Below are positions 1 to 64,000 of a stretch of DNA of 64,000 nucleotides, in pieces. The stretch is taken from positions 290,098,001 to 290,162,000 of the forward strand of contig OZ024743.1 in NCBI GenBank assembly GCA_964016885.1. Reading direction: 5' to 3'. Positions within the stretch are counted from its first letter, which is position 1, and every line of letters begins with the position of its first letter. Source of the DNA: Eledone cirrhosa (lineage: Eukaryota). The translations under genes were made by a program, and so were the position numbers. The notes below the pieces were generated by a model. That model did not search any database, was not told the DNA's origin, and saw nothing but the letters and a program-made list of their open reading frames with translations.

Positions 1-176
1 TATGTGTGAATGTATAATTTACGTACTATTACGAATATGCGTGACTTTGTGTATGTTTATGTATTTGGATATTTATAGATTTGTGCCTCTCAATTTATGC
101 CCATTCTTTTATTTCAGCCTCATTTTCCTTTATCCTAAACCCTGTTTTCAAATCGATACTCCATTCAATAATAAAC

Positions 177-238
177 TTATTCTGATGAATGAAGACATTC
201 TTTAGTGTCAAGCTCTTCAAGAAACCATTGGTAAATGA
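177..238 (+). ncRNA. Type I hammerhead ribozyme (PLE pLTR-type)
   Basis: ttatt-CTGATGA(182-188)-stem II tgaaga/tcttca-GAAA(221-224)-ccattgg-TA-aatga; GUA triplet; 5-bp stem I with one G-U. Confidence 0.6.
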
Positions 239-323
239 ATTAGCTATCTTATGTTGTTTATTACATAACTATATCTATATGCATATACATTTGCGTATAA
301 TACCAATATGCACACTACATATG

Positions 324-950
324 CTAGCAGAAAACCGCGCGCTATGCGGTTTTTCTGCTAGTTATATTAATTGTTTAAAATAAAAGAGTTAATAAATAAA
401 TAAACCGTTATACTTGTATTACCTTCATATTTCCACTTCACCGAACGCTATCCTGACTGTATGTGTCTGTTTGTGTAAACGTATATGTGTGAATGTATGT
501 ATGTTTGTGTGAAAGTTTGTGTGAAAGTAAGTGTGAATGTATGTATATGTGTGTGAAAGTATGTATATTTGTGTGAATTATATCCGTGAGCGTCTGTTTT
601 TATAAGTTTGTGTTTGCGCGATTATAGTTATATACTCATAATAGTTATATACTCATACGCGTCAGCGTGTAGAAAATCATAATATCTCTATCTCTCTCCT
701 CACACCCTCCCTCCTTCTATATATATGGTAGTTGAAGTGGTGGTGGTGGCGACGATATACCGGAAGTAGAACTTTGAAAAGAAGTCCATTTTAAATTAGG
801 AAATTTTATGAAATTATTTGTTTACGAAATTTAGTACGTAAATTATGTAATATTCATTCATAATTTATTCAAAATAATCCAACTTAATTCACTAACTGGA
901 TTAAAAGAAATAAACAGTACGCAGTCCCGCAGAACTTTCTTTATTATAGT
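324..950 (-). mobile_element. Probable non-autonomous Helitron
   Basis: GC hairpin ccgcatagcgcgcgg followed by ttttctgCTAG on the minus strand at 324-350, like the other Helitron 3' ends here; 5' boundary uncertain. Confidence 0.4.
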
Positions 951-970
951 TTATATATGTATATATATAA

Positions 971-1013
<43 letters not shown>

Positions 1014-1031
1014 TGTGTGCGTGTGTGTGTC

Positions 1032-1604
1032 TGATTTAGGTGAGGTTGGTGTCTCATTTTAATTCATACTTTTAATTTTAATGTTTTTCCTATGCCTGTA
1101 GTAGTTTATATTCTCTTCACGCTGGTGGATGGAAATTCCTGTAAAGAAAAACACACTCTTCTGTGTCTTTCCCCTCTATATATTGTATTTTAAAGTGCTG
1201 TTGAGCACCATTAATTGAATAGTATAGGCTGCCATTTCTAGCAGCTTGCTCTGTTCATGCCACCGATTACTACCCCGCGCACGCATTTCCCTTATGTCTA
1301 CACGTGCGAAAGGTAGGATACTTTAGTTCTCTCTAGTAGTCCGGACAATATCGGCCTTCCCCATGCTGATGACCCACCGGCCCGTATTGGAACCCACTAA
1401 AATGGCGAAACATTCTCCTGGTTAGTGTGTACATGTGTGATTTAGGTGAGGTTGGTTTCTCATTTTAATTTATACTTTTAATTTTAATGTTTTTCCTATG
1501 CCTCTAGTAGCTTATATTCACTTCACGCTGGTGGTTTGAAATTCCTGTAATGAAAAACACATTCTTCTGTGTCTTTCCCCTCTTTATATTGTATTTTAAA
1601 GTGC
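1032..1604 (+). mobile_element. Retrozyme-like / non-autonomous PLE element, family alpha (406-bp monomer + ~167-bp terminal redundancy)
   Basis: Direct repeat 1032-1198 / 1438-1604; hammerhead at 1362-1435 cleaves just upstream of the repeat start; no ORF. Confidence 0.7.
1362..1435 (+). ncRNA. Type I hammerhead ribozyme
   Basis: catg-CTGATGA(1366-72)-cca...tgg-GAAA(1407-10)-cat...gtg-TA-catg; homologous to the better-paired copies at 53674-53827. Confidence 0.65.
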
Positions 1605-1745
1605 CCAGGAAAACCCTTTCCTTTGAGCTCATTTATTTACAGGATTATACGCGAGTCCTTTGCTCCGTTATTTTACTTGATATATATATATATATATTAT
1701 TCAAAATATTAATAAATGGAGACATTCACGTAATCAAAATATATG

Positions 1746-1807
1746 TTTTATTATATATATTTCAGAGGTACTGTGCTGTTTTTTCAGTACGCCCTCATCA
1801 GATAAAA
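1746..1807 (-). ncRNA. Minimal hammerhead ribozyme in PLE 3' pLTR
   Basis: Minus strand: ttttat-CTGATGA-stem II gtactg/cagtac-GAAA-tatata (palindromic)-TA-ataaaa. Confidence 0.75.
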
Positions 1808-3337
1808 TACTGACATTAATGTATGACATACCTCAACTGTGCTGATGTTTCAATTCCAGTCTTGGCAGTGATTTATTACAACAAAACTCAATATTTATAT
1901 ACCACAAGTAATAGTGTGACAAACTAAATATGATGGAGAGGGATACATAGCGGGATATAGGAGTGGGTGAGTAGGAAAAAGTATAGAAGAAATAAATAAA
2001 TAAACACGTAAGTATATAAATGTTAAATATTTAACTATTTGAATATGTAAATATCCGTGTTAGAGAAAAAGACAAAGGAGAGAGAGAGTGTGTGTGTTAA
2101 ATAGAAGAGCAAAGGGAAAAAGATAAAAACATAAAGATAAAAAGAAGGGAGTGGGAGATAGAGATGATAGAATATATAACTGCATAAGGAAAAGAGATAA
2201 AAAAGAAAGAAAGAAGAAAGTATGAGAGTATTTATCATAACTTAATTGCATATCACCATCTGTATATATGCATTTTATATAATGTTTAGAATTATAAATT
2301 TTATAAACAATGCTATTTAAATCAATAGTTGTCAATTACATATAGGATTAATTATTAGTTGTATTTATTCTTGAAAGTACTATTATTTCGATTCAACCAA
2401 ATCTTATTTTATTCAATACTATAGATCAAGTTAAATACAGATTATTAATAAATTTGGATAAAACGAAAATTATACACGATAAATGTAAACAAATGAGCTC
2501 CGTACAATATATCCAAACGTTTAAATTAACTAAAAGGTTTGAAAGCCTGAAAGTATTTCAGATCTCTCAAATTTAGAAAATTCAAGACATAAAATGAGGA
2601 CTCTAAAAACAAACTAAAGGTATTTAGTCAATCAAGAGATTAACTTGCTATATAAATGAACTGATATGCATTTCCTAAGGTGAGGTAAAACATTTTACAT
2701 AATACTAATAAAAACAAGAATTATTAATAAAAGTGAATATCTTTTTTCACTCAGTCAATGATTTTTCCTAAATGTATATGATGCTTGAAATATTTTTATA
2801 GATTTATGGAGGCAATTTGAAAATAACTCACTTTTTGTATTAATTAAATTACCATAATTAGCAATTATTAATAGATTCTCTAAATTGCAAATATTGCAGT
2901 TTGGTGAAATGGAATCGTTACGATAGGATTCAGAGTTTCTAAGCTTAACCCAAGAAATTGAGTATTTCATATTTTTCTCTTTTAAATACCATATTAATTG
3001 TGATAATGAAGTAGACATTTTTTTATCTGGATTAGAAAAAGAATGTTTATGATTGGAAAAGCGAAGTTTAAAGTTCGATGAAGTTGCACCGATGTAGTTA
3101 TAAGTAATATTATTATTTGTTTTAATGGTACATTTATATACTAAATTCTTATCAAGGCAGTTATTTCGTAAAGGGCATTCGGATTTCCTTCTACAGATAC
3201 AATTCAATTTCATGTTATTTCTATAATATAAACTGTACATATTATCATTGTTAGTATCAGGTGTTCTACAATATGTGTTTAAATTATTGTTATTGTTATT
3301 CTCAATAACTATTGTATTATTATTATTACTATTGTTA

Positions 3338-3396
3338 AAAGTACCAGTAATACACTGGTTCATTGCTGGCCTTGTGCCTAAAATAGAAACAATTAT
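3338..3396 (+). mobile_element. 3' fragment of the tRNA-derived SINE inserted in the PLE ORF
   Basis: aaagtaccagtaatacactgg...gctggccttgtgcctaaaatagaaacaatt matches the SINE 3' end at 8145-8203; lies in the AAT-rich linker and splits the ORF. Confidence 0.75.
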
Positions 3397-4008
3397 TACT
3401 ATTGTTATTATCGCTAATTATATGTTGGTTTGAATTAAGAATTCTGCTATTAATTTTTGCAATATTTTGAGCCATATTCATGGTTGTTGAGTACGAAAGT
3501 TTAACTGTGTGTCTATTGAAGATAGAGTAATATTTATGTGATCTAGGGAAACATTCATCCAAGGCTTTGAAAAATATATGTGGTAAAGGCGTTTTAATAG
3601 CTAAAGATGCTGGCGGGGCATACCAAATAATAGTTCTAGTTCCAATTTTTTTCACCGATTTATTCTCCAAATTGTTATTTTTATTTATATTTATATTTTT
3701 ATTTTTACAGTCAGTTTTATTTATATTATTCCTAATATTATGAATATTTTGTTTATAATTACTATTATTATTTTCTACATAGTCAATATTATATTTATAT
3801 CCTTTTTTATGTAACGCTTCATTGTAATATCCAACTTTACTATTAAAAATGGATTTGTTAGCAGCTACTCTGGTTATACGTTGTTGAACACTATTGACTA
3901 TTGCATTTTTAACACATTTAGGATGATTAGAATAAAAACTAACATAATTTAGGTCATATATTCATTGAATAATCAATGAACCTTGTTTAACATTTGGTTA
4001 ATTATATA

Positions 4009-4044
<36 letters not shown>

Positions 4045-4048
<4 letters not shown>

Positions 4049-5870
4049 AAACAGAAATAACAACACAATCGGTACAGAATATGGAAGGAATATATTACGT
4101 TAACGCTTGAAATAGCAGGAAGAGGGTCTTAACGTTTCGGACGCTATTCTTTAATCAGAAGAAAGAATGAGAAATAAGGTAGATTGAAGGGACAGGGGTG
4201 GGTGGAATTGGAAAAATTGTCTTTAGATAAAAATAGCAGGTCTATTCATGTTGTCATTTCTTGGAAATTGATGATGCTGACATTAGGCGCATGGTTTATT
4301 TTTGTAGAAAAGTGGATGATGGAACCCGTCTACCTGATATGGGAAAAAACCGTTTTTTAAAAAGAGCTATACTTGTGCACGTGCGTATTCATGTGTGTGT
4401 GTGTGTGTGTGCGTGTATCTGTGTGTGTGTGTTATTATACATCCATACGAAGCTAAGAATAAATGTGTGTGTATATGTAAGTAAAAGAGTGTGTGTTTGC
4501 TAGTAAGTACGAAGCTATGAGTAAAAGTATGTTAAAAGTGGAGTGTACATATTTGGTCGGTCTGTATTAGTTGTAAGAGAATATGTTTCTGACCATAAGA
4601 GAGTTATAGAATCTAGGGGTGAATTTACAAGCGCGTGTGTGTTAATGGACGAGGTGTTAAATAAATTGGGGGAGGGGTGAGTTGAGTCCATGAGGGAAAT
4701 AGGACCCTACGCGGTAAATCAGACTCTGTTTAGGTCTGTTGCGGGAGGCATGTGTTTCGTGATGTAAAAGGACACCCAGGATTCAGACATGTAGGGTAAA
4801 ATGACCAGCAGAACGGAAATGACGGGTGACAGGAGTATCCAAACCGAGTCGTGTGTCCCTCAAATGCTCAGCAAAACGGTCCGCTATACGGTGTCCCATT
4901 TGTTCGATGTATAAAGACTCGCGAAGGGAACACAGCAGAGCATAGACAACGTGGGTTGATGTGCAGGTGAATGAGTGGAGGATACGGAATGACACGTTAT
5001 GGCCTGTGAGAATGGTGAGGGTGGAAATGAAGAGACAAGTGTTGCACTGGGGACAAGAACAAGGATGAGAGCTGGGTGGAGTCGTAGAAGAGAACGAGAA
5101 GGAAATGTGTTCCAGTAGGTCACGGAGGTTACGGGCGCACTTAAATGCGGTAATGGGTAGCTTTGGAAAAAAGTGAGAAGTGACGGTGTCAGAAGAGAAG
5201 TTGCGAAAGGAACGGAGGATATTTCGCCGGAGTGGTAGAGTAATGGCGTGGTAGGTGAGAGGGAACGGGAGGCGGGTGGTGAGAGGGCGCTGGTGAGGTG
5301 AGAGGGCTGTGGTACGGTCGGTTACACGGGCGCGGGTGAGAGCAGCTTGGATCAGGGTGGGGGATATCCACGCTGGATGAAGCGGGTAGCAGTGTGAAGG
5401 GAATGGGTTTCGAAATCGTCGTCCTGGCTACAGAGCCGGCGAAGACTGAGGAATTGGGAATAGGGTATGGAGTGTTTGGTGTGGGTTGGATGGAGGGAGG
5501 TGAAGTCGCCTAAGATTGGGGTTGGTTGGTTTATAGAGGATGGAAGTAGAGAGGCTGTGGTGAGAGTGATCGTTAGATAGAGAGATATCTAGAAAAGGCA
5601 CAGATGAATCGGAGACGGTGGCGCTGAAGGTGGGAGCAGGATGAAATGATTGGACAAAAGATAGTAATGAGTCGAGCAGTTCTCGTGATAGCGAGGTGGC
5701 GCCGATACAGTCGTCGATATAACGACCGTATAGCTCAGGAGTAGGTCCAGCGTACTGGGAGAAGATCTGGGCTTCGACGTAGCTAGCAAACAAGTTGGCA
5801 TAGTTTTGTGCCATTCTGGTTCCCATCGCTACCCCAGAGACCTGCTGATAGAATTCACCCGAATAGGAAA
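4045..5870 (-). mobile_element. Penelope-like retroelement remnant (RT + GIY-YIG, frameshifted)
   Basis: MGTRMAQNYANLF...YGRYIDDCIG...VPFLDI...YKPT (PLE RT); CTSTHVVYALLC...LYIEQMGHRIADRFAEHLRD (GIY-YIG); decayed HHR at 4127-4162 (CTGATTA...GAAAcgTT); (TA)n flanks. Confidence 0.9.
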
Positions 5871-5931
5871 TGTATATATATATAAAGAAAAAAATGCGAT
5901 GTTGTATATGTTAGAGTCTCTTATTTATTGA

Positions 5932-5982
5932 GCCGTTATACATATTGCCATGACGATAGATATTGTCATTTCTTCAGACAGC
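5932..5982 (-). ncRNA. Decayed minimal hammerhead (GAAA mutated to GCAA)
   Basis: gctgt-CTGAAGA-atgac/gtcat-GCAA-tatgta-TA-acggc, then AATAAA. Confidence 0.55.
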
Positions 5983-7044
5983 ATTTATAAGCGGAAGCAA
6001 GTGGACTAAAAAAATGTATGTTTTCGCTTTGGATCTCCGCTCCCTTCTAACTTTCAGAACCCCCCCCCCGACAACTCTGCGCAGACGCAGAGGTGTGGGT
6101 GGCTGACCACTCAATTAGCACCCAAAATAAAGGTGGTGCATGGAAAATAATAGGTAGTTGTTGCTTTTGGTCCTTTCATTAAGCCAGAGGAAAGTTGTTC
6201 TATAGTAAATCTTCGTCAACTGTTAGGGGTGTCCTACAGTTGGGGTATTTTCGGGTGTAGTTTGCCTTACTTCATCAGATTGGATTGTATCAAAAAGATC
6301 TCAACACGGAGAACTTAATATATTCGGTATAAAAGTATAAAATTGACCTCATGCTCTCGACGTCATATTACTTCTTTAAAACAAGGATGACGTCGTATAT
6401 TTATAAAGGGGAAAATGAGAAGTATCTCGAACAATAGCCTGGAAAGGAGATCTCCTTCCGAGTCCCATCCTGCCTCAAATAGCCACGGACAGCCTGTGAA
6501 ATTCACCCGGCAGCAACTGCATTGAACAATATACTCGAGTACTGTGAATATAACTGACTCTCTATAACTCGTCCCCACTCAGACATTTATCACAAATTTT
6601 GTCCTCCATTTTCTTTATAATTCCTTTTTCCTTTATACATGTTTTCCTTTATTTCTTTATAGCAGGAATTTTAATATAAAACTCTGAGTTCATCAATAAA
6701 CATAATCTGCTTTAGTACATATTCTACCAAACACACAAACACACACACACACATTCACATACACATGATTCCACGCCTAATTACGTTTTGTATACTAACA
6801 TTACCTAATATTCTACACGTAATAGTTCCACTCGGAACATTGCGGCAGATTGGAACGTTAGAATTTGATGCATTGGTCCGGTATCACAATTATTTTACCC
6901 ACTGATTAACGTGTGTGTGCACTCTAATCAATTAGTTTCGAATTTTAATAATTGTTTCTACCTTTGGCACAAGGCCAGCATTAATACGAAATTATTCGTC
7001 TATTAAGTGAGTGAGGAATCGACCGAGGCTATGTCCATTCTACT

Positions 7045-7180
7045 CGACAAGTCCCGAGTCTAATTGGGCGTAAACACTGTGAGTATGTTACTCAATACAT
7101 TAGTGTAAACAGCATGTTTAATATACAAAGGCTTCCGCATGACAAGAACTGTTTCATTTAAATAAAATCACCAGGGCTTT
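7045..7180 (-). mobile_element. Decayed pLTR/HHR fragment, family gamma
   Basis: aggcttccgcatgacaagaactgtttcatt matches 57616-57645; tail resembles 57745-57790. Confidence 0.5.
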
Positions 7181-7329
7181 TCGGACGATTTCTTTTGAAT
7201 GAAACACATGTCGCTGTGCATTGTAACAATCCATTCTCTGAATAGAGGCCCGAAGCCCACTGCCTTGACAACTGTCACCAAGTTGCAATTGTTGACACTA
7301 TCGAAAGTTTTCGAATGTTTTCAGTTGAA

Positions 7330-7950
7330 CAGGGCCTTATCCTGCTTCCTTACCCACTCTCTCTACGAGGTAGCGCTTATGTTGGAGGTTGTTGTGAATG
7401 GATCTTTCCGGAATAGCACATTTTTTCGCCTCTCCTACCAGGCCACCAACGACGAGCGCCAACTTCGTCGCTAACACATTGGCCTAAATTATAAACTCTG
7501 CGTTCAGCAGAGTGATGGGCTTGAAATTATCTATATTTTTCCCTGCTGTTTGGATCTTTTCTCAGCAACACCACATTTTCTCAGCTCAGAGAGCTGGAAA
7601 TGTTCCAGTTACCTGCCATCGGCGCAGACGTCCGCTAAGATGTCGCCAAATAAATCTGGAATGTTTGCGTAAAGCTCGTAGAACAAACCATTCAATGGAG
7701 TTAATTTAACTCATGTGCAATTAACCATCGCGTCCAATATTTCATCAGCTGTTATCGGCTTTTCGTAACACTCCATCTCCCTCACCGAGAGCCATGTCAA
7801 GTCATCGATGTAGGAACTGAAATACATCCCTCAATCCGACCCATCACTCCTACCGAACATTTGTGCGAAGTATCGCAGAAAAATCGCACACATCTGTTTG
7901 GGATTGGACACCCGTCATCATTCGCCAAAATACTGCATTGAGATAATGGA
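7330..7950 (-). mobile_element. L1/Tx1-clade LINE reverse transcriptase fragment (stops, frameshifts)
   Basis: Manual minus-strand translation: EKPITADEILDAM...NGLFYELYANIPDLFGDILADV...DNFKPITLLNAEF..ANVLATKL...CAIPERSIHNNL. Confidence 0.8.
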
Positions 7951-8013
7951 TGAAGATTCTGTTTTAAGATAGTACACCTTCTAGGCATGGACACCACATT
8001 GACGCTTATTAAT

Positions 8014-8204
8014 GAGTGGATTGGCAGTATTGGTAGAGGGTCGGGCGCCATGCTTTGAAGCATAGAGTTACCTCCCTTTATGATCTGAGTTGAAATCCCG
8101 CCGAGGTTAACTTTGCCTTTCATCCTTACGGGGTCGATAAAATAAAGTACCAGTAATGCACTGGGATAATTGCTGGCCTGGTGCCAAAAGTAGAAACAAT
8201 TAAT
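8014..8204 (+). mobile_element. tRNA-derived SINE with Deu/Nin-like central domain
   Basis: A box tggcagtattgg, B-box-like gagttgaaatcc, core ctttgcctttcatccttacggggtcgataaaataaagtaccag; many copies in the window. Confidence 0.85.
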
Positions 8205-8350
8205 GAAATTAGGGCAACACCTAAGCCCATACGTGTCCCATAGTGAGGGATGTAAACACATATGTTGTGGTGTCCTTGTCACATTTGAGCACGTCAATGC
8301 GATTTTAAAGGTTCGGACTTACGCTATAATACAAATCGGTAATACAAATA

Positions 8351-8463
8351 TAATTGTTTCTACTTAAGGCACAAGGCCAGCAAATATGCCAATGTATTGC
8401 TGGTACTTTATTTTATCGACCCCGAAAGGATGAAAGGCAAAGTTAACCTCGGCGGGATTTGAA
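8351..8463 (-). mobile_element. Same SINE, 5'-truncated copy
   Basis: Reverse complement of 8090-8203. Confidence 0.8.
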
Positions 8464-9082
8464 TCGGTAATACAAATATAATACAAATCGGTAAACATCG
8501 GTAAACAGGATTGGTTAATTGGATTTCAATAAAAAAATAAATAATGGAACCCCTAGGGACATCTTTACAATTGAGGAGGAAAGAGAAGATGTTTCAGTGA
8601 GAGAGGGGGAAGGGGAGATACTACTGATGTTTGTTAAACCATCCCTCCCACTACTTCCCTTCCTCCTCCCACAACTCAGTCTTCCAAAACGAGGCAACAA
8701 CTTAGAATTATACATTAAAAATACTCAATCAAAGCAGACGACAATGATTGTTCCCGATTCTGTAGTGAAAGAGAACGAGAGGGTATGATAGAGAGAGAGA
8801 GAGAGGGGTTGAGAAAGAAAGAAAATAGTCAGGGGTATTGGTGAGGGGAGAAAATGACAGCGGCGTTCGATAACGTTAACTTTTATTTATTTATTCTTTA
8901 GACACTGTTTAACTTTTCACCTTCCCCAACCTTACGTCTCTTACTCTCTCTCTTTCACACAAGACGTACTTTGACTCTCTCTCTCTTTGTATGCGTGTGT
9001 GTGTGTTGTGCGTGTCCGGGAAAGTTACAATGTCCGTACACATACACAACACACAAACACGCATCTATCTATCTATCTATCT

Positions 9083-9918
9083 AGTGAGACGACGCGCTCG
9101 AAGAAACTCTAGGTGTAGAGGAAGACGAACTGGCCAATCTGTTCGGTAGAACCTTCCGCCCGGGACCGATGGACAACTTCCAAAAGTCCCCGGCCTTGCA
9201 GTGCTACCGAGGAGCTCTACCAATTCGAGACAAGCTCTACAGACACGGGTGCCCGGGCAGGAACCCTTCGAAAAAGATCTGTCCGAGATGCGTGTGCGAC
9301 GAGGAAACCGTCGCGCACGCATTTGTACACTGCCCGGGCGTTACCGACCTGTGAGGCTATGTAGGGTAGGACCAATCCAGTTGATCACCGAGTCCATTGT
9401 CATAATGAAACCGCCACGATCCTTCAAAAACGAAGGAAAGCCGGTTTTCCTTTGTGTGATAGCTATGGCAAAAGAGGTTGTATGGTGGACGAGGTTAAAA
9501 GGGCTGAGGTCAGACACCTTTCTCTCCGGCCAACAACTGATTCTTTTTTTCAAATACCACTTTGGAAGAAGAATCAGGATGGAGAGATAGGTGCTGTACC
9601 CCACCAAGTTTTATGAAAGGTGGGTGAAAGTGGCGAGAATGGCCCGAGTGAATGGGCCTTCTCTCTATAATAGCCTTTAGAGTGAAGAAAAGTAGGAAGA
9701 GAGGAAAGGGGTACAAACTCTTCGTATTCCTGGAGATGAGGGTTGCACATTCTTTCGGGGGTATGTGTTACCCACATGTAATGTCTCCCCCTATTGGGGA
9801 AAATCGATTAACTTTTAAATTACATTTGTGATAATATTTTACACGGTTTTATTGTATGTAAACTTCCCCCTTTGTATTTGTCTCCTTCTTTTGTGCACCT
9901 GTGGCTAATAAATAATCA

Positions 9919-9920
<2 letters not shown>
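9083..9920 (+). mobile_element. Tx1/L1-clade LINE 3' end (zinc knuckle + 3' UTR) inserted in (TCTA)n
   Basis: ALPIRDKLYRHG...CPRCVCDEETVAHAFVHC; AATAAA near the end; (TCTA)n on both sides. Confidence 0.85.
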
Positions 9921-9980
<60 letters not shown>

Positions 9981-9989
9981 ACTATCTAT

Positions 9990-10240
9990 CCCTCTGTCTG
10001 TCTCTGTGTGTATGTCCGTACCCACATAACCGATTTTCACCAAACTTGATACATGGGCTACGTATGTTCTACAAATGAATTTGAACTCTCAGAATTGGCA
10101 TATATTGAGCATGAACTCCCTTTTGGCAACAGCCGATGATTTTGTATAAGTATAGTTTTCGAAGCAACACTAAAGTATTGACATGAATGCTATACATGAA
10201 TGGTATTTAATACCCGAGCAACGCCGGGTACTTCTGCTAG
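9990..10240 (+). mobile_element. Short non-autonomous Helitron
   Basis: Ends in cccgagcaacgccgggtacttctgCTAG|T (hairpin + CTAG), matching 60893-60921. Confidence 0.7.
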
Positions 10241-11983
10241 TTTACTATATAATATTTCCTTTCGTTCTTACAGGGTCGAGAAAATGGAGTACCAGTAACG
10301 TACTGTGTCAACTTAATCGATGTTGCTCTACACCAAAATTGTTGGCCTCCTGCCTAAATCATTATCAACATATATCATATTCAATCTATAAACGTTATAT
10401 GAATCCTTAATTTTGTGCAGGTTCAATATTTTATCAAATAAATCCATAGAAAAAACTCATACAAATGCGCTCTTGCACGCATACATACGTAGGTATATAC
10501 ATAGGTATATATGTATATGTATGTATATATATATATAGATGTTTGTATGTATGTGTGTGTATGTGTGTGTGTGTATGAATGTCAGTTTTTGTATGTGCGT
10601 ATGTATTACTTTATAGTCGAATTTGTGTTATTTTCATGAAAAACGAATGGTTTAGAGGTCAATCTTGATAAAATGTCAAACCAGTTTCTAATATATCAAT
10701 AAGTAATAGGAAAAGAAACAGCGCATTCTTTTCAATGCAATTTTGTGAAAATAAATGCACAAAACGGTTATATAAATAAACAACAGAGCTTTCGAATCAC
10801 CTGCAATATTGAATTGCTGTAGTTTCAGAACTTAATTTAGTATTCAGATTTCTAATTTTCTTTTCAAAGAAGCAAGAAAATATCTTTAAATATTGACAAC
10901 CATCAATAACTCCATTTTCACTTTGCTGTTGTAAAAATGGTTCAGTCTTTCTTCTTTTGATTACCTTGACAAAAGATAAAATAAAAAGATCTGTAACCTA
11001 AAAAACAAGTAGATTATAGAATAATGGAGGAACTATCTTAAGCTTGATCAATCATTATTGAATTATTTCTAAGTGAAAAGCTAACCTATGTTTCTATTAT
11101 ATATTTCGTCTAAGAAATTAGTGATAAGTGATTGAAACCCTATAGAGAGAGTGATTATAACTCATGTAGCTTAAACTCACACAAAGACGCAGATAGATAG
11201 ATGATTACACATTAACACCAAACATACTCATACGTGTGTGTATTTATGTATGTATGTATGGATGAATGGATGGATGAAAGGGAGTATGTTTGCCTACATA
11301 TACATATATTTATGTATATGTTATTAGATATATATATGTGCGTATGCGCGCGCGTTCGTTTGCATGAGCGTCTATGTGTGTTTATGAGTTGTGTGAGTGT
11401 GTGAGAATATTAGATTTTGAAAAGTTTTGTACGTGTATTTATTATATATGTGTGTACGATGATGCTATTACAAAACTAAATTTTCAAGAAATAATATTTT
11501 AGTGAACGTCGGTAGATATATCTCCCCATTGAATGGAGAACATGTTAAACGAAATTGTTATCTGTATAACTTCATCTCTACAGTGACTGCTAATACAATA
11601 CAATATTTACATTTATATTATTATATTCATAGAGAGAGAGAGAAATAGAGAGGGGGCGAGTAAAACACCGACCCCGCAGAGAAGCGATTTCGATACAAGC
11701 CGAAACCACTTGTTGCTGCTGAAGTAATTTTACGTATCTATATACGCAATTTGCATCTCCTCATGCATTGAGCATCCAAATGTTAGCACTGTGACCGGTT
11801 TCAGCACTGCAGACTCTCTCTATATAATTATATAAGAGCATAGAGTGCTCAACTGGCATAGCACCTATGGAAGCATCTTAGCTACCATCAGACACACATA
11901 TATATATATATACATATATAGAAATGGCTTCTACAGGACTACTCACGATTGAACCGGGGATAAACTTATATATATATATATAT

Positions 11984-12473
11984 AAACGGAAACAATGAAA
12001 CGAAATTTCATTTCCCACTCTTAGTACGGCTGTTACTTAAATATAAGTATAAGTATGTACACGTACATACATATATGTATACAGACATACAGTAGTATGT
12101 ATATATATATATATACATACATGCACACATATATATATATGTACGTATGGATTCACCGAACATTTATTATAATGCTCGGTGTGTTTGTAAACAAACATCC
12201 CGTATTAAGCCGTAGTGTCCAGCAACCATTGTTGCTCGTTTGTTCAACACATACAAAGGAACGCTGTACTAGTTTCAAGCTTATTAGCTATCGTCAGCAA
12301 CGTATACCTTCCTGCCAGAGTGTTGAACGTCTGAAAGTATATACTTTCCTTATGCATATTAACGGCTGAGTAGCCCAATTTGCATATCGAGTGGGTTAAT
12401 CGGCGCCGAGTGCACCGAAAACGATAAACGGAAAAAATGAAACGAAATTTCATTTCCCACTCTTAGTACGGCT

Positions 12474-12477
<4 letters not shown>
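11984..12477 (-). mobile_element. Retrozyme-like element, family beta (~440-bp monomer + ~50-bp redundancy) in (TA)n
   Basis: Terminal direct repeat aaacggaaa.aatgaaacgaaatttcatttcccactcttagtacggctgtt; intact HHR; homologues at 39340-40890. Confidence 0.85.
12261..12303 (-). ncRNA. Intact minimal hammerhead ribozyme
   Basis: acgttg-CTGACGA-tagc taataa gctt-GAAA-ctag-TA-cagcgt. Confidence 0.85.
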
Positions 12478-12558
<81 letters not shown>

Positions 12559-13225
12559 TATATAGTAATAATATTAAATTTGAAGACTAAAATCCCAAGA
12601 GGGCTCGATAAGGATAAATATATATCAAATATATAAGAACCGTAGAGCAATATATATATATATATATATATATACACTCACAGAAAAAAGAGTCAGGATC
12701 CGACAGCTGTTCTCCGGCCGTTTCGACAGCTAGATCCGGGCGCTGAGTACACTGCTGCGTTATGCTCCACCTGGTAACTTACCATAACTTCTTTGTCATA
12801 TATACATACATATATGTATATCTAAGTAGAAGGGATATTTAATTTGTTGGAAATTCAACAAATATAAATATTTATAACAGATTCAGAGCACTCGACAGTT
12901 TTTGGAATAAATATTCAATGATATTAAATAAATGGAAACCATATTTATAAAACCATATTTATTCTATTATATATATTTCAAGAGTATATATATATAACAT
13001 TAAAAATGCGAGGAAATGATCAAGAAAAATATACCTACTTTTTCTTCAAAGTCCTGACAGCATTTTTCCCGATTGACTTTGATGCAACCATGCACTATAG
13101 AAGTGCAACATCGCTGTGAGGCTATTAAGGCTTATCAAGAGACCCCTCAGTTAGTGGAATGTTTCATAACAAGTGAATAATTCCCGAGAGACGGGGGAGA
13201 AATTAACACGCGATTGAATGGTTAA

Positions 13226-14083
13226 TCTCTCTCTATATAAAATTTGTTGTCTCCCTGTCTTTTTCTCTGTCTGTCTGTTCCTATGCATATCTCACGGCTG
13301 GACCAAATCAAATCTAATAGTATTAGACCCAGGAAGTGTCAACATGTAATTTTTATTTTCATTTGGATTGATAGTAAACCACGACGACGAAGATGACGAC
13401 TCACATTTTATATATGAGTGTGTATGTGTCTGTGAGTGTGAGTGTGTTTATGCGTTCGTTATTTAAGTTAGGGCTCAGAGAATTAAACATACTCATACAT
13501 CTCCACATACATACACATAATGTGTATAAATGTAATTGAGAGTGTAGACGTCACATTTTGTATGTGTATGTGTATGTCTTATTATATGCATGTGAATGTA
13601 TGTTAGAGTGTATATGCGTGTGAGTGTATATGAGTGTGTATGTGTGTGACAGTGTATATGTGTTGACTGACATAACAATATTTTCTTTAGTCAGTTATAG
13701 TAAACGACCACCACCACGATGACAACGCACACACATCTACACATAGAGACACATATATGATGAGAGACAGGTGTGCGTGAATGTATGTCTGTATATGTCT
13801 GTGAATATGTGTGTGTTTGTGCGTTCATTAGTTACGTTAATAAATAGACACACATAGATCTACACATACATGAATTATACAATGAATATTGTTTACCCTA
13901 AGTTGCTTCAAGATTGTCAGATTTTCATTTCTAAATTCTATTATCATTACAATTTTAATATTTAAAAAAATAAATATAGATATTTTCAAATAATTATGAG
14001 AAAAAAAACATAGCTTCATATTTATTGTTTACCTAATCTGAATAAGAACAGCATTACCTCGGCAACGCCGGGTAATTCAGTTA

Positions 14084-14084
<1 letters not shown>
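13226..14084 (+). mobile_element. Non-autonomous Helitron (decayed)
   Basis: 5' TC...tatataaaa start; 3' cctcggcaacgccgggtaattcagttaa is a degenerate hairpin-CTAG end. Confidence 0.55.
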
Positions 14085-14120
<36 letters not shown>

Positions 14121-14124
<4 letters not shown>

Positions 14125-14709
14125 ATATGAAAACAAGCGTGCTGCCTGGTTGCAGATGGGTTACAAATGAATAAATTTAGTGCTTCATCAGTGATCCTCC
14201 AACCTTCTTTGGTATTTCATCGCTTTAAAGACCATATATCTCCGCTTGGTACGAGCAACGGCTAAAGAAAGTCGCTGGGACACGTAATTAAGGACAAGGA
14301 GCGAGACTGTAAACAATCAAAGATGGTAATGCAACGAAAAGTGAGGAAGAAGGAGTCAAGTCCATGAAATCGATGAATATAAGTTCTGTGAAATCGTGGA
14401 CGATAGAGAATAAAGACCATCACACCTGGTTGAAATGTGAGCAAGGAAAGAATTTCGCACAGGTGAAACGGGAGGAAGAAGGAGACGAGAGAGAATAAAG
14501 AACAACCGGCCTGGTCAAAGTGTGCATGAGGAAAGAATTTCGCCCAGCTGAAACAGGAGGAAGTAGAAGAGGAAGTAGCAGAGAGTGAGTGAGTGAAAGG
14601 TGAGGAAGAGTCTAACAGAGAGAGTGACTGTTGGAGGGGTAAAGGGAAGTGAGACATACAGATAAAGGAGGAAGCAGTAAGAAAGAAACAGACGGGTCAC
14701 AGCGGAGGA

Positions 14710-14710
<1 letters not shown>
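14121..14710 (-). mobile_element. Non-coding element, family delta (one monomer) with permuted hammerhead at 14182-14240
   Basis: Co-linear with 26095-26810; shares ccgctgtgaccc and the 3' junction with 52888-53480; (TA)n on both sides. Confidence 0.8.
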
Positions 14711-14749
<39 letters not shown>

Positions 14750-14759
14750 TTATATTGTT

Positions 14760-15065
14760 GTTGTCGGGTTGCAGTTAAATGCGTCCGTAGGCGCTATGCC
14801 GGTTGAGCACTGCATGCTCGCAGAGAGCAGAGTATAATATTATCAAGAACGAGGAATTAGTATTGCATCAAAACACAATTTATTAACACATTACGTATGT
14901 TTCTCCGTCGATCAGCTCGAGGCAGGATCTGTTATAGATCGAACCCTACTCTGCATTCGAAGGGTCTTCAGATCTGTAACAGATCCTACCTCGAGCTGAT
15001 CGACGGAGAAACATATGTAATATGTTAATCAATGTTGATTTGATGCAATATTGTTTCCTCGTTCT
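14760..15065 (-). mobile_element. Fold-back pLTR fragment (hairpin 14846-15065) with conserved tail
   Basis: ~95-bp inverted arms; GAAA-catacg-TA...AATAAA...atactctgct tail shared with 11835-11895 and 25993-26066. Confidence 0.65.
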
Positions 15066-15780
<715 letters not shown>

Positions 15781-15939
15781 TTTAGGTTTGTTGGTTCACC
15801 ACGGGATAGAACTGGTCATTCCGTAGTCAACCTTGATGTAATATTACGAGAGCACTCGGCGTAATGTGTAATAAACATAAAGTAAAATAAACCTTTAAAG
15901 AATTACACCAGTCCAGCCTCCTGTTATTTTATAATATAT

Positions 15940-16010
15940 CGACAATCGGCTTTCGTCAAATCGAACCAAGGAAACAATGTGTCCATTGGTCTTTCCAATT
16001 GCTAATACTA
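15940..16010 (+). mobile_element. Helitron-type 3' end (second family); also at 43370-43435 and 60245-60300 on the minus strand
   Basis: Consensus of three copies: hairpin gaccgaggaaac/gtttccatcggtc followed by tttccagttgCTAG. Confidence 0.5.
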
Positions 16011-16019
16011 TCTATAATA

Positions 16020-16960
<941 letters not shown>

Positions 16961-17406
16961 GTTGTGAGTATGTAAATATATTTTATTCTTTCCATCCTAC
17001 TAAAACACTCTGGCCACCTGTGGCTTGTATGTTAACTTGACCACTCACCCCAGTCTGTGCCATGATTCGGTCTTGTTAAATGTTTAATGTCTATTACCAA
17101 CCCACCTAAAAAATTTCCCTACTATATATCTGTTGAATTATTATTCTTGGGGTTTTTATTTATTTATTTTTTATTTATTTCTTTATTTATTTTATTTATT
17201 TATTCATTTATCTATTTATTTATTCATTTATTTATTTATTTACTTATTTATTTATTTCAAAAAAGCACTCTGGCTAATTGACCACTCCCCATAGAAAAAA
17301 CGGCCTGTGCCATGTAGTGGTCCTGTGTATCTAAATACCCCCCCCATCCACCACCCTCCCTTGCCACTACCTAAATGTATAAATACCAGAACTTAATATG
17401 ACACCC

Positions 17407-17457
17407 AGCTTCCTGAAGATTTCATCTGAATGAAACAGTACTAGTCCTGTAGAAGCT
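17407..17457 (+). ncRNA. Intact type I hammerhead, family gamma
   Basis: agcttc-CTGAAGA-t ttc atct gaa t-GAAA-cag tactagtc ctg-TA-gaagct; AATAAA and (TA)n follow. Confidence 0.8.
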
Positions 17458-17500
17458 CCTTCTATAAAATAAAAAAAAAAAATATATATATATATATATA

Positions 17501-20081
17501 TAGGAAGAAGTATGACCCCGACGGCAGAGCACAAGCCGTTTCGACGGATAATTCTCGTCTAAATAACAATTTTTAGCCTGGTAAATAAATAGCCAAACAT
17601 CTCAGGAAGATAGTCATTGACAAAAGGATTGGTCAAAAATTTGTTGTAAAGACATGATTCTATCACGGCATTTAGTGGAAGGTAGGGTAGCTGAACTTGC
17701 CGGTAGAACAAAGAGGGAGTGGGGGAAAACAGTCAAGCTTTGAAAGTGAAATCTATACAGCAGATTCTAAGGATAGTGTATAGAAGGTCGAAAAAAGTGT
17801 ACTGGAGAATAGGGTTGGTGAAAAAAGGTAAATCGAAAAGGAGTAAACAAAAAAGCCATTATAAAAATGAGGAAATAAATATATAAAAAAACAATTTTTG
17901 GCTACTACTCCATCCCCACAATCACCAAATCTCCCATTGATATGGCTCATCTATAGAAAAGTTTAATAGGTGGAGAAAAATGCTAAATACCCGATTGTAG
18001 TGAAAGAATTTTATAAAGCCATCTTTACAGTGGGTCTAACACCACTGCTATAGTTAGCAGTAATCAGCCAATGCTATCTTATAATGACAGGTTAATAAGT
18101 TGAGGACGAACATACTAAAAAACTAATACGAAATATTAATTCAGAATACTAATACATACATACTAATAAAAGAATAATAATGCAAAAATACCACTAAGAA
18201 TTTTAGAAATCACGGAAATGGAGCAGCAACCAGAAAGAAAGCAATTATCTGGGGCCTAACACGTCTGCTATGAAAAGGGTAATCGGCCAATTCTATCTTA
18301 AAATTAGGGTAGGGGGTGCTGAGGCTACAGAGGACCGATGGGCTGCATCGGAGTGGGCGCGAGGTGAAAAAAAAACGACAAGGAAGGAGATATGCGGTGG
18401 AAGGACAAGGCAGAGCTGGGGGGAAGAAGGAAATATAGAGGAAAAGATAATAAAAATTAAAAAGTTACGTCTACCTTTGTAGGCAAGGGTTACCCCTTAC
18501 AAAGTCGGCAAGTGGGGTGTTTCAGCCCTTGTCTACCCCCCCCCCCCCGGGTTATTATGGGGTTTCAGGGCGAAGTATGTCCTCCGCAATCTATGTTTGC
18601 ATGCAGTTACCAGTTCGTCTTCCTTGTTTAGGAGTTGGTCCTTCGAAAACAGCATTTGTAATGTTTCCTCCTAGCATAAGTTACACGGACGGCGTCTTCT
18701 CGTGTAAGAGTTAGCTCTGGACAGTAAGCTCCAAGTGAGATTGTAGGTTATATTATTATTTTTGAGGTCCCACATGTGGCCCGAAAGTGTAGTGGCGTGA
18801 CGCCGGGCCGGGTTTCGGAAAGTATGTCTGTCTAGATAGAGCCGGGTCTTGAAGTCACAAGAGGTTAATCCTATATAAGCTTTGTTGGAGGTGTCCGTCC
18901 TCACGTTGCACTGGTAGATCACATTACGATCTCGGCATCTGTTGTTGAGGGGGAAAAGGGGTCTATCAGCACAGTTACAACTCCTGGTCGACTCTCTACT
19001 GCTGTCTAGGTTATTTCTTCCATAGGGGTGGTGTTTTTTGTTGTTAGAGGAGACGATCTTTTGTGCAAAGTTAGGTGTGGTGCTGTAGGAGAGTTTGATG
19101 TTGATTTTGTTGATTATGTTGTGGTAGCGGTCTTGTAGTGGGAAGTGTTTTTCGATGAGCCTACAGAAGATTTTCCCTATAGGTGTTGTCACCTCGGCAT
19201 TGTGAGGGTGGATTGAACCATGTTACGGTGTGTGAGCGGCGGTGTCGTGCTAGTTCCGCTAATGGAAGCTGGATAGTACGATATTTCCTCCCGGAAGCCA
19301 CTCCGCTTGAGGGCCTGGTTGTAATAAGGCGCACATTCATCGAATATTTGCTCATTAGTGGTATTTTTGCATTAGTATTCTTGTATTAGTATTTATGTAT
19401 TAGCATTCTGAACTAAACTACTAACTATAGCAGTGGTGTTAGACCCCCTGTAAAGATGGCTTTATAAAATTATTTCACTACAATCCCGTATTTAGCATTT
19501 TCCCCCACCTATTAAACTGTTCTATAGCTTAGCAATACCAATGAGAGATTTGGTGATTGTGGAGATGGAGTAGTAACCAGAAATTATTTTTTTATATATT
19601 TATTTCCTCATTTTTATAATGGCTTTTCTGCTTACTCGCTTTCGATTTACCTAATTTTTCAAGTCTCTCTCCTCCAGTACACTTCTTTCGACCTTCTATA
19701 CACTATCCTTAGAATCTGCTGTATAGATTTCACTTTCAACGCTTGGTTGGGTTTCCCCCACTCGCTCTTTGTTCTACCGGCAACTTCAGCTACCCCTACC
19801 TTCCACCAAATTCCATGATAGAATCATCTGTCTTTACAACAAATTTTTGACCAATCCTTTTGTCAATTACTATCTTCCCGTATATGGAATTACCCCCTGA
19901 GAAGTTCGGCTATTTATTTACCAGGCTAAAAATTCTTATTTAGTCCAGAATTAGCCGTCGAAAAGGCTTGAGCTCTGCCCTCAGGGTCATACTTGTTCCT
20001 ATTAATCACTATACTACTCCTCTAAGTATTGAGTACTTTGGTGCGTTATGGTCCATCTGGATCCTTAACACATTTCCCTCG

Positions 20082-20083
<2 letters not shown>
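17501..20083 (-). mobile_element. Penelope-like element remnant flanked by ~650-bp inverted pLTRs
   Basis: VTWFNPP...INKINIKLSYSTTPN...VIYQC...AYIGLTSCDFKTRL (GIY-YIG); inverted repeats ~17501-18195 / ~19355-20001, each ending in an HHR-like motif (GAAA-cggc/gccg-TC; core CTGAGA). Confidence 0.9.
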
Positions 20084-20117
<34 letters not shown>

Positions 20118-20710
20118 TTATAAGAATGTGAATGAAATATATTCATGCACACATAAGTGTGCACTGATATATATCAAAACTTAAAACTGTGTGTATGAAT
20201 ATATTTCATTCACTTTCTTATAATGATTAAGACTTGACTTTATTCTCTGAATTCTATCTTGAGCTGCTTTTAGAGACAAGACATTTCCATATATATCTTT
20301 CTATACAGATCACGTTATATAGGAAAAAAAGTGTTTGAAATGTGCACCTGGTAAATATAATATAAAACGCATCTTTATAAGCTGTACAAAAATTGATGTT
20401 AACAATAGATGTTTAACAAAGCAGGCAATTTAACGAAAAAAAAAACAATTTAACCTAATAATAAATGTTTTGATATTCCAATACGGAGAAAGCAGCATTT
20501 GCTAAACTTCAATTTTTAACATCACTTTTTGTATATATAAAGTTCCTTTATATATATATATACTAGGTACTTTTATCATTTTCCACACACACACACATAT
20601 ATATATATATATGTATATATATATATCCATACATATGTGTATATATCCATACATGTGTATATATATATTTGTATATATATATTTGTATATATATATCTAT
20701 ATATATATAT

Positions 20711-21134
20711 ATGCAAACACCGGGGAGCTAACGCCCTCTGGTGTCCAGCAGAAGCAAGGGAGACAACCGTCTATGCATTTCAGGCTTAACTGGCCTTCGT
20801 CAGGACGGTCCCTCCCACCGCTTGCGACTACTGGACTAGAAGACAGGCGAGAATATATACTTTTCTCGTCTGTGTAAATGAGGTGATTAATCTCATTTGT
20901 ATATGAAGCTGCACAATTTGGCTCAACTTATAATAAAAAAGAAATAGGATTTCGCTTCTAGCATAGCTTCATACAATATGTATAAATATCTCGTATTTCC
21001 AAGGAAACACGGTTTTAGGAAGCCGAAGCTATGCAAACACCGGGGGGTTGACGCTCTCTGGTGATGTCCAGCAGAAGGAAGGGGGACAACCGTCTATTCA
21101 TTTCAGGCTTAACTGGCCTTCGTCAAGACGGTCC

Positions 21135-21137
<3 letters not shown>
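20711..21137 (-). mobile_element. Retrozyme-like element, family epsilon: ~320-bp monomer bounded by two hammerheads, in (TA)n
   Basis: ~105-bp terminal direct repeat containing the HHR (20766-20809 and 21089-21132); no ORF. Confidence 0.85.
20766..20809 (-). ncRNA. Intact minimal hammerhead ribozyme
   Basis: accgtc-CTGACGA-aggc/gcct-GAAA-tgca-TA-gacggt; all stems perfect. Confidence 0.9.
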
Positions 21138-21166
<29 letters not shown>

Positions 21167-22759
21167 ATGTATGTGTGTGTATGTGTGTATGTGTGTGTGT
21201 CTTTAATAGGCTGTCTAGAATTGATCAATAATAATTTGACGTTTGTAAAATATGTTCACATTTCAATAAATCTAATTAGTGTTTTCATATCACTATAAAT
21301 TTACAATTCCGTCATTGAGAAAGACAGTCATTAACATGTGTGCAAGGAACACTTCTCATAAGTCTACGTAGGTATAACAGAGAATGTGGGGGAAATAACT
21401 CGCTCTCAGTTACACCCACACTATACATGCACATGCACATATAGACACTCATAATCACATACATATATGATAACAGATCATATGTAAATTATATGTAAAT
21501 TACTACGTCAATTTCACAATAATACTAAGGATGAATATATATATCTATACATCAAGTACATATTTTTTTCTGGTTGATTGTATGATATACACGTCTTTTG
21601 ATGGTGGTCCAATTATCTAAGAAAATCGATTAAAGATGGTTATCATTCTTTTCAATTTACAAGGAAATTCGTCTTTTCTGGAATGTTTACATATATTTAT
21701 ACGCTTGGTTCAGTCCCGCTTACACATTCAATATTTTTTATGCAATGTGGCGTCTAACAATTTAAATTTTTTTAATGAAATATATCAATCAAGATAGATA
21801 GTGTCGGAGGTTTTCAACAGAAAAGTAATAAAATGTCAACCATTAGGAATTGTATACAAAAAAATAATCATATCAAGATAATCATAACATATATCTTTGA
21901 AAATGTGTCGCTGATATAAAGGCATTAATAACAAATTTAAAGGAAACTGAGTTTGTAGGGGGCACGGAACTGTCGGTATGCGATTTCCACTGAGATAAAA
22001 CATGATTTCTTTCTTATATACATCTCATCGATTTCTTTATTAAATGCATATAGAATGGAGAGTGCACCAGCTATTTTTAAAGTCAAAGTAGGTAAATTAG
22101 TTGACATATATAAACAATTACTTCATTAAAATTTCTAAATCCACATTTTGCATTCTCTTTGATTGTGCAAATAGCTGATGTTGCAAGTATACGATCAATC
22201 TGTCCATACAACGTGATTCGAAGCTAACGCGTTGTTACTGCTAATTGTGTTAGCGTTGAAAAATTGGAAAAAAAAATATCAAAAACACAACACAGCGGTC
22301 CAACACGGCTTTTTAAACATTTTCACTTGGATAGGTGTATCGTACCGCACACCCTAAAATTTAGTCTTATACAGGCAAAGGTTTGACTGCTCGCCTCTAT
22401 TATCTGAAGGCTTTATGGAATAAAACCATTCGTAATATAGTCATGATCTACTGGACGCAACTATGACAGCCTGAGTCATTCCTTTGGGTCCAAGCGAATA
22501 TGACAAATCAACAATTAACGCCATGTTCAGAAACATTCCTTGATTTCTAGTTACCTTGAAATCGATTTGATATTTGTACTAATTCTGATTTTCCCGAGCG
22601 GTGGATACACTGCTGATATATAAATATACACACTCATACACACATATACACACAACACAACACAACACAACACACACACACACACACACACGCACACACA
22701 CACATACACAAATATATATATATATCTATATATATATATGTACACACGCACATTTACTT

Positions 22760-23100
22760 AAGGCTTCTATCGAAGATTAATAATAATGTTCGATTCGCTT
22801 CTAAACAAACGGCCCAATTTGAAAATATGCCATGCCGGTGACCGATCGTCACCTGTTTGTTCAACTCTGGCTTCGAGGAACAATCAGACATATTTCTGGG
22901 TCATTACAATTCATCAGTACTACATGCCTCTGCCAGTCTGCTGAACAGTTGAAAATATGTAGTATTTTCTTAAGTACAAATCGGCTGAGTAGCCTCATTT
23001 GCATAGCAAGCGAGTTACGATTGAGCTTGCCGCATATTAAAAATAAAATTAGAATTTTATTTCTTGCCCTAGCACAGCTGATACAGAAATGTACATATAA

Positions 23101-23168
<68 letters not shown>

Positions 23169-23670
23169 GCACACACATATATACATATACATATGTACGT
23201 ATGGGTTTATATAGGACATTAATAATTGTTTCTACTATTGGCACAAGGCCAGCAAATACCCAGTACATTACTGGTACTTTATTTTATCGACCCCGTAAGG
23301 ATGAAAGGCAAAGTTAACCTCAGCGGGATTTGAACTGAGTCCGTAAAGGGACGTAACTGTGCTGCAAAGCATGGCCTCCGACCCTCTACCGATACTGCCA
23401 ATTCAATGATGTTCGATTCGTTTGTAAACAAACGGCTTGATTTGAAGCTGTACCATGCCGTGAAAATACGATACATTTTCAAATATTCAACAGACTGGCA
23501 GAAGTATACTGTCCTGATGAACGGTAATGACCCAGGAAGAAGTTGATTGTTCTTTAAAGCCAGTGTTGAACAAACGGTGACGATCGCTCACCAGCACAGC
23601 TTCAAATCGGGCCGTTTGCTTACAAACGAATCGGACATTAGCATTAATGTTCGATATAACCCATATGTAC
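22760..23670. mobile_element. Diverged family-beta relatives (22760-23090 minus; 23405-23670 partly inverted)
   Basis: Shared blocks taaacaaac, tttgttcaac, ctgccag, ggctgagtagcc..atttgcat; decayed CTGATGA...GAAA. Confidence 0.6.
23221..23402 (-). mobile_element. tRNA-derived SINE, full-length copy
   Basis: Reverse complement of 8021-8203, including the A and B boxes. Confidence 0.85.
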
Positions 23671-23715
23671 ATACGTATATGCGTCTGTATGTATATATAT
23701 ATATATATATATATA

Positions 23716-24113
23716 TTCAGGTTTGAGGTTCACCACTTTATAGAGCTGGTCTATTCCGTATGGTCAATCGTAATGCAATAATATAGAGAGTACTCAACGT
23801 AAAGCAGTTCAACCGTCTTTGTTTTTGTAGTTGGTGGTGCTATTACGGAGTTAAATATTATAATGAAATGACAGGAGGCTGGATTTGTGTAAATCCTTGA
23901 AAGGTTTATTATTCTATGATCATTTCAATGACCGGGTTCCGTATGAATCCGGTGATATTATCAGGTATTCGAAATATAATACGTGAATGTAATAGATAAA
24001 ATCCATGGGGCTGAAAATCGAGGACCCGAGGGCGACCGCTATTCTGTTCCTTCAACCTCAGTCGGTCGCCCTGGAGTGGATTTACACAAATCCAGCCTCC
24101 TGTCATTTCATTA

Positions 24114-24120
<7 letters not shown>
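23716..24120 (-). mobile_element. pLTR-type element with decayed HHR and inverted 5' segment
   Basis: CTGATAA-accgg../..ccggt-GAAA-tgatca-TA then AATAAA (23905-23970); inverted repeat 23854-23897/24078-24120; tail homologous to 15780-15860. Confidence 0.6.
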
Positions 24121-24151
<31 letters not shown>

Positions 24152-24604
24152 TGCTCTTCAAACCTGTATTTATGTATGTATACATATGCGAACGGAATAG
24201 CATCTCATGTCCCATAGTCGGCATATCGTAAACGTTACCATATACAATATTATTAACTTCTGTCTCATGATTCCGTGGTTCTCTTACGTAATATTTGCCT
24301 AACAGTTCTGAAATATACATAAAAGACGGTATTTAATAAACACATGCATAGGAATTTAGAACTGCCTCTTGATGTTTACATGAATACATGTAATGTGGCC
24401 AATACCGATCCATGTGATACAAGTATTTCCATAGTTTGCTACAACTGAAGTGGAATGAATTAAACTATTTCATAGTTTGCCGGGTGCGGTGAAAACATTC
24501 AAAACTGATAACAATCTAACAATCTAACTATCTAACACACACACACACACATATATATATAAATATTTATATATATATGTATAATATTATATATATATAT
24601 AATA

Positions 24605-24643
<39 letters not shown>

Positions 24644-24759
24644 TATATGATGTTATATATATACATATATATATACTGTATATATATATATATCATATAT
24701 ATATATATATATAAAATTATATATATAATTATATATATATATATATGTAATTATATATA

Positions 24760-24817
<58 letters not shown>

Positions 24818-25635
24818 TATATATATATACATCAGTTTGCAGTCAGCCACTGAGGTGATTGAGGGCACCTGAACCAGTGTTAAAAGTTCGAGATGAACTC
24901 AAAAGAGAGAAATGTATCGAATTTATTATGGGAAAAGAAAGAAATGAAGTAAGCGAAACCAGAGGAATTAACCTAGAATTTTCTAATTTACGTGTTACGT
25001 AACGGAATATCAAGATATACTTTATATTTGCTATTTTTAATATATTTCGTTCCATATTCTGTCTGGTCTGTTGCAAATCACTGATTGATTCATTGATCGA
25101 AAGAAGATGAAAAGAAATCGATGAATTTCATCATGTTATCTAAAATGAATTGCACAATAATATACTCATTTAATGTTTAAAAAGAAACTAAAAAATCTGC
25201 TTCTATGACTTCAAAGATTTATATATATATATTATCTTAATTTTTAAAATATTTAATTTTTATTGGTTTAAATCATTTAAATATCTAATTCATATATGAT
25301 AGCATGCACTCTACTTTCTACACATGTTCATCTGTCTCTTCCTCTCAGTCAGTTATCCATAAATAGTTACATGCATAGTTACATATATACGTATATGTAT
25401 TTCACACACACAATTATACACACATATATAAACTCACACACTCACTCGAATGTGTGGGCACGCACGAAGATACCGCAAAATAGCTTAGAGAATAGCGTGA
25501 AAACCGTTAGAAAACAGATAATGACTTTGCCATGGGCCTTTGGAAATTTATTTTTACACTTTTTATGTTCTTCGCCCTATTTTATAAGATAATTTACAGT
25601 ATCTCCGCGCAAGAGCATATCTTTTTTACCTTAAC

Positions 25636-25713
<78 letters not shown>

Positions 25714-26094
25714 GACGCACAGACATGCGCGCGCACACAAACACACACAAATATATATATATATATATACGGAGATAGAGAGAGAGAGGGGGAAAGAAAT
25801 AGAGATATATAGGTATATATATGAGTGAGAGAATATGCTCCGAAATCATTAGACGTGTCCGTCGAACCTGCGGGTCCAGAATCAGACAGATCCACACAAT
25901 GATCGCGTTTCAAGCAGTCCGCCGGTGATACAATTGTAACACAGAATAAATAGAGTTCAGATGCATCACTGATTTTTCGTTTTCTATTCTATCATACTCT
26001 GCTCTGTAAGAGCAAAGTGAGCAAAACCGCCATACCGCCTATGGAAGCATCATAGCTACCATCAGACACACACACACACATATATATATATGTA

Positions 26095-26809
26095 TATGAA
26101 TAAAGTGGTCCTTCATCAGTGATCTTCCAACCATCATCGGTATTTCTTCGCTTTAAAGACCATATGCCTTCGGTTGGTGCGAACAGCAGCTAAAGAAAGT
26201 CGTTGGGACACGTAAATAAAGGGAACAGCGAGAGTGTAAACAAACAAAGATGGTGAAGCAACGAAAAGTGAGGAAGAACGAGTCAAGTCCCAAATTTCCA
26301 TGAATATAAGTTCGGTGAAATCGTGAACGACAGAGAATAAAGACCATCAAACCTGGTTGAAATGTGAGCAATGAAGGAATTCCGCACAGGTCAAACGGGA
26401 GGAAGAAGGAGTCTAGTCCGTGAATTCGGTGAACATAAGTTCTGTGAAATCGTAGACGAGAGTGAGAAAAAAGGCGAACCAGCCTGACCAAGCGTGCGAA
26501 AGTAAAGAATTACGCACAGGTCAAACGGGAAGAAGGAGGAGGAGGAGATGTAGTAACAGATAGTGAGTGAGTGAAGGGTGAGGAAGAGGCTAACAGAGAG
26601 AGTGACTGTTAGAGAGAGTAAAGATACAGAGAAAGAGGAAGCAGTAAGAACGAAATAGACGGGTCATAGCGGGGGAAAAATATGTGTAAATATTAGAATA
26701 AACGTGCTGCGTGGTTGCAGTTGGGTTACATATGAATAAAGTGGTCCTTCATCAGTGATCTTCCAACCCTCATCGGTATCACTTCGCTTTAAAGACCATA
26801 TACCTCCGG

Positions 26810-26810
<1 letters not shown>
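26095..26810 (-). mobile_element. Family delta element: 636-bp monomer + ~75-bp redundancy, two permuted hammerheads
   Basis: Direct repeat 26095-26170 / 26731-26808; homology to 14121-14710 in a shifted (circularly permuted) register; (TA)n flanks. Confidence 0.85.
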
Positions 26811-26864
<54 letters not shown>

Positions 26865-27884
26865 TATATATAGAGAGAGAGAGAGATTAAACAAGACAAG
26901 AGAGCGGTAGAAACACGTCTTAACTGGGCTACCACTGGCAGAAAAAGAGACAGTTTACTTTACTTTTCTGCCGGAAACTAAAGAAGCCTAAGGCTAGAAG
27001 ACAGCAGAAGGTGTAGAAAAAACGCTGGTAGTATTGTGGATGACGGGTGAGAGATTGATGTTGGCCTCTACGTAGCATGACCTATGAGAAATTTTGATAC
27101 ACGACTTGTTAGTTCAAAATCCTCAGTTGTTAACGAGCCCGATAAATCGGTTGCAGTTGGTGTGTTTGGTGTTTCGGATGACGTCCACAATGTCACAGGT
27201 AAAGAATGCAGTTCCTCGCGTATCGGAAGAACGATTCGGATGCTGCACATGGCGGTGAGAGTTTGTGTTAGAAAAATCAACAAGTCAATGGCTACAGACA
27301 TTACAATGTGACTAGAATAGAGATGACGAAATGGAATGGGGACAATATGAGAAGGAAACACAATATTATCAACGAGAAAATACATCGGAAAATAAATGCT
27401 CATAACATATCGGCTACTATAATGATTTCACGCATTATATAGAAACTACGTAATGTGACAGCTAGGGATTAACAACATATGTCTTCCCCATTGGCTGGTT
27501 ATATGGTCTGGTTTGATAGGCCGTGTCTGACAGTATGAACGATCCGCGTATGATTTCACACATTTAGAGGGTGAATATGATTTTTGATGTGAATTTTTGG
27601 TTAAAATTTGACGTTTTATTTAGGATATTTGGTGAAGGTGTGTGGACAAGTTGGAGAATTAACAGTGTTATTTACGGAAATATATATTTATATATATGAA
27701 TGTATGTATAGTATATTTGCCAATATACCGTAAGTTTAATTAAAAACATGTAGAAGACTATTCGCAATCAGTTTTAAAGTAGTGGCTATGTCACTTACTT
27801 ATTTTCGGCAAAGGTAGGGAGAGCGGCTGATGTCTGTTTCTCGCTGTTTGGCGTTTATAAAAACCACACGGTCCCATGCCTTAA

Positions 27885-27946
<62 letters not shown>

Positions 27947-27997
27947 GAAGACAGTGAGACAAAGGAAGAGAAGAGAGAGAATGAGAGAGGGAAAAAT

Positions 27998-28040
<43 letters not shown>

Positions 28041-28546
28041 AGGCGGGGTGGGGGTGATGGAGAAATTTCAGTGAGACGTCAAAAGACTTTTCCTTGAGGC
28101 TGATTTACAGAAAATGTAATTTCAATTACAAAGCTGGTCCTGATAAGTATAAAAACAAATAAAATATTTTCGTTTCCATACTCGTACAAGGTCTGTGACA
28201 GGTGACTTACTAAAAATACATTACTTGTAGTGATTATGTAACGTTCGATTTGCAAAATGCAACTTAATAGGTTTCTATTTTTAGAAATAAGCAATGAAGA
28301 TTTTAGACAATAATTTTCAAGCATGCTGTGTAGACGTCTAGGGAAAAATAACGGAGCACCATTCAATAACATTTTTTACAATCCCCAGGACCACAGCATA
28401 GCAAACACTTACAGGTTGACATTTAAAAAATTATATATATATATATATATATATGTTTATTGAAAATATATATATGCACATGAGAACACATATACGAACG
28501 CATAAATACAATTACACACACACATATATATATACACACATATGTG

Positions 28547-28656
<110 letters not shown>

Positions 28657-28837
28657 TATACATTGCATATGTTTATGTGTATGTATTTATGTGTCATTAC
28701 AGTTGATTGAGCATTTAAATATCGTAATAGCTAATCTTATTTCCTATTGAAAACTCGCCTCTAGGATATAACACCCCTGTAACCACAATGGTGGACACAT
28801 ATAATCACAAGCTGAGACACACTGATACATATATATC

Positions 28838-28884
<47 letters not shown>

Positions 28885-28886
<2 letters not shown>

Positions 28887-30050
28887 TAATAAAAACAATG
28901 AATAAAAACAAAGAACAAGTTCCTTATATTAAAAAATTCATCATTTTACGATCGTTTCTAGGATGTATATGTGTATTAGTATGTATGTCATATAGATCTA
29001 TGTAAAAAATATTACAAACTATCAGAGGAAATATACATACCTTCACATATATATGCTGTCTTCAGAAATTATGAGATTTGTTTATTGAAAAAAACCAACA
29101 AAAATTATAGGTCTGTTTGGGAACAGGTTTTAAATTGACCAATAGAAAAGTAGTAAGAGGTCAAGTTGATAGAATAATAGTAGTAGAAATTTAATTTAGG
29201 GGTAGAGGGGTGCAGACTTATGTTTTGAATAGAAAGAATACTTTGAATGAAAAGAATACTTTGGGGATGATAAGAGGTCAAGCTGGTGAAGGCTACACGA
29301 AAATTTGATGTTATTAAAGAATAGTGTTAAAAACGAAGGATAGTAAAATTTTATGGTAAGTCTTATTTAAACCACAAGGAAACTAGATCTATAACAAGAA
29401 ATTAAATTAATTGATAGGTATACTTATAGGGATAAATTTATATTACTTTATATGGATGTGATAAATAAGAATTAGATGTTATTAAAGAATGTTGTTAAAA
29501 ACGGAGGAAAATAACATTTTGGGATAAGGGTAGTAGTTAGAAATACCAATCTTATATAAACTACAAGGAATCTAGATTCATAACAGGAAATTAAATTAAT
29601 TTATATGTATACTTTTAGGTATTAATTTTAAGAAAAGAGAGCTGTAAGAGGGAAATAAAATGATGAAGTTCTCTGAAGTATAGTTATAGGTTAACTAAAT
29701 TAAAAATCTAATTATAATAATATGTAAAATATAAGTGTAAGGTGTATATTAATTAGGTTTATAATATTTGAAAGTACTTCTAATTCTATGATTGCAAGAT
29801 ATAATTAATTCTTGTCGCTTATTTATCCTGAGATTTCATTATTTCAATCTACGCTAATATCTGTTATTTTGTTATCTACGCTAATATGTGTTATTTTGAT
29901 AAGGGTGGCCCTTTTGAGCACACTCCAGGTCAGGTTGTAATCGATATTCTTTTTTCTATAATTATTAATTGTTTCAGCCAAGGATGTTGTATTAGCTAAT
30001 GCGGCATTTTAAAAACTATGTTTGAGGGTATTAAATCTTACTTAAATTGT
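28885..30050 (-). mobile_element. Penelope-like remnant (GIY-YIG C-terminus + 3' pLTR with HHR)
   Basis: Manual translation of ~29900-30050: RFNTLKHSF*NAALANTTSLAETINNYRKKNIDYNLTWSVLKRA; HHR cataattt-CTGAAGA..~100 nt..GAAA-cgatcg-TA-aaatgatg (28939-29073); ~170-bp tandem duplication 29305-29620. Confidence 0.75.
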
Positions 30051-30617
30051 TTATATATATGAATATATACATTTTTTAGTGTTTGCGTTAGTGTATCTTT
30101 GTGTGTGTTTGTTTCCAAGCTATATGCTGCCGTGTGTTTTTGTGAGTGTGTAATTGAATGGAAGTTACTAAGTAGTTTGAATAAGTGACTAAGTGATTAA
30201 GAATATAGTCATTAATTAGCTAGGCCCCTATCGATTATATTATGGAAAATGCTGTCACCGTATTCAGTTCCTGTGATATATATTTTTGAAATTGCGATGT
30301 TTCATAATGTTATGATATTTTCTATGTTTTTCCTAATTGGCAAGCTTCGGCCATGACTTCTCCTTCCAGGAACTGACTCTGGACAAATCTAGCAGTAGAT
30401 CATGGATGGAAGCTACATCACAGTCCAAGGATAATATAAAAGCCAATGCGATGATCCCAGTGTCGTAACAACGCATTATCTAACTGAATCGTAACAACGC
30501 ATTATCTAACTGAATCGTAGAATAGTAATCAAATAAGCAACCTTACCTTCTTGATCCTAGCACACTGAAAACTAGGCCACCCTATTAGAACCCTTTTCAA
30601 AATTTACTGACAATCGT

Positions 30618-33600
30618 GTGTTAAAATCGGTTCGGTTTTATGCAAAGTTCGGTTTTATGCAAAGGCTAAAAACTTTATGGCACTCCAAACACCCAGAATT
30701 AGACTTTTCTCCAAAGCATCTAAATGAACAGGCAAAACGTATCATTAGATGTAAATTGATACATCTAACGGAATCGAGTGATACTACAAATACAGCCCTT
30801 GTAGACAACCACCCCACCTCCACTGACAGACAAAGAGAATGGCCAGCTAAATCTAACAGTGAACAGCTCACCAACAATTTTGCTGAAATCCATCCCACTT
30901 CCACTGAAGAACAGCGAGAAAGGTCAGCTGACTCTAGTAGTAATTGTCACCACATCAACAACGAGGCTGCAATTCATGACTCTACTGAACAAACAGAGCA
31001 CCAAAAACTTGTGGGCACCCTACAAGTGATATGGAACGATATGTTTCAAGAGATTCACAGCCTTAATGTGAGTGACAGACCATACAACACTAGAGTCAGT
31101 AAAGAACCCACTAAATTGGAATTGGAAGCGGTGAACGAAATAGCTGGCAATTATCTGAAGGCTATACGATCTAAAGGTGTAGAAACGACATTTGAAACGC
31201 TCAATGTTTTGTTATATGTTTCAGCTGTCACATTGCTATCATATAACACACATCTAAAACCACGCAATCAAGATACAAACAGAAAGCCTGAACCAGCGTG
31301 GATGCGAAATTTAAAAACCAAAATTTTGTCCCTGAGACGAAGTATCTCACACATCGCAGTCGTTATGAAATGCAACATAGAGAGAAACTTCACACGACAC
31401 CAGGAAGACCTAAAGAAAAAGTTAGAGAGACGATTTGGAGATACGAAATTTAAAACTTTGAACTCCAAATTACACCAGTTGAAACAACAACTCACAGCTA
31501 CAACAGAAAGACTAAAATATAAGTCAACAGCCCATAAACGACAAGTGCTAAATAGATTGTTTGCCAGAGATCCTAAATCAGTTTATCGCAGCTTCAGTGG
31601 CAAAAGCTCAATCCCTGTAAACGACACCCCTTCAAAAGAACAGGTTGAGAACTACTGGAGATCTGTATGGGAAACGGATGACGGATTCAACAGACAAGCT
31701 AATTGGCTAAAACAACTGGAACAGGACTACTGCCAACATGTCCAGACAAAACAATATGACATAGATGGGTCAATACTGGAAACAGCTCTACAGAAAATGT
31801 CGAATAGGAAATCGCCAGGCCCAGACCTCATTACAGGATACTGGTTGAAGAATTTCACTTTCTATCGGCAAGATCTCATACGGCTGTTTACAGAAACCAT
31901 TAAGGGCACACAAGAACTGCCCAGAGGGTTATCAACTGCCACTACTCTCCTCATTCCCCAAAATAGCCAAACCACCCTTGCTAAAAATTACCGCCCAATT
32001 GCCTGCCAAAACATCATGTATAAATTATATACTGGGTGCCTTAACCTGTTCTTACAGGATCACTGTGCTACCAACAACATCATAACACATGAGCAAGCTG
32101 GTGGAAAGAGGGAGGTGTGGGGTTGCATAGATCACCTACTAACTAACAAAATGATTCAGGAAAAAACAACAAAGAATCGCAGAAACATGACTGTCGTGTG
32201 GCTGGACTATCAAAAAGCATTTGATAGTGTACCTCATGGGTGGATTATTAAGGCTTTACAGTTAGCTAAAGTCCCACAACCATTAGTAGCTGCTGTTGAA
32301 CGCCTGACCAAGAACTGGTACACCAATTTGATCCTTAGAGGTGAGAAGGAGCAGGTTAAGACTGATAGGATACATTACCAGAAGGGCATCTTTCAGGGTG
32401 ATAGCTTGTCAGTACTACTCTTCGTTCTCTCACTGAATCCATTATCTTACCTACTCAGGAAACAAGGTGGACAAAGAAGTGGGCCCAGAAGTATCTCCCA
32501 TCTTTTCTTTGTTGATGACCTGAAGTTGTATGGGCCAAATATCAATGACATCAAGAAACAATTGGACCTCATTACACAATTTTCAACCGACATCAAAATG
32601 AAATTTGGTGAGTCCAAGTGTGCATATTTGGCAGTAAAACGTGGAAGAGCTGTGCCCTCCTCTAGAAATCTAGATATGAACGGCCTGACAATACAACCTC
32701 TGCAGTCAGGTGACAACTACAGATATCTTGGACAGGATGAGAATGTCAGATATGATGGACCCATAAATAAGGAGAGAACCAGAACTGAATACCTCAGAAG
32801 AGTAAAAAAAATATGGTCATCAGAACTGTCAGCATACAACAAATACATTGCCCACAATACCTATGCTGTGCCAATTCTAACGCCAACATTTGGCCTACTG
32901 AACTGGTCATTGCAAGAACTAAGTGAGATGGATGTTAGAACTCGAAAACTTCTCAGTGTTACTGGGAATTTTAACATCAATGGTAATGTGGATAGGCTAT
33001 ACTTCTCACGCAAGGAAGGTGGCCGGGGTCTAAAATCAATATTAACAACATATGAGACCCGGATAGTAACACTGAAGCAACACCTTCAACAGAGGAAAAA
33101 GGTTGGCGACCATCTTGCTCAGGTTTATGAGCATGAAAAAAGAAATATCATTAGAATAGCGACTGATCTGGAGGAGAGATATGGAATAAAGCCTGATATA
33201 AATCTCTCACCCAGAGAAATCGGAAGATCCTATTCAATGTTCAAACAAGAAAAAAAAATTGACCAATTTACAGAGAAAGTTGTGCATGGATACTTGAGGC
33301 GTAAAACACAGACCATAGAGGGGATAAACCACTCAAAAAGCCTGGCATGGAGTTCCGACAAGTTTATGACATCACACCTTGAGGGATATCTCTATGCAAT
33401 ACAGGAACAAGAACTCCCTACCAAATATCTGCTGCACAAAAGAGGAGGGCCAGCAGCTGACAATAAATGTAGGCTATGTAAAACAAAGATCGAGGATGTA
33501 AGCCACATTGTTGCCAGCTGCGAAAGAATGTCATCTCGCTACTACCTCCCCATGAGACACGATGGGATAGCTAGAACTATCTATAACGCACTTCGGAAAA

Positions 33601-34040
33601 CAAAATTAACAACAAACGAGGAAGAATATATTGAGACAGATGGCACTAAGGAATACTGGTGGAACCTGAAAATAAAAACTGCCACCAAATTAAAGCACAA
33701 CCGGCCTGATATTGTAGTTTGGGATCACACATTGAAAACGTGTTCTGTTGTGGAGATCAGCTGCCCACTTGATGTAAACGTTGTCAGAAAAATACAGGAG
33801 AAGGAGGACATCTACGGACCATTGATGAGGAGCTTACAAATCCAGTATCCAAGATACACCTTTAGCTTCATACCCATCATTATTGGTGCTACGGGTTATA
33901 TACCAACCCGCTTGGACCAAAGTATGACCGAACTTGGATTTGCGGACAAAAAGCGCAGCTCCCTAATTCATAGTCTACAAATGGCTGCGATAGCTGACAC
34001 CTTCAAAATATGCAAAACATTCTTGCGATTCAAGGGTTGA
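30618..34040 (+). CDS. R4/Dong-clade non-LTR retrotransposon polyprotein (RT, CCHC finger, PD-(D/E)xK restriction-like endonuclease)
   Basis: KSPGPD, NYRPIAC, WLDYQKAFDSVPH, GIFQGDSLS, HLFFVDDLKLY, YRYLG, GGRGL; CRLC..HIVASC, RHD, RPDIVVW..VEISCP; open for 1140 aa; start codon doubtful (probably 5'-truncated). Confidence 0.93.
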   Translation: MLKSVRFYAKFGFMQRLKTLWHSKHPELDFSPKHLNEQAKRIIRCKLIHLTESSDTTNTALVDNHPTSTDRQREWPAKSNSEQLTNNFAEIHPTSTEEQRERSADSSSNCHHINNEAAIHDSTEQTEHQKLVGTLQVIWNDMFQEIHSLNVSDRPYNTRVSKEPTKLELEAVNEIAGNYLKAIRSKGVETTFETLNVLLYVSAVTLLSYNTHLKPRNQDTNRKPEPAWMRNLKTKILSLRRSISHIAVVMKCNIERNFTRHQEDLKKKLERRFGDTKFKTLNSKLHQLKQQLTATTERLKYKSTAHKRQVLNRLFARDPKSVYRSFSGKSSIPVNDTPSKEQVENYWRSVWETDDGFNRQANWLKQLEQDYCQHVQTKQYDIDGSILETALQKMSNRKSPGPDLITGYWLKNFTFYRQDLIRLFTETIKGTQELPRGLSTATTLLIPQNSQTTLAKNYRPIACQNIMYKLYTGCLNLFLQDHCATNNIITHEQAGGKREVWGCIDHLLTNKMIQEKTTKNRRNMTVVWLDYQKAFDSVPHGWIIKALQLAKVPQPLVAAVERLTKNWYTNLILRGEKEQVKTDRIHYQKGIFQGDSLSVLLFVLSLNPLSYLLRKQGGQRSGPRSISHLFFVDDLKLYGPNINDIKKQLDLITQFSTDIKMKFGESKCAYLAVKRGRAVPSSRNLDMNGLTIQPLQSGDNYRYLGQDENVRYDGPINKERTRTEYLRRVKKIWSSELSAYNKYIAHNTYAVPILTPTFGLLNWSLQELSEMDVRTRKLLSVTGNFNINGNVDRLYFSRKEGGRGLKSILTTYETRIVTLKQHLQQRKKVGDHLAQVYEHEKRNIIRIATDLEERYGIKPDINLSPREIGRSYSMFKQEKKIDQFTEKVVHGYLRRKTQTIEGINHSKSLAWSSDKFMTSHLEGYLYAIQEQELPTKYLLHKRGGPAADNKCRLCKTKIEDVSHIVASCERMSSRYYLPMRHDGIARTIYNALRKTKLTTNEEEYIETDGTKEYWWNLKIKTATKLKHNRPDIVVWDHTLKTCSVVEISCPLDVNVVRKIQEKEDIYGPLMRSLQIQYPRYTFSFIPIIIGATGYIPTRLDQSMTELGFADKKRSSLIHSLQMAAIADTFKICKTFLRFKG

Positions 34041-34170
34041 CAATTTCTTTTCTTTTACAACCTTGCCACCAGGATGGTGGCCGGTCAAAAAAATATACTT
34101 GAAATTAAGAGAAAGAGAAATCATACATACATACATACATACATACATACATACACACATACATACATAC
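30630..34170 (+). mobile_element. Young RLE-type LINE with ~80-bp 3' UTR and (CATA)n tail
   Basis: ORF above, then (CATA)n at 34122-34170. Confidence 0.88.
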
Positions 34171-34171
34171 A

Positions 34172-35408
34172 CCTCGAAGCGAAGAAACCCGTTTCTCGAG
34201 CAAGTTTGTCTGCATGAAACAGATGAGATCATGAGAGTTGGGAAGGAACTCCTTGAGAGATATTCCTTGTGTGATAATCAAAATCTCACACCCAGGAATG
34301 TCGCTCAGCAGTATCGCAGTGAATCCATGGATGAAAAACTGCATGCCTATCAGCAAAAAATCATGCATTGATATGTTGACAGGAGGCTCCAGAGTGAGAG
34401 TAATATAGATAAGGAAAGTAGTCTATCTTGGACCAACAACCGCTATATTGGCTCCCACTTTTAAGGATATGCTTTTGCAATCCAGGAACAGGTGATTAGC
34501 ACGAAATACCTGATTCACAAAAGAGATAGGGATGCAGGCAAAACACCTAGATGTGATAACAAGTGCAGACTCTGCAGAACTAACATCGAGGATATCACCC
34601 ATGTCATCAGCAGCTGTCCAAAGATGTCATCGCGGTACTATCTACCTATGAGGCATGATGCAGTGGCCAAAACACTGTACAATGCAGTTCGTAAAAAAAG
34701 ATAACACCGATAATAAACATATTAAAAGATACAGCAATATGGAAGATATCCATGTACATAATATGAAAGAGTACAGGTGGAATGTTCCTGTAAAAAAAAC
34801 AATAAAATGCAGGCATAACAGACCAGATATTATGATATGGGACAGGGAGAATAAAGCATGCACAGTAGTGGAAATCAGCTGCCCAGCAGATGCCAATATA
34901 ATATCAAAGATTAGCGAAAAGGAGAACATTTTTGCAGAACTGATGAGAAATCTGCAGATTCTCCACCCTGATTACACTTTCAGATTTATGCCTGTGATTA
35001 TTGGGGCACTGGGATAAGTTAGTAACTGCCTCAATACAAATCTTGAGAAGCTAGGCTTCACAGGAACAGAAAGAACACAACTAGTTAGGAAATTACAAGT
35101 ACAATCCATTAATGGAAAAATATGTAAGACATTCCAAAATTTTGCATCTAATAACTGCATATACACATATACAGATGCAAAGCATATACACATGCACACA
35201 TACAACTCGAAACATACACATCCACACATAAAATAACATCCATATCTACACATGCATGCATACATACATATCTACCTAGTTGATGTGTAAATTCCAATGA
35301 GAAAGTCTAGTGTCTATGTTAGAAACCGACTCTCTCTCTATTGGTAAAACTTTGTGAAATTATAAAACCAGAAGAACATACATACATAATACATACATGC
35401 ATACATAT
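34172..35408 (+). pseudogene. Second, 5'-truncated and decayed R4/Dong-type element in tandem
   Basis: CRLCRTNIEDITHVISSCPKMSSRYYLPMRHD, HNRPDIMIWD..VVEISCP with stops and frameshift; ends in CATA repeats at ~35377-35406. Confidence 0.9.
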
Positions 35409-36938
35409 TTGTGCGTATGTGTTTTTGTGAGAATGTTAATTATAGCCCAATTCGTTGATCATATACTCTAATCACTGCTAATTATTTAAGTGTGGCTGAG
35501 TCATACATCCCCGCTTAAAAATGTAATACCCGTGTGCCAAATAATTCAAAGGCTTTTGGTATCACAATCCCTTTCGCACACTCTTACTTGTTCCGTTACT
35601 ATTACTATTTTTGTAACTTGATTTTCCATTGACACATGATTCTACTAATATTTTACGTTTGGATTCTCTTTCATAGCCAAGATATACCATATTTTAAAGG
35701 AAATTAATAATACTGCTAAATATATTACCGCATTTGAATCGATGAATATCTGGAATAAATGGAATAATATCAATGAAGATTGACAACGAAAACTCAATTG
35801 TTTACAGCATTGTAGAAATGAAAGCGACAATAGGAGCTCGTGCTCAACGGAATTTGAAACGTGCATATTTCTGAATTACAATTCTTCAAGCATGTTGTAT
35901 ATGTTAATCGCCAAGTGCAGAGATCTCCCGTCTAGGTTGTGTATCTGGATTTGAGTGAAAAATATACGGCACGACACCACGTAAAATGATATTTTGCATA
36001 TTGAGGTTACAGCAGTGATGTCAGATGAGATGCATCTTGTGATTCATTGGCGACAATACTACAGTTGATATTTCTTTTTTGTTCCGGAGTAGGATCTAGA
36101 TGAATATGCTTTGTTATTAGAAAACACTTTTTTTTTTTAGCTTTTATCCAATTGTCCCTCCTTTAATACATGTACATATATCAGGTAAACGAATGAGTGA
36201 TAATATATTTCATATAGTAGATAACTAGTCCGTTGTTTAGTATTATTAATAAACTAACTGCTTCAACACTTACATAAATAGTGATATCAAGTTGTGTGAA
36301 TACATTTTTACGCTAAATATACCATTGCACCCCTGTCAATTTTAACTTCATATATGTCAAATTAATTATGCGTCTGTAATCACAATGTACTGTCTGCTTC
36401 TACTAAATAGGTGTACTGTAGCAACAAACTTCAACGATGTAAATTATTATTATATATATATATCATTAAACTCAAAACCTCAGGGGAGGTTTAATTTAAC
36501 AAAACAAGTGTGCATACGGCAGTGAGGTAAGACTCATTCTGTAATCTGAAGATTATATTTTGAGTCGAGAAATTACATGTATTGCAATGGTGTAAAGTAT
36601 TCATGAGCACAAATGCACACACCCACGCGCACACATATACACATATATAAATATTAAATGAATGTATATATATATATACATATATACATATATGTGTGTA
36701 TGTGTGTATGTATATATAGGTCAATATTGATGATTACTTCTAAGAAAAAGTACCAACTCTAAGGTCACCCAGCATTTCAAACCAATCCCAGCCAAACCTT
36801 GTATCCACTATTCAAAGGATCCCACATAGCAGTCTGCAGCCACAACAACCGTCCGCTACCTCCTTCTCCTCCTATCCCCCCTGCTTCTATCCTCTCTACT
36901 CACAACAAACCCATTAGCAGAGAATGATGGACAGACAA

Positions 36939-37576
<638 letters not shown>

Positions 37577-37609
37577 ATATATATATATTTATATATATAT
37601 AGAAGAAAG

Positions 37610-37652
<43 letters not shown>

Positions 37653-37654
37653 GA

Positions 37655-37920
37655 CGCTGTTTTTCCGATGCAACCAGGGTTGGCTATATTCTGGGCCTGT
37701 CTTACGAACGACATTCGAAAACAGCTGTGAACTGGACTCCACCTGGTGGCAAAGGGAAGCGTGGTTGTCCCACAATCACGTGGCGGCGGACGTTAGAAAA
37801 AGACCTGATGTCAATCAATATCACTTTGCAAGGAAGAAAAAAAGCTGCCGCTGATCGTGACCATTGGCGACTACTTACTGCTCGATGCACCGAAAGGCGC
37901 GGTAGAACCTAAGACTATGA
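37655..37920 (+). mobile_element. RTE-clade LINE 3' fragment
   Basis: NWTPPGGKGKRGCPTITWRRTLEKDL...AAADRDHWR, a typical RTE C-terminus. Confidence 0.8.
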
Positions 37921-39074
37921 CAAAGAATGTTGATTTTACGAGTTACAATTGCTTCACAGTACCTGGTGAAGTGCAACCTCATGAATGTTTACTCTGATGT
38001 AAGTTTGATAACTCATGTTCAATTAGAGGCAGCACCAATTAAACTCAGTGTATGAAGTCCTTGCACAAATAATTGCCCCTAGTTTAGCACTTGTTTCTGA
38101 AATAAAAATTTCCGGATTATTTTTATTCAGTATATATGAGGTTAGCTGATGTTAGTAAAGGAAATCAGTATCTTCTTTAATCACAAGTTTAAAGCTGGTC
38201 ACTGTCTGTGAGCTATCTTGTCCACAGCAATTCGTCTTGGATATTATCCTTATGATGCTGTACTGGTTACATTCCCGGTATATAGAGTGTTCACAAAACT
38301 CAGTGTTTTCGCTCAAACGTTAGTAGTATATTCGTTGGATGTTTGTCGATACGTTTAAATGTAAATAATGTAAATAATGTAAAAAATCTTGAAGTTGTCA
38401 AGCAGAGATATTTTGATTATGGATTCATTTGCGTTTTGTATATTTGTGAGTCTGTTTGTGTATACATGGAAGCGTCTCTATATATTTTTGCAATATATAT
38501 ATATAAACGTGTTGCTGTTATTATATTATACAAATTCAAGCACAGCAAAAAGAGATAATTTGGTGTCAAATCTAATCTCATGTCGTCTATCTTTTTTTCT
38601 TGTATGTGAAATGGTTGTAAATGTAAAGATATCATAGTTGTATGGAATGTAAATAAGTTACACCGTCTGTCGTTCCCTACGAAAAATATATTTCAACTGT
38701 TTTCGGAATTAATATATTAGTATATATTCAAGTCGCCTCTGCATACACGAAGACATAAGTTCGATATTATTTGTAGCTTGATATTACAGGCATATCTATC
38801 AATCTATATATCTATGTATCTGTCGATCGATCAATCCAACTGTTTATCAACCCATCTATCTATCTTTCTATTTATATATCTATCTATACCCTCTGTTTTC
38901 TTCTCACATTACACTACATAATATAAGTGAAATGTTACTGGTTAAGTCAAGTAAGAGTACCATTCAGTGAGTCGAACTTAATATTCTGTTCAACTAGCGT
39001 ATAATTATAATAAGTATTTCCTTACCAATGGTTAAGGTTTTTATATTTTCTAACGGAAAACCTAACGTTAGGAC

Positions 39075-39214
<140 letters not shown>

Positions 39215-39270
39215 TGTGATGTATTAAATTATATATATATGTATATACGTATATATATATATATGTATAC

Positions 39271-39318
<48 letters not shown>

Positions 39319-39339
39319 GCGTAAATTATATATATATGT

Positions 39340-39881
39340 ATGCACGTGTACATACTTATATTTCAGTAACAACCGTACTAAGAGTGGGAAAGGAAATTTC
39401 GTTTCATTTTTTCCGTTTATCGTTTTCGGTGCACCGGGCCTATTAACCCACTCGATATGCAAATTGGGCTACTCAGCCGTTAATATGCATACGGTAAGTA
39501 TATACGTTCAACAATCTGGCAGGAAGGTATACGTTGCTGACGATAGCTAATAAGCTTAAAACTAGTACAGCGTTCCTTTGTCAGTGTTGAACAAACGAGC
39601 AACGATGGTTGCTAGACACTACGGCTTAATACGGGATGTTTGGTTACAAACACACCGAGCATTATAATAAATGTTCGGTGAATCCATACGTACATATATA
39701 TATATATATATATGTGCATGTATGTATATATATATACATACTACTGTACGTCTATATACATATATGTATGTACGTGTACATACTTATATATAACTAACAG
39801 CCGTCCTAAGAGTGGGAAATGAAATTTCCTTTCATTTTTCCGTATATGTATATATATATATATATATTCATGTGATGTATT

Positions 39882-39952
<71 letters not shown>

Positions 39953-40886
39953 GTAAATATGTATGTATGTATACGTACATACATATATGTATACAGACGC
40001 ACAATAGTATGTATATATATACATACATGCTCACATATATATATATATATGCACGTATCGGTTTACCGAACATTTATTATGATGCTCGGTTTGTTTGTTT
40101 GTAAACAAACAGCCTGAATTACGCCGTACAGTGTTTAGACAACCGCGTCACCCTTTTGTTCAAGACTGACACAGGAACTATGTACTAGTTTCAAGCTTAT
40201 TAGCTATCGTCAGCATCGTATACCTTCCTGCCAGATGGTTGAACGTCTGAAAGTATATACTTTCCTTATCCATATTAACTACTGTACGTCTGTATACATA
40301 TATGTAAGTACGTATACATACATACTTACATTTAAGTAACTGCGGTACTAAGAGTGAGAAATGAAATATCGTTTCATTCTATTCCATTTATCGTTTTCGG
40401 TGCGCCCAGCCGACTAAACTCACTCGAAATGCAAATTAGGCTGCTCAGCCGTTAATATGCATAAGGAAAGTATATACTTTCAGACGTTCAACCATCTGGC
40501 AGGAAGGTATACGATGCTGACGATAGCTAATAAGCTTGAAACTAGTACATCGTTCATGTGTCAGTGTTGAACAAAAAGGTGACGTGGTTGCCTAAACACT
40601 GTACGGCGTAATTCGGGCTCTTTCTTTGTTTACAAACAAACAAACCGAACATTATAATAAATGTTCGGTAAACCGATACGTGCATATATATATGTGTTGA
40701 TGTATCTATATATATAACTTTGAATAACTTTGAAATGTTTTGGCCAGTATTGGCCCAGGCCATGTCTAACTTAATAGCACCACCTGGTGTACGTATGTAT
40801 ATATGTATGTACGTATACATACATATTTACATGTAAGTAACTGCCGGACCAAGAGTGAGAAATGAAATTTCGTTTCATTCTATTCC

Positions 40887-40890
<4 letters not shown>
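39340..40890. mobile_element. Cluster of three family-beta elements (39340-39843 +, ~39960-40280 -, 40281-40890 +)
   Basis: Homology to 11984-12477; HHRs at 39531-39573 (GAAA mutated to AAAA), 40177-40219 (-) and 40511-40553 (+, intact); the + copies are terminally redundant. Confidence 0.85.
40511..40553 (+). ncRNA. Intact minimal hammerhead ribozyme
   Basis: acgatg-CTGACGA-tagc/gctt-GAAA-ctag-TA-catcgt; stem I covaries relative to 12261-12303. Confidence 0.88.
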
Positions 40891-40937
<47 letters not shown>

Positions 40938-40942
<5 letters not shown>

Positions 40943-42960
40943 AAGAAAAGATGAAATCAAAAATGAAACTGGATGCTTATTTAAAAATATATATATATAT
41001 TTATTTGGCTCCTTTACCGGTTTCGCAGTTCTTCTGCTTTTCAAAAGTAGAGCTGAGATAGAGGGTCTGTGGTTTTTCTCACATTTGGTTGGTCTTTGAA
41101 TGTTACTTGTTTTATATGGAAAAAAGTGGCTCGAAACGCCAGGTTTTTAGAGAAGTAATTTGATTGGTTGGTCAATAAGTATAATACATTTTGCGCCAGT
41201 TCGCGTTACAAAGTTTATTCAAACAGGTAGGGGGGGGACTTAGGTTGTTTTTTCCTATATGAGTGTTTGAATTTCTTTTTACTTTCAAAAAAGTGGCTCA
41301 CGAGGCTTTTTTTAATAAACGTAATTTGATTGGTTACCAATGCCAAATTACCTACCGCAAACCCACAACCAACTGTCAAAAAATGTGGTCGCTCTAATTG
41401 TGGAACCTGCACTCACCTCATTGGAGGCAACACGTATATATTTAAATCAGGACTACATTTTGCAGTAAAAATTCACTTCATTTTCTCATCAAAAAATCTA
41501 CTTTATGCCATTAAATGTAAAGGATGCAATGAAGATTATATAGGACAAACTAAACTCAGAAGCAGAATGACAGCTCATCGCCAACCATTACGAGATCCAA
41601 CCACGAGACAGATACCACTAAGTGCACATCTAGACATATGCGCAAGTAATAAGACACCCAAATTCCAAGTCTTCTCATTTTACATTTGCGCTGACAATAC
41701 AGCAGAACCAATCCGAATAAATAAGGAAAATATGTTTATTCAAAAATATAGACCAGCATTAAATATGGTTTAATATACATTATGTCAACACCATAACATG
41801 CTAACCATCCAAAGAGACACATACACACACACACACATAACACCTCCTACTTTAGAAAATAAAAACCCGAACTAAATAAACCTTAACATACGTTTACGCT
41901 GACAATACAACAGAAGAAATACGAATAAGTAAGGAAAATATGTTCATTCAAAAATATTCCTACTAACGGAATCATTTTCCTACACACATACACACACACA
42001 CGCACAATATATATATATTCTCTTCATCTTAACATGCTAACCATACTCCCAGACACACATAACACCCATATACACATATAACAACCCCCATCCCCACACA
42101 AACAACACCCTCCCCCATTTCTACTAATAGAATCACTTTCCTACACACATATATACACACACACAGAATATATATATATACTCTCCATCTTAACATACTC
42201 CCCCCCACACACACACACATAACACCCATATACACACACACAACACCCTCCCCCATTTCCACTAATAGAATCATCTTTCTATACACACACACACACATAC
42301 AAAGACACAAATAAACATACATATCTTTTCTTTCTTTATTTCAATAGAAAATCTGAATTCTGACCCCCCAGCGAACTAACCATATTCACTGAACCAGAAC
42401 AATTCCCCCATCCCATTTCTCTTGACCATTATCTTTCGCTTGTCATAACATTTTCTAAAAGGGCTACAAAATATATTTCCAAATACGGGCGCGAATTTAA
42501 TGAACACTTGTTCATTTATAAACAATCAAATTACGTTTATTAAAAAAAAGCCTTTGTGAGCCCCTTTTTTTAAAGTAAAAATAAATTCAAACACTCATAT
42601 AGGAAAATACAACCTGAGCCCCCTCCCCTTGTTTGAAGACCTTTGTAACGCGAACTGGCGCGAAATTTATTATACTTATTGACCAACCAATCAAATTACT
42701 TCTCTAAAAACCTGGCGTTTCGAGCCACTTTTTTCCATATAAAACAAGTAACATTCAAAGACCAACCAGATGTGAGAAAAACCACAGACCCACCATCTCA
42801 ACTCTACTTTTGAAAAGCAGAAGAACTGCGAAGCCGGTCTATTTTAAAAAAAAATAAGACTCCAGTTGCATTTTCGATTTCATCTTTTTTTCTTTATACT
42901 TTCACTCGTGTAGGACATCTCGGTTATTTTTCATTTTGTAAAAAGAACCTCACTTTCTAA
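40938..42960 (+). mobile_element. Penelope-like remnant (GIY-YIG) with ~390-bp inverted pLTRs
   Basis: ORF 41330-41773 KCGRSNCGTC...NLLYAIKCKGCNEDYIGQT..RMTAH...RINKENMFIQKYRPALN; arms 40938-41331 / 42523-42897; (TA)n flanks. Confidence 0.9.
41009..41050 (-). ncRNA. Minimal hammerhead with U3-A8 variant core
   Basis: ctactt-TTGAAAA-gcag/ctgc-GAAA-ccgg-TA-aaggag; same core in the second arm (42810-42816). Confidence 0.65.
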
Positions 42961-42986
42961 TATATATATATATTCATGTGATGTGT

Positions 42987-43133
<147 letters not shown>

Positions 43134-43134
43134 T

Positions 43135-43166
<32 letters not shown>

Positions 43167-43175
43167 ATATGTATG

Positions 43176-43221
<46 letters not shown>

Positions 43222-43340
43222 AAGGCGTGTGGCTGAGTGGTTAGAGAATTGGTTTCACAATCTTGAGGTTGTGGGTTCGTGTCCTGGACCGGTCGATGCG
43301 TTATGTCCTTGAGCAAGACATTTTATTTCACGTTGCTCCT
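43222..43340 (+). mobile_element. tRNA-derived SINE (second family; head also at 54131-54190)
   Basis: A box tggctgagtgg, B box gggttcgtgtcc, then tgtccttgagcaagaca (V-domain-like). Confidence 0.7.
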
Positions 43341-43458
43341 TCTACCTGGAGTTGCGACCGATAGATAGTACTAGCAACTGGAAAGACCGATGGAAACATT
43401 GTTTCCTCGGTCCGATTTGACGAAAGTCGTTCGATTTAAAAAAATATATATATATATA

Positions 43459-43489
<31 letters not shown>

Positions 43490-43529
43490 TTTTTATTTCT
43501 TTATGTGTGTGCGTGTAACTACTCTCATA

Positions 43530-44048
43530 GGTTGTGTATTAATGACTTTTATCTGTGTCTGGCATTTCAATCACTCTTCATAAGGAATCTAACTCAGTGT
43601 TGACATTTTTCTCTTATTTTTCTCTCCTTAGTGAATATTTAATTATGTCTCACTCAAAGGGATTTAGTGTTTTATAACTGCCTCCTACTTACTGTTTTCA
43701 TTGTGTTATCATTATCTAATATAATGCTGTTGGTGGCTAATAATTGTCAGTTGACAAATATAGCCTTGTCATATTTATCGAACCCCAATTCCATATTATG
43801 ATCACTATTTCTTTTTGTCACATGTTACTAACCAGTATTGCAAAAAAATTCAATACATCTATATACATAATATTGTTGATGTTAGTGTCATAAGCTTTAT
43901 ACATATATCCAGTGTTATTTACGAATGTACTTAGTGGGATCAGTTTCAAGCAGAACAATAACGGAGATCGTAGATCCCTCTGGAAGATCCAATGTTTGAT
44001 ATAAATGATCATCACCATTGTCATCATGACCATTATCATGATCATGAC

Positions 44049-44079
<31 letters not shown>

Positions 44080-45250
44080 TTCACCACTACCACCAGCATC
44101 ATCATCATCAGCAACATCATCATCCTCATCATCATCATCACTATCATCAACGTCGTTGTCCATCAACGTTATTATTATTATAGATAAAGTTTTGAAAAAT
44201 TAGATATTCTCATGGTGGATCACAACGAATGGTCTTGGGTATCCCTAAATTGTTAAACATCAAATGCCTATATAGGGCACACAAGTTCAATTTCCTTTAT
44301 CCAATAATCAAATGTATGTGTTACTATTCTCCAAACCAATATCACTATTGATATGATTTTAATATTAATCATTTTACACAACCGTGCTATCTCATACTTA
44401 AATAGAGTGTAATATTTCTCATTTTTTTTTTGTCTTTCTTCACTCTGAAGTTAAATGGAAGTGTATTATATATCCACACGTATTTTGTTCACCAAAATTA
44501 TGTATGGCATATTTTACTCCAATACATTGTCCCTCTGTATTGCTAAGTCCAATAAGATGTTACAATCTTCTGATTCAAGTAAGTTTTGACTTGCGATTAC
44601 CTTCATATTAAATTTCCCTCTTCTGGTAGAGTCCCCTATATATACTCTTAGCTACTTCGTCTTGACACCATTTTGTGCATCGAAATTGGGCACTCGACAA
44701 CAATGTGTGTGGCTGTTTACACGAACATTTGTCACACCCTGCACACTGGAGTTAGGTTTTCCTTGTAGATGCAGTTCCTAAATGATTGGATTTAATAGAT
44801 TGGTCCTAAGCAACTATAATAGAGATTTTCGCCTCATTCTTTAGATTTCCTTTTCTAAGCTAATCCTCTGTAGGTTTGCTTCTCAGTTCTTTTGATCCTG
44901 GTTAAAATTGACCATGTACTGATTTCCATTAAATATTTATGCTTATTTTGTACATCTTCCTTACCTTTTTTCTCACTTCCCATTTAGAATAGCAGTTAAT
45001 ATTTTACTGGTTTGATCAGGATTTACTTCTAGTTAATTAATAAGGCTTTTATTCTACATACTCACACAGACGTCGACATAAATAAATCTACGAGCTCAAT
45101 TCTCTCCTCTTCGTACATATACGGTCCACATATGCTCTTGGATTATGTGCACCATGCGTAGTCAAGTATTTTCTGATTTTTGACAACCACACGCAGCTTG
45201 GAGTTTCAATGTGGTCCTGTCTATAATACCAGCTTCATATCTTCCTGTTG
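43530..45250 (-). mobile_element. Two heavily decayed RLE-LINE (R4/Dong-like) fragments separated by (CAT)n/(ATT)n
   Basis: IFQRDLRSPLLFCLKLIPLS...INNIMYIDVL (RT, ~43820-44005); CCHC-like and KYEIARL..IKIISIVI (RLE) remnants at ~44250-44770; 3' end at TAA/GAT repeats. Confidence 0.7.
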
Positions 45251-45294
45251 AAAACCCTCTTACATTAAATGCTATAATTGTTATTATTATCAAC

Positions 45295-45512
45295 CTGGAT
45301 GTACAGTATCGTTAGAGAGTCAGAAAACACGCCCTGCAATGGATAATTACAGACATTTACGCTCTGAGTTCAAATCCAGCCGATGTTGGGTTTGCTTTTA
45401 ACCTTATGGGTTCGATTATATGAAGTACTAGTAACACACTGGCGGTGATGTATTCGACATTTTCCCACCCCCTTACAATATTTGCCTGAATCGGCAACGA
45501 TTATTATTATTT
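45295..45512 (+). mobile_element. Old copy of the Deu/Nin-like SINE
   Basis: ctgagttcaaatccagccga...tttgcttttaaccttatgggttcgat...aagtactag. Confidence 0.65.
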
Positions 45513-45666
45513 CATCTTAATCGCATAGCTCTCTTTTTATATATAATATTTATGTATGTATCTATGTATCTATCTATCTATCCTCTATCTATCTCTATAT
45601 ATACGATGAAAGTTTTTTCTCACTCAATTTTATTATAAATGCTTTACACACACACACACACACACA

Positions 45667-45745
<79 letters not shown>

Positions 45746-45788
45746 TAATATATATATGTAGGTATGTACGTATATATGTATGTATATA

Positions 45789-45879
<91 letters not shown>

Positions 45880-48800
45880 CTGTGTATGCGTGTGTGTGTA
45901 GCTCACCAAATATTCTGAAAATTATCAGAAACAGCTTTTTTAGCATTCATCTACAGTTAAAAGCATCATGCAGAAAATGATGTATTTGAAATAATTATAA
46001 AATGATTTATGCAAACAATAATTTCAGGGAATATTTCCTCTCAAAAATATGAATATTCATCTATTAAATTCATAATAGGAAATTATTTGTTTGCAATTTA
46101 AAAATGTTAATCAGTATATAAAATTCATCATATATTTTGATTACTCTAGAAATTATAGGAAATTATGGTGATTAAAAAATATATTTTTCCTTTATCAAAA
46201 ATAATTGAAATTAGAACGAGCATATTAGAATATTTACAAGTAAAAAAACACCGAAGATATTAACACCAGTACCATGGATATCATTAGATTCATCAGGGTT
46301 TTGAGGATAACAAAAAATCACCACTATCAGTTATCTTTCATTCGTTGTTGTTCTTAATATATTCAGAAATTAAAAGTTTAGTTTTAATACGTTCATCCAT
46401 GAAATTGATTTCAAATTTTTAACTCTCAGTTTTGTGTCCTTTATGCAAATATTTTCCAACACATAGTTTGTGATATAAATATGATTGTTTAGTGTTAACG
46501 GTTTCATTCATTAGTTTGCAGATATGATGGGATAGCGTCTTGACAGGTTTGTCGAATATATGGACCACCACCTCATTTTTGTTTTTTCCTGATTAGTAAT
46601 TATTTTATCAATGTCTGTTTATCAGGCAACTAGTTCTTGTGACACAGACTTACAGCAGACAAATATATGTAATGAGTCTGTGCCCAAAATAGGATTTGCC
46701 ACTGATACGTGAAGGCTAAAGCATTGTATAATAAATGTTCCACGCTTGGCGATGGACCCATCACAAGCTTCAGCGATGAACATTGAATTATTTTTTTAGT
46801 TAATTAGCGGATTACATAAAACCCAGTATATGTAAATACTCAATTAACTTCCAGGAAGAATTAATCTGACACAATATGTGACATCTATGGAGCATAGAAT
46901 TATAGATACAATCCATACAGCGTGTTTCCACACAATTTTATTTTAATCCAAATTCATCTGCAAGACGAGTGAACACGAAATCATGTTAAAGACACTTGCC
47001 TAAGATACCACGCAGTTTGCAACAGGATTCCAATGGTTGCAAAGTTAGGTCATTAATCATTCATCTAGTTCTGTTTCCTAGGTTAGTAATGGCAAACTGA
47101 AATACCTGAAAGTTGTTACTATAAGACTATTGCAATATATTTCCTACTATCACATGGGTGAAAGATCGTAATTATCCGTAATAATCTCGCAATTATAAAT
47201 GAAGTGCTTCAGTTATATTGTTTCATCTTTTTGTAATGATTTATCAAATTCAGAAGATATCTTGAAGTATCACATTAATTAATATTAATTAGGAATTAAA
47301 AATAATTCCGTTAAATACTTCCTTTATGAAACATATTAATACACCCGAGACGTTTACTGAAACGTCTAGGTAGATGAAGTATCGGTAATTTAATATATAG
47401 ATCTTGGTAATTGATACTCTAATGTGATGAGAGAAGTACTACATACAACTGTACACGAGTATCATTATCTAATGCATTCGTTACAAAAAAATAATATATG
47501 TACATTATGATGGGGTTTGATGAATTTGCTACAATTTTCAGCCCTCCATTTGACCATACACAATTTCCCTGCTCTTAAATTGTTATTGTTCCAATCCACT
47601 CCAGACTCCATTAATTGCGTCAGTTCTATTTCTCATCCTATGTGGAATCTCATGATTGCATATAATGGCTCAAATGCAAACTTGGCTTTCATAGTAATAT
47701 CACCACACGCTTAACTCTTGAAACTATATGGATTTACTATTAGCTTCATCACTATAAAACGGTTGTGAACTATTGATTAATTAAATCAGTGACGATATCC
47801 ATTGAATAGCCAATTTCTCTTCGATTAGTAACAACATCGCTTGTTTATTTGCTTTTCTGTAAAAGCCTTACAATAAATTGAGCGATAATAAGAAAGGTAT
47901 GCAGCTTTTATACCAGACTTCATGATAATTAAAAGAGCTTTAATGAGAATGAGATTTATAAGAAGCCTCATATTTCTAGAGACATGAAAAGGGTATGGCT
48001 TTAACTGCATATCATTTTATTTATGAGAAAATTTAACGTGCGAATGGTTCGTATATGGACAAGGTGTAATTAAAATAAGGAATATAATTGTGAGTTTCGA
48101 CAGAAGAGAGGTATTGACCCCTGAATTAGTCAATTTCAGTTATCCGTGTCTCCATATAAAAGGCATTTACAAATAACTAGTAATTGAATGCTTAATTATG
48201 GGAGTCAGCTTAGGAATAGAAATAGAAAGTGCGCAAGTGATGGTGCTTCCTACAAGTGTAAAATAATGTTTCTGTTAATAATATCATTTGGATATTCTGC
48301 CTTCATGAATAACCTAACATACATATCATCAAGTTATATACATGATGAAGAATTGCAATAATTTTAGCAAACTCGTTCGTTACCATATTTCTAAAGATGT
48401 AGTGTATATCTGAATTAATTAATAAAAGATAACCTTCGCTACATAACTCACGAAAAGGTTCTTAAATCATATAATATTGGAAGGTTTTAATTTATACACA
48501 AACATTTAATATGGGTGGTTTCATTCGTAGACACAAAGTTATGTTTGTGCGTGTTTTACTCAATCGAGTAAAGAACAAAGACTGACCAAACCCTTCATTA
48601 TTTAAAAAATGCATATCAGATAACCTCACTATTTTTCATGACATAAGCAATAATTTGTCGAAGATAATCATCGGCTGTATCACCATTGTAATATAAGCAT
48701 CGGGCGAAAATATTCTGAGACGCACTTTAGGAATAAACCAAAGAACCAACTCAAAACGTTCGAAGTATGTGCGCATCATGTTTCAGAGAGATATTCACAC

Positions 48801-50289
48801 ACCTTTTTCCTGAAACAGAGGAGAATAAAATGGGAATATATTTTCTAGTATACGCAAATATATGGGATAGTATCTGATATATATTTAAACGTGAGGATGT
48901 TCAATATGTGTTTATCTGTGATTTAAAAAAAAACCCAGATTAATCGTTGAAATGTTTCTGAATGAAAGTTAAATTGCTCGAACTAGTACCTAGAACGATT
49001 GGCTGATGTCGAAATGATGGGACTTCAATACTGTTTGCGAATGCTTCATTTTCATTGATCAAGGCGTTTGATTCCACTGAGGAAAATTAGCAACATCATT
49101 AAGATAAACCTGCTATTAGCTAGCTTTCGCTCAAAGAAAACTACTCTCCTTAGTTTAACACCTGTTAACTTGGGAGAAAGTCCACATATGTTTCATCTTG
49201 GGTAAAGGAATTTATTCACTCGCCACATCGTGTTTGAAACAGGAACATTAAAAGATTCATCTAAAACCTTGTGACAAAATATTTCTGTGAAAAGAAGAAA
49301 TATGATTCTATAATTTCTGTATCATTTTTAAATGGGCGTAATGAAAATGGAATTTGATTAAACATACTCTTGTTTTTCTTTGCCATATGAATAGCTCTTT
49401 TGACGAAGAAAATACAAAAATACAGATATAAATCAAATAATAAAAGCATGAAAAAGTGAACGGTGCATTGCTTCAATTCAAAATTAAGTAAACGACTATT
49501 CTGTGAAATATTCAGATATGAATGAATTATCTAAATTTAAGTTGGGTAATAATTATCTAAAAACAAAAATGATCTGATTCTCACCACTTAACCTCTCTTA
49601 ATGCATCTCTCATACATTTAAACGCTGTATCATAACATATGAATGTAATATGAATGTAGTAGAGGTGCAGTAATTTGAAATGGAAAGTAATTATTTCTGC
49701 ATTACAAATGATTTCAAGTCGTGAAAATACCTATCTTATTGGTTGCCTAAAATCTGTAAGCCAGAAAAAAAAAATGGAAAGTATACCTACGAGGTACTGG
49801 TGAATGGAGGTTTCAGATGACGTGGTGGTGTTGGTTTCAACTCATACAGTGTGTGATGATTGTTCTTTCCTTTAGTTTCTACCCGAATGTGTTTACACAC
49901 ACACACTCGCACACACATACACACACGCACACACACATACACACACACACACAAACACACACACACACGCGCACACACATAGTTTTCTTTAGGATCGTTG
50001 AGGGGTTTATGAATTGTGAATGTATGTCAACTTAAAGTTAGCGGTTTCACCACAAGAATATTAGTAACAATAGCCTAACGAGGTGAGGATAAGTGGTTAA
50101 TATGGAATCATTGAGCATAGTTACTGTGGCATTCGAGCAAACACCGTCGATATGTGTAAATTGAAATCCTACAAGTTACGCTATTCTATGTTTACGACTT
50201 TAGTAAATTACAACTTGTTAAACTATTCCGAGAGTAAATATTCTGCTTTGAATCTGTTAACTTTAAGCCTGCATTGCTGTATCATGCAT

Positions 50290-50383
50290 TGCTGTATCAT
50301 GGGTCGGGCGTAATAACATGGATGGATGTCACAATTATTTGTGACATCCATCCATTTTATTACGCCCGACCCATGATACAGCA
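50290..50383. repeat. 94-bp near-perfect palindrome (MITE-like or hairpin RNA)
   Basis: 45-bp arms with one mismatch, 4-nt loop ttat; adjacent 15-bp tandem duplication gcattgctgtatcat. Confidence 0.85.
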
Positions 50384-51097
50384 TACACACATACAACCAT
50401 AAATCTAACTGCACAAAGCATACGAACTTAGTATGATTAATACTATACTTTTAGGAGAATTACTCGCTAACAGAAACACGAATATATACAAAGTCCGAAA
50501 GAAGGAAATGCAGAAATATGGAAATTGGTTATTTCTAATTCGCAGATCGGGAAAATTAGAAGATTGCAAAATACAGTAATATAGAAATATGCAAATGTAT
50601 CTCGTGGGTTATGGAACAGAAAATGCAAAATTGAAATTAAAAATACAGTAAGGATACCGATTTTGAAATGATGAATTGTAGAAAGATAGAAATATGGGTT
50701 CACACACACATATGAAAACACATCAGAGTGTGCTAAAATATGAAATCAAGAATCTGAAAATATGCGTGTTCATGCAATGCACAATACATAGTTGCAACGG
50801 TATAATTTCAAAGTGTAAATAGAATGGGAACATTCAAACGTTGGTGAACTCTTTGGAATGAAATAATTTCAAGTCAACAGATTTACAAATTATCATTGTA
50901 ACATTATTGAGCTGCAGAATTACTTAGTGCGAGATGAAGCAATAGAAGGGTTAAAACATTAGCATGTTCGCAGGAATGCAGACATGTGATTATAGATAAG
51001 CGTTAGAATGTAGAAGTGCATATAGGTATTAACAGCTTCCAAATAGTGAAGAATGTATGCTTTAATTGTGTAAATGGGGAATGCTATTTATATAGCC

Positions 51098-51138
<41 letters not shown>

Positions 51139-51152
51139 ACACACACACACAT

Positions 51153-51184
<32 letters not shown>

Positions 51185-51194
51185 TTAGATATTT

Positions 51195-52800
51195 ATATAC
51201 TCTGTTACCCTTTCCACTGCTCCAGCCATGCTGGAGCACTACCCTTTTTGCTCCACGTTCTATCTCCAGCTTCTGTTCGCTGGCCATTGGTGTAAAAGGA
51301 TGTTTGTTGCTGCTGCCCTTAGGTTACATTCGCCCTCTGCTGTGGGCTCATCCGAGATCATGGATAGCAGAGTGTCAAGATAATTCTTGAAAACATCCAC
51401 GTCCTCACCATGCAGATCTCTCAAATTTCTTGGCAACCTCTTGAAGAGTTGAGGGCCTTTGATATCCAGGCTAATATATGTTCCTTATTATCGATGTGAA
51501 GGACGGGACATTTGGCACCGCACAGTGACATCTTGTTAGGGAGTTGGTCCAACTCTCTATGCCAAAGTTTGGTGTTAGCCCCTCCAAGATTTTCCATATG
51601 TGTATCACTGTGTATCTCTCCCGTCTTTATTCGAAGGAGTAGAGTTTCAATTCCTTTAGCCTCTCCCAAAAGCTCATCTCCTTCATCGTGGCAATCCCCT
51701 TGGTGTAGCTTCGTTGCTTCGTTGGATTGCCACAAGCTCCGTGGTTAGTTTGATACTATGGGGTGACCATACCTGGGAGCAGTAGTACAGGCGGCTAAGG
51801 GTAAATGATTTCCATAGTATCAACCTGTTCTCTCGGTCTCTTGTTCAGAAATTACCTCAAGATCTGCACATTGTTGTCACCCTCATGATGTGTGAAAAAG
51901 ATGTATCATCGCTCATCAGGTCTCATATAGATTTCGATACGGGGATTTCGATCCCTCCTGGTATTGTAGGGTATGAACTTCTCCATCATTAAACTGCATG
52001 TTGTTGTCCTCAGCCCATCTGTATATGGCATCCCGATCTTGTAAAAGGGTAACAACAGCTGAGTTTTTTTATTGCCTGTGCTACCGTTGTGTCTTCAGCA
52101 TAGCTAGTGAGTGATGTTGTACATACTACTAGTCTGTGTAGTTTGTGACATATCATTCCGTGGTCGATCTTGTCAAACACCTTCACAAAGTCAAGATATA
52201 TCACGTCTACATGTAAACTGTCTAGCGATTGTTTCAGTACCCATTCATATTGTTGTAACAGCTGTTTTAACAGCTGCGTAAGGCAGCTTCTTCCTGAACA
52301 AAACCATGCTGCGTGTTAGTTAAACAGTCATTTTCCTCGAGGAACGTGATTAGTTTCTTTCTGATGATTCGTTTCATGACCTTACTTTTATGTGACGTCA
52401 GGGAAACTGGCCTATAGGTTTTGGCCTCCGCCTCTGATTTCTCCTTTATGGATAAGGGAATATTATGCCTGGTTCTAACTCTCTGGGTAGTTTACCGCTA
52501 GCCAAAGAACTTCTGAAGAGGATCGTCTGTGGTATTGCTAAGGCACACTTATCTGTAATTAGGAGGACTGCTGGGAATCCATCAGATGTAGCGGCTGAGT
52601 TTGTTCTTATTTCTTCTATGGCGGATATCACATTTTCCACCGTTATGTCTATGTGGTTGATGGTCGCCATTCCTTCGTGGAGTGTTGTGGCATTAAAGAA
52701 ATCCTCTGGCTTTGTTTATTTTCATTCGCCTCAATGGTGGTGTGAACACACTTTTGTACTCTTCATTCAGTATTTCTCTTATCCCATGGGGATCCTTGGT
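51195..52800 (-). mobile_element. CR1/L2-group LINE RT remnant
   Basis: ITVENVISAIEEI..NSAATSDGFPAVLL; IYLDFVKVFDKIDH; SYAEDTTV; multiple frameshifts. Confidence 0.8.
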
Positions 52801-52887
52801 AATGAACCATTTTTATGGAAAAGAAAACAGAGAGAAAAAACAGGTGAACAGACCCTATCTTGGGGGGACAGGACAATGGAACATGCA

Positions 52888-53480
52888 ACCACACAGCTCC
52901 TTTCGTTTCTTATTATTTTGTATTTACCGCTGTGACCCTCCTCTACCTTTTTTGTTCGATCTGTGGTCCCACCACACTTTCGCATCGACTCTCGCCTTCT
53001 TTCTTCACTTTTCCCTCCTCTCTCTCGTTCTCTCTCTCCCTCTCTCTACTCATCCGTTCGCTTTCGATCGTTAACAACGTGTTTACACTTGTCGTAAAAC
53101 TCCTCTAGTTTCGACCGGTTACGACACGTTGTACAACTATCGTAAAACCCTTTTCGGATTATCTCCCATTTTTCTCTTTCTTCCTGTCTCCTCACCACCT
53201 TTCCCCCTTTGTTCTTCTTCCTCTTTTCCTTCCATTTCCTTCATTTTGCCCCTTTTCTCTTCTTTTCCTCCTGGTCTTTTTATTAAGAAAAGACCTTGGG
53301 CGCACTGCTGATCGCTATAGATGTCCTGTAAATAAGCGCCGAAACATCTTGATCGCGGATTACAGCTGACGAAGGATTCTTTTGTTTTCTTCTTTTGTTT
53401 TCTTCTCTTGTTTCGTCCATACCACTATCCTAAACCTTGTTTATAGTACCACACAGCTCCTTTCGTTTCTTATCATTTAT
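52888..53480 (+). mobile_element. Family delta element, diverged subfamily (560-bp monomer + ~30-bp redundancy)
   Basis: Direct repeat accacacagctcctttcgtttcttat at 52888 and 53448; ccgctgtgaccc shared with 14695-14706 (-); pyrimidine-rich body; (TA)n at the 3' end. Confidence 0.8.
53319..53375 (+). ncRNA. Candidate non-circularly permuted hammerhead ribozyme
   Basis: agatg-TC-ctgtaa ... cc-GAAA-catct ... ttacag-CTGACGA-agg: stem III agatgU/Acatct, stem I ctgtaa/ttacag, GUC triplet; stem II only gg/cc. Confidence 0.7.
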
Positions 53481-53519
53481 AAATATATATATATATATAT
53501 AAAAAATACAATATATTGA

Positions 53520-54030
53520 AAAGGTAACACACTAGAGAGAATTAGTGCGCCATCAATAAAACAGGGAAAAACCACCAGTGTATGGAACCTATAACCTTGA
53601 AAGGCAGGTTAGGCACGCAATAATTATACATATAAATTAAAATGTATATACGTACCTCTATAACTATATAACACACACGTACAAATCCCAAGAGATTTGT
53701 TTCGCCAAGAAGTTGTTGACTGAAATGGAATAGCCCATGGTTCATCAGCGTGTACAAATCCCAAGAGATTTGTTTCGCCAAGAAGTTGTTGACTGAAATG
53801 GAATAGCCCATGGTTCATCAGCGTGTGCAAGGCCATACATTTCAGACAACTATAAGAGAATTTAAAGTGACCGTCCAGCTGCACGTGGGAGAGAGATGTC
53901 ACAGCGTGTTTAGGGCAGTGAACCAGTGGTGTCTGTGGGACGAGCTGCTAGAAAGGGCAGCCCAAAAGCACTCAGAGAAGTGTGCTCAACCAAACAGAGT
54001 GAGAGGAAAGACTGTTATAAGGAGCGAAAT
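53520..54030 (-). mobile_element. Family alpha relative with tandemly duplicated hammerhead (73-bp unit, 53674-53827)
   Basis: acacg-CTGATGA-acca...tggc-GAAA-caaatct/ggatttg-TA-cgtgt; shares tttctagcagct, cattttaatttata and ctggtggttt with 1032-1604. Confidence 0.8.
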
Positions 54031-54037
54031 ATCTATA

Positions 54038-54135
<98 letters not shown>

Positions 54136-55589
54136 TTTGGTGTTAGTGCATTAGGAGCACAATCATGAGGTTGTGAGTTCATATCCCGTATATGTTTTCG
54201 TGTAATAAATCGATGTAGCTTACGTATCCAATAATAAGAAGCCCACGGTCGATAAAGCTCCTTCCCTTTTCGTTATGGTGATCATAATTGACTATTTTCT
54301 GTAACCAATTTACGGTGACAATATTTGATTTAATTTTCAATACTTTCAATCACCAACATATTCTAATTCACACGTGCTTTTAAATATCATATTATTTTCA
54401 AAATGAAAACTTTTTCATGTGGAAAATTGTTCATATTATTTCAAAGCATCCATCGAAAATATGACCTAGATTCGTACATTCATAGAAAAGTATTATACAC
54501 AGTAGGAATGAGTGTGTGTGTATGTGATAGCCTGTTTGTGCGGGTAAACATTTAAGTAGAACAGTGAGATTTTTTTTAAATTGAAATATGGTTAACAACA
54601 TAATTATTTTATTTATCTATTTATCTATTCATTACTACGTTTTAAGTTTAAATTACGTAAAATGACAAAGATAATTGTTAAAAATTGGAATGGAGGAAAA
54701 TGGAAATCATAGTTAGGTTAAAGTAACGACGATGTCGACAGCCAAATATCCACGTACTGAGGTACCTTCAGCATATTTAAAATCTTCAAAAATATTATAT
54801 ATATAAGATTCTTGTTTTTCTAGTATATCTATTATTCAATCAAGGAGCTAATGTCTTGAAATGCCATTTCAGTGTGTTTTAATAGCTAGTCCTGAACCAA
54901 TATTCTAACGGCTATATGAGACAAACAATGACTAAATACCCTACATAAGCTTACTTCTGAATGTGGACCTTATATTATTTCCCTTCCAAATTAAGTTATA
55001 TCTGTGTTTTTGTATTTCACAATAACTACTACATTATTATATCTTGGTACATATTTTATGCTCTTCAAGATAAATTCTTTCGCAAGTCTAGGTATTCATG
55101 AAGCAGGAGCTTCTACGTGTTTCATTGGCGTTAAGTTACTGAGACAACAGGATTAACCCTCCCATTGCTGGTATAAACTTTGAGCCGCCTGAACAGAAAA
55201 AAGGCGTGCATTCACCGTGAAAACACATGGCATGATCAGTGAATTAATGCCATGAATATAGGATCAATAGACAAACAAGTTTACAAAGAAACACCACCTC
55301 TATAATGCTTATAATGCATATAAATGTATTAGCCATTGTTATGTAATACCAATGCATATAAATGATTGAAAGTACGTATATTTGTGTTTTCCTGGTCGCA
55401 TATGTGCGTATTGAATATCTTAGACAATATATTTTGCGCATATAATCAGAGATAATTTTCGTATCGTTCGAATTACAATAGACAGTAAATATTTCACTCA
55501 CATCACTTGTCACAACTTATACAACTTTCACGTAAATAAACATACAATTTCTGTAAAAAGATACATTTTTATATGTTAGTATTAATATG

Positions 55590-55620
<31 letters not shown>

Positions 55621-57498
55621 GTGTACGTGTTTGTGTGTGTGGCTGCATGTTTACTTGATTACGTCATGCACTTAATGGTCGGCTGCTAAGCAACTTTCAT
55701 TTACATTCTCTATACAATATTCAACCGATCGATATATTTCTCTATTTGATAGATAGATTTACAACGACTTGGTGATGTAATATAAATTGTAATTATATTG
55801 CTAGCGTACTATATATTTGTAAATTAGATTATAGTTACTGATTATATTAACTTCTACATTGTTCTGAATATAGAAAAGTGAGTAGCTTTGTAATTTGCCT
55901 ATTTAATGTTGTCAGAATATTCTTCTAAAATTTTAATATACGCTTTCAAATAAATATCTGATATATTATCTCATGCGAACATTATATTTTTAATTTTTCC
56001 TGAATATGTTGTTTTGAATTATGTTCTTTAGAATTTAGTGACGAAATAATTGAGAAATAGCAATCTCACAAAATATTAATCAATGGCTGACTATTTGTTG
56101 TGTGTTCAAACCGCGTCGCTGCTTAGCAAATCAATTAGTTTGATCATTACACAAAATATAGTAAATAATTTTCTGTGAGAGCTTTAGCTGAAATTGATTG
56201 GCGTCCTGTCTGTGAGAGAAATTTATATTGCTTGCATTAATCATTAATAAACAGGGCTGATGAAATGTCGACACTACAGATGTATTTTATCTTTGTTCAA
56301 GGCAGCATGTCCTCTCCAATTTAAACACTTATAGATGCATTCGTTTCATGATATTACCTAATGAGTGAATACCCTGTTAGTGAAACAATGCCTGTGTAGT
56401 ATGCAATTACTGTTATTTCTTTTATGCTTAATTCAATTAGTCATATATAACACGAAATAAACATTAACGGTGTGTACGCCCTCCATTTTGTAGTCCTAAT
56501 CAAAAGATTGTAATCAACATCTTGATATTCACCATTCGAATTGTTTCTGAACTCTGACCAATTAGTGGCTGGGCTACACTAATATTTTCCAGAGTCATAT
56601 CATAACGCAGTCCCCCAGCACCACCACCACATGGACATATTACACGGTATCAAGTATGTCACTGACAGAAACTAAAACTCGTACGATTTATGATTCAATG
56701 ACAAATATGGTTTCAAATTCACATCTTCAAATATTACATATTAACAAACACAAAAGACAGGAATTTGTCATAACACACCTACTCCAACAATATATCATTT
56801 CTACGTCACCGAACCATATAAATAACTTGATGTTCAAATGATAGCTCTTTTATCTCAGTACATGACGGCGTTATTCAGTGTAATTTCACGCTATTCATCT
56901 CCAAACCGAAATAATGTACGTTATTTTATATTTTTGTAGAGATTTACTTACGCCACAAACAACATTTCAAATATTCAAATCACAACACAGTTTTAAAGAG
57001 TGATCAGGTAGATATATATTATGTATATCATTTTAAATGCAGACATAAATAAATCAATTTGTTTGAGACAGTCCTTCATAATTTTATAATCACTTTAGAA
57101 GATGCGTATAATCAATCATTAAGGTCTTTGAGGTATATATATATATATTTTCTTCCTATACATTTTTTAGAGACAACTTTCTAGATCATTAATTTCATCA
57201 CGTGGAATATATTTGATGTAACAGGTGTCGAGCACATGAAATCAAAGTAGGTAATTATTCAGCCATCCGTCAAATAACATTGAACAAGGTATGCATAACA
57301 TACTATCCAATTAATCCTTAACCAAACATATAAATATTGTTTTCGAAAAAACAATGTAAAATCACAAGCCGTGATATATATTTAATACTACTTAGATCTA
57401 TATTCATGAACGGCTGGCGCACTGTTAGAAAAATGGACAGCTGGAAACATATGGAAATACATACACTCTCACATACACAGACGCATAGACGCACAGAC

Positions 57499-57795
<297 letters not shown>

Positions 57796-57829
57796 TATAT
57801 ATATATATTTGTGTGCGTGTGTGTATATA

Positions 57830-60800
57830 TCTTATATATGAAGTGAAGTTGGGCGTTGTTTGTTTGGTGTCCCGAACTTGCAGGCTACACCGTTCATCAG
57901 ATTTTCATGAAACTTGACACATATAAAACTCGACCCGTAAATTGGAATAGGCTACTTGAAATTCAAAAATCGATATTTTCAAAAGTCGTCCGATTTCTAT
58001 GAAACTCGACGCAAGTGTGTATTTTGATCCGGGGATGAACATTAAATTTTCGAAAAATCGATAATTGGATCACCAGAGGCAAAAATCGATATTTACGAAA
58101 TTTGTCCGATTCCAATGAAATTTGACGTAGGTATGTATTTTGATGCGGGGATCAATGTGGGGTACTTGAAATCTTCAAATAATCGGACCCCAGAGGCAAA
58201 ATTCCGGCAACCGAAAAACGCCATTCTTCTTGCTTCCATTTGTCGCGACTCCCGCCATGCAAAACACGTTCAATCTATCAGGATTATCCAGCGTAAGTCT
58301 CTTTAAATTAACGCTCACCATATTCAGCAAACCTTTCGTGCCGATTCTTCCATTTCTTATGATATGTCAGCCGCCATCCCCTCCTCAGCCATTTATTTTG
58401 CCTGCCCGCTGTGCTCCTTCAAGACTGCCATGCCTAACCAAGTCGCATCCCTGCCAACGTCAACCCCTGCCCTCTCCCTTGCCCGCACGCCTTGGTCCCT
58501 CAAAACTGCCATGGCTCACCATGCGGCATTCCTGCCCTGTCAGCAACTTGCTCAAATGTCATCGGCATGGTTTATTCCTGCGCCGTAAATAACCGCCCAT
58601 TATCTCAGACCAAAACAGCATCGAACATGAAGACGATCTTGTGTAAGTCTATTTACATTCATTTTGACCATATTTAACAAAATTAAACAAAAATTCATCC
58701 CTTTCTCCTCCAAAGCCTACCGATCATGTATGGCCGATAAACATCCTGCCTTGCACCCGGTTTTCTCAAACAATCATTGTGCCTCCCGGTGCTCTTTACC
58801 TTCCCGAGGTGCAACTCAATTGGCATGCCGCATCCATGCCCTGTCAGCCGCCATGCACCCTGCCCTTTCGTCATGCCTCATCATGTTTCATCCCTGCCCT
58901 GTTAGCCGCCATCCACTCCCCGACCCTTTCCACTGCCTAGGCATGGCAGTCTTGAGAAACTAAATCGCATCTCTGCCACCGTCAACACCAGCCCTCTCCG
59001 TTCCCTGCACGAGGTAATCCCACTGCATCGTCATGCCTCAGGATGCCGCATCCATGCACTGTCAGCCACCATTTCCTCCTCGGCCCTTTCTTTTGCCTGA
59101 CCGCCGTGCTCCTTCAAGTCGTCCATGGCTATCTATGCCGCATCAATTCATTGCCACCCGCTTAAACGTCATCAGCATGGCTTATTGTTGTCCCATTTGA
59201 CAACCGATCTTCGCAGGCTAAACACAATACTAACGTGCACGATAGTCCATGGTAAATCTTTTTAATTACATGTTCATCATGCTAAGCAAAGGATGAATAG
59301 CAACTCATTCATTTCTCTTGACATGCCTTTCTGTCAATTATGGCCGAGAAGCAGCTGTGTAGCATCGGATCTTCTCAAGCGATCAGCGTGCCTTCCACTG
59401 TCCTCACAGTTGACTCACAACGCCGCATCTATTCCCTGCGACGTCCCTAAACATCATCAGTATGGCTTATTTTTTTGCCGAGTTGAACCGGCCCTCATTC
59501 TAGGCTATAAACAACAAAACCGCACGATGATGCTGCGTAAGTCTATTTAAATTAATGGTCAACATGTTCAGCAAAACAATTGTACCAATTCTTCCTCTAC
59601 ACCTCCAAGCCCTATCATTGCATCTTAGAGGTCGGGATTCGCAATTTCTACGATTTCAATATTGACACAACAGTCCATCAGGTTTTTCGGCACATGTTGC
59701 TCCTATATGAATATCAAGGTGATTTTCACTTAATTCGTAAGTGTTCAGTCTTCCGTATGCTTTTATTTTTTATTAATACAACACCGACTACAATCATCTA
59801 ACTTCACTTTGTAGGCTAGACGCGAATCACAAGGAAAACAACCCTCTGATATACAACCCCATCAAATTCTTTGGTCTACCTAGATTTCAATGGCTATATC
59901 CTTTGCTTTTGTACGGCTGTACATTTGACAATGTCCCAAAACATTATTCCAGTTGATTCTTACTTTTCAGCTATGAATTGGGCAGTGCCTTAAAATCCCG
60001 GTTTATTTGAATGCAATTATTTGGTATCTTATGAATGGAGAATCGGAAACCCTTTTGCTCATAACCTGATACATGCGTTACACATGCTTCATGGATGTTT
60101 GTGGACTATTTTTTTAAAATATCAATATTACAGATTGGAGCACAAAAAGAAACGTTTGTTCTTCATTTATTTCGGTTAAAACATCCTGCTGAAATTTAAC
60201 GCAGACCCGATTAAATCCAGCGCCATATAACCGGGTACACCAGCTAGAAAGACACATGGAAACATTGTCTACCCGGTCCGATTTGACGAAAGTCGATTTA
60301 GTTCCACAACAAATTCACAAACCATACTTGAATACACGTTGAGGCTGTTGCAAAGGGCAATAGCCCTAGACACAATTTTGATCAATTTTTTTTCACCCAT
60401 AGCAAATTTACCGAGACAGGTTTTAGCTACTCAAATCTACTTCACAGGTCACGCATTGATGTAAAAAATCAATAGAACTGAAGCTGGGGTTCGACTTTGC
60501 GCGAAAAACAAGGCAAAGTTGCACATGGGAAAAGCTTTTACAGGGACGTACGATTTTCTTGAAAACTGTCGCAAAAGACTCGCCATTATGCCGCGGTTCA
60601 GATAAAGTCCCTTTTATTTCTTCTTCTGCACATGTGAGCGCGAAAATTGTAAAAAAAAAAAAAAAAAAGCTGCGAAAAATCGAGTTTTTCACCCTGCTTT
60701 AAAAATCAGTCGTGCAAAGAACAATTTCAACGATACACTGTGGACATACAATTGATCCATGATTTATGCTCTATTAAACACCTGCGTCTACTAACCACTG

Positions 60801-60921
60801 GTTTTTTTCCTTGATGTTCGAACGTTTTGGCAACTGTGATGCGCGGGAAGTAACTTTTAAACATTTCAACAACAGAGCAAATGTCGACTTACACCCGGGC
60901 AACGCCGGGTACTTCTGCTAG
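57830..60921 (+). mobile_element. ~3.1-kb non-autonomous Helitron
   Basis: A|TCttatatatg 5' end; 3' cccgggcaacgccgggtacttctgCTAG|T; internal degenerate tandem repeats. Confidence 0.7.
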
Positions 60922-61026
60922 TATATATATATATGTATATATGAATATATATACATATATAAACGTATGTATATATTTCCCTTGTTTTTCTATCAATATA
61001 AATATATATTGTATATATATATATAT

Positions 61027-61069
<43 letters not shown>

Positions 61070-61215
61070 TAGATAAGGTTTTGTTTATGTATATTAAGAA
61101 TGAATGCTTAAACAATATAACTGCTTACCAAAGAATTTGACTCAACGGTATCCTTTGACTCGTATAGCATAAATATCCAAGCGGGGAATATGGTCCACAA
61201 GAGATCACAAAGTAT

Positions 61216-61345
61216 ATAATTGTTTCTACTTTAGGTACAAGGTCAGCAATTACCCAGTACATTACTGGTACTTTATTTTATCGACCCCGTAAGGATGACA
61301 GGCAAAGTTAACCTCTGCGGGATTTGAACTCAGAATGCAAAGGGG
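61216..61345 (-). mobile_element. Deu/Nin-like SINE copy
   Basis: Matches 23221-23350. Confidence 0.8.
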
Positions 61346-61349
61346 CTTA

Positions 61350-62100
61350 AGAAAAGAAAATAGAACAATAAAAAATTAAAATGACAATAAAATAAAATAA
61401 AATAAAATACAGCAATTTAGAGTGGTAAGTAGTGAAAGTTAGGAAGTGGGTGTGTGGGGGTAAAGAGTTTCACATTATCATTCTGTGGGCTGTGATGTGG
61501 AAAAATGTTTCCCTTGGCCAGTGTTTGCCATATATGGTCAAGAGGACAGAGATGGTAGAGAGATAATGGCAGAAAAAGAAGGGGTGGAAATTAAGAATTG
61601 GATACAATGGAGAAGCAGGAGAAGGAATTAAGAAGTTGATGATGCTTTGAAGAATACTGAATTCTTTGGGAGCGGTGTGAAAAGTTAAAATGCCACTGGT
61701 TAAATTTACTAAATAGAATGTTGTAAATTATAGGTATTAGAGATCGAATCATGTTATAGTGGAGTTTGTATTTATCGAAGGTTTTTCGAACCTTATCCTT
61801 GAAATTAAATGCCCTATTATACCAGGAATTTAGAACGTTCTTTCTGGTCGCTATTTACATCGCCTCCGCCAAACATAATTTCCAGGGGCATCTTTCATTT
61901 CGGTATACATGGGCGGATTTCAACAACTCGAAGTTGCTCCCAAATACTTATATATAGACAGTTTTGATTTGACCATACATTGGTAAACAACGTTTTTGTA
62001 CATACATTTACCTGATAACGGACAATTCCTAGGATTTCTACAGTTGCAATGTGTCCGTGTAGAATGTGTTGGATCATCGCCGGTTCTTGAGTTGAAGATG
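61350..62100 (-). mobile_element. Penelope-like GIY-YIG remnant
   Basis: Manual translation of ~61925-62060: HCNCRNPRNCPLSGKCMYKNVVYQCMVKSKLSIYKYLGATSS. Confidence 0.8.
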
Positions 62101-62339
62101 TTATTCTATGTATCTTTTTGTTGCTTGGAATATGTGTGTGATACGGAGGAGACGTTGGGGTTTGTGGGACTTGATCCGTTCTCTTTTGGAGGCGGCGGAT
62201 GTTGCTGAGGATTCAGATTACTACAATTCATCATATGTCCGGGTTTCTGCAGACTATTACAACGCTGCGCTACTTAAGGCCAGTTACGATGAAGTACTAA
62301 AATTTCTTCCAGGTACAATATGCGGGCGAAAACCCAACT

Positions 62340-63612
62340 ACACCGACTTCGGTGGACTGGGTGTCTGGAAAGGCACGTATTTCGTCTCGGGTGCAGTTCT
62401 GTCGACCATATATTCATACTGCTGCAAGTTGTGAAATGCTGTGCAAGAGTATGTGGTAGATGGTCAGCTTCTTGCTACCTTGATGTCTCTATGCAAATGC
62501 CCGAGTATTTGTGTTTGGAGAAATTGTGCTTAATCAAAACCATTCAGTAGGGACTCAGACTCAATGAGGAGTGCGTAATATCACCTCTATTTTCATTATT
62601 GACATAAACATCATTGCCAGACTGGAAGAGGTATCATGACTGGCGGGTTTAGAATCAGTCGGTTGGAATTTGCAAACGACATGTTGTTACGTAACTCGAC
62701 AGAAGGTGATAACCAACTTGCACTCGATAGCTTTCATTCCGAGTGCTGCAAGGCTGGAATAAGGATCAATGCTGCGAAAAATGAGACATTCGTCCTCAAG
62801 AAATCCTGCGTAGTGCAGTTTACATGTGAAGGTAGTTCTACTGAAGCAGATACAGAATTTCATGTATATCGCGTTGGTGATCATGAAATTATGGAAGACA
62901 GGAGGCTGAATTAAGTGCAATAGTTGCAGGAGCAATTGCAATAATGAAATAGCTTCAGCATTGAATAATCATAAGGGATATATGCAAAAATAACAAGAAG
63001 AAACAAACAAAGTCGTCTTTAATTCGGTATTCATGCCTTGGAAGGGTATTTGGAGTAACGTTACTAGATAGAATGCGTATCTCAGATGTCATAGAATCAC
63101 TCCGAGTAGAGACTCTAATTCTCTGAATTGAGAGATCATAGCTTCGAAACTATGGGCATGTGGCTAGAATGTCTCAGGAAAGAATCGCTAGACAGATTTC
63201 ATATGCAAAACCAAACGGTAAGAAACCCCATGGTTGACCCTGAGCAAGAAGTTAGGATAACATGCATCTGTTTAACTGGTCTTGATTGTGCATCCCGTCG
63301 GATTAGTTAAAGACGGATGCTTCTGACAGGACCTGCTGGAAGGAATCTTTCATGACTCTGCCCCCACGACCCACTCAGAAATGAGAGGGCAAAAGAAGAA
63401 GAAGAAGAAGAAGAAGAAGAAGAAGAAAAAGAAGAAGAAGAAGAAGAAGAAGAAGAAGAAGAAGAAGAAGAAGAAGAAGGGAAGGAGAAGGAGAAAGAGA
63501 AGGATGAGGAGGATGAGGAGGAGGAGGATGAGGAGGAGGAGAAGAAGAAGAAGAAGAAGAAGAAGAAGAAGAAGAAGAAGAAGAAGAAGAAGAAGAAGAA
63601 GAAGAAGAAGAA
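62340..63612 (+). mobile_element. RTE-clade LINE remnant with (GAA)n tail
   Basis: FRLGCSSVDHIFILLQ, ECVISPLF, ISRLEFANDMLL; ~220-bp (GAA)/(GAG) tail at 63392-63612. Confidence 0.75.
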
Positions 63613-64000
63613 TGTGTTGTTAGCCCCTTTGAAAATGTCTGGTGTTTTCTTTCGTCAGAACAAAATCAAACATTTTAAAATACACATTTTGAAAATAATT
63701 AATTGTTTCTACTTTAGGCACAAGGCCAGCAATTACCCAGTGCATACACATGTTGAAAATAATTAATAATTACCAATAAACATGTCATAACACATGTACA
63801 TAAAACATAGCATAGATACTATTGTAGTCGTATCTTTTAATATGAAAGAGCATGCAATGCCTTACACCTCTTTGTAATTAATTTAGCATTAATGGAATTA
63901 ATCTAAACTTGCTTTTTTATCCGATCAGTACGTTCTACTTTTATGTTATAAACTACGCCTGTATGATACCAAAGCCTTCGTTTAAATTGATTACAAATAT

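What the first reader, a model, noticed from the sequence alone, without database searches (positions are those of the whole stretch)
11984..12477. Family beta: ~440-nt non-coding monomer with fixed 3' end and covarying hammerhead
Seen: four close copies (here and 39340-40890). Three end at essentially the same position (..gaaatttcgtttcatt...cc(g/a)t(tt)|atata) with variable 5' redundancy. Stem I is acgttg/cagcgt in two copies and acgatg/catcgt in another, a compensatory change. Inference: ribozyme function was selected during family amplification, and priming occurs at a defined site using AT microhomology.
Basis: partly seen in the sequence, partly recalled or inferred. Interest (0 to 1): 0.72.

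Follow-up and report, generated by a model that had tools for sequence, protein, structure and literature searches.

The report
Penelope-mobilised hammerhead retrozyme, two start sites
This is one of more than ten thousand copies of a protein-free jumping repeat whose 420-440-base unit holds a predicted self-cutting RNA and a likely U6-type promoter; its insertions end at two fixed points, one on each side of back-to-back copies, which suggests that a Penelope-type enzyme pair copies one circular RNA from two start sites.

Summary
The window has four close arms of a ~428-nt non-coding unit with a type I hammerhead; the 31-nt core occurs 10,046 times exactly in the genome. The end is not one site but two, 61 nt apart: A (66 of 150 arms) and B (59), both followed by (TA)n. 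Back-to-back insertions carry one A and one B (25 of 26 in-sample; 10 of 11 further ones). This is the known Penelope 'tail', and a young Neptune-type Penelope element in the genome follows the same rule. Both arms share alleles; arrays are identical-unit or ABAB repeats; no 5' end sits at the ribozyme cut. That fits rolling-circle copying of a circle. Each unit carries the PSE+TATA of the host's U6, U6atac and MRP genes. Covariation is real but amounts to about seven historical events. Microhomology priming is compatible with the junctions but not shown. No expression was seen or tested. Class: metazoan non-LTR retrozyme (known). This scan already noted retrozymes with promoters and Penelope ends on other DNA of this genome.

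The parts
11985..12477 (-). Copy 1: one unit (442 nt here) plus 52 nt of 5' redundancy, ending at site A
12374..12386 (-). PSE-like box TATGCAAATTGGG, matching the box at -77 to -79 of the host's U6, U6atac and RNase MRP genes
12334..12343 (-). TATA box, 43 nt after the PSE start; predicted Pol III start at 12313 (C|AGGAAGG)
   Evidence: start site inferred from the -30 spacing of host genes
12261..12303 (-). Type I hammerhead: stem I ACGUUG/CAGCGU, CUGACGA, stem II AGC/GCU with loop UAAUAA, GAAA, two-pair stem III with palindromic CUAG, GUA triplet; predicted cut between 12267 and 12266
   Evidence: cleavage not assayed
12242..12328 (-). Extended stem I rod (GUUCAACA..CUGGC..AAGG paired with CCUU..GUGUUGAAC); its outer half lies upstream of the predicted start, so it can form only in a multimer or circle
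11985..12045 (-). 61-nt tail between start site B (12046|12045) and start site A (11985|11984); holds a hairpin (11988-12016) and a T-run
12427..12477 (-). 5' redundant partial tail, read through site A into the unit
39340..39843 (+). Copy 2, ends at A; hammerhead 39531-39573 with G12>A; subfamily with an 8-nt deletion after the TATA box
39954..40279 (-). Left (inverted) arm of the bipartite insertion, ends at site B; hammerhead with stem I mismatch
40278..40892 (+). Right arm of the bipartite insertion, ends at site A; hammerhead 40511-40553 (acgatg/catcgt); about 70-90 foreign bases near 40716-40790
22714..23716 (-). Decayed copy of an older sister family (about 70% identical) with the same PSE, hammerhead fold and site B
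40936..42958 (+). 5'-truncated Neptune-type Penelope element in the same bipartite layout (ends B' at 40936, A' at 42958, tail about 63 nt); candidate source of RT/EN

Best explanation
This is a non-coding, high-copy retrozyme whose ~428-nt unit is likely transcribed from an internal U6-type promoter, is predicted to self-cleave and circularise, and is likely copied into (TA)n tracts by the reverse transcriptase and GIY-YIG nuclease of a Penelope-like element starting at two fixed internal sites. Steps: (1) Inferred: a tandem locus is transcribed from PSE+TATA, starting about 47 nt before the first cut site, and some transcripts read through the T-run. (2) Inferred: two hammerheads cut out a monomer (sometimes a dimer), held end to end by the extended stem I and ligated. 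(3) Shown in DNA, enzyme inferred: both ends of a break in (TA)n prime cDNA, one at site A and one at site B, on the same template sequence. (4) Shown in DNA: copying passes the cut site and the promoter, runs from a fraction of a unit to ten units, and stops at variable places; the two cDNAs are joined 5' to 5' (bipartite insertion) or one arm is joined to the flank. Because copying goes round past the promoter, an upstream-type promoter that a linear SINE would lose is regenerated.
For: Copy number 10,046 and 16,861 exact 31/30-mers. 3' ends: A 66, B 59, other 25 of 150 arms; 5 of the 59 B calls are alignment splits at expanded internal (TA)n. (TA)4 follows 111 of 125 A/B ends against 7 of 25 other ends. 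Inverted insertions: 25 AB, 1 BB (a split arm that goes on to A), 0 AA among the 26 of 40 with both ends classed, binomial p 4e-7; 10 of 11 in further loci. The Neptune-type PLE with intact 775-aa RT+GIY-YIG frames has two ends 63 nt apart, (TA)n flanks, and A'/B' pairing in 8 of 9 two-arm loci. Arms of one insertion differ at 29 of 526 polymorphic sites against 43.7% for random arms. 48 of 68 arms cross the cut site and none ends within 3 nt of it; 43 go beyond the predicted start. In L271 seven full units on both arms differ by at most one base, in L270 by 0-3; L269 and L098 alternate ABAB (lag 2: mostly 0-2 differences, lag 1: about 11-15). PSE+TATA stand before 5 of 8 host U6/U6atac/MRP loci examined; the 3 without are U6atac hits in simple repeats. 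A PSE-like box lies upstream of 66 of 87 beta hammerheads, 2 of 4 hammerheads of two other short-period families, 0 of 53 other hammerheads, and 17 of 2000 random windows. The sister family keeps PSE, TATA, the 30-nt spacing to C|A and the fold. Circular monomers fold at -117 to -136 kcal/mol against -87 to -92 for shuffles, with the hammerhead left free (3 of 14 monomers folded).
Against: No transcript was seen, so promoter use, cleavage and circles are untested. PSE-TATA spacing is 43-44 nt against 46-49 in host genes. The main subfamily has T6 just before site A, and host Pol III genes end at T5-T10, so most Pol III transcripts should stop before one unit is complete. The unit has no sequence match to the PLE loci examined, so the partner is assigned by behaviour only; many PLE families exist. 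Identical or ABAB arrays could also arise by local duplication and gene conversion, and some arrays hold unlike units (L149, L272, L273). One insertion carries most of the tail on both arms (L278). (TA)4 lies at the 5' junction of only 10 of 28 single arms, and no clear target duplication was found in the sample.
Confidence: 0.72

Rival explanations
1. Same element and PLE enzymes, but the template is an uncleaved linear multimer read from long tandem source loci (by Pol III read-through or Pol II from outside); the hammerhead only processes surplus RNA and circles are not the template.
For: The anole PLE used unprocessed RNA and did not need its hammerhead in vitro (PMC11167929). A heterogeneous array of at least 18 kb exists (L272, L273) and some insertions hold unlike adjacent units. 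Absence of 5' ends at the cut site fits this too.
Against: Young insertions with seven identical units over both arms (L271, L270) and exact ABAB arrays (L269, L098) are what repeated copying of a monomer or dimer circle gives. A purely linear cycle would shorten arrays each round. The rod that joins the monomer's two ends is conserved.
Confidence: 0.2
2. The inverted arm arises by fold-back self-priming of the first cDNA, and the A/B difference is made by nuclease resolution of the intermediate rather than by a second start on RNA.
For: Proposed for PLEs (PMC3846280, PMC8557442). Some centres are palindromic (L038, L269, L270). It explains shared alleles. 17 of 25 AB pairs have arm lengths that allow it.
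Against: 8 of 25 AB pairs have arm lengths that fold-back cannot give in either order. The anole RT starts at both tail ends on RNA in vitro.
Confidence: 0.15
3. A satellite or DNA-level repeat spread by recombination or Helitron-type copying, in which the hammerhead and promoter are relics.
For: Long tandem arrays and duplicated insertions exist (L272, L273, L280).
Against: Dispersed copies with fixed 3' ends, variable 5' truncation, inverted 5' partners and the same A/B rule as a coding PLE; covariation of an RNA fold.
Confidence: 0.04

Closest known systems
Metazoan non-LTR retrozymes (coral, mussel, axolotl; PMC7229834, parts 2-4 of 6 read; vertebrate survey 10.64898/2026.07.22.740005, parts 1-3 of 5 read)
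   Same: Non-coding unit of 150-450 bp, low GC, one type I hammerhead per unit, monomers to multimers, thousands of copies, PLE proposed as mobiliser, rolling-circle copying proposed.
   Different: The parts read give no promoter, no fixed ends and no junction evidence. The survey derives retrozymes from PLE pLTRs; here no sequence match to the PLE loci examined was found, and the unit carries a U6-type promoter that the other hammerheads scanned lack. Circles are shown there, not here.
Penelope-like elements with pLTR, inverted 5' copy and tail (PMC8557442 and PMC3846280, passages; PMC11167929, parts 1-2 of 4)
   Same: Partial tandems, inverted 5'-truncated partner, tail present at one end, AT-rich or (TA)n targets, two internal RT start sites that bound the tail.
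   Different: No ORF; tail 61 nt rather than 30-40; the one-tail-per-insertion rule is counted here (35 of 37) with allele sharing; in the anole work no difference in start site between the two strands was seen and the start site was not homologous to the target.
Newt satellite 2 and schistosome Sm-alpha hammerhead repeats (known only from citations in PMC2220036 and PMC6765202; the original papers were not held)
   Same: Hammerhead repeat with a promoter inside the unit, so that each unit drives the next.
   Different: Newt: snRNA promoter read by Pol II. Schistosome: SINE-like Pol III promoter. Here the boxes match the host's upstream-type Pol III genes (U6, U6atac, MRP) and not its U2 genes.

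Membership tests
Type I hammerhead ribozyme | CUGANGA and GAAA core, NUH triplet, three helices with open stem I | tested here: met
   Rfam models gave no hit at gathering score
Type I hammerhead ribozyme | Covariation of helices | tested here: met
   7 of 28 pairs change on both sides, 93.5% of cells paired against 26-41% when slid; few independent events; pair count not above shuffles
Type I hammerhead ribozyme | Self-cleavage | not testable with these tools
   needs an in vitro assay
Non-LTR retrozyme | Non-coding tandem unit of a few hundred bases with one type I hammerhead each | tested here: met
   units 420-433 nt; arrays; the only frames of 120 aa or more that touch the copies are low-complexity (TA)n frames over copy 2
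Non-LTR retrozyme | No LTR/PBS/PPT layout; low GC; dispersed high copy | tested here: met
   variable 5' redundancy instead of LTRs; 10,046 cores; PBS/PPT not searched for specifically
Non-LTR retrozyme | Expressed as linear and circular monomer RNA | not testable with these tools
   no RNA run was available for this stretch
Non-autonomous Penelope-like element | Partial tandem, inverted 5' copy, optional tail, microsatellite target | tested here: met
Non-autonomous Penelope-like element | Sequence shared with the pLTR or 3' end of an autonomous PLE | tested here: inconclusive
   no match in 45 loci of two PLE families other than separate beta insertions; other PLE families not examined
Type 3 (U6-like) Pol III promoter | PSE near -78 and TATA near -30 as in host U6, U6atac, MRP | tested here: met
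   spacing 43-44 against 46-49
Type 3 (U6-like) Pol III promoter | Transcription by Pol III from the predicted start | not testable with these tools
   needs 5' RACE or reporter

The most novel reading that the evidence does not exclude
The Penelope tail is the spacing between the two active sites of an RT/EN dimer on one circular RNA: each end of a break in (TA)n primes one subunit, one at A and one at B, and both roll round the same circle. This family is then a self-promoting circular-RNA parasite that keeps an upstream-type U6 promoter only because it is copied by rolling circle, and is not derived from a pLTR.
Probability: 0.35. Interest if true: 0.78.

Novelty: new variant of a known kind. 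Interest (0 to 1): 0.5.

Why it matters
How animal retrozymes are transcribed and inserted, and what makes the Penelope tail and inverted ends, are open points in the papers read. This family supplies thousands of young insertions in which the rule 'one arm with tail, one without, same alleles' can be counted, a named promoter to mutate, and a young coding PLE with the same behaviour to test in vitro. The class itself is known, and the main features were already noted on other DNA of this genome by this scan.

Tried and rejected
Rfam scan of the window: no hit. Expression: no RNA holder listed; four contig runs laid gave no start, end or strand information; no evidence either way. RNA-editing scar (lead from e1-8803865): A>G 77 against T>C 59, p 0.07; among changes shared by both arms A>G is 11 of 27 against 14 of 215 one-arm changes, but 5 of the 11 come from one locus: inconclusive. 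Pile-up of 5' ends at the cut site: none; at the predicted start: 3 of 46, not distinct. Target duplications: none convincing in 28 single and 26 paired insertions. Isolated hammerhead or tail folds are not better than shuffles (z +0.2 to -1.8). U2 upstream regions lack the motif. No pLTR match in two PLE families; no canonical hammerhead found in the Neptune-type element. Cremisi 1992, Coats 1994 and Ferbeyre 1998 were not held. Literature searches listed no paper on cephalopod retrozymes or on a U6-type promoter in one; the library lacks most subscription papers and Repbase, and supplements were not read.

Full report
Observation. On the minus strand, 11985-12477 is one 442-nt unit plus 52 redundant bases, flanked by (TA)n. 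Three more arms lie at 39340-40892, 88-95% identical around the hammerhead. Three arms end at ..TTCC(G/A)T(T)|TATA; the fourth ends 61 nt earlier. The window lies in a 3.0-Gb animal assembly; that it is a cephalopod is my guess and the wording of earlier notes, not tested.

Family. The 31-nt hammerhead core occurs 10,046 times and a 30-mer of the 3' region 16,861 times, controls 0. I took the first listed hits on contig C1 in order (120 loci), built a 428-nt consensus from 14 natural cut-to-cut monomers (420-433 nt) and mapped 192 segments, 150 after removing duplicates. Numbering: +1 is the base after the predicted cut. Median identity to consensus is 91%.

Ribozyme. The motif is a type I hammerhead with a UAU/U internal loop in stem I, loop II UAAUAA, a two-pair stem III around palindromic CUAG and a GUA triplet. 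An older sister family (137 exact hits of a 24-mer; 30 loci read) has stem I ACAGUC/GAUUGU, stem II GGG/CCC, loop UAAUGA and palindrome CAUG. On 25 aligned copies 7 of 28 pairs change on both sides and 93.5% of cells pair, against 26-41% for slid controls; the count of such pairs is not above shuffles (162 of 500), and the signal is essentially one family split. The helix continues outward for 13 pairs, joining the two ends of a cut monomer.

Ends. 66 arms end at +260 to +274 (A), 59 at +203 to +218 (B), 25 elsewhere; these windows cover 31 of 428 positions. Five B calls are splits at expanded internal (TA)n; 50 of 59 show the CATACT-type junction. Genome-wide there are 3,953 exact A junctions and 4,934 read-throughs. 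(TA)4 follows 111 of 125 A/B ends. Of 40 back-to-back insertions, 26 have both ends classed: 25 AB, 1 BB (a split arm that continues to A), no AA. In 20 further stretches, 10 of 11 distinct pairs are AB; L278 has most of the tail on both arms; these loci were picked from A-site hit lists, so one arm was preselected. Two internal RT starts bounding the tail are known for the anole PLE (PMC11167929), and a tail at one end only is described in PMC8557442 and PMC3846280.

Microhomology. Both sites are followed by TAT in the unit. In the subfamily with CTTACATTTAAG the B junction moves among TA/AT steps within about 8 nt. A fixed nick phase gives the same pattern, and 4 of 59 junctions have extra Ts. 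Not shown.

Template. The two arms differ at 29 of 526 polymorphic sites against 43.7% for random arms (26 pairs with overlap of 60 sites or more). Fold-back cannot give 8 of 25 AB pairs. Of 68 arms anchored near the 3' end, 48 cross the cut site and none stops within 3 nt of it, so the cut linear monomer is not the template. L271 and L270 hold seven near-identical units across both arms; L269 and L098 alternate two unit types; L149, L272 and L273 hold unlike units. The first two patterns fit rolling-circle copying of monomer and dimer circles; local duplication and conversion are not excluded.

Promoter. Three U6 loci, one U6atac and the MRP gene share TATG(C/G)(A/T)AAT(T/G)AG at -77 to -79 and TATA near -30; U2 loci and three U6atac hits in simple repeats do not. 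The unit has the box at +309 and TATATA 43 nt on, which puts the start at C|AGGAAGG, 10 nt before stem I. The sister family keeps both boxes and the 30-nt spacing. A matrix from the five genes scores 11 or more upstream of 66 of 87 beta hammerheads, 2 of 4 from two other short-period families, 0 of 53 others and 17 of 2000 random windows. Against: the spacing is 3-6 nt short, and T6 before site A should terminate Pol III, as host genes end at T5-T10; the older subfamily lacks that run. Promoters inside hammerhead repeats are reported for newt (Pol II snRNA type) and schistosome (Pol III) (passages in PMC2220036 and PMC6765202).

Partner. Next to the cluster, 40936-42958 is a truncated PLE of a young family with many 775-aa RT+GIY-YIG frames; its CX4CxxC linker fits the motif that PMC8557442 ties to Neptune. 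Its two ends are 63 nt apart, (TA)n-flanked, and paired A'/B' in 8 of 9 two-arm loci, the ninth having a tail cut midway. It shares no detected sequence with the unit, so it is a candidate only.

Verdict. A real, abundant non-LTR retrozyme with the insertion signature of PLEs. The class and the tail are known; the U6-type promoter, the counted A/B rule with shared alleles and the identical or alternating arrays were not found in the papers searched. Earlier notes of this scan describe the same kind of element, promoter and ends on other DNA of this genome; they were read after my own tests of those points and are not counted as support. A word search for the alternating-array and paired-arm points found no note. 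Supplements were not read and may bear on novelty.

Noticed in passing
window 20690-21140 (-): Another hammerhead family (about 320-nt period) with the same PSE-like box, AAAG-TATATA 44 nt on, and a tail resembling that of the sister family.
   Followed up: partly
L223:6560-8001: A 465-nt tandem hammerhead family with the same layout (AT palindrome, tail hairpin, T-run, PSE-like box), itself in a back-to-back insertion.
   Followed up: partly
window 39210, 39867, 42970: TTCATGTGATGT preceded by (TA)n occurs three times, flanking copy 2 and the PLE: looks like long target duplications from nicks in two neighbouring TA tracts.
   Followed up: partly
L174, L175 (1500 onward): U6atac copies without promoter sit directly after (TA)n, as if retroposed into the same targets.
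   Followed up: no
window 1750-1810 (-), 2755-3961 (-); L204-L216: A decayed PLE family with its own hammerhead (TATTTTAT-CTGATGAGG) downstream of the frame and no U6-type box.
   Followed up: partly
window 30576-34040 (+): An open 1154-aa frame of a non-LTR retrotransposon (RVT_1, zf-RVT).
   Followed up: no
L272, L273 (G000:C1:51772396-51790800): A heterogeneous array of at least 18 kb of the unit, partly with a four-unit higher-order period; possible source locus.
   Followed up: partly
L108: Both arms share 12 private changes, five of them A>G.
   Followed up: partly
window 12560-12650 and flanks of L003, L028, L038, L055: The same unrelated repeat end (..AAATTTGAAGACTAAAATCC..) lies beside many insertions, so (TA)n tracts at other elements' ends seem to be reused as targets.
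   Followed up: no
L223, L225: The young Neptune-type element has an upstream frame starting about 30 nt after its A' end and no canonical hammerhead by my scan.
   Followed up: partly

Follow-up and report, generated by a model that had tools for sequence, protein, structure and literature searches.

How can copies of one short non-coding repeat come to lie at different sites of a chromosome as circular permutations of a single monomer? The question is raised by a repeat family, here called delta, in a stretch of 64,000 nt of Eledone cirrhosa DNA (the window), which is AT-rich, of animal type and rich in microsatellites. A sequence-only reading of the window had proposed that the delta copies were made from a circular or multimeric RNA, or by template jumping of the kind seen in Penelope-like elements (PLEs), with an RT acting in trans. 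The explanation that we favor, with a probability of roughly 0.7, is that delta is an old, decayed, non-coding and non-autonomous PLE, likely a passenger of the Naiad clade, that was copied from multimeric or circular RNA carrying a hammerhead-like fold of permuted order. That the copies are circularly permuted is normal for PLEs and not new, because partial tandems, an optional tail of 30-40 nt, internal initiation of RT and AT-rich targets, among them (TA)n, are already established in this group of elements (PMC11167929, PMC8557442, PMC3846280). What has been newly noticed is that all three copies bear the core motifs of a hammerhead in the non-circular order S-G-C.

Layout, junction and ends of the delta copies

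The copies and their parts, other than the hammerhead-like motifs, are as follows.

14121-14710, minus strand: copy A, one full unit of 590 nt; the pyrimidine-rich minus strand is the probable RNA sense
14087-14120, no strand: (TA)n target on the 3' side of copy A
14710-14755, no strand: (TA)n target on the 5' side of copy A
14694-14705, minus strand: 12-nt motif of copy A directly past the junction, conserved in all three copies
14141-14154, minus strand: AC-rich motif of copy A, likewise conserved in all three copies, immediately ahead of the common 3' end
14399-14570, no strand: internal 85-nt duplication of copy A
26096-26810, minus strand: copy B, 1.13 units with a period of 636, flanked by (TA)n tracts
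26661-26719, minus strand: read-through junction in copy B, with an ATAT (26680-26683) to which both ends of A correspond
26732-26810, minus strand: 5' terminal repeat of copy B, spanning a whole S-G-C motif with GAAA changed at 2 positions
26096-26174, minus strand: 3' terminal repeat of copy B, including an S-G-C motif
26264-26541: a different internal duplication, of about 129 nt, in copy B
52888-53480, plus strand: copy C, a distant relative with a period of 560 and (TA)n at its 3' end only
52888-52918 and 53448-53478, plus strand: 31-nt terminal repeat of copy C, 30/31 identical
52927-52938, plus strand: post-junction 12-nt motif of copy C, identical to that of A

The delta unit is non-coding and about 560-640 nt long, and the four ORFs that overlap the copies have no Pfam match at E < 0.05. 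Copy A is, as had been read, exactly one monomer between (TA)n tracts. When B is aligned to a doubled A, it corresponds to A[46..590] joined through a short junction to A[1..124], with identity at 457/530 and 103/123 aligned positions, and the single ATAT at 26680-26683 takes both ends of A (+/-3 nt). Since both ends of A map to this one point, A comprises a single unit and B, permuted relative to it, 1.13 units, which bears out the claim that B reads through the junction of A and has its own ends elsewhere. The terminal repeats of B are identical at 73/79 positions.

The reading of copy C, according to which it is a copy of the same monomer and shares an end with A at the junction, held in one part only. 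Its 3' end indeed lies at the point equivalent to that of A, where the pre-junction motif is followed by (TA)n, but identity of the monomer is not borne out: the local alignment of C with doubled A reaches z 3.1 (observed score 79, best of 200 shuffles 80), that with B z 1.5, and nhmmer matches C to delta at the junction only (E 0.034). With local alignments near the level of shuffles, C is tied to A and B through short motifs and shared RNA structure; MAFFT places it in a register different from the coordinate-based pairing of these motifs with A and B. Nor is its other end flush, as it overruns the junction by 31 nt and so forms the terminal repeat, which means that two of the three delta copies read through the junction. 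The copies thus comprise 1.0 (A), 1.13 (B) and 1.06 (C) units, none of the three in the window exceeding 1.13, with (TA)n on both sides of A and B and on the 3' side of C. A fourth copy was not found within the 64 kb.

Read-through copies could also arise as local DNA tandem duplications of a monomer with fixed ends that were trimmed later, an origin for which the sequence-only reading had itself allowed. The repeats of B are closer to each other (73/79) than to A (84-86%), as local duplication would have it, and both A and B contain internal duplications. We nevertheless regard this origin as very unlikely: read-through is found in two of three copies, which belong to two very divergent lineages and cross a common junction followed by a common motif, neither junction (B, C) keeps a (TA)n spacer, both ends of B would have had to be cut back as far as (TA)n, and other hammerhead-bearing families of the window show similar terminal redundancy.

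A DNA circle integrated at an ATAT core by a tyrosine recombinase, presumably of a Crypton- or DIRS-like family, would account for the location of both A ends at one ATAT and of the 3' end of B at another. This alternative is scarcely credible, as the second ATAT match has to be seen against 5 ATAT/TATA starts per 636 nt, microhomology with a (TA)n primer gives the same ends, and neither the ribozyme motif nor the occurrence of differently ending copies of more than one unit is explained.

The flanks of the copies hold further repeats. The right flank of A contains a long inverted repeat (14830-15070, about 240 nt), members of whose family also occur at 25945-26097 and 11833-11920; this family abuts both A and B across (TA)n. 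A frameshifted fragment resembling LINE ORF2 by eye (52500-52810, minus strand) is located directly beside the 5' end of C.

A hammerhead-like motif in the order S-G-C

On the pyrimidine-rich strand of A, of the 3' repeat of B and of C, the elements of a hammerhead follow each other as cleavage site, GAAA and CUGAnGA, that is, in the order S-G-C.

14185-14240, minus strand: S-G-C motif of copy A; predicted cut after 14235 (AUA), GAAA at 14218, CUGAUGA at 14191
within 26096-26174, minus strand: S-G-C motif in the 3' repeat of copy B; predicted cut at 26163, GAAA at 26146, core at 26119
53319-53372, plus strand: S-G-C motif of copy C; predicted cut after 53325 (GUC), GAAA at 53341, CUGACGA at 53366

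CUGAnGA lies about 65-110 nt before the common 3' end in A and C, and 17 nt before the end in the shortened B. GAAA is found 25-27 nt upstream of CUGAnGA and nowhere downstream of the core. The canonical type I, II and III hammerhead readings of the motif fail. A reading of delta as a C/D-box RNA was dropped too, because the C box is not conserved, and since there is no tRNA gene within the window, delta has no intact tRNA head of the kind found in SINEs.

Stem pairs were counted by coordinate in four motif copies (A, two in B, and C). Stem I is formed by the strand just 5' of CUGAnGA and the upstream strand following the UH triplet (8/8 pairs in A and in both copies of B, 6/6 in C), and stem III by the bases after GAAA and those preceding the UH triplet (4/5 in A and in the 3' copy of B, 5/5 in its 5' copy, 6/6 in C); in C both stems consist of Watson-Crick pairs throughout. 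The UH triplet is AUA in A and B and GUC in C, with the A15.1-U16.1 pair kept. Core CUGAnGA, GAAA and the UH site are intact in three of the four motif copies, the exception being the 5' copy of B with its altered GAAA, and these nucleotides persist in surroundings that can hardly be aligned. Between A/B and C, double-sided changes occur at 4/6 pairs of stem I and 2/5 of stem III, six in total, a covariation that comes from just two independent lineages (A/B and C); when the stem I strands are swapped between these lineages, only 2-3 of 6 pairs survive.

Stem II is the weak part of the motif: two G-C pairs after one unpaired A in C, one pair in A and, in B, none that adjoins the core. All three motifs of A and B have some defect. 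Stem I is present in the minimum-energy folds of all four motif segments. In B, a competing helix between the cleavage strand and post-core bases is favored (-8.3 kcal/mol versus -6.6 for stem I), and stem III of A forms no favorable duplex. A helix joining stems I and II has candidate duplexes of -1.3 to -6.1 kcal/mol, in differing registers and calculated without a control.

A tight S-G-C descriptor, the limits of which were chosen after the matches were known, matches 3 of the 44 CTGANGA sites in the window, all of them in delta, compared with 1/6696 and 4/10560 sites in shuffled windows. With a loose descriptor there are 4/44 matches, three in delta and one elsewhere (56257), and two matches in 100 shuffled windows, which hold about 21 core sites each versus 44 in the real one. 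When the upstream 45 nt were shuffled 20000 times with the other two strands fixed, the pairing was reached at p 2.0e-4 (A), 1.5e-4 (3' copy of B) and 5.0e-4 (C), and no real 45-mer of the same unit scored as high (0/375, 0/405 and 0/325, respectively). A relaxed scan returned four sites, all in delta, but adds no significance, since its null is 0.73 matches per window (30 windows). Plain folding of the 3' regions, in which pseudoknots are not representable, gave no extra stability over shuffles (z -0.01, 0.02 and 0.05). Rfam had no match in the whole window at the gathering score, and E-value scans of A, B and C returned merely (TA)n-driven microRNA models and weak chance matches; this negative result is weak, because Rfam likewise failed to detect the minimal hammerheads of canonical type that other families of the window contain. 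A scan of bacterial and archaeal genomes with one short motif gave 0 matches.

The closest described counterpart is the type-SGC hammerhead, a non-circularly permuted form reported by Eckert et al. 2023 solely from environmental sequence (PMC10085705). Delta shares with it the S-G-C order, CUGAnGA, GAAA, the UH site, stems I and III, one unpaired base after the core and similar spacing; a single unpaired base at this place is also known from the minimal hammerheads of PLEs (PMC4209133). Unlike type-SGC, delta resides in animal chromosomal DNA and has 0-2 pairs of stem II, whereas the published descriptor has a G-C pair next to the core plus at least two further pairs, the alignment of variants shows about 6 pairs, and disruption of stem II abolished cleavage (PMC10085705). 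With two pairs in C, one in A and none core-adjacent in B, all delta motifs fall short of this descriptor and are therefore called SGC-like here, not filed as members of type-SGC. At the level of titles and the opening lines of abstracts, in a body of literature where subscription journals are thinly covered, permuted hammerheads are nowhere linked to PLEs or animal genomes; a 2026 paper mentions hammerhead permutations by citation only (PMC13725137).

Naiads and the copying of delta

Naiads have been stated to contain no canonical hammerheads (Craig et al. 2021, PMC8557442). In that account their 3' ends did not fit hammerhead descriptors, and cases were annotated as "HHR_core" or "HHR_half_core", the second core half lying on one side or the other; eight Naiads, one Octopus family among them, are marked "HHR_half_core". 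Naiads are further described as having a (TA)n target, partial tandems and an optional tail, with old remnants in Octopus, and a (TA)n bias is also reported for Neptune PLEs (PMC8557442).

Approximately the last 200-300 nt of 53 of the 54 Naiad consensi given in File S5 of that paper, some of them partial, were read by eye. Five of the 53 ends have the S-G-C order, two from Octopus and three near-identical ones from Acropora, which makes two independent lineages. The Octopus motifs have stem I 6/6, stem III 5/5, the same 27 nt from GAAA to the core as A and B, and a stem II of two pairs followed by A.G, as in C; they lie about 70 nt before an AT terminus. One of the two Octopus consensi bears the authors' label HHR_half_core (PMC8557442). 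In the Acropora Naiads, stem I is complete (6/6) in two and has 5/6 pairs in the third, stem III has 8-9 pairs and there is no stem II. Six nematode families end in complete C-S-G motifs with a stem II of 5 pairs. The other 42 ends are without such a motif in the stretch covered, which would hide motifs located further upstream. Several bivalve consensi and one from jellyfish in File S5 end in what we take by eye to be twister-like motifs, and those of oyster and hemichordate Naiads in presumably HDV-like ones, which suggests that Naiads may carry varied ribozymes.

Delta and the octopus Naiads (PMC8557442) thus have in common the S-G-C order, the spacing from GAAA to the core, (TA)n and partial tandems. 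Unlike these Naiads, delta has no ORF, and when the ends are compared by eye, there is no evident similarity beyond the motif. As in Naiad-type PLEs, terminal repeats are present in B and C, while A is a single unit. A coding PLE sharing the termini of delta was not found within the window.

The motif may, alternatively, be a non-catalytic relic or a protein-binding structure in a PLE passenger RNA that is not self-cleaved, a reading that we regard as less likely than not. Stem II is absent or has at most two pairs in delta and is likewise weak, by eye, in the coral Naiads; the motif segments of delta have competing folds; PAc inserts in vitro without its hammerhead, the cleavage of which requires protein (PMC11167929); and 8 of 9 Xenopus retrozyme dimers did not cleave (10.64898/2026.07.22.740005). 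Against it, the core nucleotides, a valid UH triplet (AUA or GUC) and the A15.1-U16.1 pair persist amid barely alignable sequence, and nematode Naiads possess, by eye, complete C-S-G motifs with 5-pair stem II. The weakness of stem II need not be due to decay alone, because it recurs across the S-G-C motifs of Naiads; it would also account for their escape from the published descriptor.

To the favored explanation, a PLE passenger with an S-G-C fold, can be added a broader proposal to which we give even odds. Part of the Naiad clade, together with passengers such as delta, would use non-circularly permuted hammerheads, in a complete C-S-G form in nematodes and a reduced S-G-C form in octopods and corals, the first to be noted in animal chromosomes; the reduced form would represent a new minimal design able to cleave, perhaps only when the PLE protein is present. 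If so, delta links the half-cores of Naiads (PMC8557442) with the non-circular permutations (PMC10085705), the missing ribozymes of Naiads may be rearranged ones, and the range of non-circularly permuted hammerheads extends to animal retroelements. Delta also suggests that genome-wide hammerhead counts overlook a class, and its motif offers an exact predicted cut site on an RNA of about 80 nt.

In the mechanism that we propose, the RNA of delta would be the pyrimidine-rich strand, produced either as a circle or as a head-to-tail multimer. Every unit would adopt the S-G-C fold close to its 3' end, with stems I and III and almost no stem II, and the RNA would cleave itself at the predicted site. 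A PLE protein acting in trans, probably that of a Naiad, would nick (TA)n; RT would start internally on the RNA, preferentially at an AT-rich point that lies downstream of the motif, and halt after about one unit, leaving copies of 1.0 to 1.13 units with shifted ends.

The ends of the copies are as follows. The 3' end of B, a single case, is 45-47 nt short of those of A and C, at a second ATAT that is missing from A. The 5' end of B lies 11 nt before one predicted cut and its 3' end 17 nt past the second core, so its terminal repeat covers almost exactly the ribozyme-like motif. Past the predicted cut, A extends for about 114 nt and C for about 155 nt. RT would have started at the junction in A and C and 45-47 nt earlier, at the second ATAT, in B, which in this one instance resembles a tail-less end. 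The PLE protein perhaps binds the conserved 12-nt post-junction motif, a candidate recognition site; in tandem RNA this motif would lie downstream of the start point, paralleling the need of PAc for RNA beyond its own start sites (PMC11167929).

This scheme is similar to the model for the Poseidon element PAc of Anolis, in which an AT-rich site is nicked, RT starts inside tandem RNA at an AC-rich region downstream of the hammerhead, and two start sites account for the optional tail (PMC11167929). PAc, however, is autonomous, belongs to another clade and has a hammerhead of canonical order, whereas delta is non-autonomous and SGC-like. The proposal of a multimeric or circular RNA template copied in trans by a PLE-type RT has gained support, as it fits the copy layout, the (TA)n target, the motif and the order found in octopus Naiads.

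A narrower version of this explanation specifies a circular RNA: two ribozymes would excise the monomer, which would be ligated and reverse transcribed for slightly more than one lap. B has two motifs one period apart, and circular RNAs have been shown for the animal type I retrozymes (PMC7229834). We consider the circle as such doubtful, as 1.13 units is the most that any copy reaches, A and C end well beyond the predicted cut and not at it, and linear partial tandems account for the same layout.

The comparison with animal non-LTR retrozymes goes further, since both these and delta are short, non-coding and ribozyme-bearing or ribozyme-like, both are thought to depend on PLEs, and dispersed monomers are common among the retrozymes (PMC7229834, 10.64898/2026.07.22.740005). 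Animal retrozymes are, however, defined by type I hammerheads in at least two complete tandem units, whereas delta has the S-G-C order and at most 1.13 units in its three window copies; the recent preprint used type I models only (10.64898/2026.07.22.740005).

The partner could, finally, be a PLE of another clade (Neptune, Nematis or Hydra) and not a Naiad. PLE remnants with a C-terminal GIY-YIG are present in the window and Neptune is (TA)n-biased as well (PMC8557442), but the hammerhead near one of the GIY-YIG remnants (1801) has the canonical type I order, no S-G-C match adjoins any PLE remnant of the window, and octopus Naiads do, by eye, have the S-G-C order. A partner from outside the Naiads is therefore unlikely.

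Other elements in the window

Other families contribute seven motifs resembling canonical type I hammerheads that pass a simple check, and several of these families are also terminally redundant, by about 45-80 nt. A second non-coding, retrozyme-like family (11967-12564, 39272-39862, 40293-40907 and 40012-40279) has type I hammerhead-like motifs at 12297 and 40213 on the minus strand and 40517 on the plus strand, a period of about 430-500 nt, terminal repeats of about 45-60 nt and, in three copies, the same 3' end beside (TA)n. The element at 20710-21136 comprises 1.3 units with a period of 323, and a type I hammerhead-like motif opens each of its terminal repeats (intact at 20803, minus strand). 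At 53679-53830 there is a dimer of a 73-nt unit, 98% identical, with one hammerhead core per unit; the outer core (53748, minus strand) has a stem I of 8 pairs and a long stem III. A short repeat occurs at 17408-17471 and 57601-57665, with a type I hammerhead-like motif at 17413 on the plus strand.

Decayed PLE coding remnants with C-terminal GIY-YIG-like domains are located at 2755-3961, 4783-5910, 18671-19222 and 41330-41773. One of them matches Pfam GIY-YIG, and the others we took to be PLE remnants by eye from PLE motifs; a homology search with 2755-3417 returned no match. Two remnants are flanked by inverted repeats (17500-18061 with 19417-20002, and 40936-41342 with 42513-42898), typical of inverted pLTRs. 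An uninterrupted RT ORF of 1154 aa (30576-34040; Pfam RVT_1), presumably R4/Dong-like by its appearance, has its best named match in Argonauta hians (64%), which, as a match of one transposon protein, suggests an octopod host. At 14055-14086 and 60898-60960, a short GC-rich hairpin is followed by an AT-rich end before (TA)n, an arrangement that we take to resemble a Helitron-like 3' end.

Follow-up and report, generated by a model that had tools for sequence, protein, structure and literature searches.

The 64,000-nucleotide stretch of Eledone cirrhosa DNA analysed here (referred to as the window) carries a short repeat element that is probably an aged, inactive insertion, 1.3 units long, of an abundant non-LTR retrozyme family. 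That this repeat carries a ribozyme, is non-coding and exists in many copies is almost certain. Our best reading of its origin, to which we give a probability of about two in three, is drawn by analogy with studied systems: a non-LTR retrozyme would have been copied for 1.3 rounds from a circular RNA template by a Penelope-like enzyme acting in trans.

Anatomy of the Element

The features of the element and of its junctions are collected in Table 1. The 5′ end lies near 21137, and the 3′ end at 20713, or at 20710 when the ATA common with the target is counted. The initial annotation had described two hammerhead ribozymes (HHRs) 323 bp apart, a terminal repeat of ~105 bp around them, the absence of an ORF, and (TA)n on both sides, and it left the strand unstated. 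These observations were borne out. The two cut sites are 323 nt apart and both HHRs lie on the minus strand; the terminal repeat aligns over 107 columns with an E value of 5e-36; (TA)n abuts both element ends. ORFs starting with ATG in the circularised unit reach at most 28 aa on the ribozyme strand and 34 aa on its complement. Further copies of the repeat were looked for within the 64-kb window and none was found, which leaves a single 1.3-unit copy. Inspection by eye revealed no TGG start of a primer-binding site after the 5′ repeat. Features of a tRNA-derived SINE were also absent from the element, as it contains neither a tRNA gene nor a B box at one mismatch to the consensus.

Table 1. 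Position of the element, its parts and the adjoining microsatellites within the window.
Feature	Position	Strand	Remarks
Whole element	20710..21137	(-)	~1.3 units of a 323-nt non-coding repeat
107-bp repeat, 5′ copy	21030..21136	(-)	89.7% identity to the 3′ copy
107-bp repeat, 3′ copy	20710..20813	(-)	from alignment with the 5′ copy
Cut-to-cut monomer	20772..21094	(-)	323 nt, 43.7% G+C (141 G+C)
Intact canonical type I hammerhead (3′ copy)	20766..20809	(-)	C3 at 20803; from descriptor, folding and family variation
Decayed type I hammerhead (5′ copy)	21089..21132	(-)	C3U at 21126; palindrome broken at 21098
Long helix I extension closing the ribozyme domain	20743..20836	(-)	from folding
~60 nt 3′ of the cut	20713..20771	(-)	ends right after a hairpin; similar in geometry to Penelope-like ends
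(CA)n/(TA)n microsatellite at 3′ junction	20584..20712	.	ATA common to element and target
(TA)n then (TG)n microsatellite at 5′ junction	21136..21200	.	adjoins the element

The features described for non-LTR retrozymes in PMC7229834 were found in this repeat: a type I HHR in each unit, a unit size in the range of about 150-450 bp, a G+C content below 50%, many copies joined head to tail, no coding region, no primer-binding site, and a highly self-paired monomer. The element had been called a textbook retrozyme. This description holds for the architecture and for the large family with head-to-tail joints, but both ends lie away from the cut sites. Because the unit is part of such a family, the retrozyme architecture is now backed more strongly than it was by the initial annotation.

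The Hammerhead Ribozymes

The 3′ HHR has stem I ACCGUC/GACGGU, with a helix I of 6–7 bp, the core CUGACGA, and GAAA after helix II. Stem II is AGGC/GCCU (20796-20793/20785-20782) with the 7-nt loop CAGUUAA, and position 10.1-11.1 is A-U instead of the usual G-C. The palindrome AUGCAU is located at 20778-20773 and the cut follows AUA, at 20772/20771. C3, the core, both stems and the palindrome are all intact, in agreement with the earlier description of this copy as perfect with a palindromic stem III. In the 5′ HHR, with the cut position 21095/21094, the C3U substitution and the loop change noticed earlier were found again, the latter being UGCA to UGAA within the palindrome.

Helices I and II of both HHRs were predicted in cis, with pair probabilities of at least 0.92 except for one end pair. 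The ribozyme domain of 97 nt folded at −45.3 kcal/mol (z −4.4), and 0 of 200 shuffles were equally stable; the 56-nt HHR motif alone folded no better than shuffles (z −1.2). A strict HHR descriptor matched once in the window and gave no match in 100 block-wise Markov resamplings. The hammerhead families of Rfam did not match the element even at E 10. A wider Rfam scan of 15000-27000 gave 88 matches, all of them microsatellite-driven or below threshold, and two chance matches fell on the element. As Rfam is silent, the HHR call rests on the descriptor, on folding and on family variation. Core-like patterns in public contigs were also inspected (in metagenomes, no locus with a tight pattern and one with a looser pattern; in viral contigs, 16 loci), and all were rejected as chance because 0 of 17 had both stems or likeness to the element.

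The initial annotation had termed these HHRs "minimal". According to PMC4209133, canonical metazoan HHRs have a helix I of 6 bp, a helix II of 4 bp, and a helix III of 1-2 bp with a palindromic loop, and min-HHRs have a helix II of 7-8 bp, a helix I of 4-5 bp, and an extra unpaired base between positions 9 and 10.1. Here, helix II has 4 bp, helix I has 6 bp, or 7 at most, helix III has 1-2 bp with a palindrome, and the extra base is missing. The motif fits the canonical definition of the animal type, so the label "minimal" was wrong.

Cleavage as a dimer through the palindromic stem III had been taken as established for such HHRs. It is indeed reported for similar axolotl HHRs. At the present locus, cleavage of this kind in cis is unlikely, since only four of the six palindrome positions of the two HHRs can pair (+0.1 kcal/mol versus −4.7 kcal/mol for two intact ones) and the 5′ core carries C3U. 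Judged from the sequence of its 5′ HHR, with C3U and a broken palindrome, the locus probably cannot release a monomer. The same two lesions leave it with fewer than the two complete ribozymes that define an "active" retrozyme in 10.64898/2026.07.22.740005. In another ribozyme, C3G and G8C abolish cleavage (PMC11167929), and natural variants of the core reportedly cleave more slowly (PMC7151607; PMC3088659). Our literature search found no direct test of C3U, and we infer its effect here. In the intact HHR, a U lies seven bases past the cut and loop 2 ends in an A. A contact between such bases is known from a tetraloop ribozyme (PMC9217987), and by analogy the intact HHR may use it.

Fold of the Monomer and Its Opposite Strand

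The monomer 20772-21094 was folded as a circle in both polarities. The ribozyme strand gave a branched structure of −87.0 kcal/mol with 63% of the nucleotides paired and 7 G-U pairs (z −3.7 versus 150 shuffles). The opposite (plus) strand was stabler, at −105.9 kcal/mol with 12 G-U pairs (z −6.3). A-C mismatches are present in several ribozyme-strand hairpins, and private decay makes up part of the strand difference. The high-share letters of the 23 variants listed were also examined pair by pair: three turned a weak pair into a Watson-Crick pair, four weakened a predicted pair, and one depended on the helix chosen. As this result is mixed, no covariation is claimed outside the ribozyme.

The Family in Public Sequencing Runs

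One unit (20711-21033) was used as a query against four of eight listed runs, X1, X4, X5 and X6, none of them recorded as RNA, at a likeness of at least 80%, a cut-off that favours conserved reads. X6 consists of raw DNA reads from a separate study under the same species label and is independent; X1 may be the source of the window itself. In X1, the unit was matched by 2,876 of 17,142,217 contigs, 298 of them at 99% or more and 817, 1,113 and 648 in the lower bands. In X5, 34 of 762,587 contigs matched, and in X6, 1,412 of 12,467,656 reads, only two of which reached at least 99%. The unit was covered along its whole length in X1 and X6. The summed contig depth of X1 inside the unit, ~40,000-205,000, is unsuitable as a copy number; we infer hundreds to thousands of copies. 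X4, which bears a different organism label, was considered as evidence of a second host and rejected, as 2 of 8,254,286 contigs are too few for such a claim.

Among the 15 of 22 joints listed, head-to-tail joints that close the ~320-nt unit were found in three of the four runs (X1, X5 and X6). The joint 21030 to 20711 was present in 6 contigs of X1 and, with 8 different starts, in 50 reads of X6. The linker letters differ between related joints, which indicates that the joints come from more than this locus. This evidence concerns joints between units and not arrays of two or more full units.

The window differs at 14 positions from the letters carried by more than 70% of the X1 depth, which corresponds to ~4% divergence. 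The 28 constrained ribozyme positions were free of variants in all 40 variant rows listed (of 91; P 0.02). Four of the listed rows fall inside the ribozyme, at N7, in loop 2, and at the two bases of one helix II pair. A consensus of 26 contigs with loose ends (agreement 0.61) keeps the core and has GAAC/GUUC as helix II, where three of the four pairs are changed on both sides and the usual G-C stands at the base. Its letters suggest a sister subfamily with a compensatory helix II. Since the core is kept while helix II changes in compensated pairs, cleavage appears to be under selection in the family. In X5, four contigs with loose ends at 20742, 20743 and 20793 retain part of the ribozyme region and then run into 158-255 letters of unlike sequence; these contigs may represent sister families, flanking DNA or a parental element. 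Among the 18 loose ends listed of 303, no common break into coding sequence was observed.

Ends and Age of the Insertion

The 5′ end had been described as starting right at the ribozyme. It does lie at the ribozyme edge, though 43 nt upstream of the cut and not at the cut. The 3′ end lies ~60 nt beyond the other cut and shares ATA with (TA)n. Such ends show that a linear monomer cut at both ends is impossible as the template; a circle or an uncleaved multimer is possible. Other copies enter (TA)n at 20933-20939, as seen in 13 contigs of X1 and in 93 reads of X6, the latter probably all of a single locus. The position of the 3′ end is therefore variable.

The two repeats differ by eight substitutions and one 3-nt indel. 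If they had been identical at insertion, nine substitutions would be expected from decay. The agreement of eight with nine fits a circular template and is also compatible with a multimer. The 3-nt indel is also variable in the family and sits in a slippage-prone TGG/TGA run.

Penelope-like Elements and Other Repeats of the Window

The window holds Penelope-like remnants at 2755-3417, 4783-5427, 18671-19222 and 41330-41773. The remnant 2755-3417 has a CxCX5C linker and 18671-19222 the same linker minus the last cysteine; compared by eye, the translated sequences of both resemble Hydra-clade proteins. The other two contain a CX4CXXC linker, which by eye is of the Neptune type, and 41330-41773 also has a GIY-YIG match. 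Pfam recognised 2 of the 7 ORFs. As described in PMC8557442, the Hydra clade inserts into (TA)n, carries canonical ribozymes and has a family in Octopus bimaculoides, and Neptune elements show a microsatellite bias.

No similarity was detected between the element and the flanks of the four remnants. None of six element words occurred in the published consensus files of Hydra, Naiad and Chlamys, and in the window no 107-bp repeat was present beside an RT-GIY-YIG ORF. As no sequence link to these Penelope-like elements was found, the partner enzyme is guessed from the target and the geometry. The ribozyme of the Octopus element Hydra-1, which differs from that of the retrozyme (PMC8557442), speaks against the proposed partner.

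The remnant 18671-19222 (minus strand) lies between inverted repeats of ~590 bp (17500-18061 and 19417-20002, 87%). Within these repeats lies a hammerhead-like motif, decayed and unrelated to the retrozyme, whose helix II is long and whose triplet is GUC or CUC. A tie between the retrozyme and this neighbouring remnant, 17500-20002, was ruled out because its repeats are unrelated. A homologue search with it gave one match among 16 candidates. On the minus strand at 2620-2770, downstream of the Hydra-like remnant 2755-3961, we found GAAATGCATA, identical to the ten bases that make up helix III and the cut site of the retrozyme; it has no clear upstream core and may be due to chance. A degenerate hammerhead-like motif on the plus strand at 17355-17470 (CUGAAGA, GAAAC, the palindrome AGUACU, GUC) folded no better than shuffles (z 0.2).

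Other repeats were also noted. An open reverse transcriptase ORF of 1,154 aa (RVT_1, zf-RVT) occupies 30576-34040 on the plus strand, and a second fragment lies at 34652-35017. The nearest named relative of the long ORF comes from Argonauta hians (64% identical); together with a repeat known from octopus genomes, this points to an octopod host, though not to a particular species. Judged by eye, the ORF seems to belong to a non-LTR element that ends in a restriction-like endonuclease. Large palindromes or fold-back repeats were seen at 36939-37576 (97% over 638 bp), 39479-40279, 20114-20227 and elsewhere, and one repeat family is common to 11967-12674, 22714-23716 and 39143-40939. The plus-strand segment 62096-62434 looks like a true coding exon and not like repeat debris.

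Proposed Mechanism

Our preferred reading follows the circle and Penelope-like model of PMC7229834 and PMC7761336. As inferred from studied relatives, intact tandem copies would be transcribed. The AUGCAU palindromes of two neighbouring ribozymes would pair to form a common helix III, and cleavage after AUA would free a monomer of ~320-325 nt to be closed into a circle by a host ligase. A Penelope-like reverse transcriptase-endonuclease, most probably one from the Hydra or Neptune clade, would then act in trans and nick (TA)n. Copying would begin inside the RNA, at a short AUA match ~60 nt beyond the cut junction, proceed once round, pass the junction again and stop 43 nt later, leaving two repeats of ~105 bp. 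Later neutral decay of ~4% per copy would have damaged the 5′ ribozyme. The unit size, low G+C content, self-pairing and ribozyme type, which match those described in PMC7229834, support this reading. As to the cleavage step, only one of nine predicted Xenopus retrozyme dimers is reported to cleave in vitro (10.64898/2026.07.22.740005). The stabler fold of the opposite strand, the silence of Rfam and the failure to find a partner by sequence also weigh against this reading.

A broader proposal is that the dispersed copies are footprints of rolling-circle, target-primed copying of an RNA circle by a (TA)n-targeting Penelope-like enzyme, with variable AU-rich starts and always more than one unit. 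By analogy this is conceivable, though we consider it doubtful. If true, thousands of copies in one genome would reveal both the circle template, by repeats identical at birth, and the partner enzyme. The circle would then be a self-paired RNA, possibly structured in both polarities, in cephalopods, a group noted for heavy A-to-I editing.

Alternative Explanations

The strongest competitor, which we hold to be unlikely but to deserve weight, is that the family moves as an uncleaved linear multimer. The Penelope-like enzyme would start ~60 nt past the ribozyme and truncate the 5′ side, the ribozyme would be inherited from a parental terminal repeat, and circles would be absent or a by-product. 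Precedent comes from an autonomous Poseidon element, which uses unprocessed RNA and in vitro starts reverse transcription inside the RNA downstream of the cut; its own ribozyme is dispensable in vitro, and ribozyme mutants insert normally (PMC11167929). It follows that the ends seen here are obtainable from a linear multimer as well. Hydra-1_Obim likewise ends ~35 nt beyond its ribozyme cut (counted by eye), and 5′-truncated partial tandems are typical of Penelope-like elements (PMC8557442). The 3-nt indel varies in the family, as if the repeats came from two different units, but its slippage-prone run offers another source, and the substitutions require no difference at insertion. The kept core and the compensated helix II, which point to selected cleavage, speak against the linear multimer.

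An origin from an autonomous Penelope-like element is improbable. The locus would then be a solo or partially tandem pseudo-LTR, left behind after 5′ truncation had removed the coding part. It shares with such elements a ribozyme near the 3′ end, the (TA)n target and the partial tandem (PMC4209133; PMC8557442), and three X5 contigs run into unlike sequence at 20742-20743 (among the 18 of 303 loose ends listed). Against such an origin, many reads show the unit joined to itself at ~320 nt, the loose ends listed have no common coding-sequence break, and the element has no ORF. In addition, the remnant closest by (18671-19222) is bounded by terminal repeats unrelated to those of the element, and the ribozyme differs from the min-HHRs that PMC4209133 describes in most animal pseudo-LTRs.

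More improbable still is a spread at the DNA level as a minisatellite, by unequal crossing-over or slippage in microsatellites, with the locus as a local partial duplication. Unequal crossing-over of retrozyme units is discussed in 10.64898/2026.07.22.740005, and no target-site duplication is readable within (TA)n. This origin is at odds with the single 1.3-unit copy in 64 kb, the sharp (TA)n junctions, the 3-nt match at the 3′ junction, and the different place at which other copies end in (TA)n. A chance likeness to a ribozyme, for which the silent Rfam and the z of −1.2 of the 56-nt motif could be quoted, has a negligible probability given the lack of strict matches in 100 resampled windows, the 0 of 17 chance core matches with stems, and the compensatory helix II of the relatives.

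Significance

The element looks like a decayed copy of a new, abundant family within a known class. Animal retrozymes are known from corals, mussels and salamanders, and the class has already been tested in a mollusc (PMC7229834), so the element itself is unsurprising. Searches of openly accessible papers turned up no described cephalopod retrozyme family. For the giant squid genome, a bare count of hammerhead loci is given (235, PMC6962438), and the octopus mention in PMC10886601 is a reference on SINEs. As presented in PMC7229834 and PMC7761336, the enzyme that moves animal retrozymes, and whether the circle serves as a template, are left open. A high-copy dispersed family with readable (TA)n ends provides material for testing both the enzyme and the template.

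Comparison with Known Systems

The closest resemblance by description is to the retrozymes of axolotl (Rtz_331, HHR_Amex1), mussel and coral, which have units of 170-400 nt, a type I HHR per unit, a G+C content below 50%, self-paired RNA, and no ORF (PMC7229834). Unlike them, the element here consists of 1.3 units in a microsatellite, with no array and with a decayed 5′ ribozyme. Its HHR shares with HHR_Amex1 a one-pair helix III and a palindromic tetraloop; HHR_Amex1 is weak as a monomer and efficient only as a dimer. Most invertebrate retrozyme HHRs are described as cleaving well as monomers, whereas this one has a weak, amphibian-like helix III (PMC7229834).

The unit is also close to the averages of 313-342 bp given for Penelope-derived non-LTR retrozymes of insects, amphibians and coral in 10.64898/2026.07.22.740005. 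These occur as dispersed monomer-type copies with Penelope-like elements alongside, as here. Molluscs are absent from that survey, and in the window no parental terminal repeat was found. Hydra-clade elements, including Hydra-1_Obim of Octopus bimaculoides, share the (TA)n target, a canonical type I HHR near the 3′ end, and a cephalopod host; Hydra-1_Obim differs in being autonomous, ~2.5 kb long with an ORF, in its helix III of 3-4 pairs, and in having no words in common with the element (PMC8557442).

The minimal HHRs of pseudo-LTRs resemble ours in type I topology, in palindromic positions around helix III and in a presumed dimer activity, but their long helix II, short helix I and extra base after position 9 are all missing here (PMC4209133). 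Plant LTR retrozymes likewise carry two ribozymes in direct repeats that flank a non-coding centre. They have a type III HHR, LTRs of ~350 bp, a primer-binding site, a polypurine tract and 4-bp duplications (PMC7761336), whereas the element of E. cirrhosa has a type I HHR and repeats of 107 bp.

Follow-up and report, generated by a model that had tools for sequence, protein, structure and literature searches.

The stretch of DNA analysed in this study, hereafter called the window, comprises 64,000 nt of the Eledone cirrhosa genome (G000:C4:290098001-290162000) and carries hammerhead-like motifs with permuted conserved blocks, two of them one repeat unit apart. What kind of element carries these motifs, and could its RNA cut itself into unit lengths? 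A total of three such motifs were confirmed on the minus strand where the original prediction had located them, all with the block order S-G-C (cut-site block, G block and CUGAnGA block). Their C blocks begin at 26755 and 26119, which are 636 nt apart, and at 14191. Another motif, at 53319, has the same block order with different stems, as had also been noticed before. The source genome (3.0 Gb) possesses many microsatellites and retroelement debris, and the output of repeat finders run on the window was dominated by microsatellites. No hammerhead family is present among the 150 matches listed of 161 from an Rfam scan of the window (E up to 1); these 150 are repeat-driven microRNA or UTR models below gathering scores.

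Table. Positions in the window of the permuted hammerhead repeats and of their predicted ribozyme parts.
Feature	Position	Strand	Description
Family B insertion, 716 nt	26095..26810	-	80-nt 5'-truncated piece followed by one complete 636-nt monomer
Full monomer	26095..26730	-	non-coding, longest Met ORF 64 aa; element strand 66% pyrimidine
(TA)n tract, 5' junction of the insertion	26811..26872		from the sequence
Internal direct duplication, ~130 nt, in the monomer body	26264..26541	-	about 75% identity
Upstream motif copy	26746..26810	-	without helix IV strand, P5 and stem II strand; P0 strand partial; two G-block substitutions
Downstream motif copy, whole predicted ribozyme domain	26108..26209	-	core intact; one stem III mismatch, two P5 changes
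Helix IV 5' strand, predicted	26206..26209	-	pairs with 26111-26108, directly 3' of the C block
Hairpin P5, predicted	26184..26205	-	pairing analysis
Relocated stem II 5' strand, predicted	26179..26182	-	pairs with 26151-26148, directly 5' of the G block
Helix P0 5' strand	26172..26177	-	pairs with 26132-26127; counterpart of the type-SGC stem I-II helix
Block S: stem III strand, predicted cut 26163/26162, stem I strand	26156..26168	-	pairing analysis
Block G: stem II strand, conserved G block 26146-26143, stem III strand	26139..26151	-	pairing analysis
Block C: stem I strand 26126-26120, CUGAnGA core 26119-26113	26113..26126	-	pairing analysis
Second family B insertion, subfamily B2	14121..14727	-	ends at the second fixed 3' point (~50-nt tail); motif 14182-14240
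Family A element, same architecture	52888..53478	+	560-nt period plus 31 nt; domain 53266-53376; predicted cut 53325/53326; stem II strand 53299-53303

The insertion at 26095..26810 amounts to 1.12 monomers of a ~637-nt repeat and is sited between (TA)n tracts, the TA/GT tract below 26095 being sequence beyond its 3' end. Both of its pieces, of 80 and 636 nt, terminate in the hammerhead motif. One private lesion had been ascribed to each copy, and the lesions proved to be neither all single nor all private. The stem III change of the 26119 copy is also found at G000:C3:263085513 (100% identity over 85 nt), and the 26119 copy has two further changes in the upstream hairpin P5. The 26755 copy contains two substitutions in the G block, retains nothing upstream of a partial P0 strand and is predicted to be inactive. 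The 14191 copy possesses an intact core, with breaks in stem III, P0 and helix IV. Contigs from three runs of one sample, which do not bear on expression, contain no letter change of at least 10% at core positions in 40 of 44 rows. That two ribozymes would excise a unit-length RNA, as originally proposed, is plausible for the family, where two intact-core motifs lie 619-638 nt apart at, for example, L005/L006, L022/L023 and L024/L025, but this fails at the present locus. Because the upstream motif is 5'-truncated and its G block is broken, 26095..26810 is a decayed insertion which would not release a monomer.

The 53319 element had been taken for a sister subfamily of the other three copies. 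It is instead a separate family, named family A here: the comparison of six of its monomers with eight of family B, to which the other copies belong, gave one 17-nt match only. The differing stems of the two families had been described as full covariation; they represent structural conservation and not column-wise covariation, while genuine compensatory changes were found among the subfamilies within each of families A and B. The core and stems I, II, III and IV as well as P5 are all kept in the family A copy at 53266-53376, which is the best natural test object within the window.

A pattern across the G and C blocks of family B has 9300 matches genome-wide against 2 for a reversed control, and the pattern for family A has 828 against 0, so the S-G-C motif is not a product of chance. 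Since the 9300 matches are copies of few repeats, the independent units are about eight subfamilies in two families. Monomer lengths across the repeats range from 560 to 790 nt. All 14 monomers examined are non-coding, their longest Met ORFs spanning 32-102 aa, and have an element strand rich in pyrimidines, and the one frame of a monomer body that was tested had no Pfam match. Monomers diverge by only 4-6% within subfamily B1 and within B2. The identity of B4 to B1 and B2 is 81-85% in the ribozyme domain and 81-84% in the body, and the domain is thus no better conserved than the rest. Families A and B have the core and the layout in common; because their bodies are not alignable, the case for selection depends chiefly on this common layout. 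A descriptor scan covering the window and the collected loci revealed no additional permuted family, only four isolated matches without stem II. The longest array seen contains nine B4-type motifs in tandem with a spacing of ~750 nt (G000:C1:43918167-43924212).

Besides stems I and III, the conserved pairings are P0, an upstream stem II, the hairpin P5 and helix IV. Stem II had been called not evident, and there is indeed none in the place where it was sought; its conserved complement lies upstream. This strand, of 4-5 nt, directly precedes P0, can pair with the bases before the G block, and was found 31-38 nt upstream of the G block in nine of nine representatives. In helix IV, the strand preceding P5 is complementary to the bases directly after the C block. 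P0 continues stem III and lies directly against the stem I strand. Helices I, II, III and IV, the four tested, are all present in the nine representatives, and swapping strands between families A and B loses pairs in I, II and IV and hardly any in III.

A total of 85 distinct copies with an intact upstream region were collected, of which 36 of 59 from family B and 22 of 26 from family A were aligned, the rest being near-duplicates or copies whose upstream sequence is rearranged or deleted. With a structure derived from the same sequences, and a shuffle control that ignores the relatedness of the copies, 97.6% of 1116 cells are paired in family B against 26-50% when slid, and 93.9% of 591 cells in family A against 38-49%, where the count omits P0 and the outer part of stem I owing to alignment gaps. 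Changes on both sides of a pair were found in family B at two stem I pairs and one stem III pair, and in family A at two helix IV pairs and one P5 pair. Stem II has no both-sided change within either family, and the sole one in this genome is that between A and B. P0 is 97.2% paired in family B and also visible in family A, with other sequences. As the patterns used to choose the copies require the core, its invariance in the alignments does not amount to an independent test. An alternative stem II, formed by the stem I strand and the bases that follow the C block, was rejected, as the changes in B4 preserve stem I but not this alternative. Judged from these alignments, a conserved permuted fold with an upstream stem II is very probable.

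Non-circularly permuted hammerheads, type-SGC and type-CSG, were described by Eckert et al. in 2023; the available text of that paper reports none from the genomes of known organisms, and states that type-SGC ribozymes cleave in vitro and require the I-II helix (PMC10085705). Only two natural CSG examples were known, from metagenomes. The repeats in this study resemble these ribozymes in the S-G-C order, the conserved core with a U-H site, compensated stems I and III, a short link between stems I and II and a helix that connects their outer ends. They also share the puzzle of a I-II helix abutting stem III, which was noted there for one strand. The main difference concerns block C. In the accessible part of PMC10085705 this block is assumed to be unsplittable, with a stem II strand directly following CUGAnGA; such a strand is absent in family B, and in the present repeats stem II is predicted to take its strand from upstream, and helix IV and P5 to stand between A9 and stem II. 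The portions available of PMC3088659 and PMC10162972 contain no example of a helix in that position, and hammerhead variants 'containing additional helices' are mentioned without detail in what is available of PMC13725137.

An unbroken block C could be retained if the active fold were a minimal SGC ribozyme, with a stem II of 1-2 bp from the bases directly after the C block and the upstream pairings acting as an inhibitory competitor. Minimal hammerheads are known in Penelope-like elements, and a 2-bp stem II can form in family A after a 1-nt insertion. Such a stem is impossible in family B and in the Acropora Naiads treated below, whereas the upstream stem II and helix IV persist throughout and covary, which leaves this alternative very improbable.

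The predicted fold with an upstream stem II is not free of difficulties. The link between P0 and stem III measures only 0-6 nt on both strands, and P0 tied in this way to stem III is hard to fit to the known hammerhead fold as a monomer. Minimum-energy folds, which admit nested pairs only and no pseudoknots, lack stems I and II, and those of B1 and B2 sequester the C block in a hairpin. Moreover, the pair next to the core (10.1-11.1) in family B is either mismatched or formed only with the base that follows A9, and in B1, the subfamily of the window, it is mismatched either way. A mismatch next to the hammerhead core should slow cleavage. The strain that the short P0-stem III links put on a monomeric fold would be relieved if cleavage occurred only in trans, within a domain-swapped dimer of neighbouring monomers, where one copy gives the loop of the P0-III hairpin and the other stem I, the core and stem II. 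The elements do occur as tandems, and in several predicted folds a nested hairpin of P0 and III is the first to form. However, natural SGC ribozymes with a direct helix link on one strand exist, and those tested cleaved as single constructs according to the available text of PMC10085705; we consider the dimer improbable.

The type of the element was deduced from the anatomy of its insertions. The 3' ends of 56 arrays were analysed, taken from loci L001-L060 and the window and restricted to arrays clear of locus edges; these loci were found by motif searches, so the sample is biased to copies that keep the motif. Of these ends 37 lie at monomer position ~637, although four of the 37 are chain breaks in a divergent subfamily and not true ends, 16 lie at 44-55 and three elsewhere. 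The two fixed 3' ends sit 68 and ~120 nt downstream of the predicted cut. The 3' flank is TA-rich in 49 of the 56 arrays, and 5' starts are scattered. Nine inverted pairs (18 arms) were found, six of which have their two arms at different end points, and partial tandems of family B form arrays of at least four monomers. Tandem, inverted and tail anatomy is reported for Penelope-like elements in the accessible part of PMC8557442. In another Penelope-like element, two internal start sites of reverse transcription account for the tail in vitro, and internal initiation on uncleaved RNA was demonstrated, according to the available text of PMC11167929. Partial tandems, 5' truncation, an inverted 5' copy, a tail at one end, microsatellite targets and the absence of coding capacity are all found in the repeats. 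Based upon the tandem, inverted and tail anatomy, the scattered 5' ends and the two fixed 3' ends, family B is almost certainly a non-autonomous Penelope-like repeat.

Other repeats were observed in the window. A high-copy repeat adjoins the insertion at 25900-25992, as suggested by the many contigs mapping there. At 30576-34040 (+) lies a non-LTR retrotransposon frame that is open over 1154 aa and contains RVT_1 and zf-RVT domains, and a related fragment occupies 34652-35017. Fragments resembling Penelope-type RT or GIY-YIG frames were found at 2755-3961 (-), 4783-5910 (-), 18671-19222 (-) and 41330-41773 (+), of which only the last has a Pfam match (GIY-YIG). Type I hammerhead-like motifs in canonical order are present in other repeats at 12297 (-), 39537 (+), 40213 (-), 40517 (+) and 20803 (-), and include an inverted pair at 40089-40641.

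Naiads were reported without a canonical hammerhead, some being marked 'HHR_core' or 'half_core', in the available text of Craig et al. 2021 (PMC8557442). For the 51 Naiad consensus sequences obtained from File S5 of PMC8557442, the terminal 280-420 nt were inspected by eye. By this inspection, five Naiad ends from two independent groups, two from octopus and three from Acropora, possess the full set of seven helices, including an upstream stem II of 6 bp. A ctenophore end, viewed likewise, shows all seven helices with a stem I of 2 bp, and a bobtail squid end only I, III and P0. In six nematode ends (Nbra-1, Nbra-2, Nbra-3, Hcon, Hpol and Asuum) the eye finds the complete type-CSG order with a long P0/I-II helix. 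No permuted motif was seen by eye in the last ~280-420 nt of 38 of the 51 sequences available. Permuted hammerheads would explain the reported lack of canonical ones in Naiads. As far as PMC8557442 is accessible, Naiads and the repeats in this study are alike in (TA)n targets, partial tandems, inverted 5' copies and tails, whereas Naiads encode an N-terminal GIY-YIG plus RT (CxC motif) and the repeats have no ORF. Because they lack an ORF the repeats are not classed as Naiads, and the likeness is limited to ribozyme layout and target. The ribozyme fold was likely inherited from Naiad 3' ends, with a Naiad as its probable source; that a Naiad is also the current helper is doubtful.

The search for an intact Naiad partner in this genome was negative among the 150 scored of 3237 candidates, and all Naiad-like RT copies scored are decayed ('Naiad-like' denotes motif resemblance by eye; Pfam gave the RT stretch no name). 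The Naiad-like family L142-L183 displays 71-85% identity to the query copy, with many stops and frameshifts and no intact ORF. No clear permuted motif was found in 11 regions downstream of Naiad-like RT copies. A back-translated RT motif gave three matches against three in the control, two of these being decayed Naiad-like RTs, and a short motif of the published octopus Naiad ribozyme gave 0 matches in the genome. A Penelope-type ORF beside L018 is intact and abundant, but it was rejected as the partner because its motif is in canonical order. Intact frames of ~1216 aa were found in a very abundant Penelope-type element arranged in 4.1-kb tandems (L076-L083, e.g. G000:C3:90461500-90477000). 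This element, which carries a motif in canonical order, contains an insert rich in Asn, has two fixed 3' ends, targets (TA)n and is apparently active.

The reading as a whole, to which we assign a probability of roughly two in three, is that of a high-copy Penelope-like repeat whose monomers end in an S-G-C hammerhead, with stem II completed by an upstream strand and with self-cleavage in intact copies. The RNA would be arranged in the order helix IV strand, P5, stem II strand, P0 strand, block S, block G, P0 partner, stem I strand with CUGAnGA, and helix IV partner. Read as a circle, this strand order would equal that of SGC and CSG, with the chain opened between A9 and stem II and closed there by helix IV. 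In this reading, intact copies would probably self-cleave, and tandem transcripts would be cut once per monomer. The monomer ends would then be clamped by helices IV, II, P0 and III, which may favour ligation to a circle; a circular intermediate is put forward tentatively. An RT-endonuclease of Penelope type, supplied in trans, would nick (TA)n, and reverse transcription may begin at two internal points, corresponding to the two fixed 3' ends. By copying through the cut site on a circular or uncleaved template, the RT could generate partial tandems, tails and inversions. The 3' ends past the cut are explained by an uncleaved tandem transcript as well as by a circle.

Cleavage itself may be questioned on several grounds. 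Genomic ends never fall at the predicted cut, and both the 10.1-11.1 mismatch of B1 and the geometry of P0 agree with poor activity. For a lizard Penelope-like element, the available text of PMC11167929 reports that ribozyme mutants left insertion unaffected, that the ribozyme needed protein and that no RNA-seq reads ended at the cut. These observations would suit a hammerhead-derived fold which is conserved but cleaves inefficiently, serving as a recognition or priming signal for a Penelope-type enzyme that makes its copies from uncleaved tandem transcripts. Yet a pure binding signal could dispense with the catalytic bases, and every core position, together with a valid U-H site, persists in both families, whose bodies are unrelated, as well as in Naiads of three phyla. 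Such a loss of efficient cleavage is therefore considered unlikely, and self-cleavage of intact copies is preferred.

Metazoan non-LTR retrozymes are the other known system to be compared (Cervera and de la Pena 2020, PMC7229834; Li et al., bioRxiv 10.64898/2026.07.22.740005). According to the available texts, they resemble the repeats in this study in being non-coding tandems with one hammerhead per monomer and a GC content below 50%, and mobilisation by Penelope-like elements, which has been proposed for them, is a further likeness to the present families. They possess canonical or minimal type I hammerheads in ~170-400-nt monomers, and circular RNA was shown, whereas the repeats here have monomers of 560-790 nt and a permuted ribozyme. 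A type I hammerhead in each tandem unit, by which metazoan retrozymes are recognised, was not found in these repeats, whose order is S-G-C and not C-G-S.

No account of permuted hammerheads in animal genomes or in Naiads was found in the open-licence literature of PubMed Central and bioRxiv. With slightly less than even confidence, we suggest that permuted hammerheads are native to many animal Naiads and that this genome harbours about ten thousand non-coding Naiad-type retrozymes, with the ribozyme opened between A9 and stem II, a fourth core helix, and product ends clamped for circularisation. If this is true, it would provide the first home in animal genomes and a biological setting for non-circularly permuted hammerheads, and the stated rule that the CUGAnGA block is inseparable from stem II would be broken. 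Naiads, which are widespread yet reported without canonical hammerheads, may carry permuted ones that standard descriptors miss.
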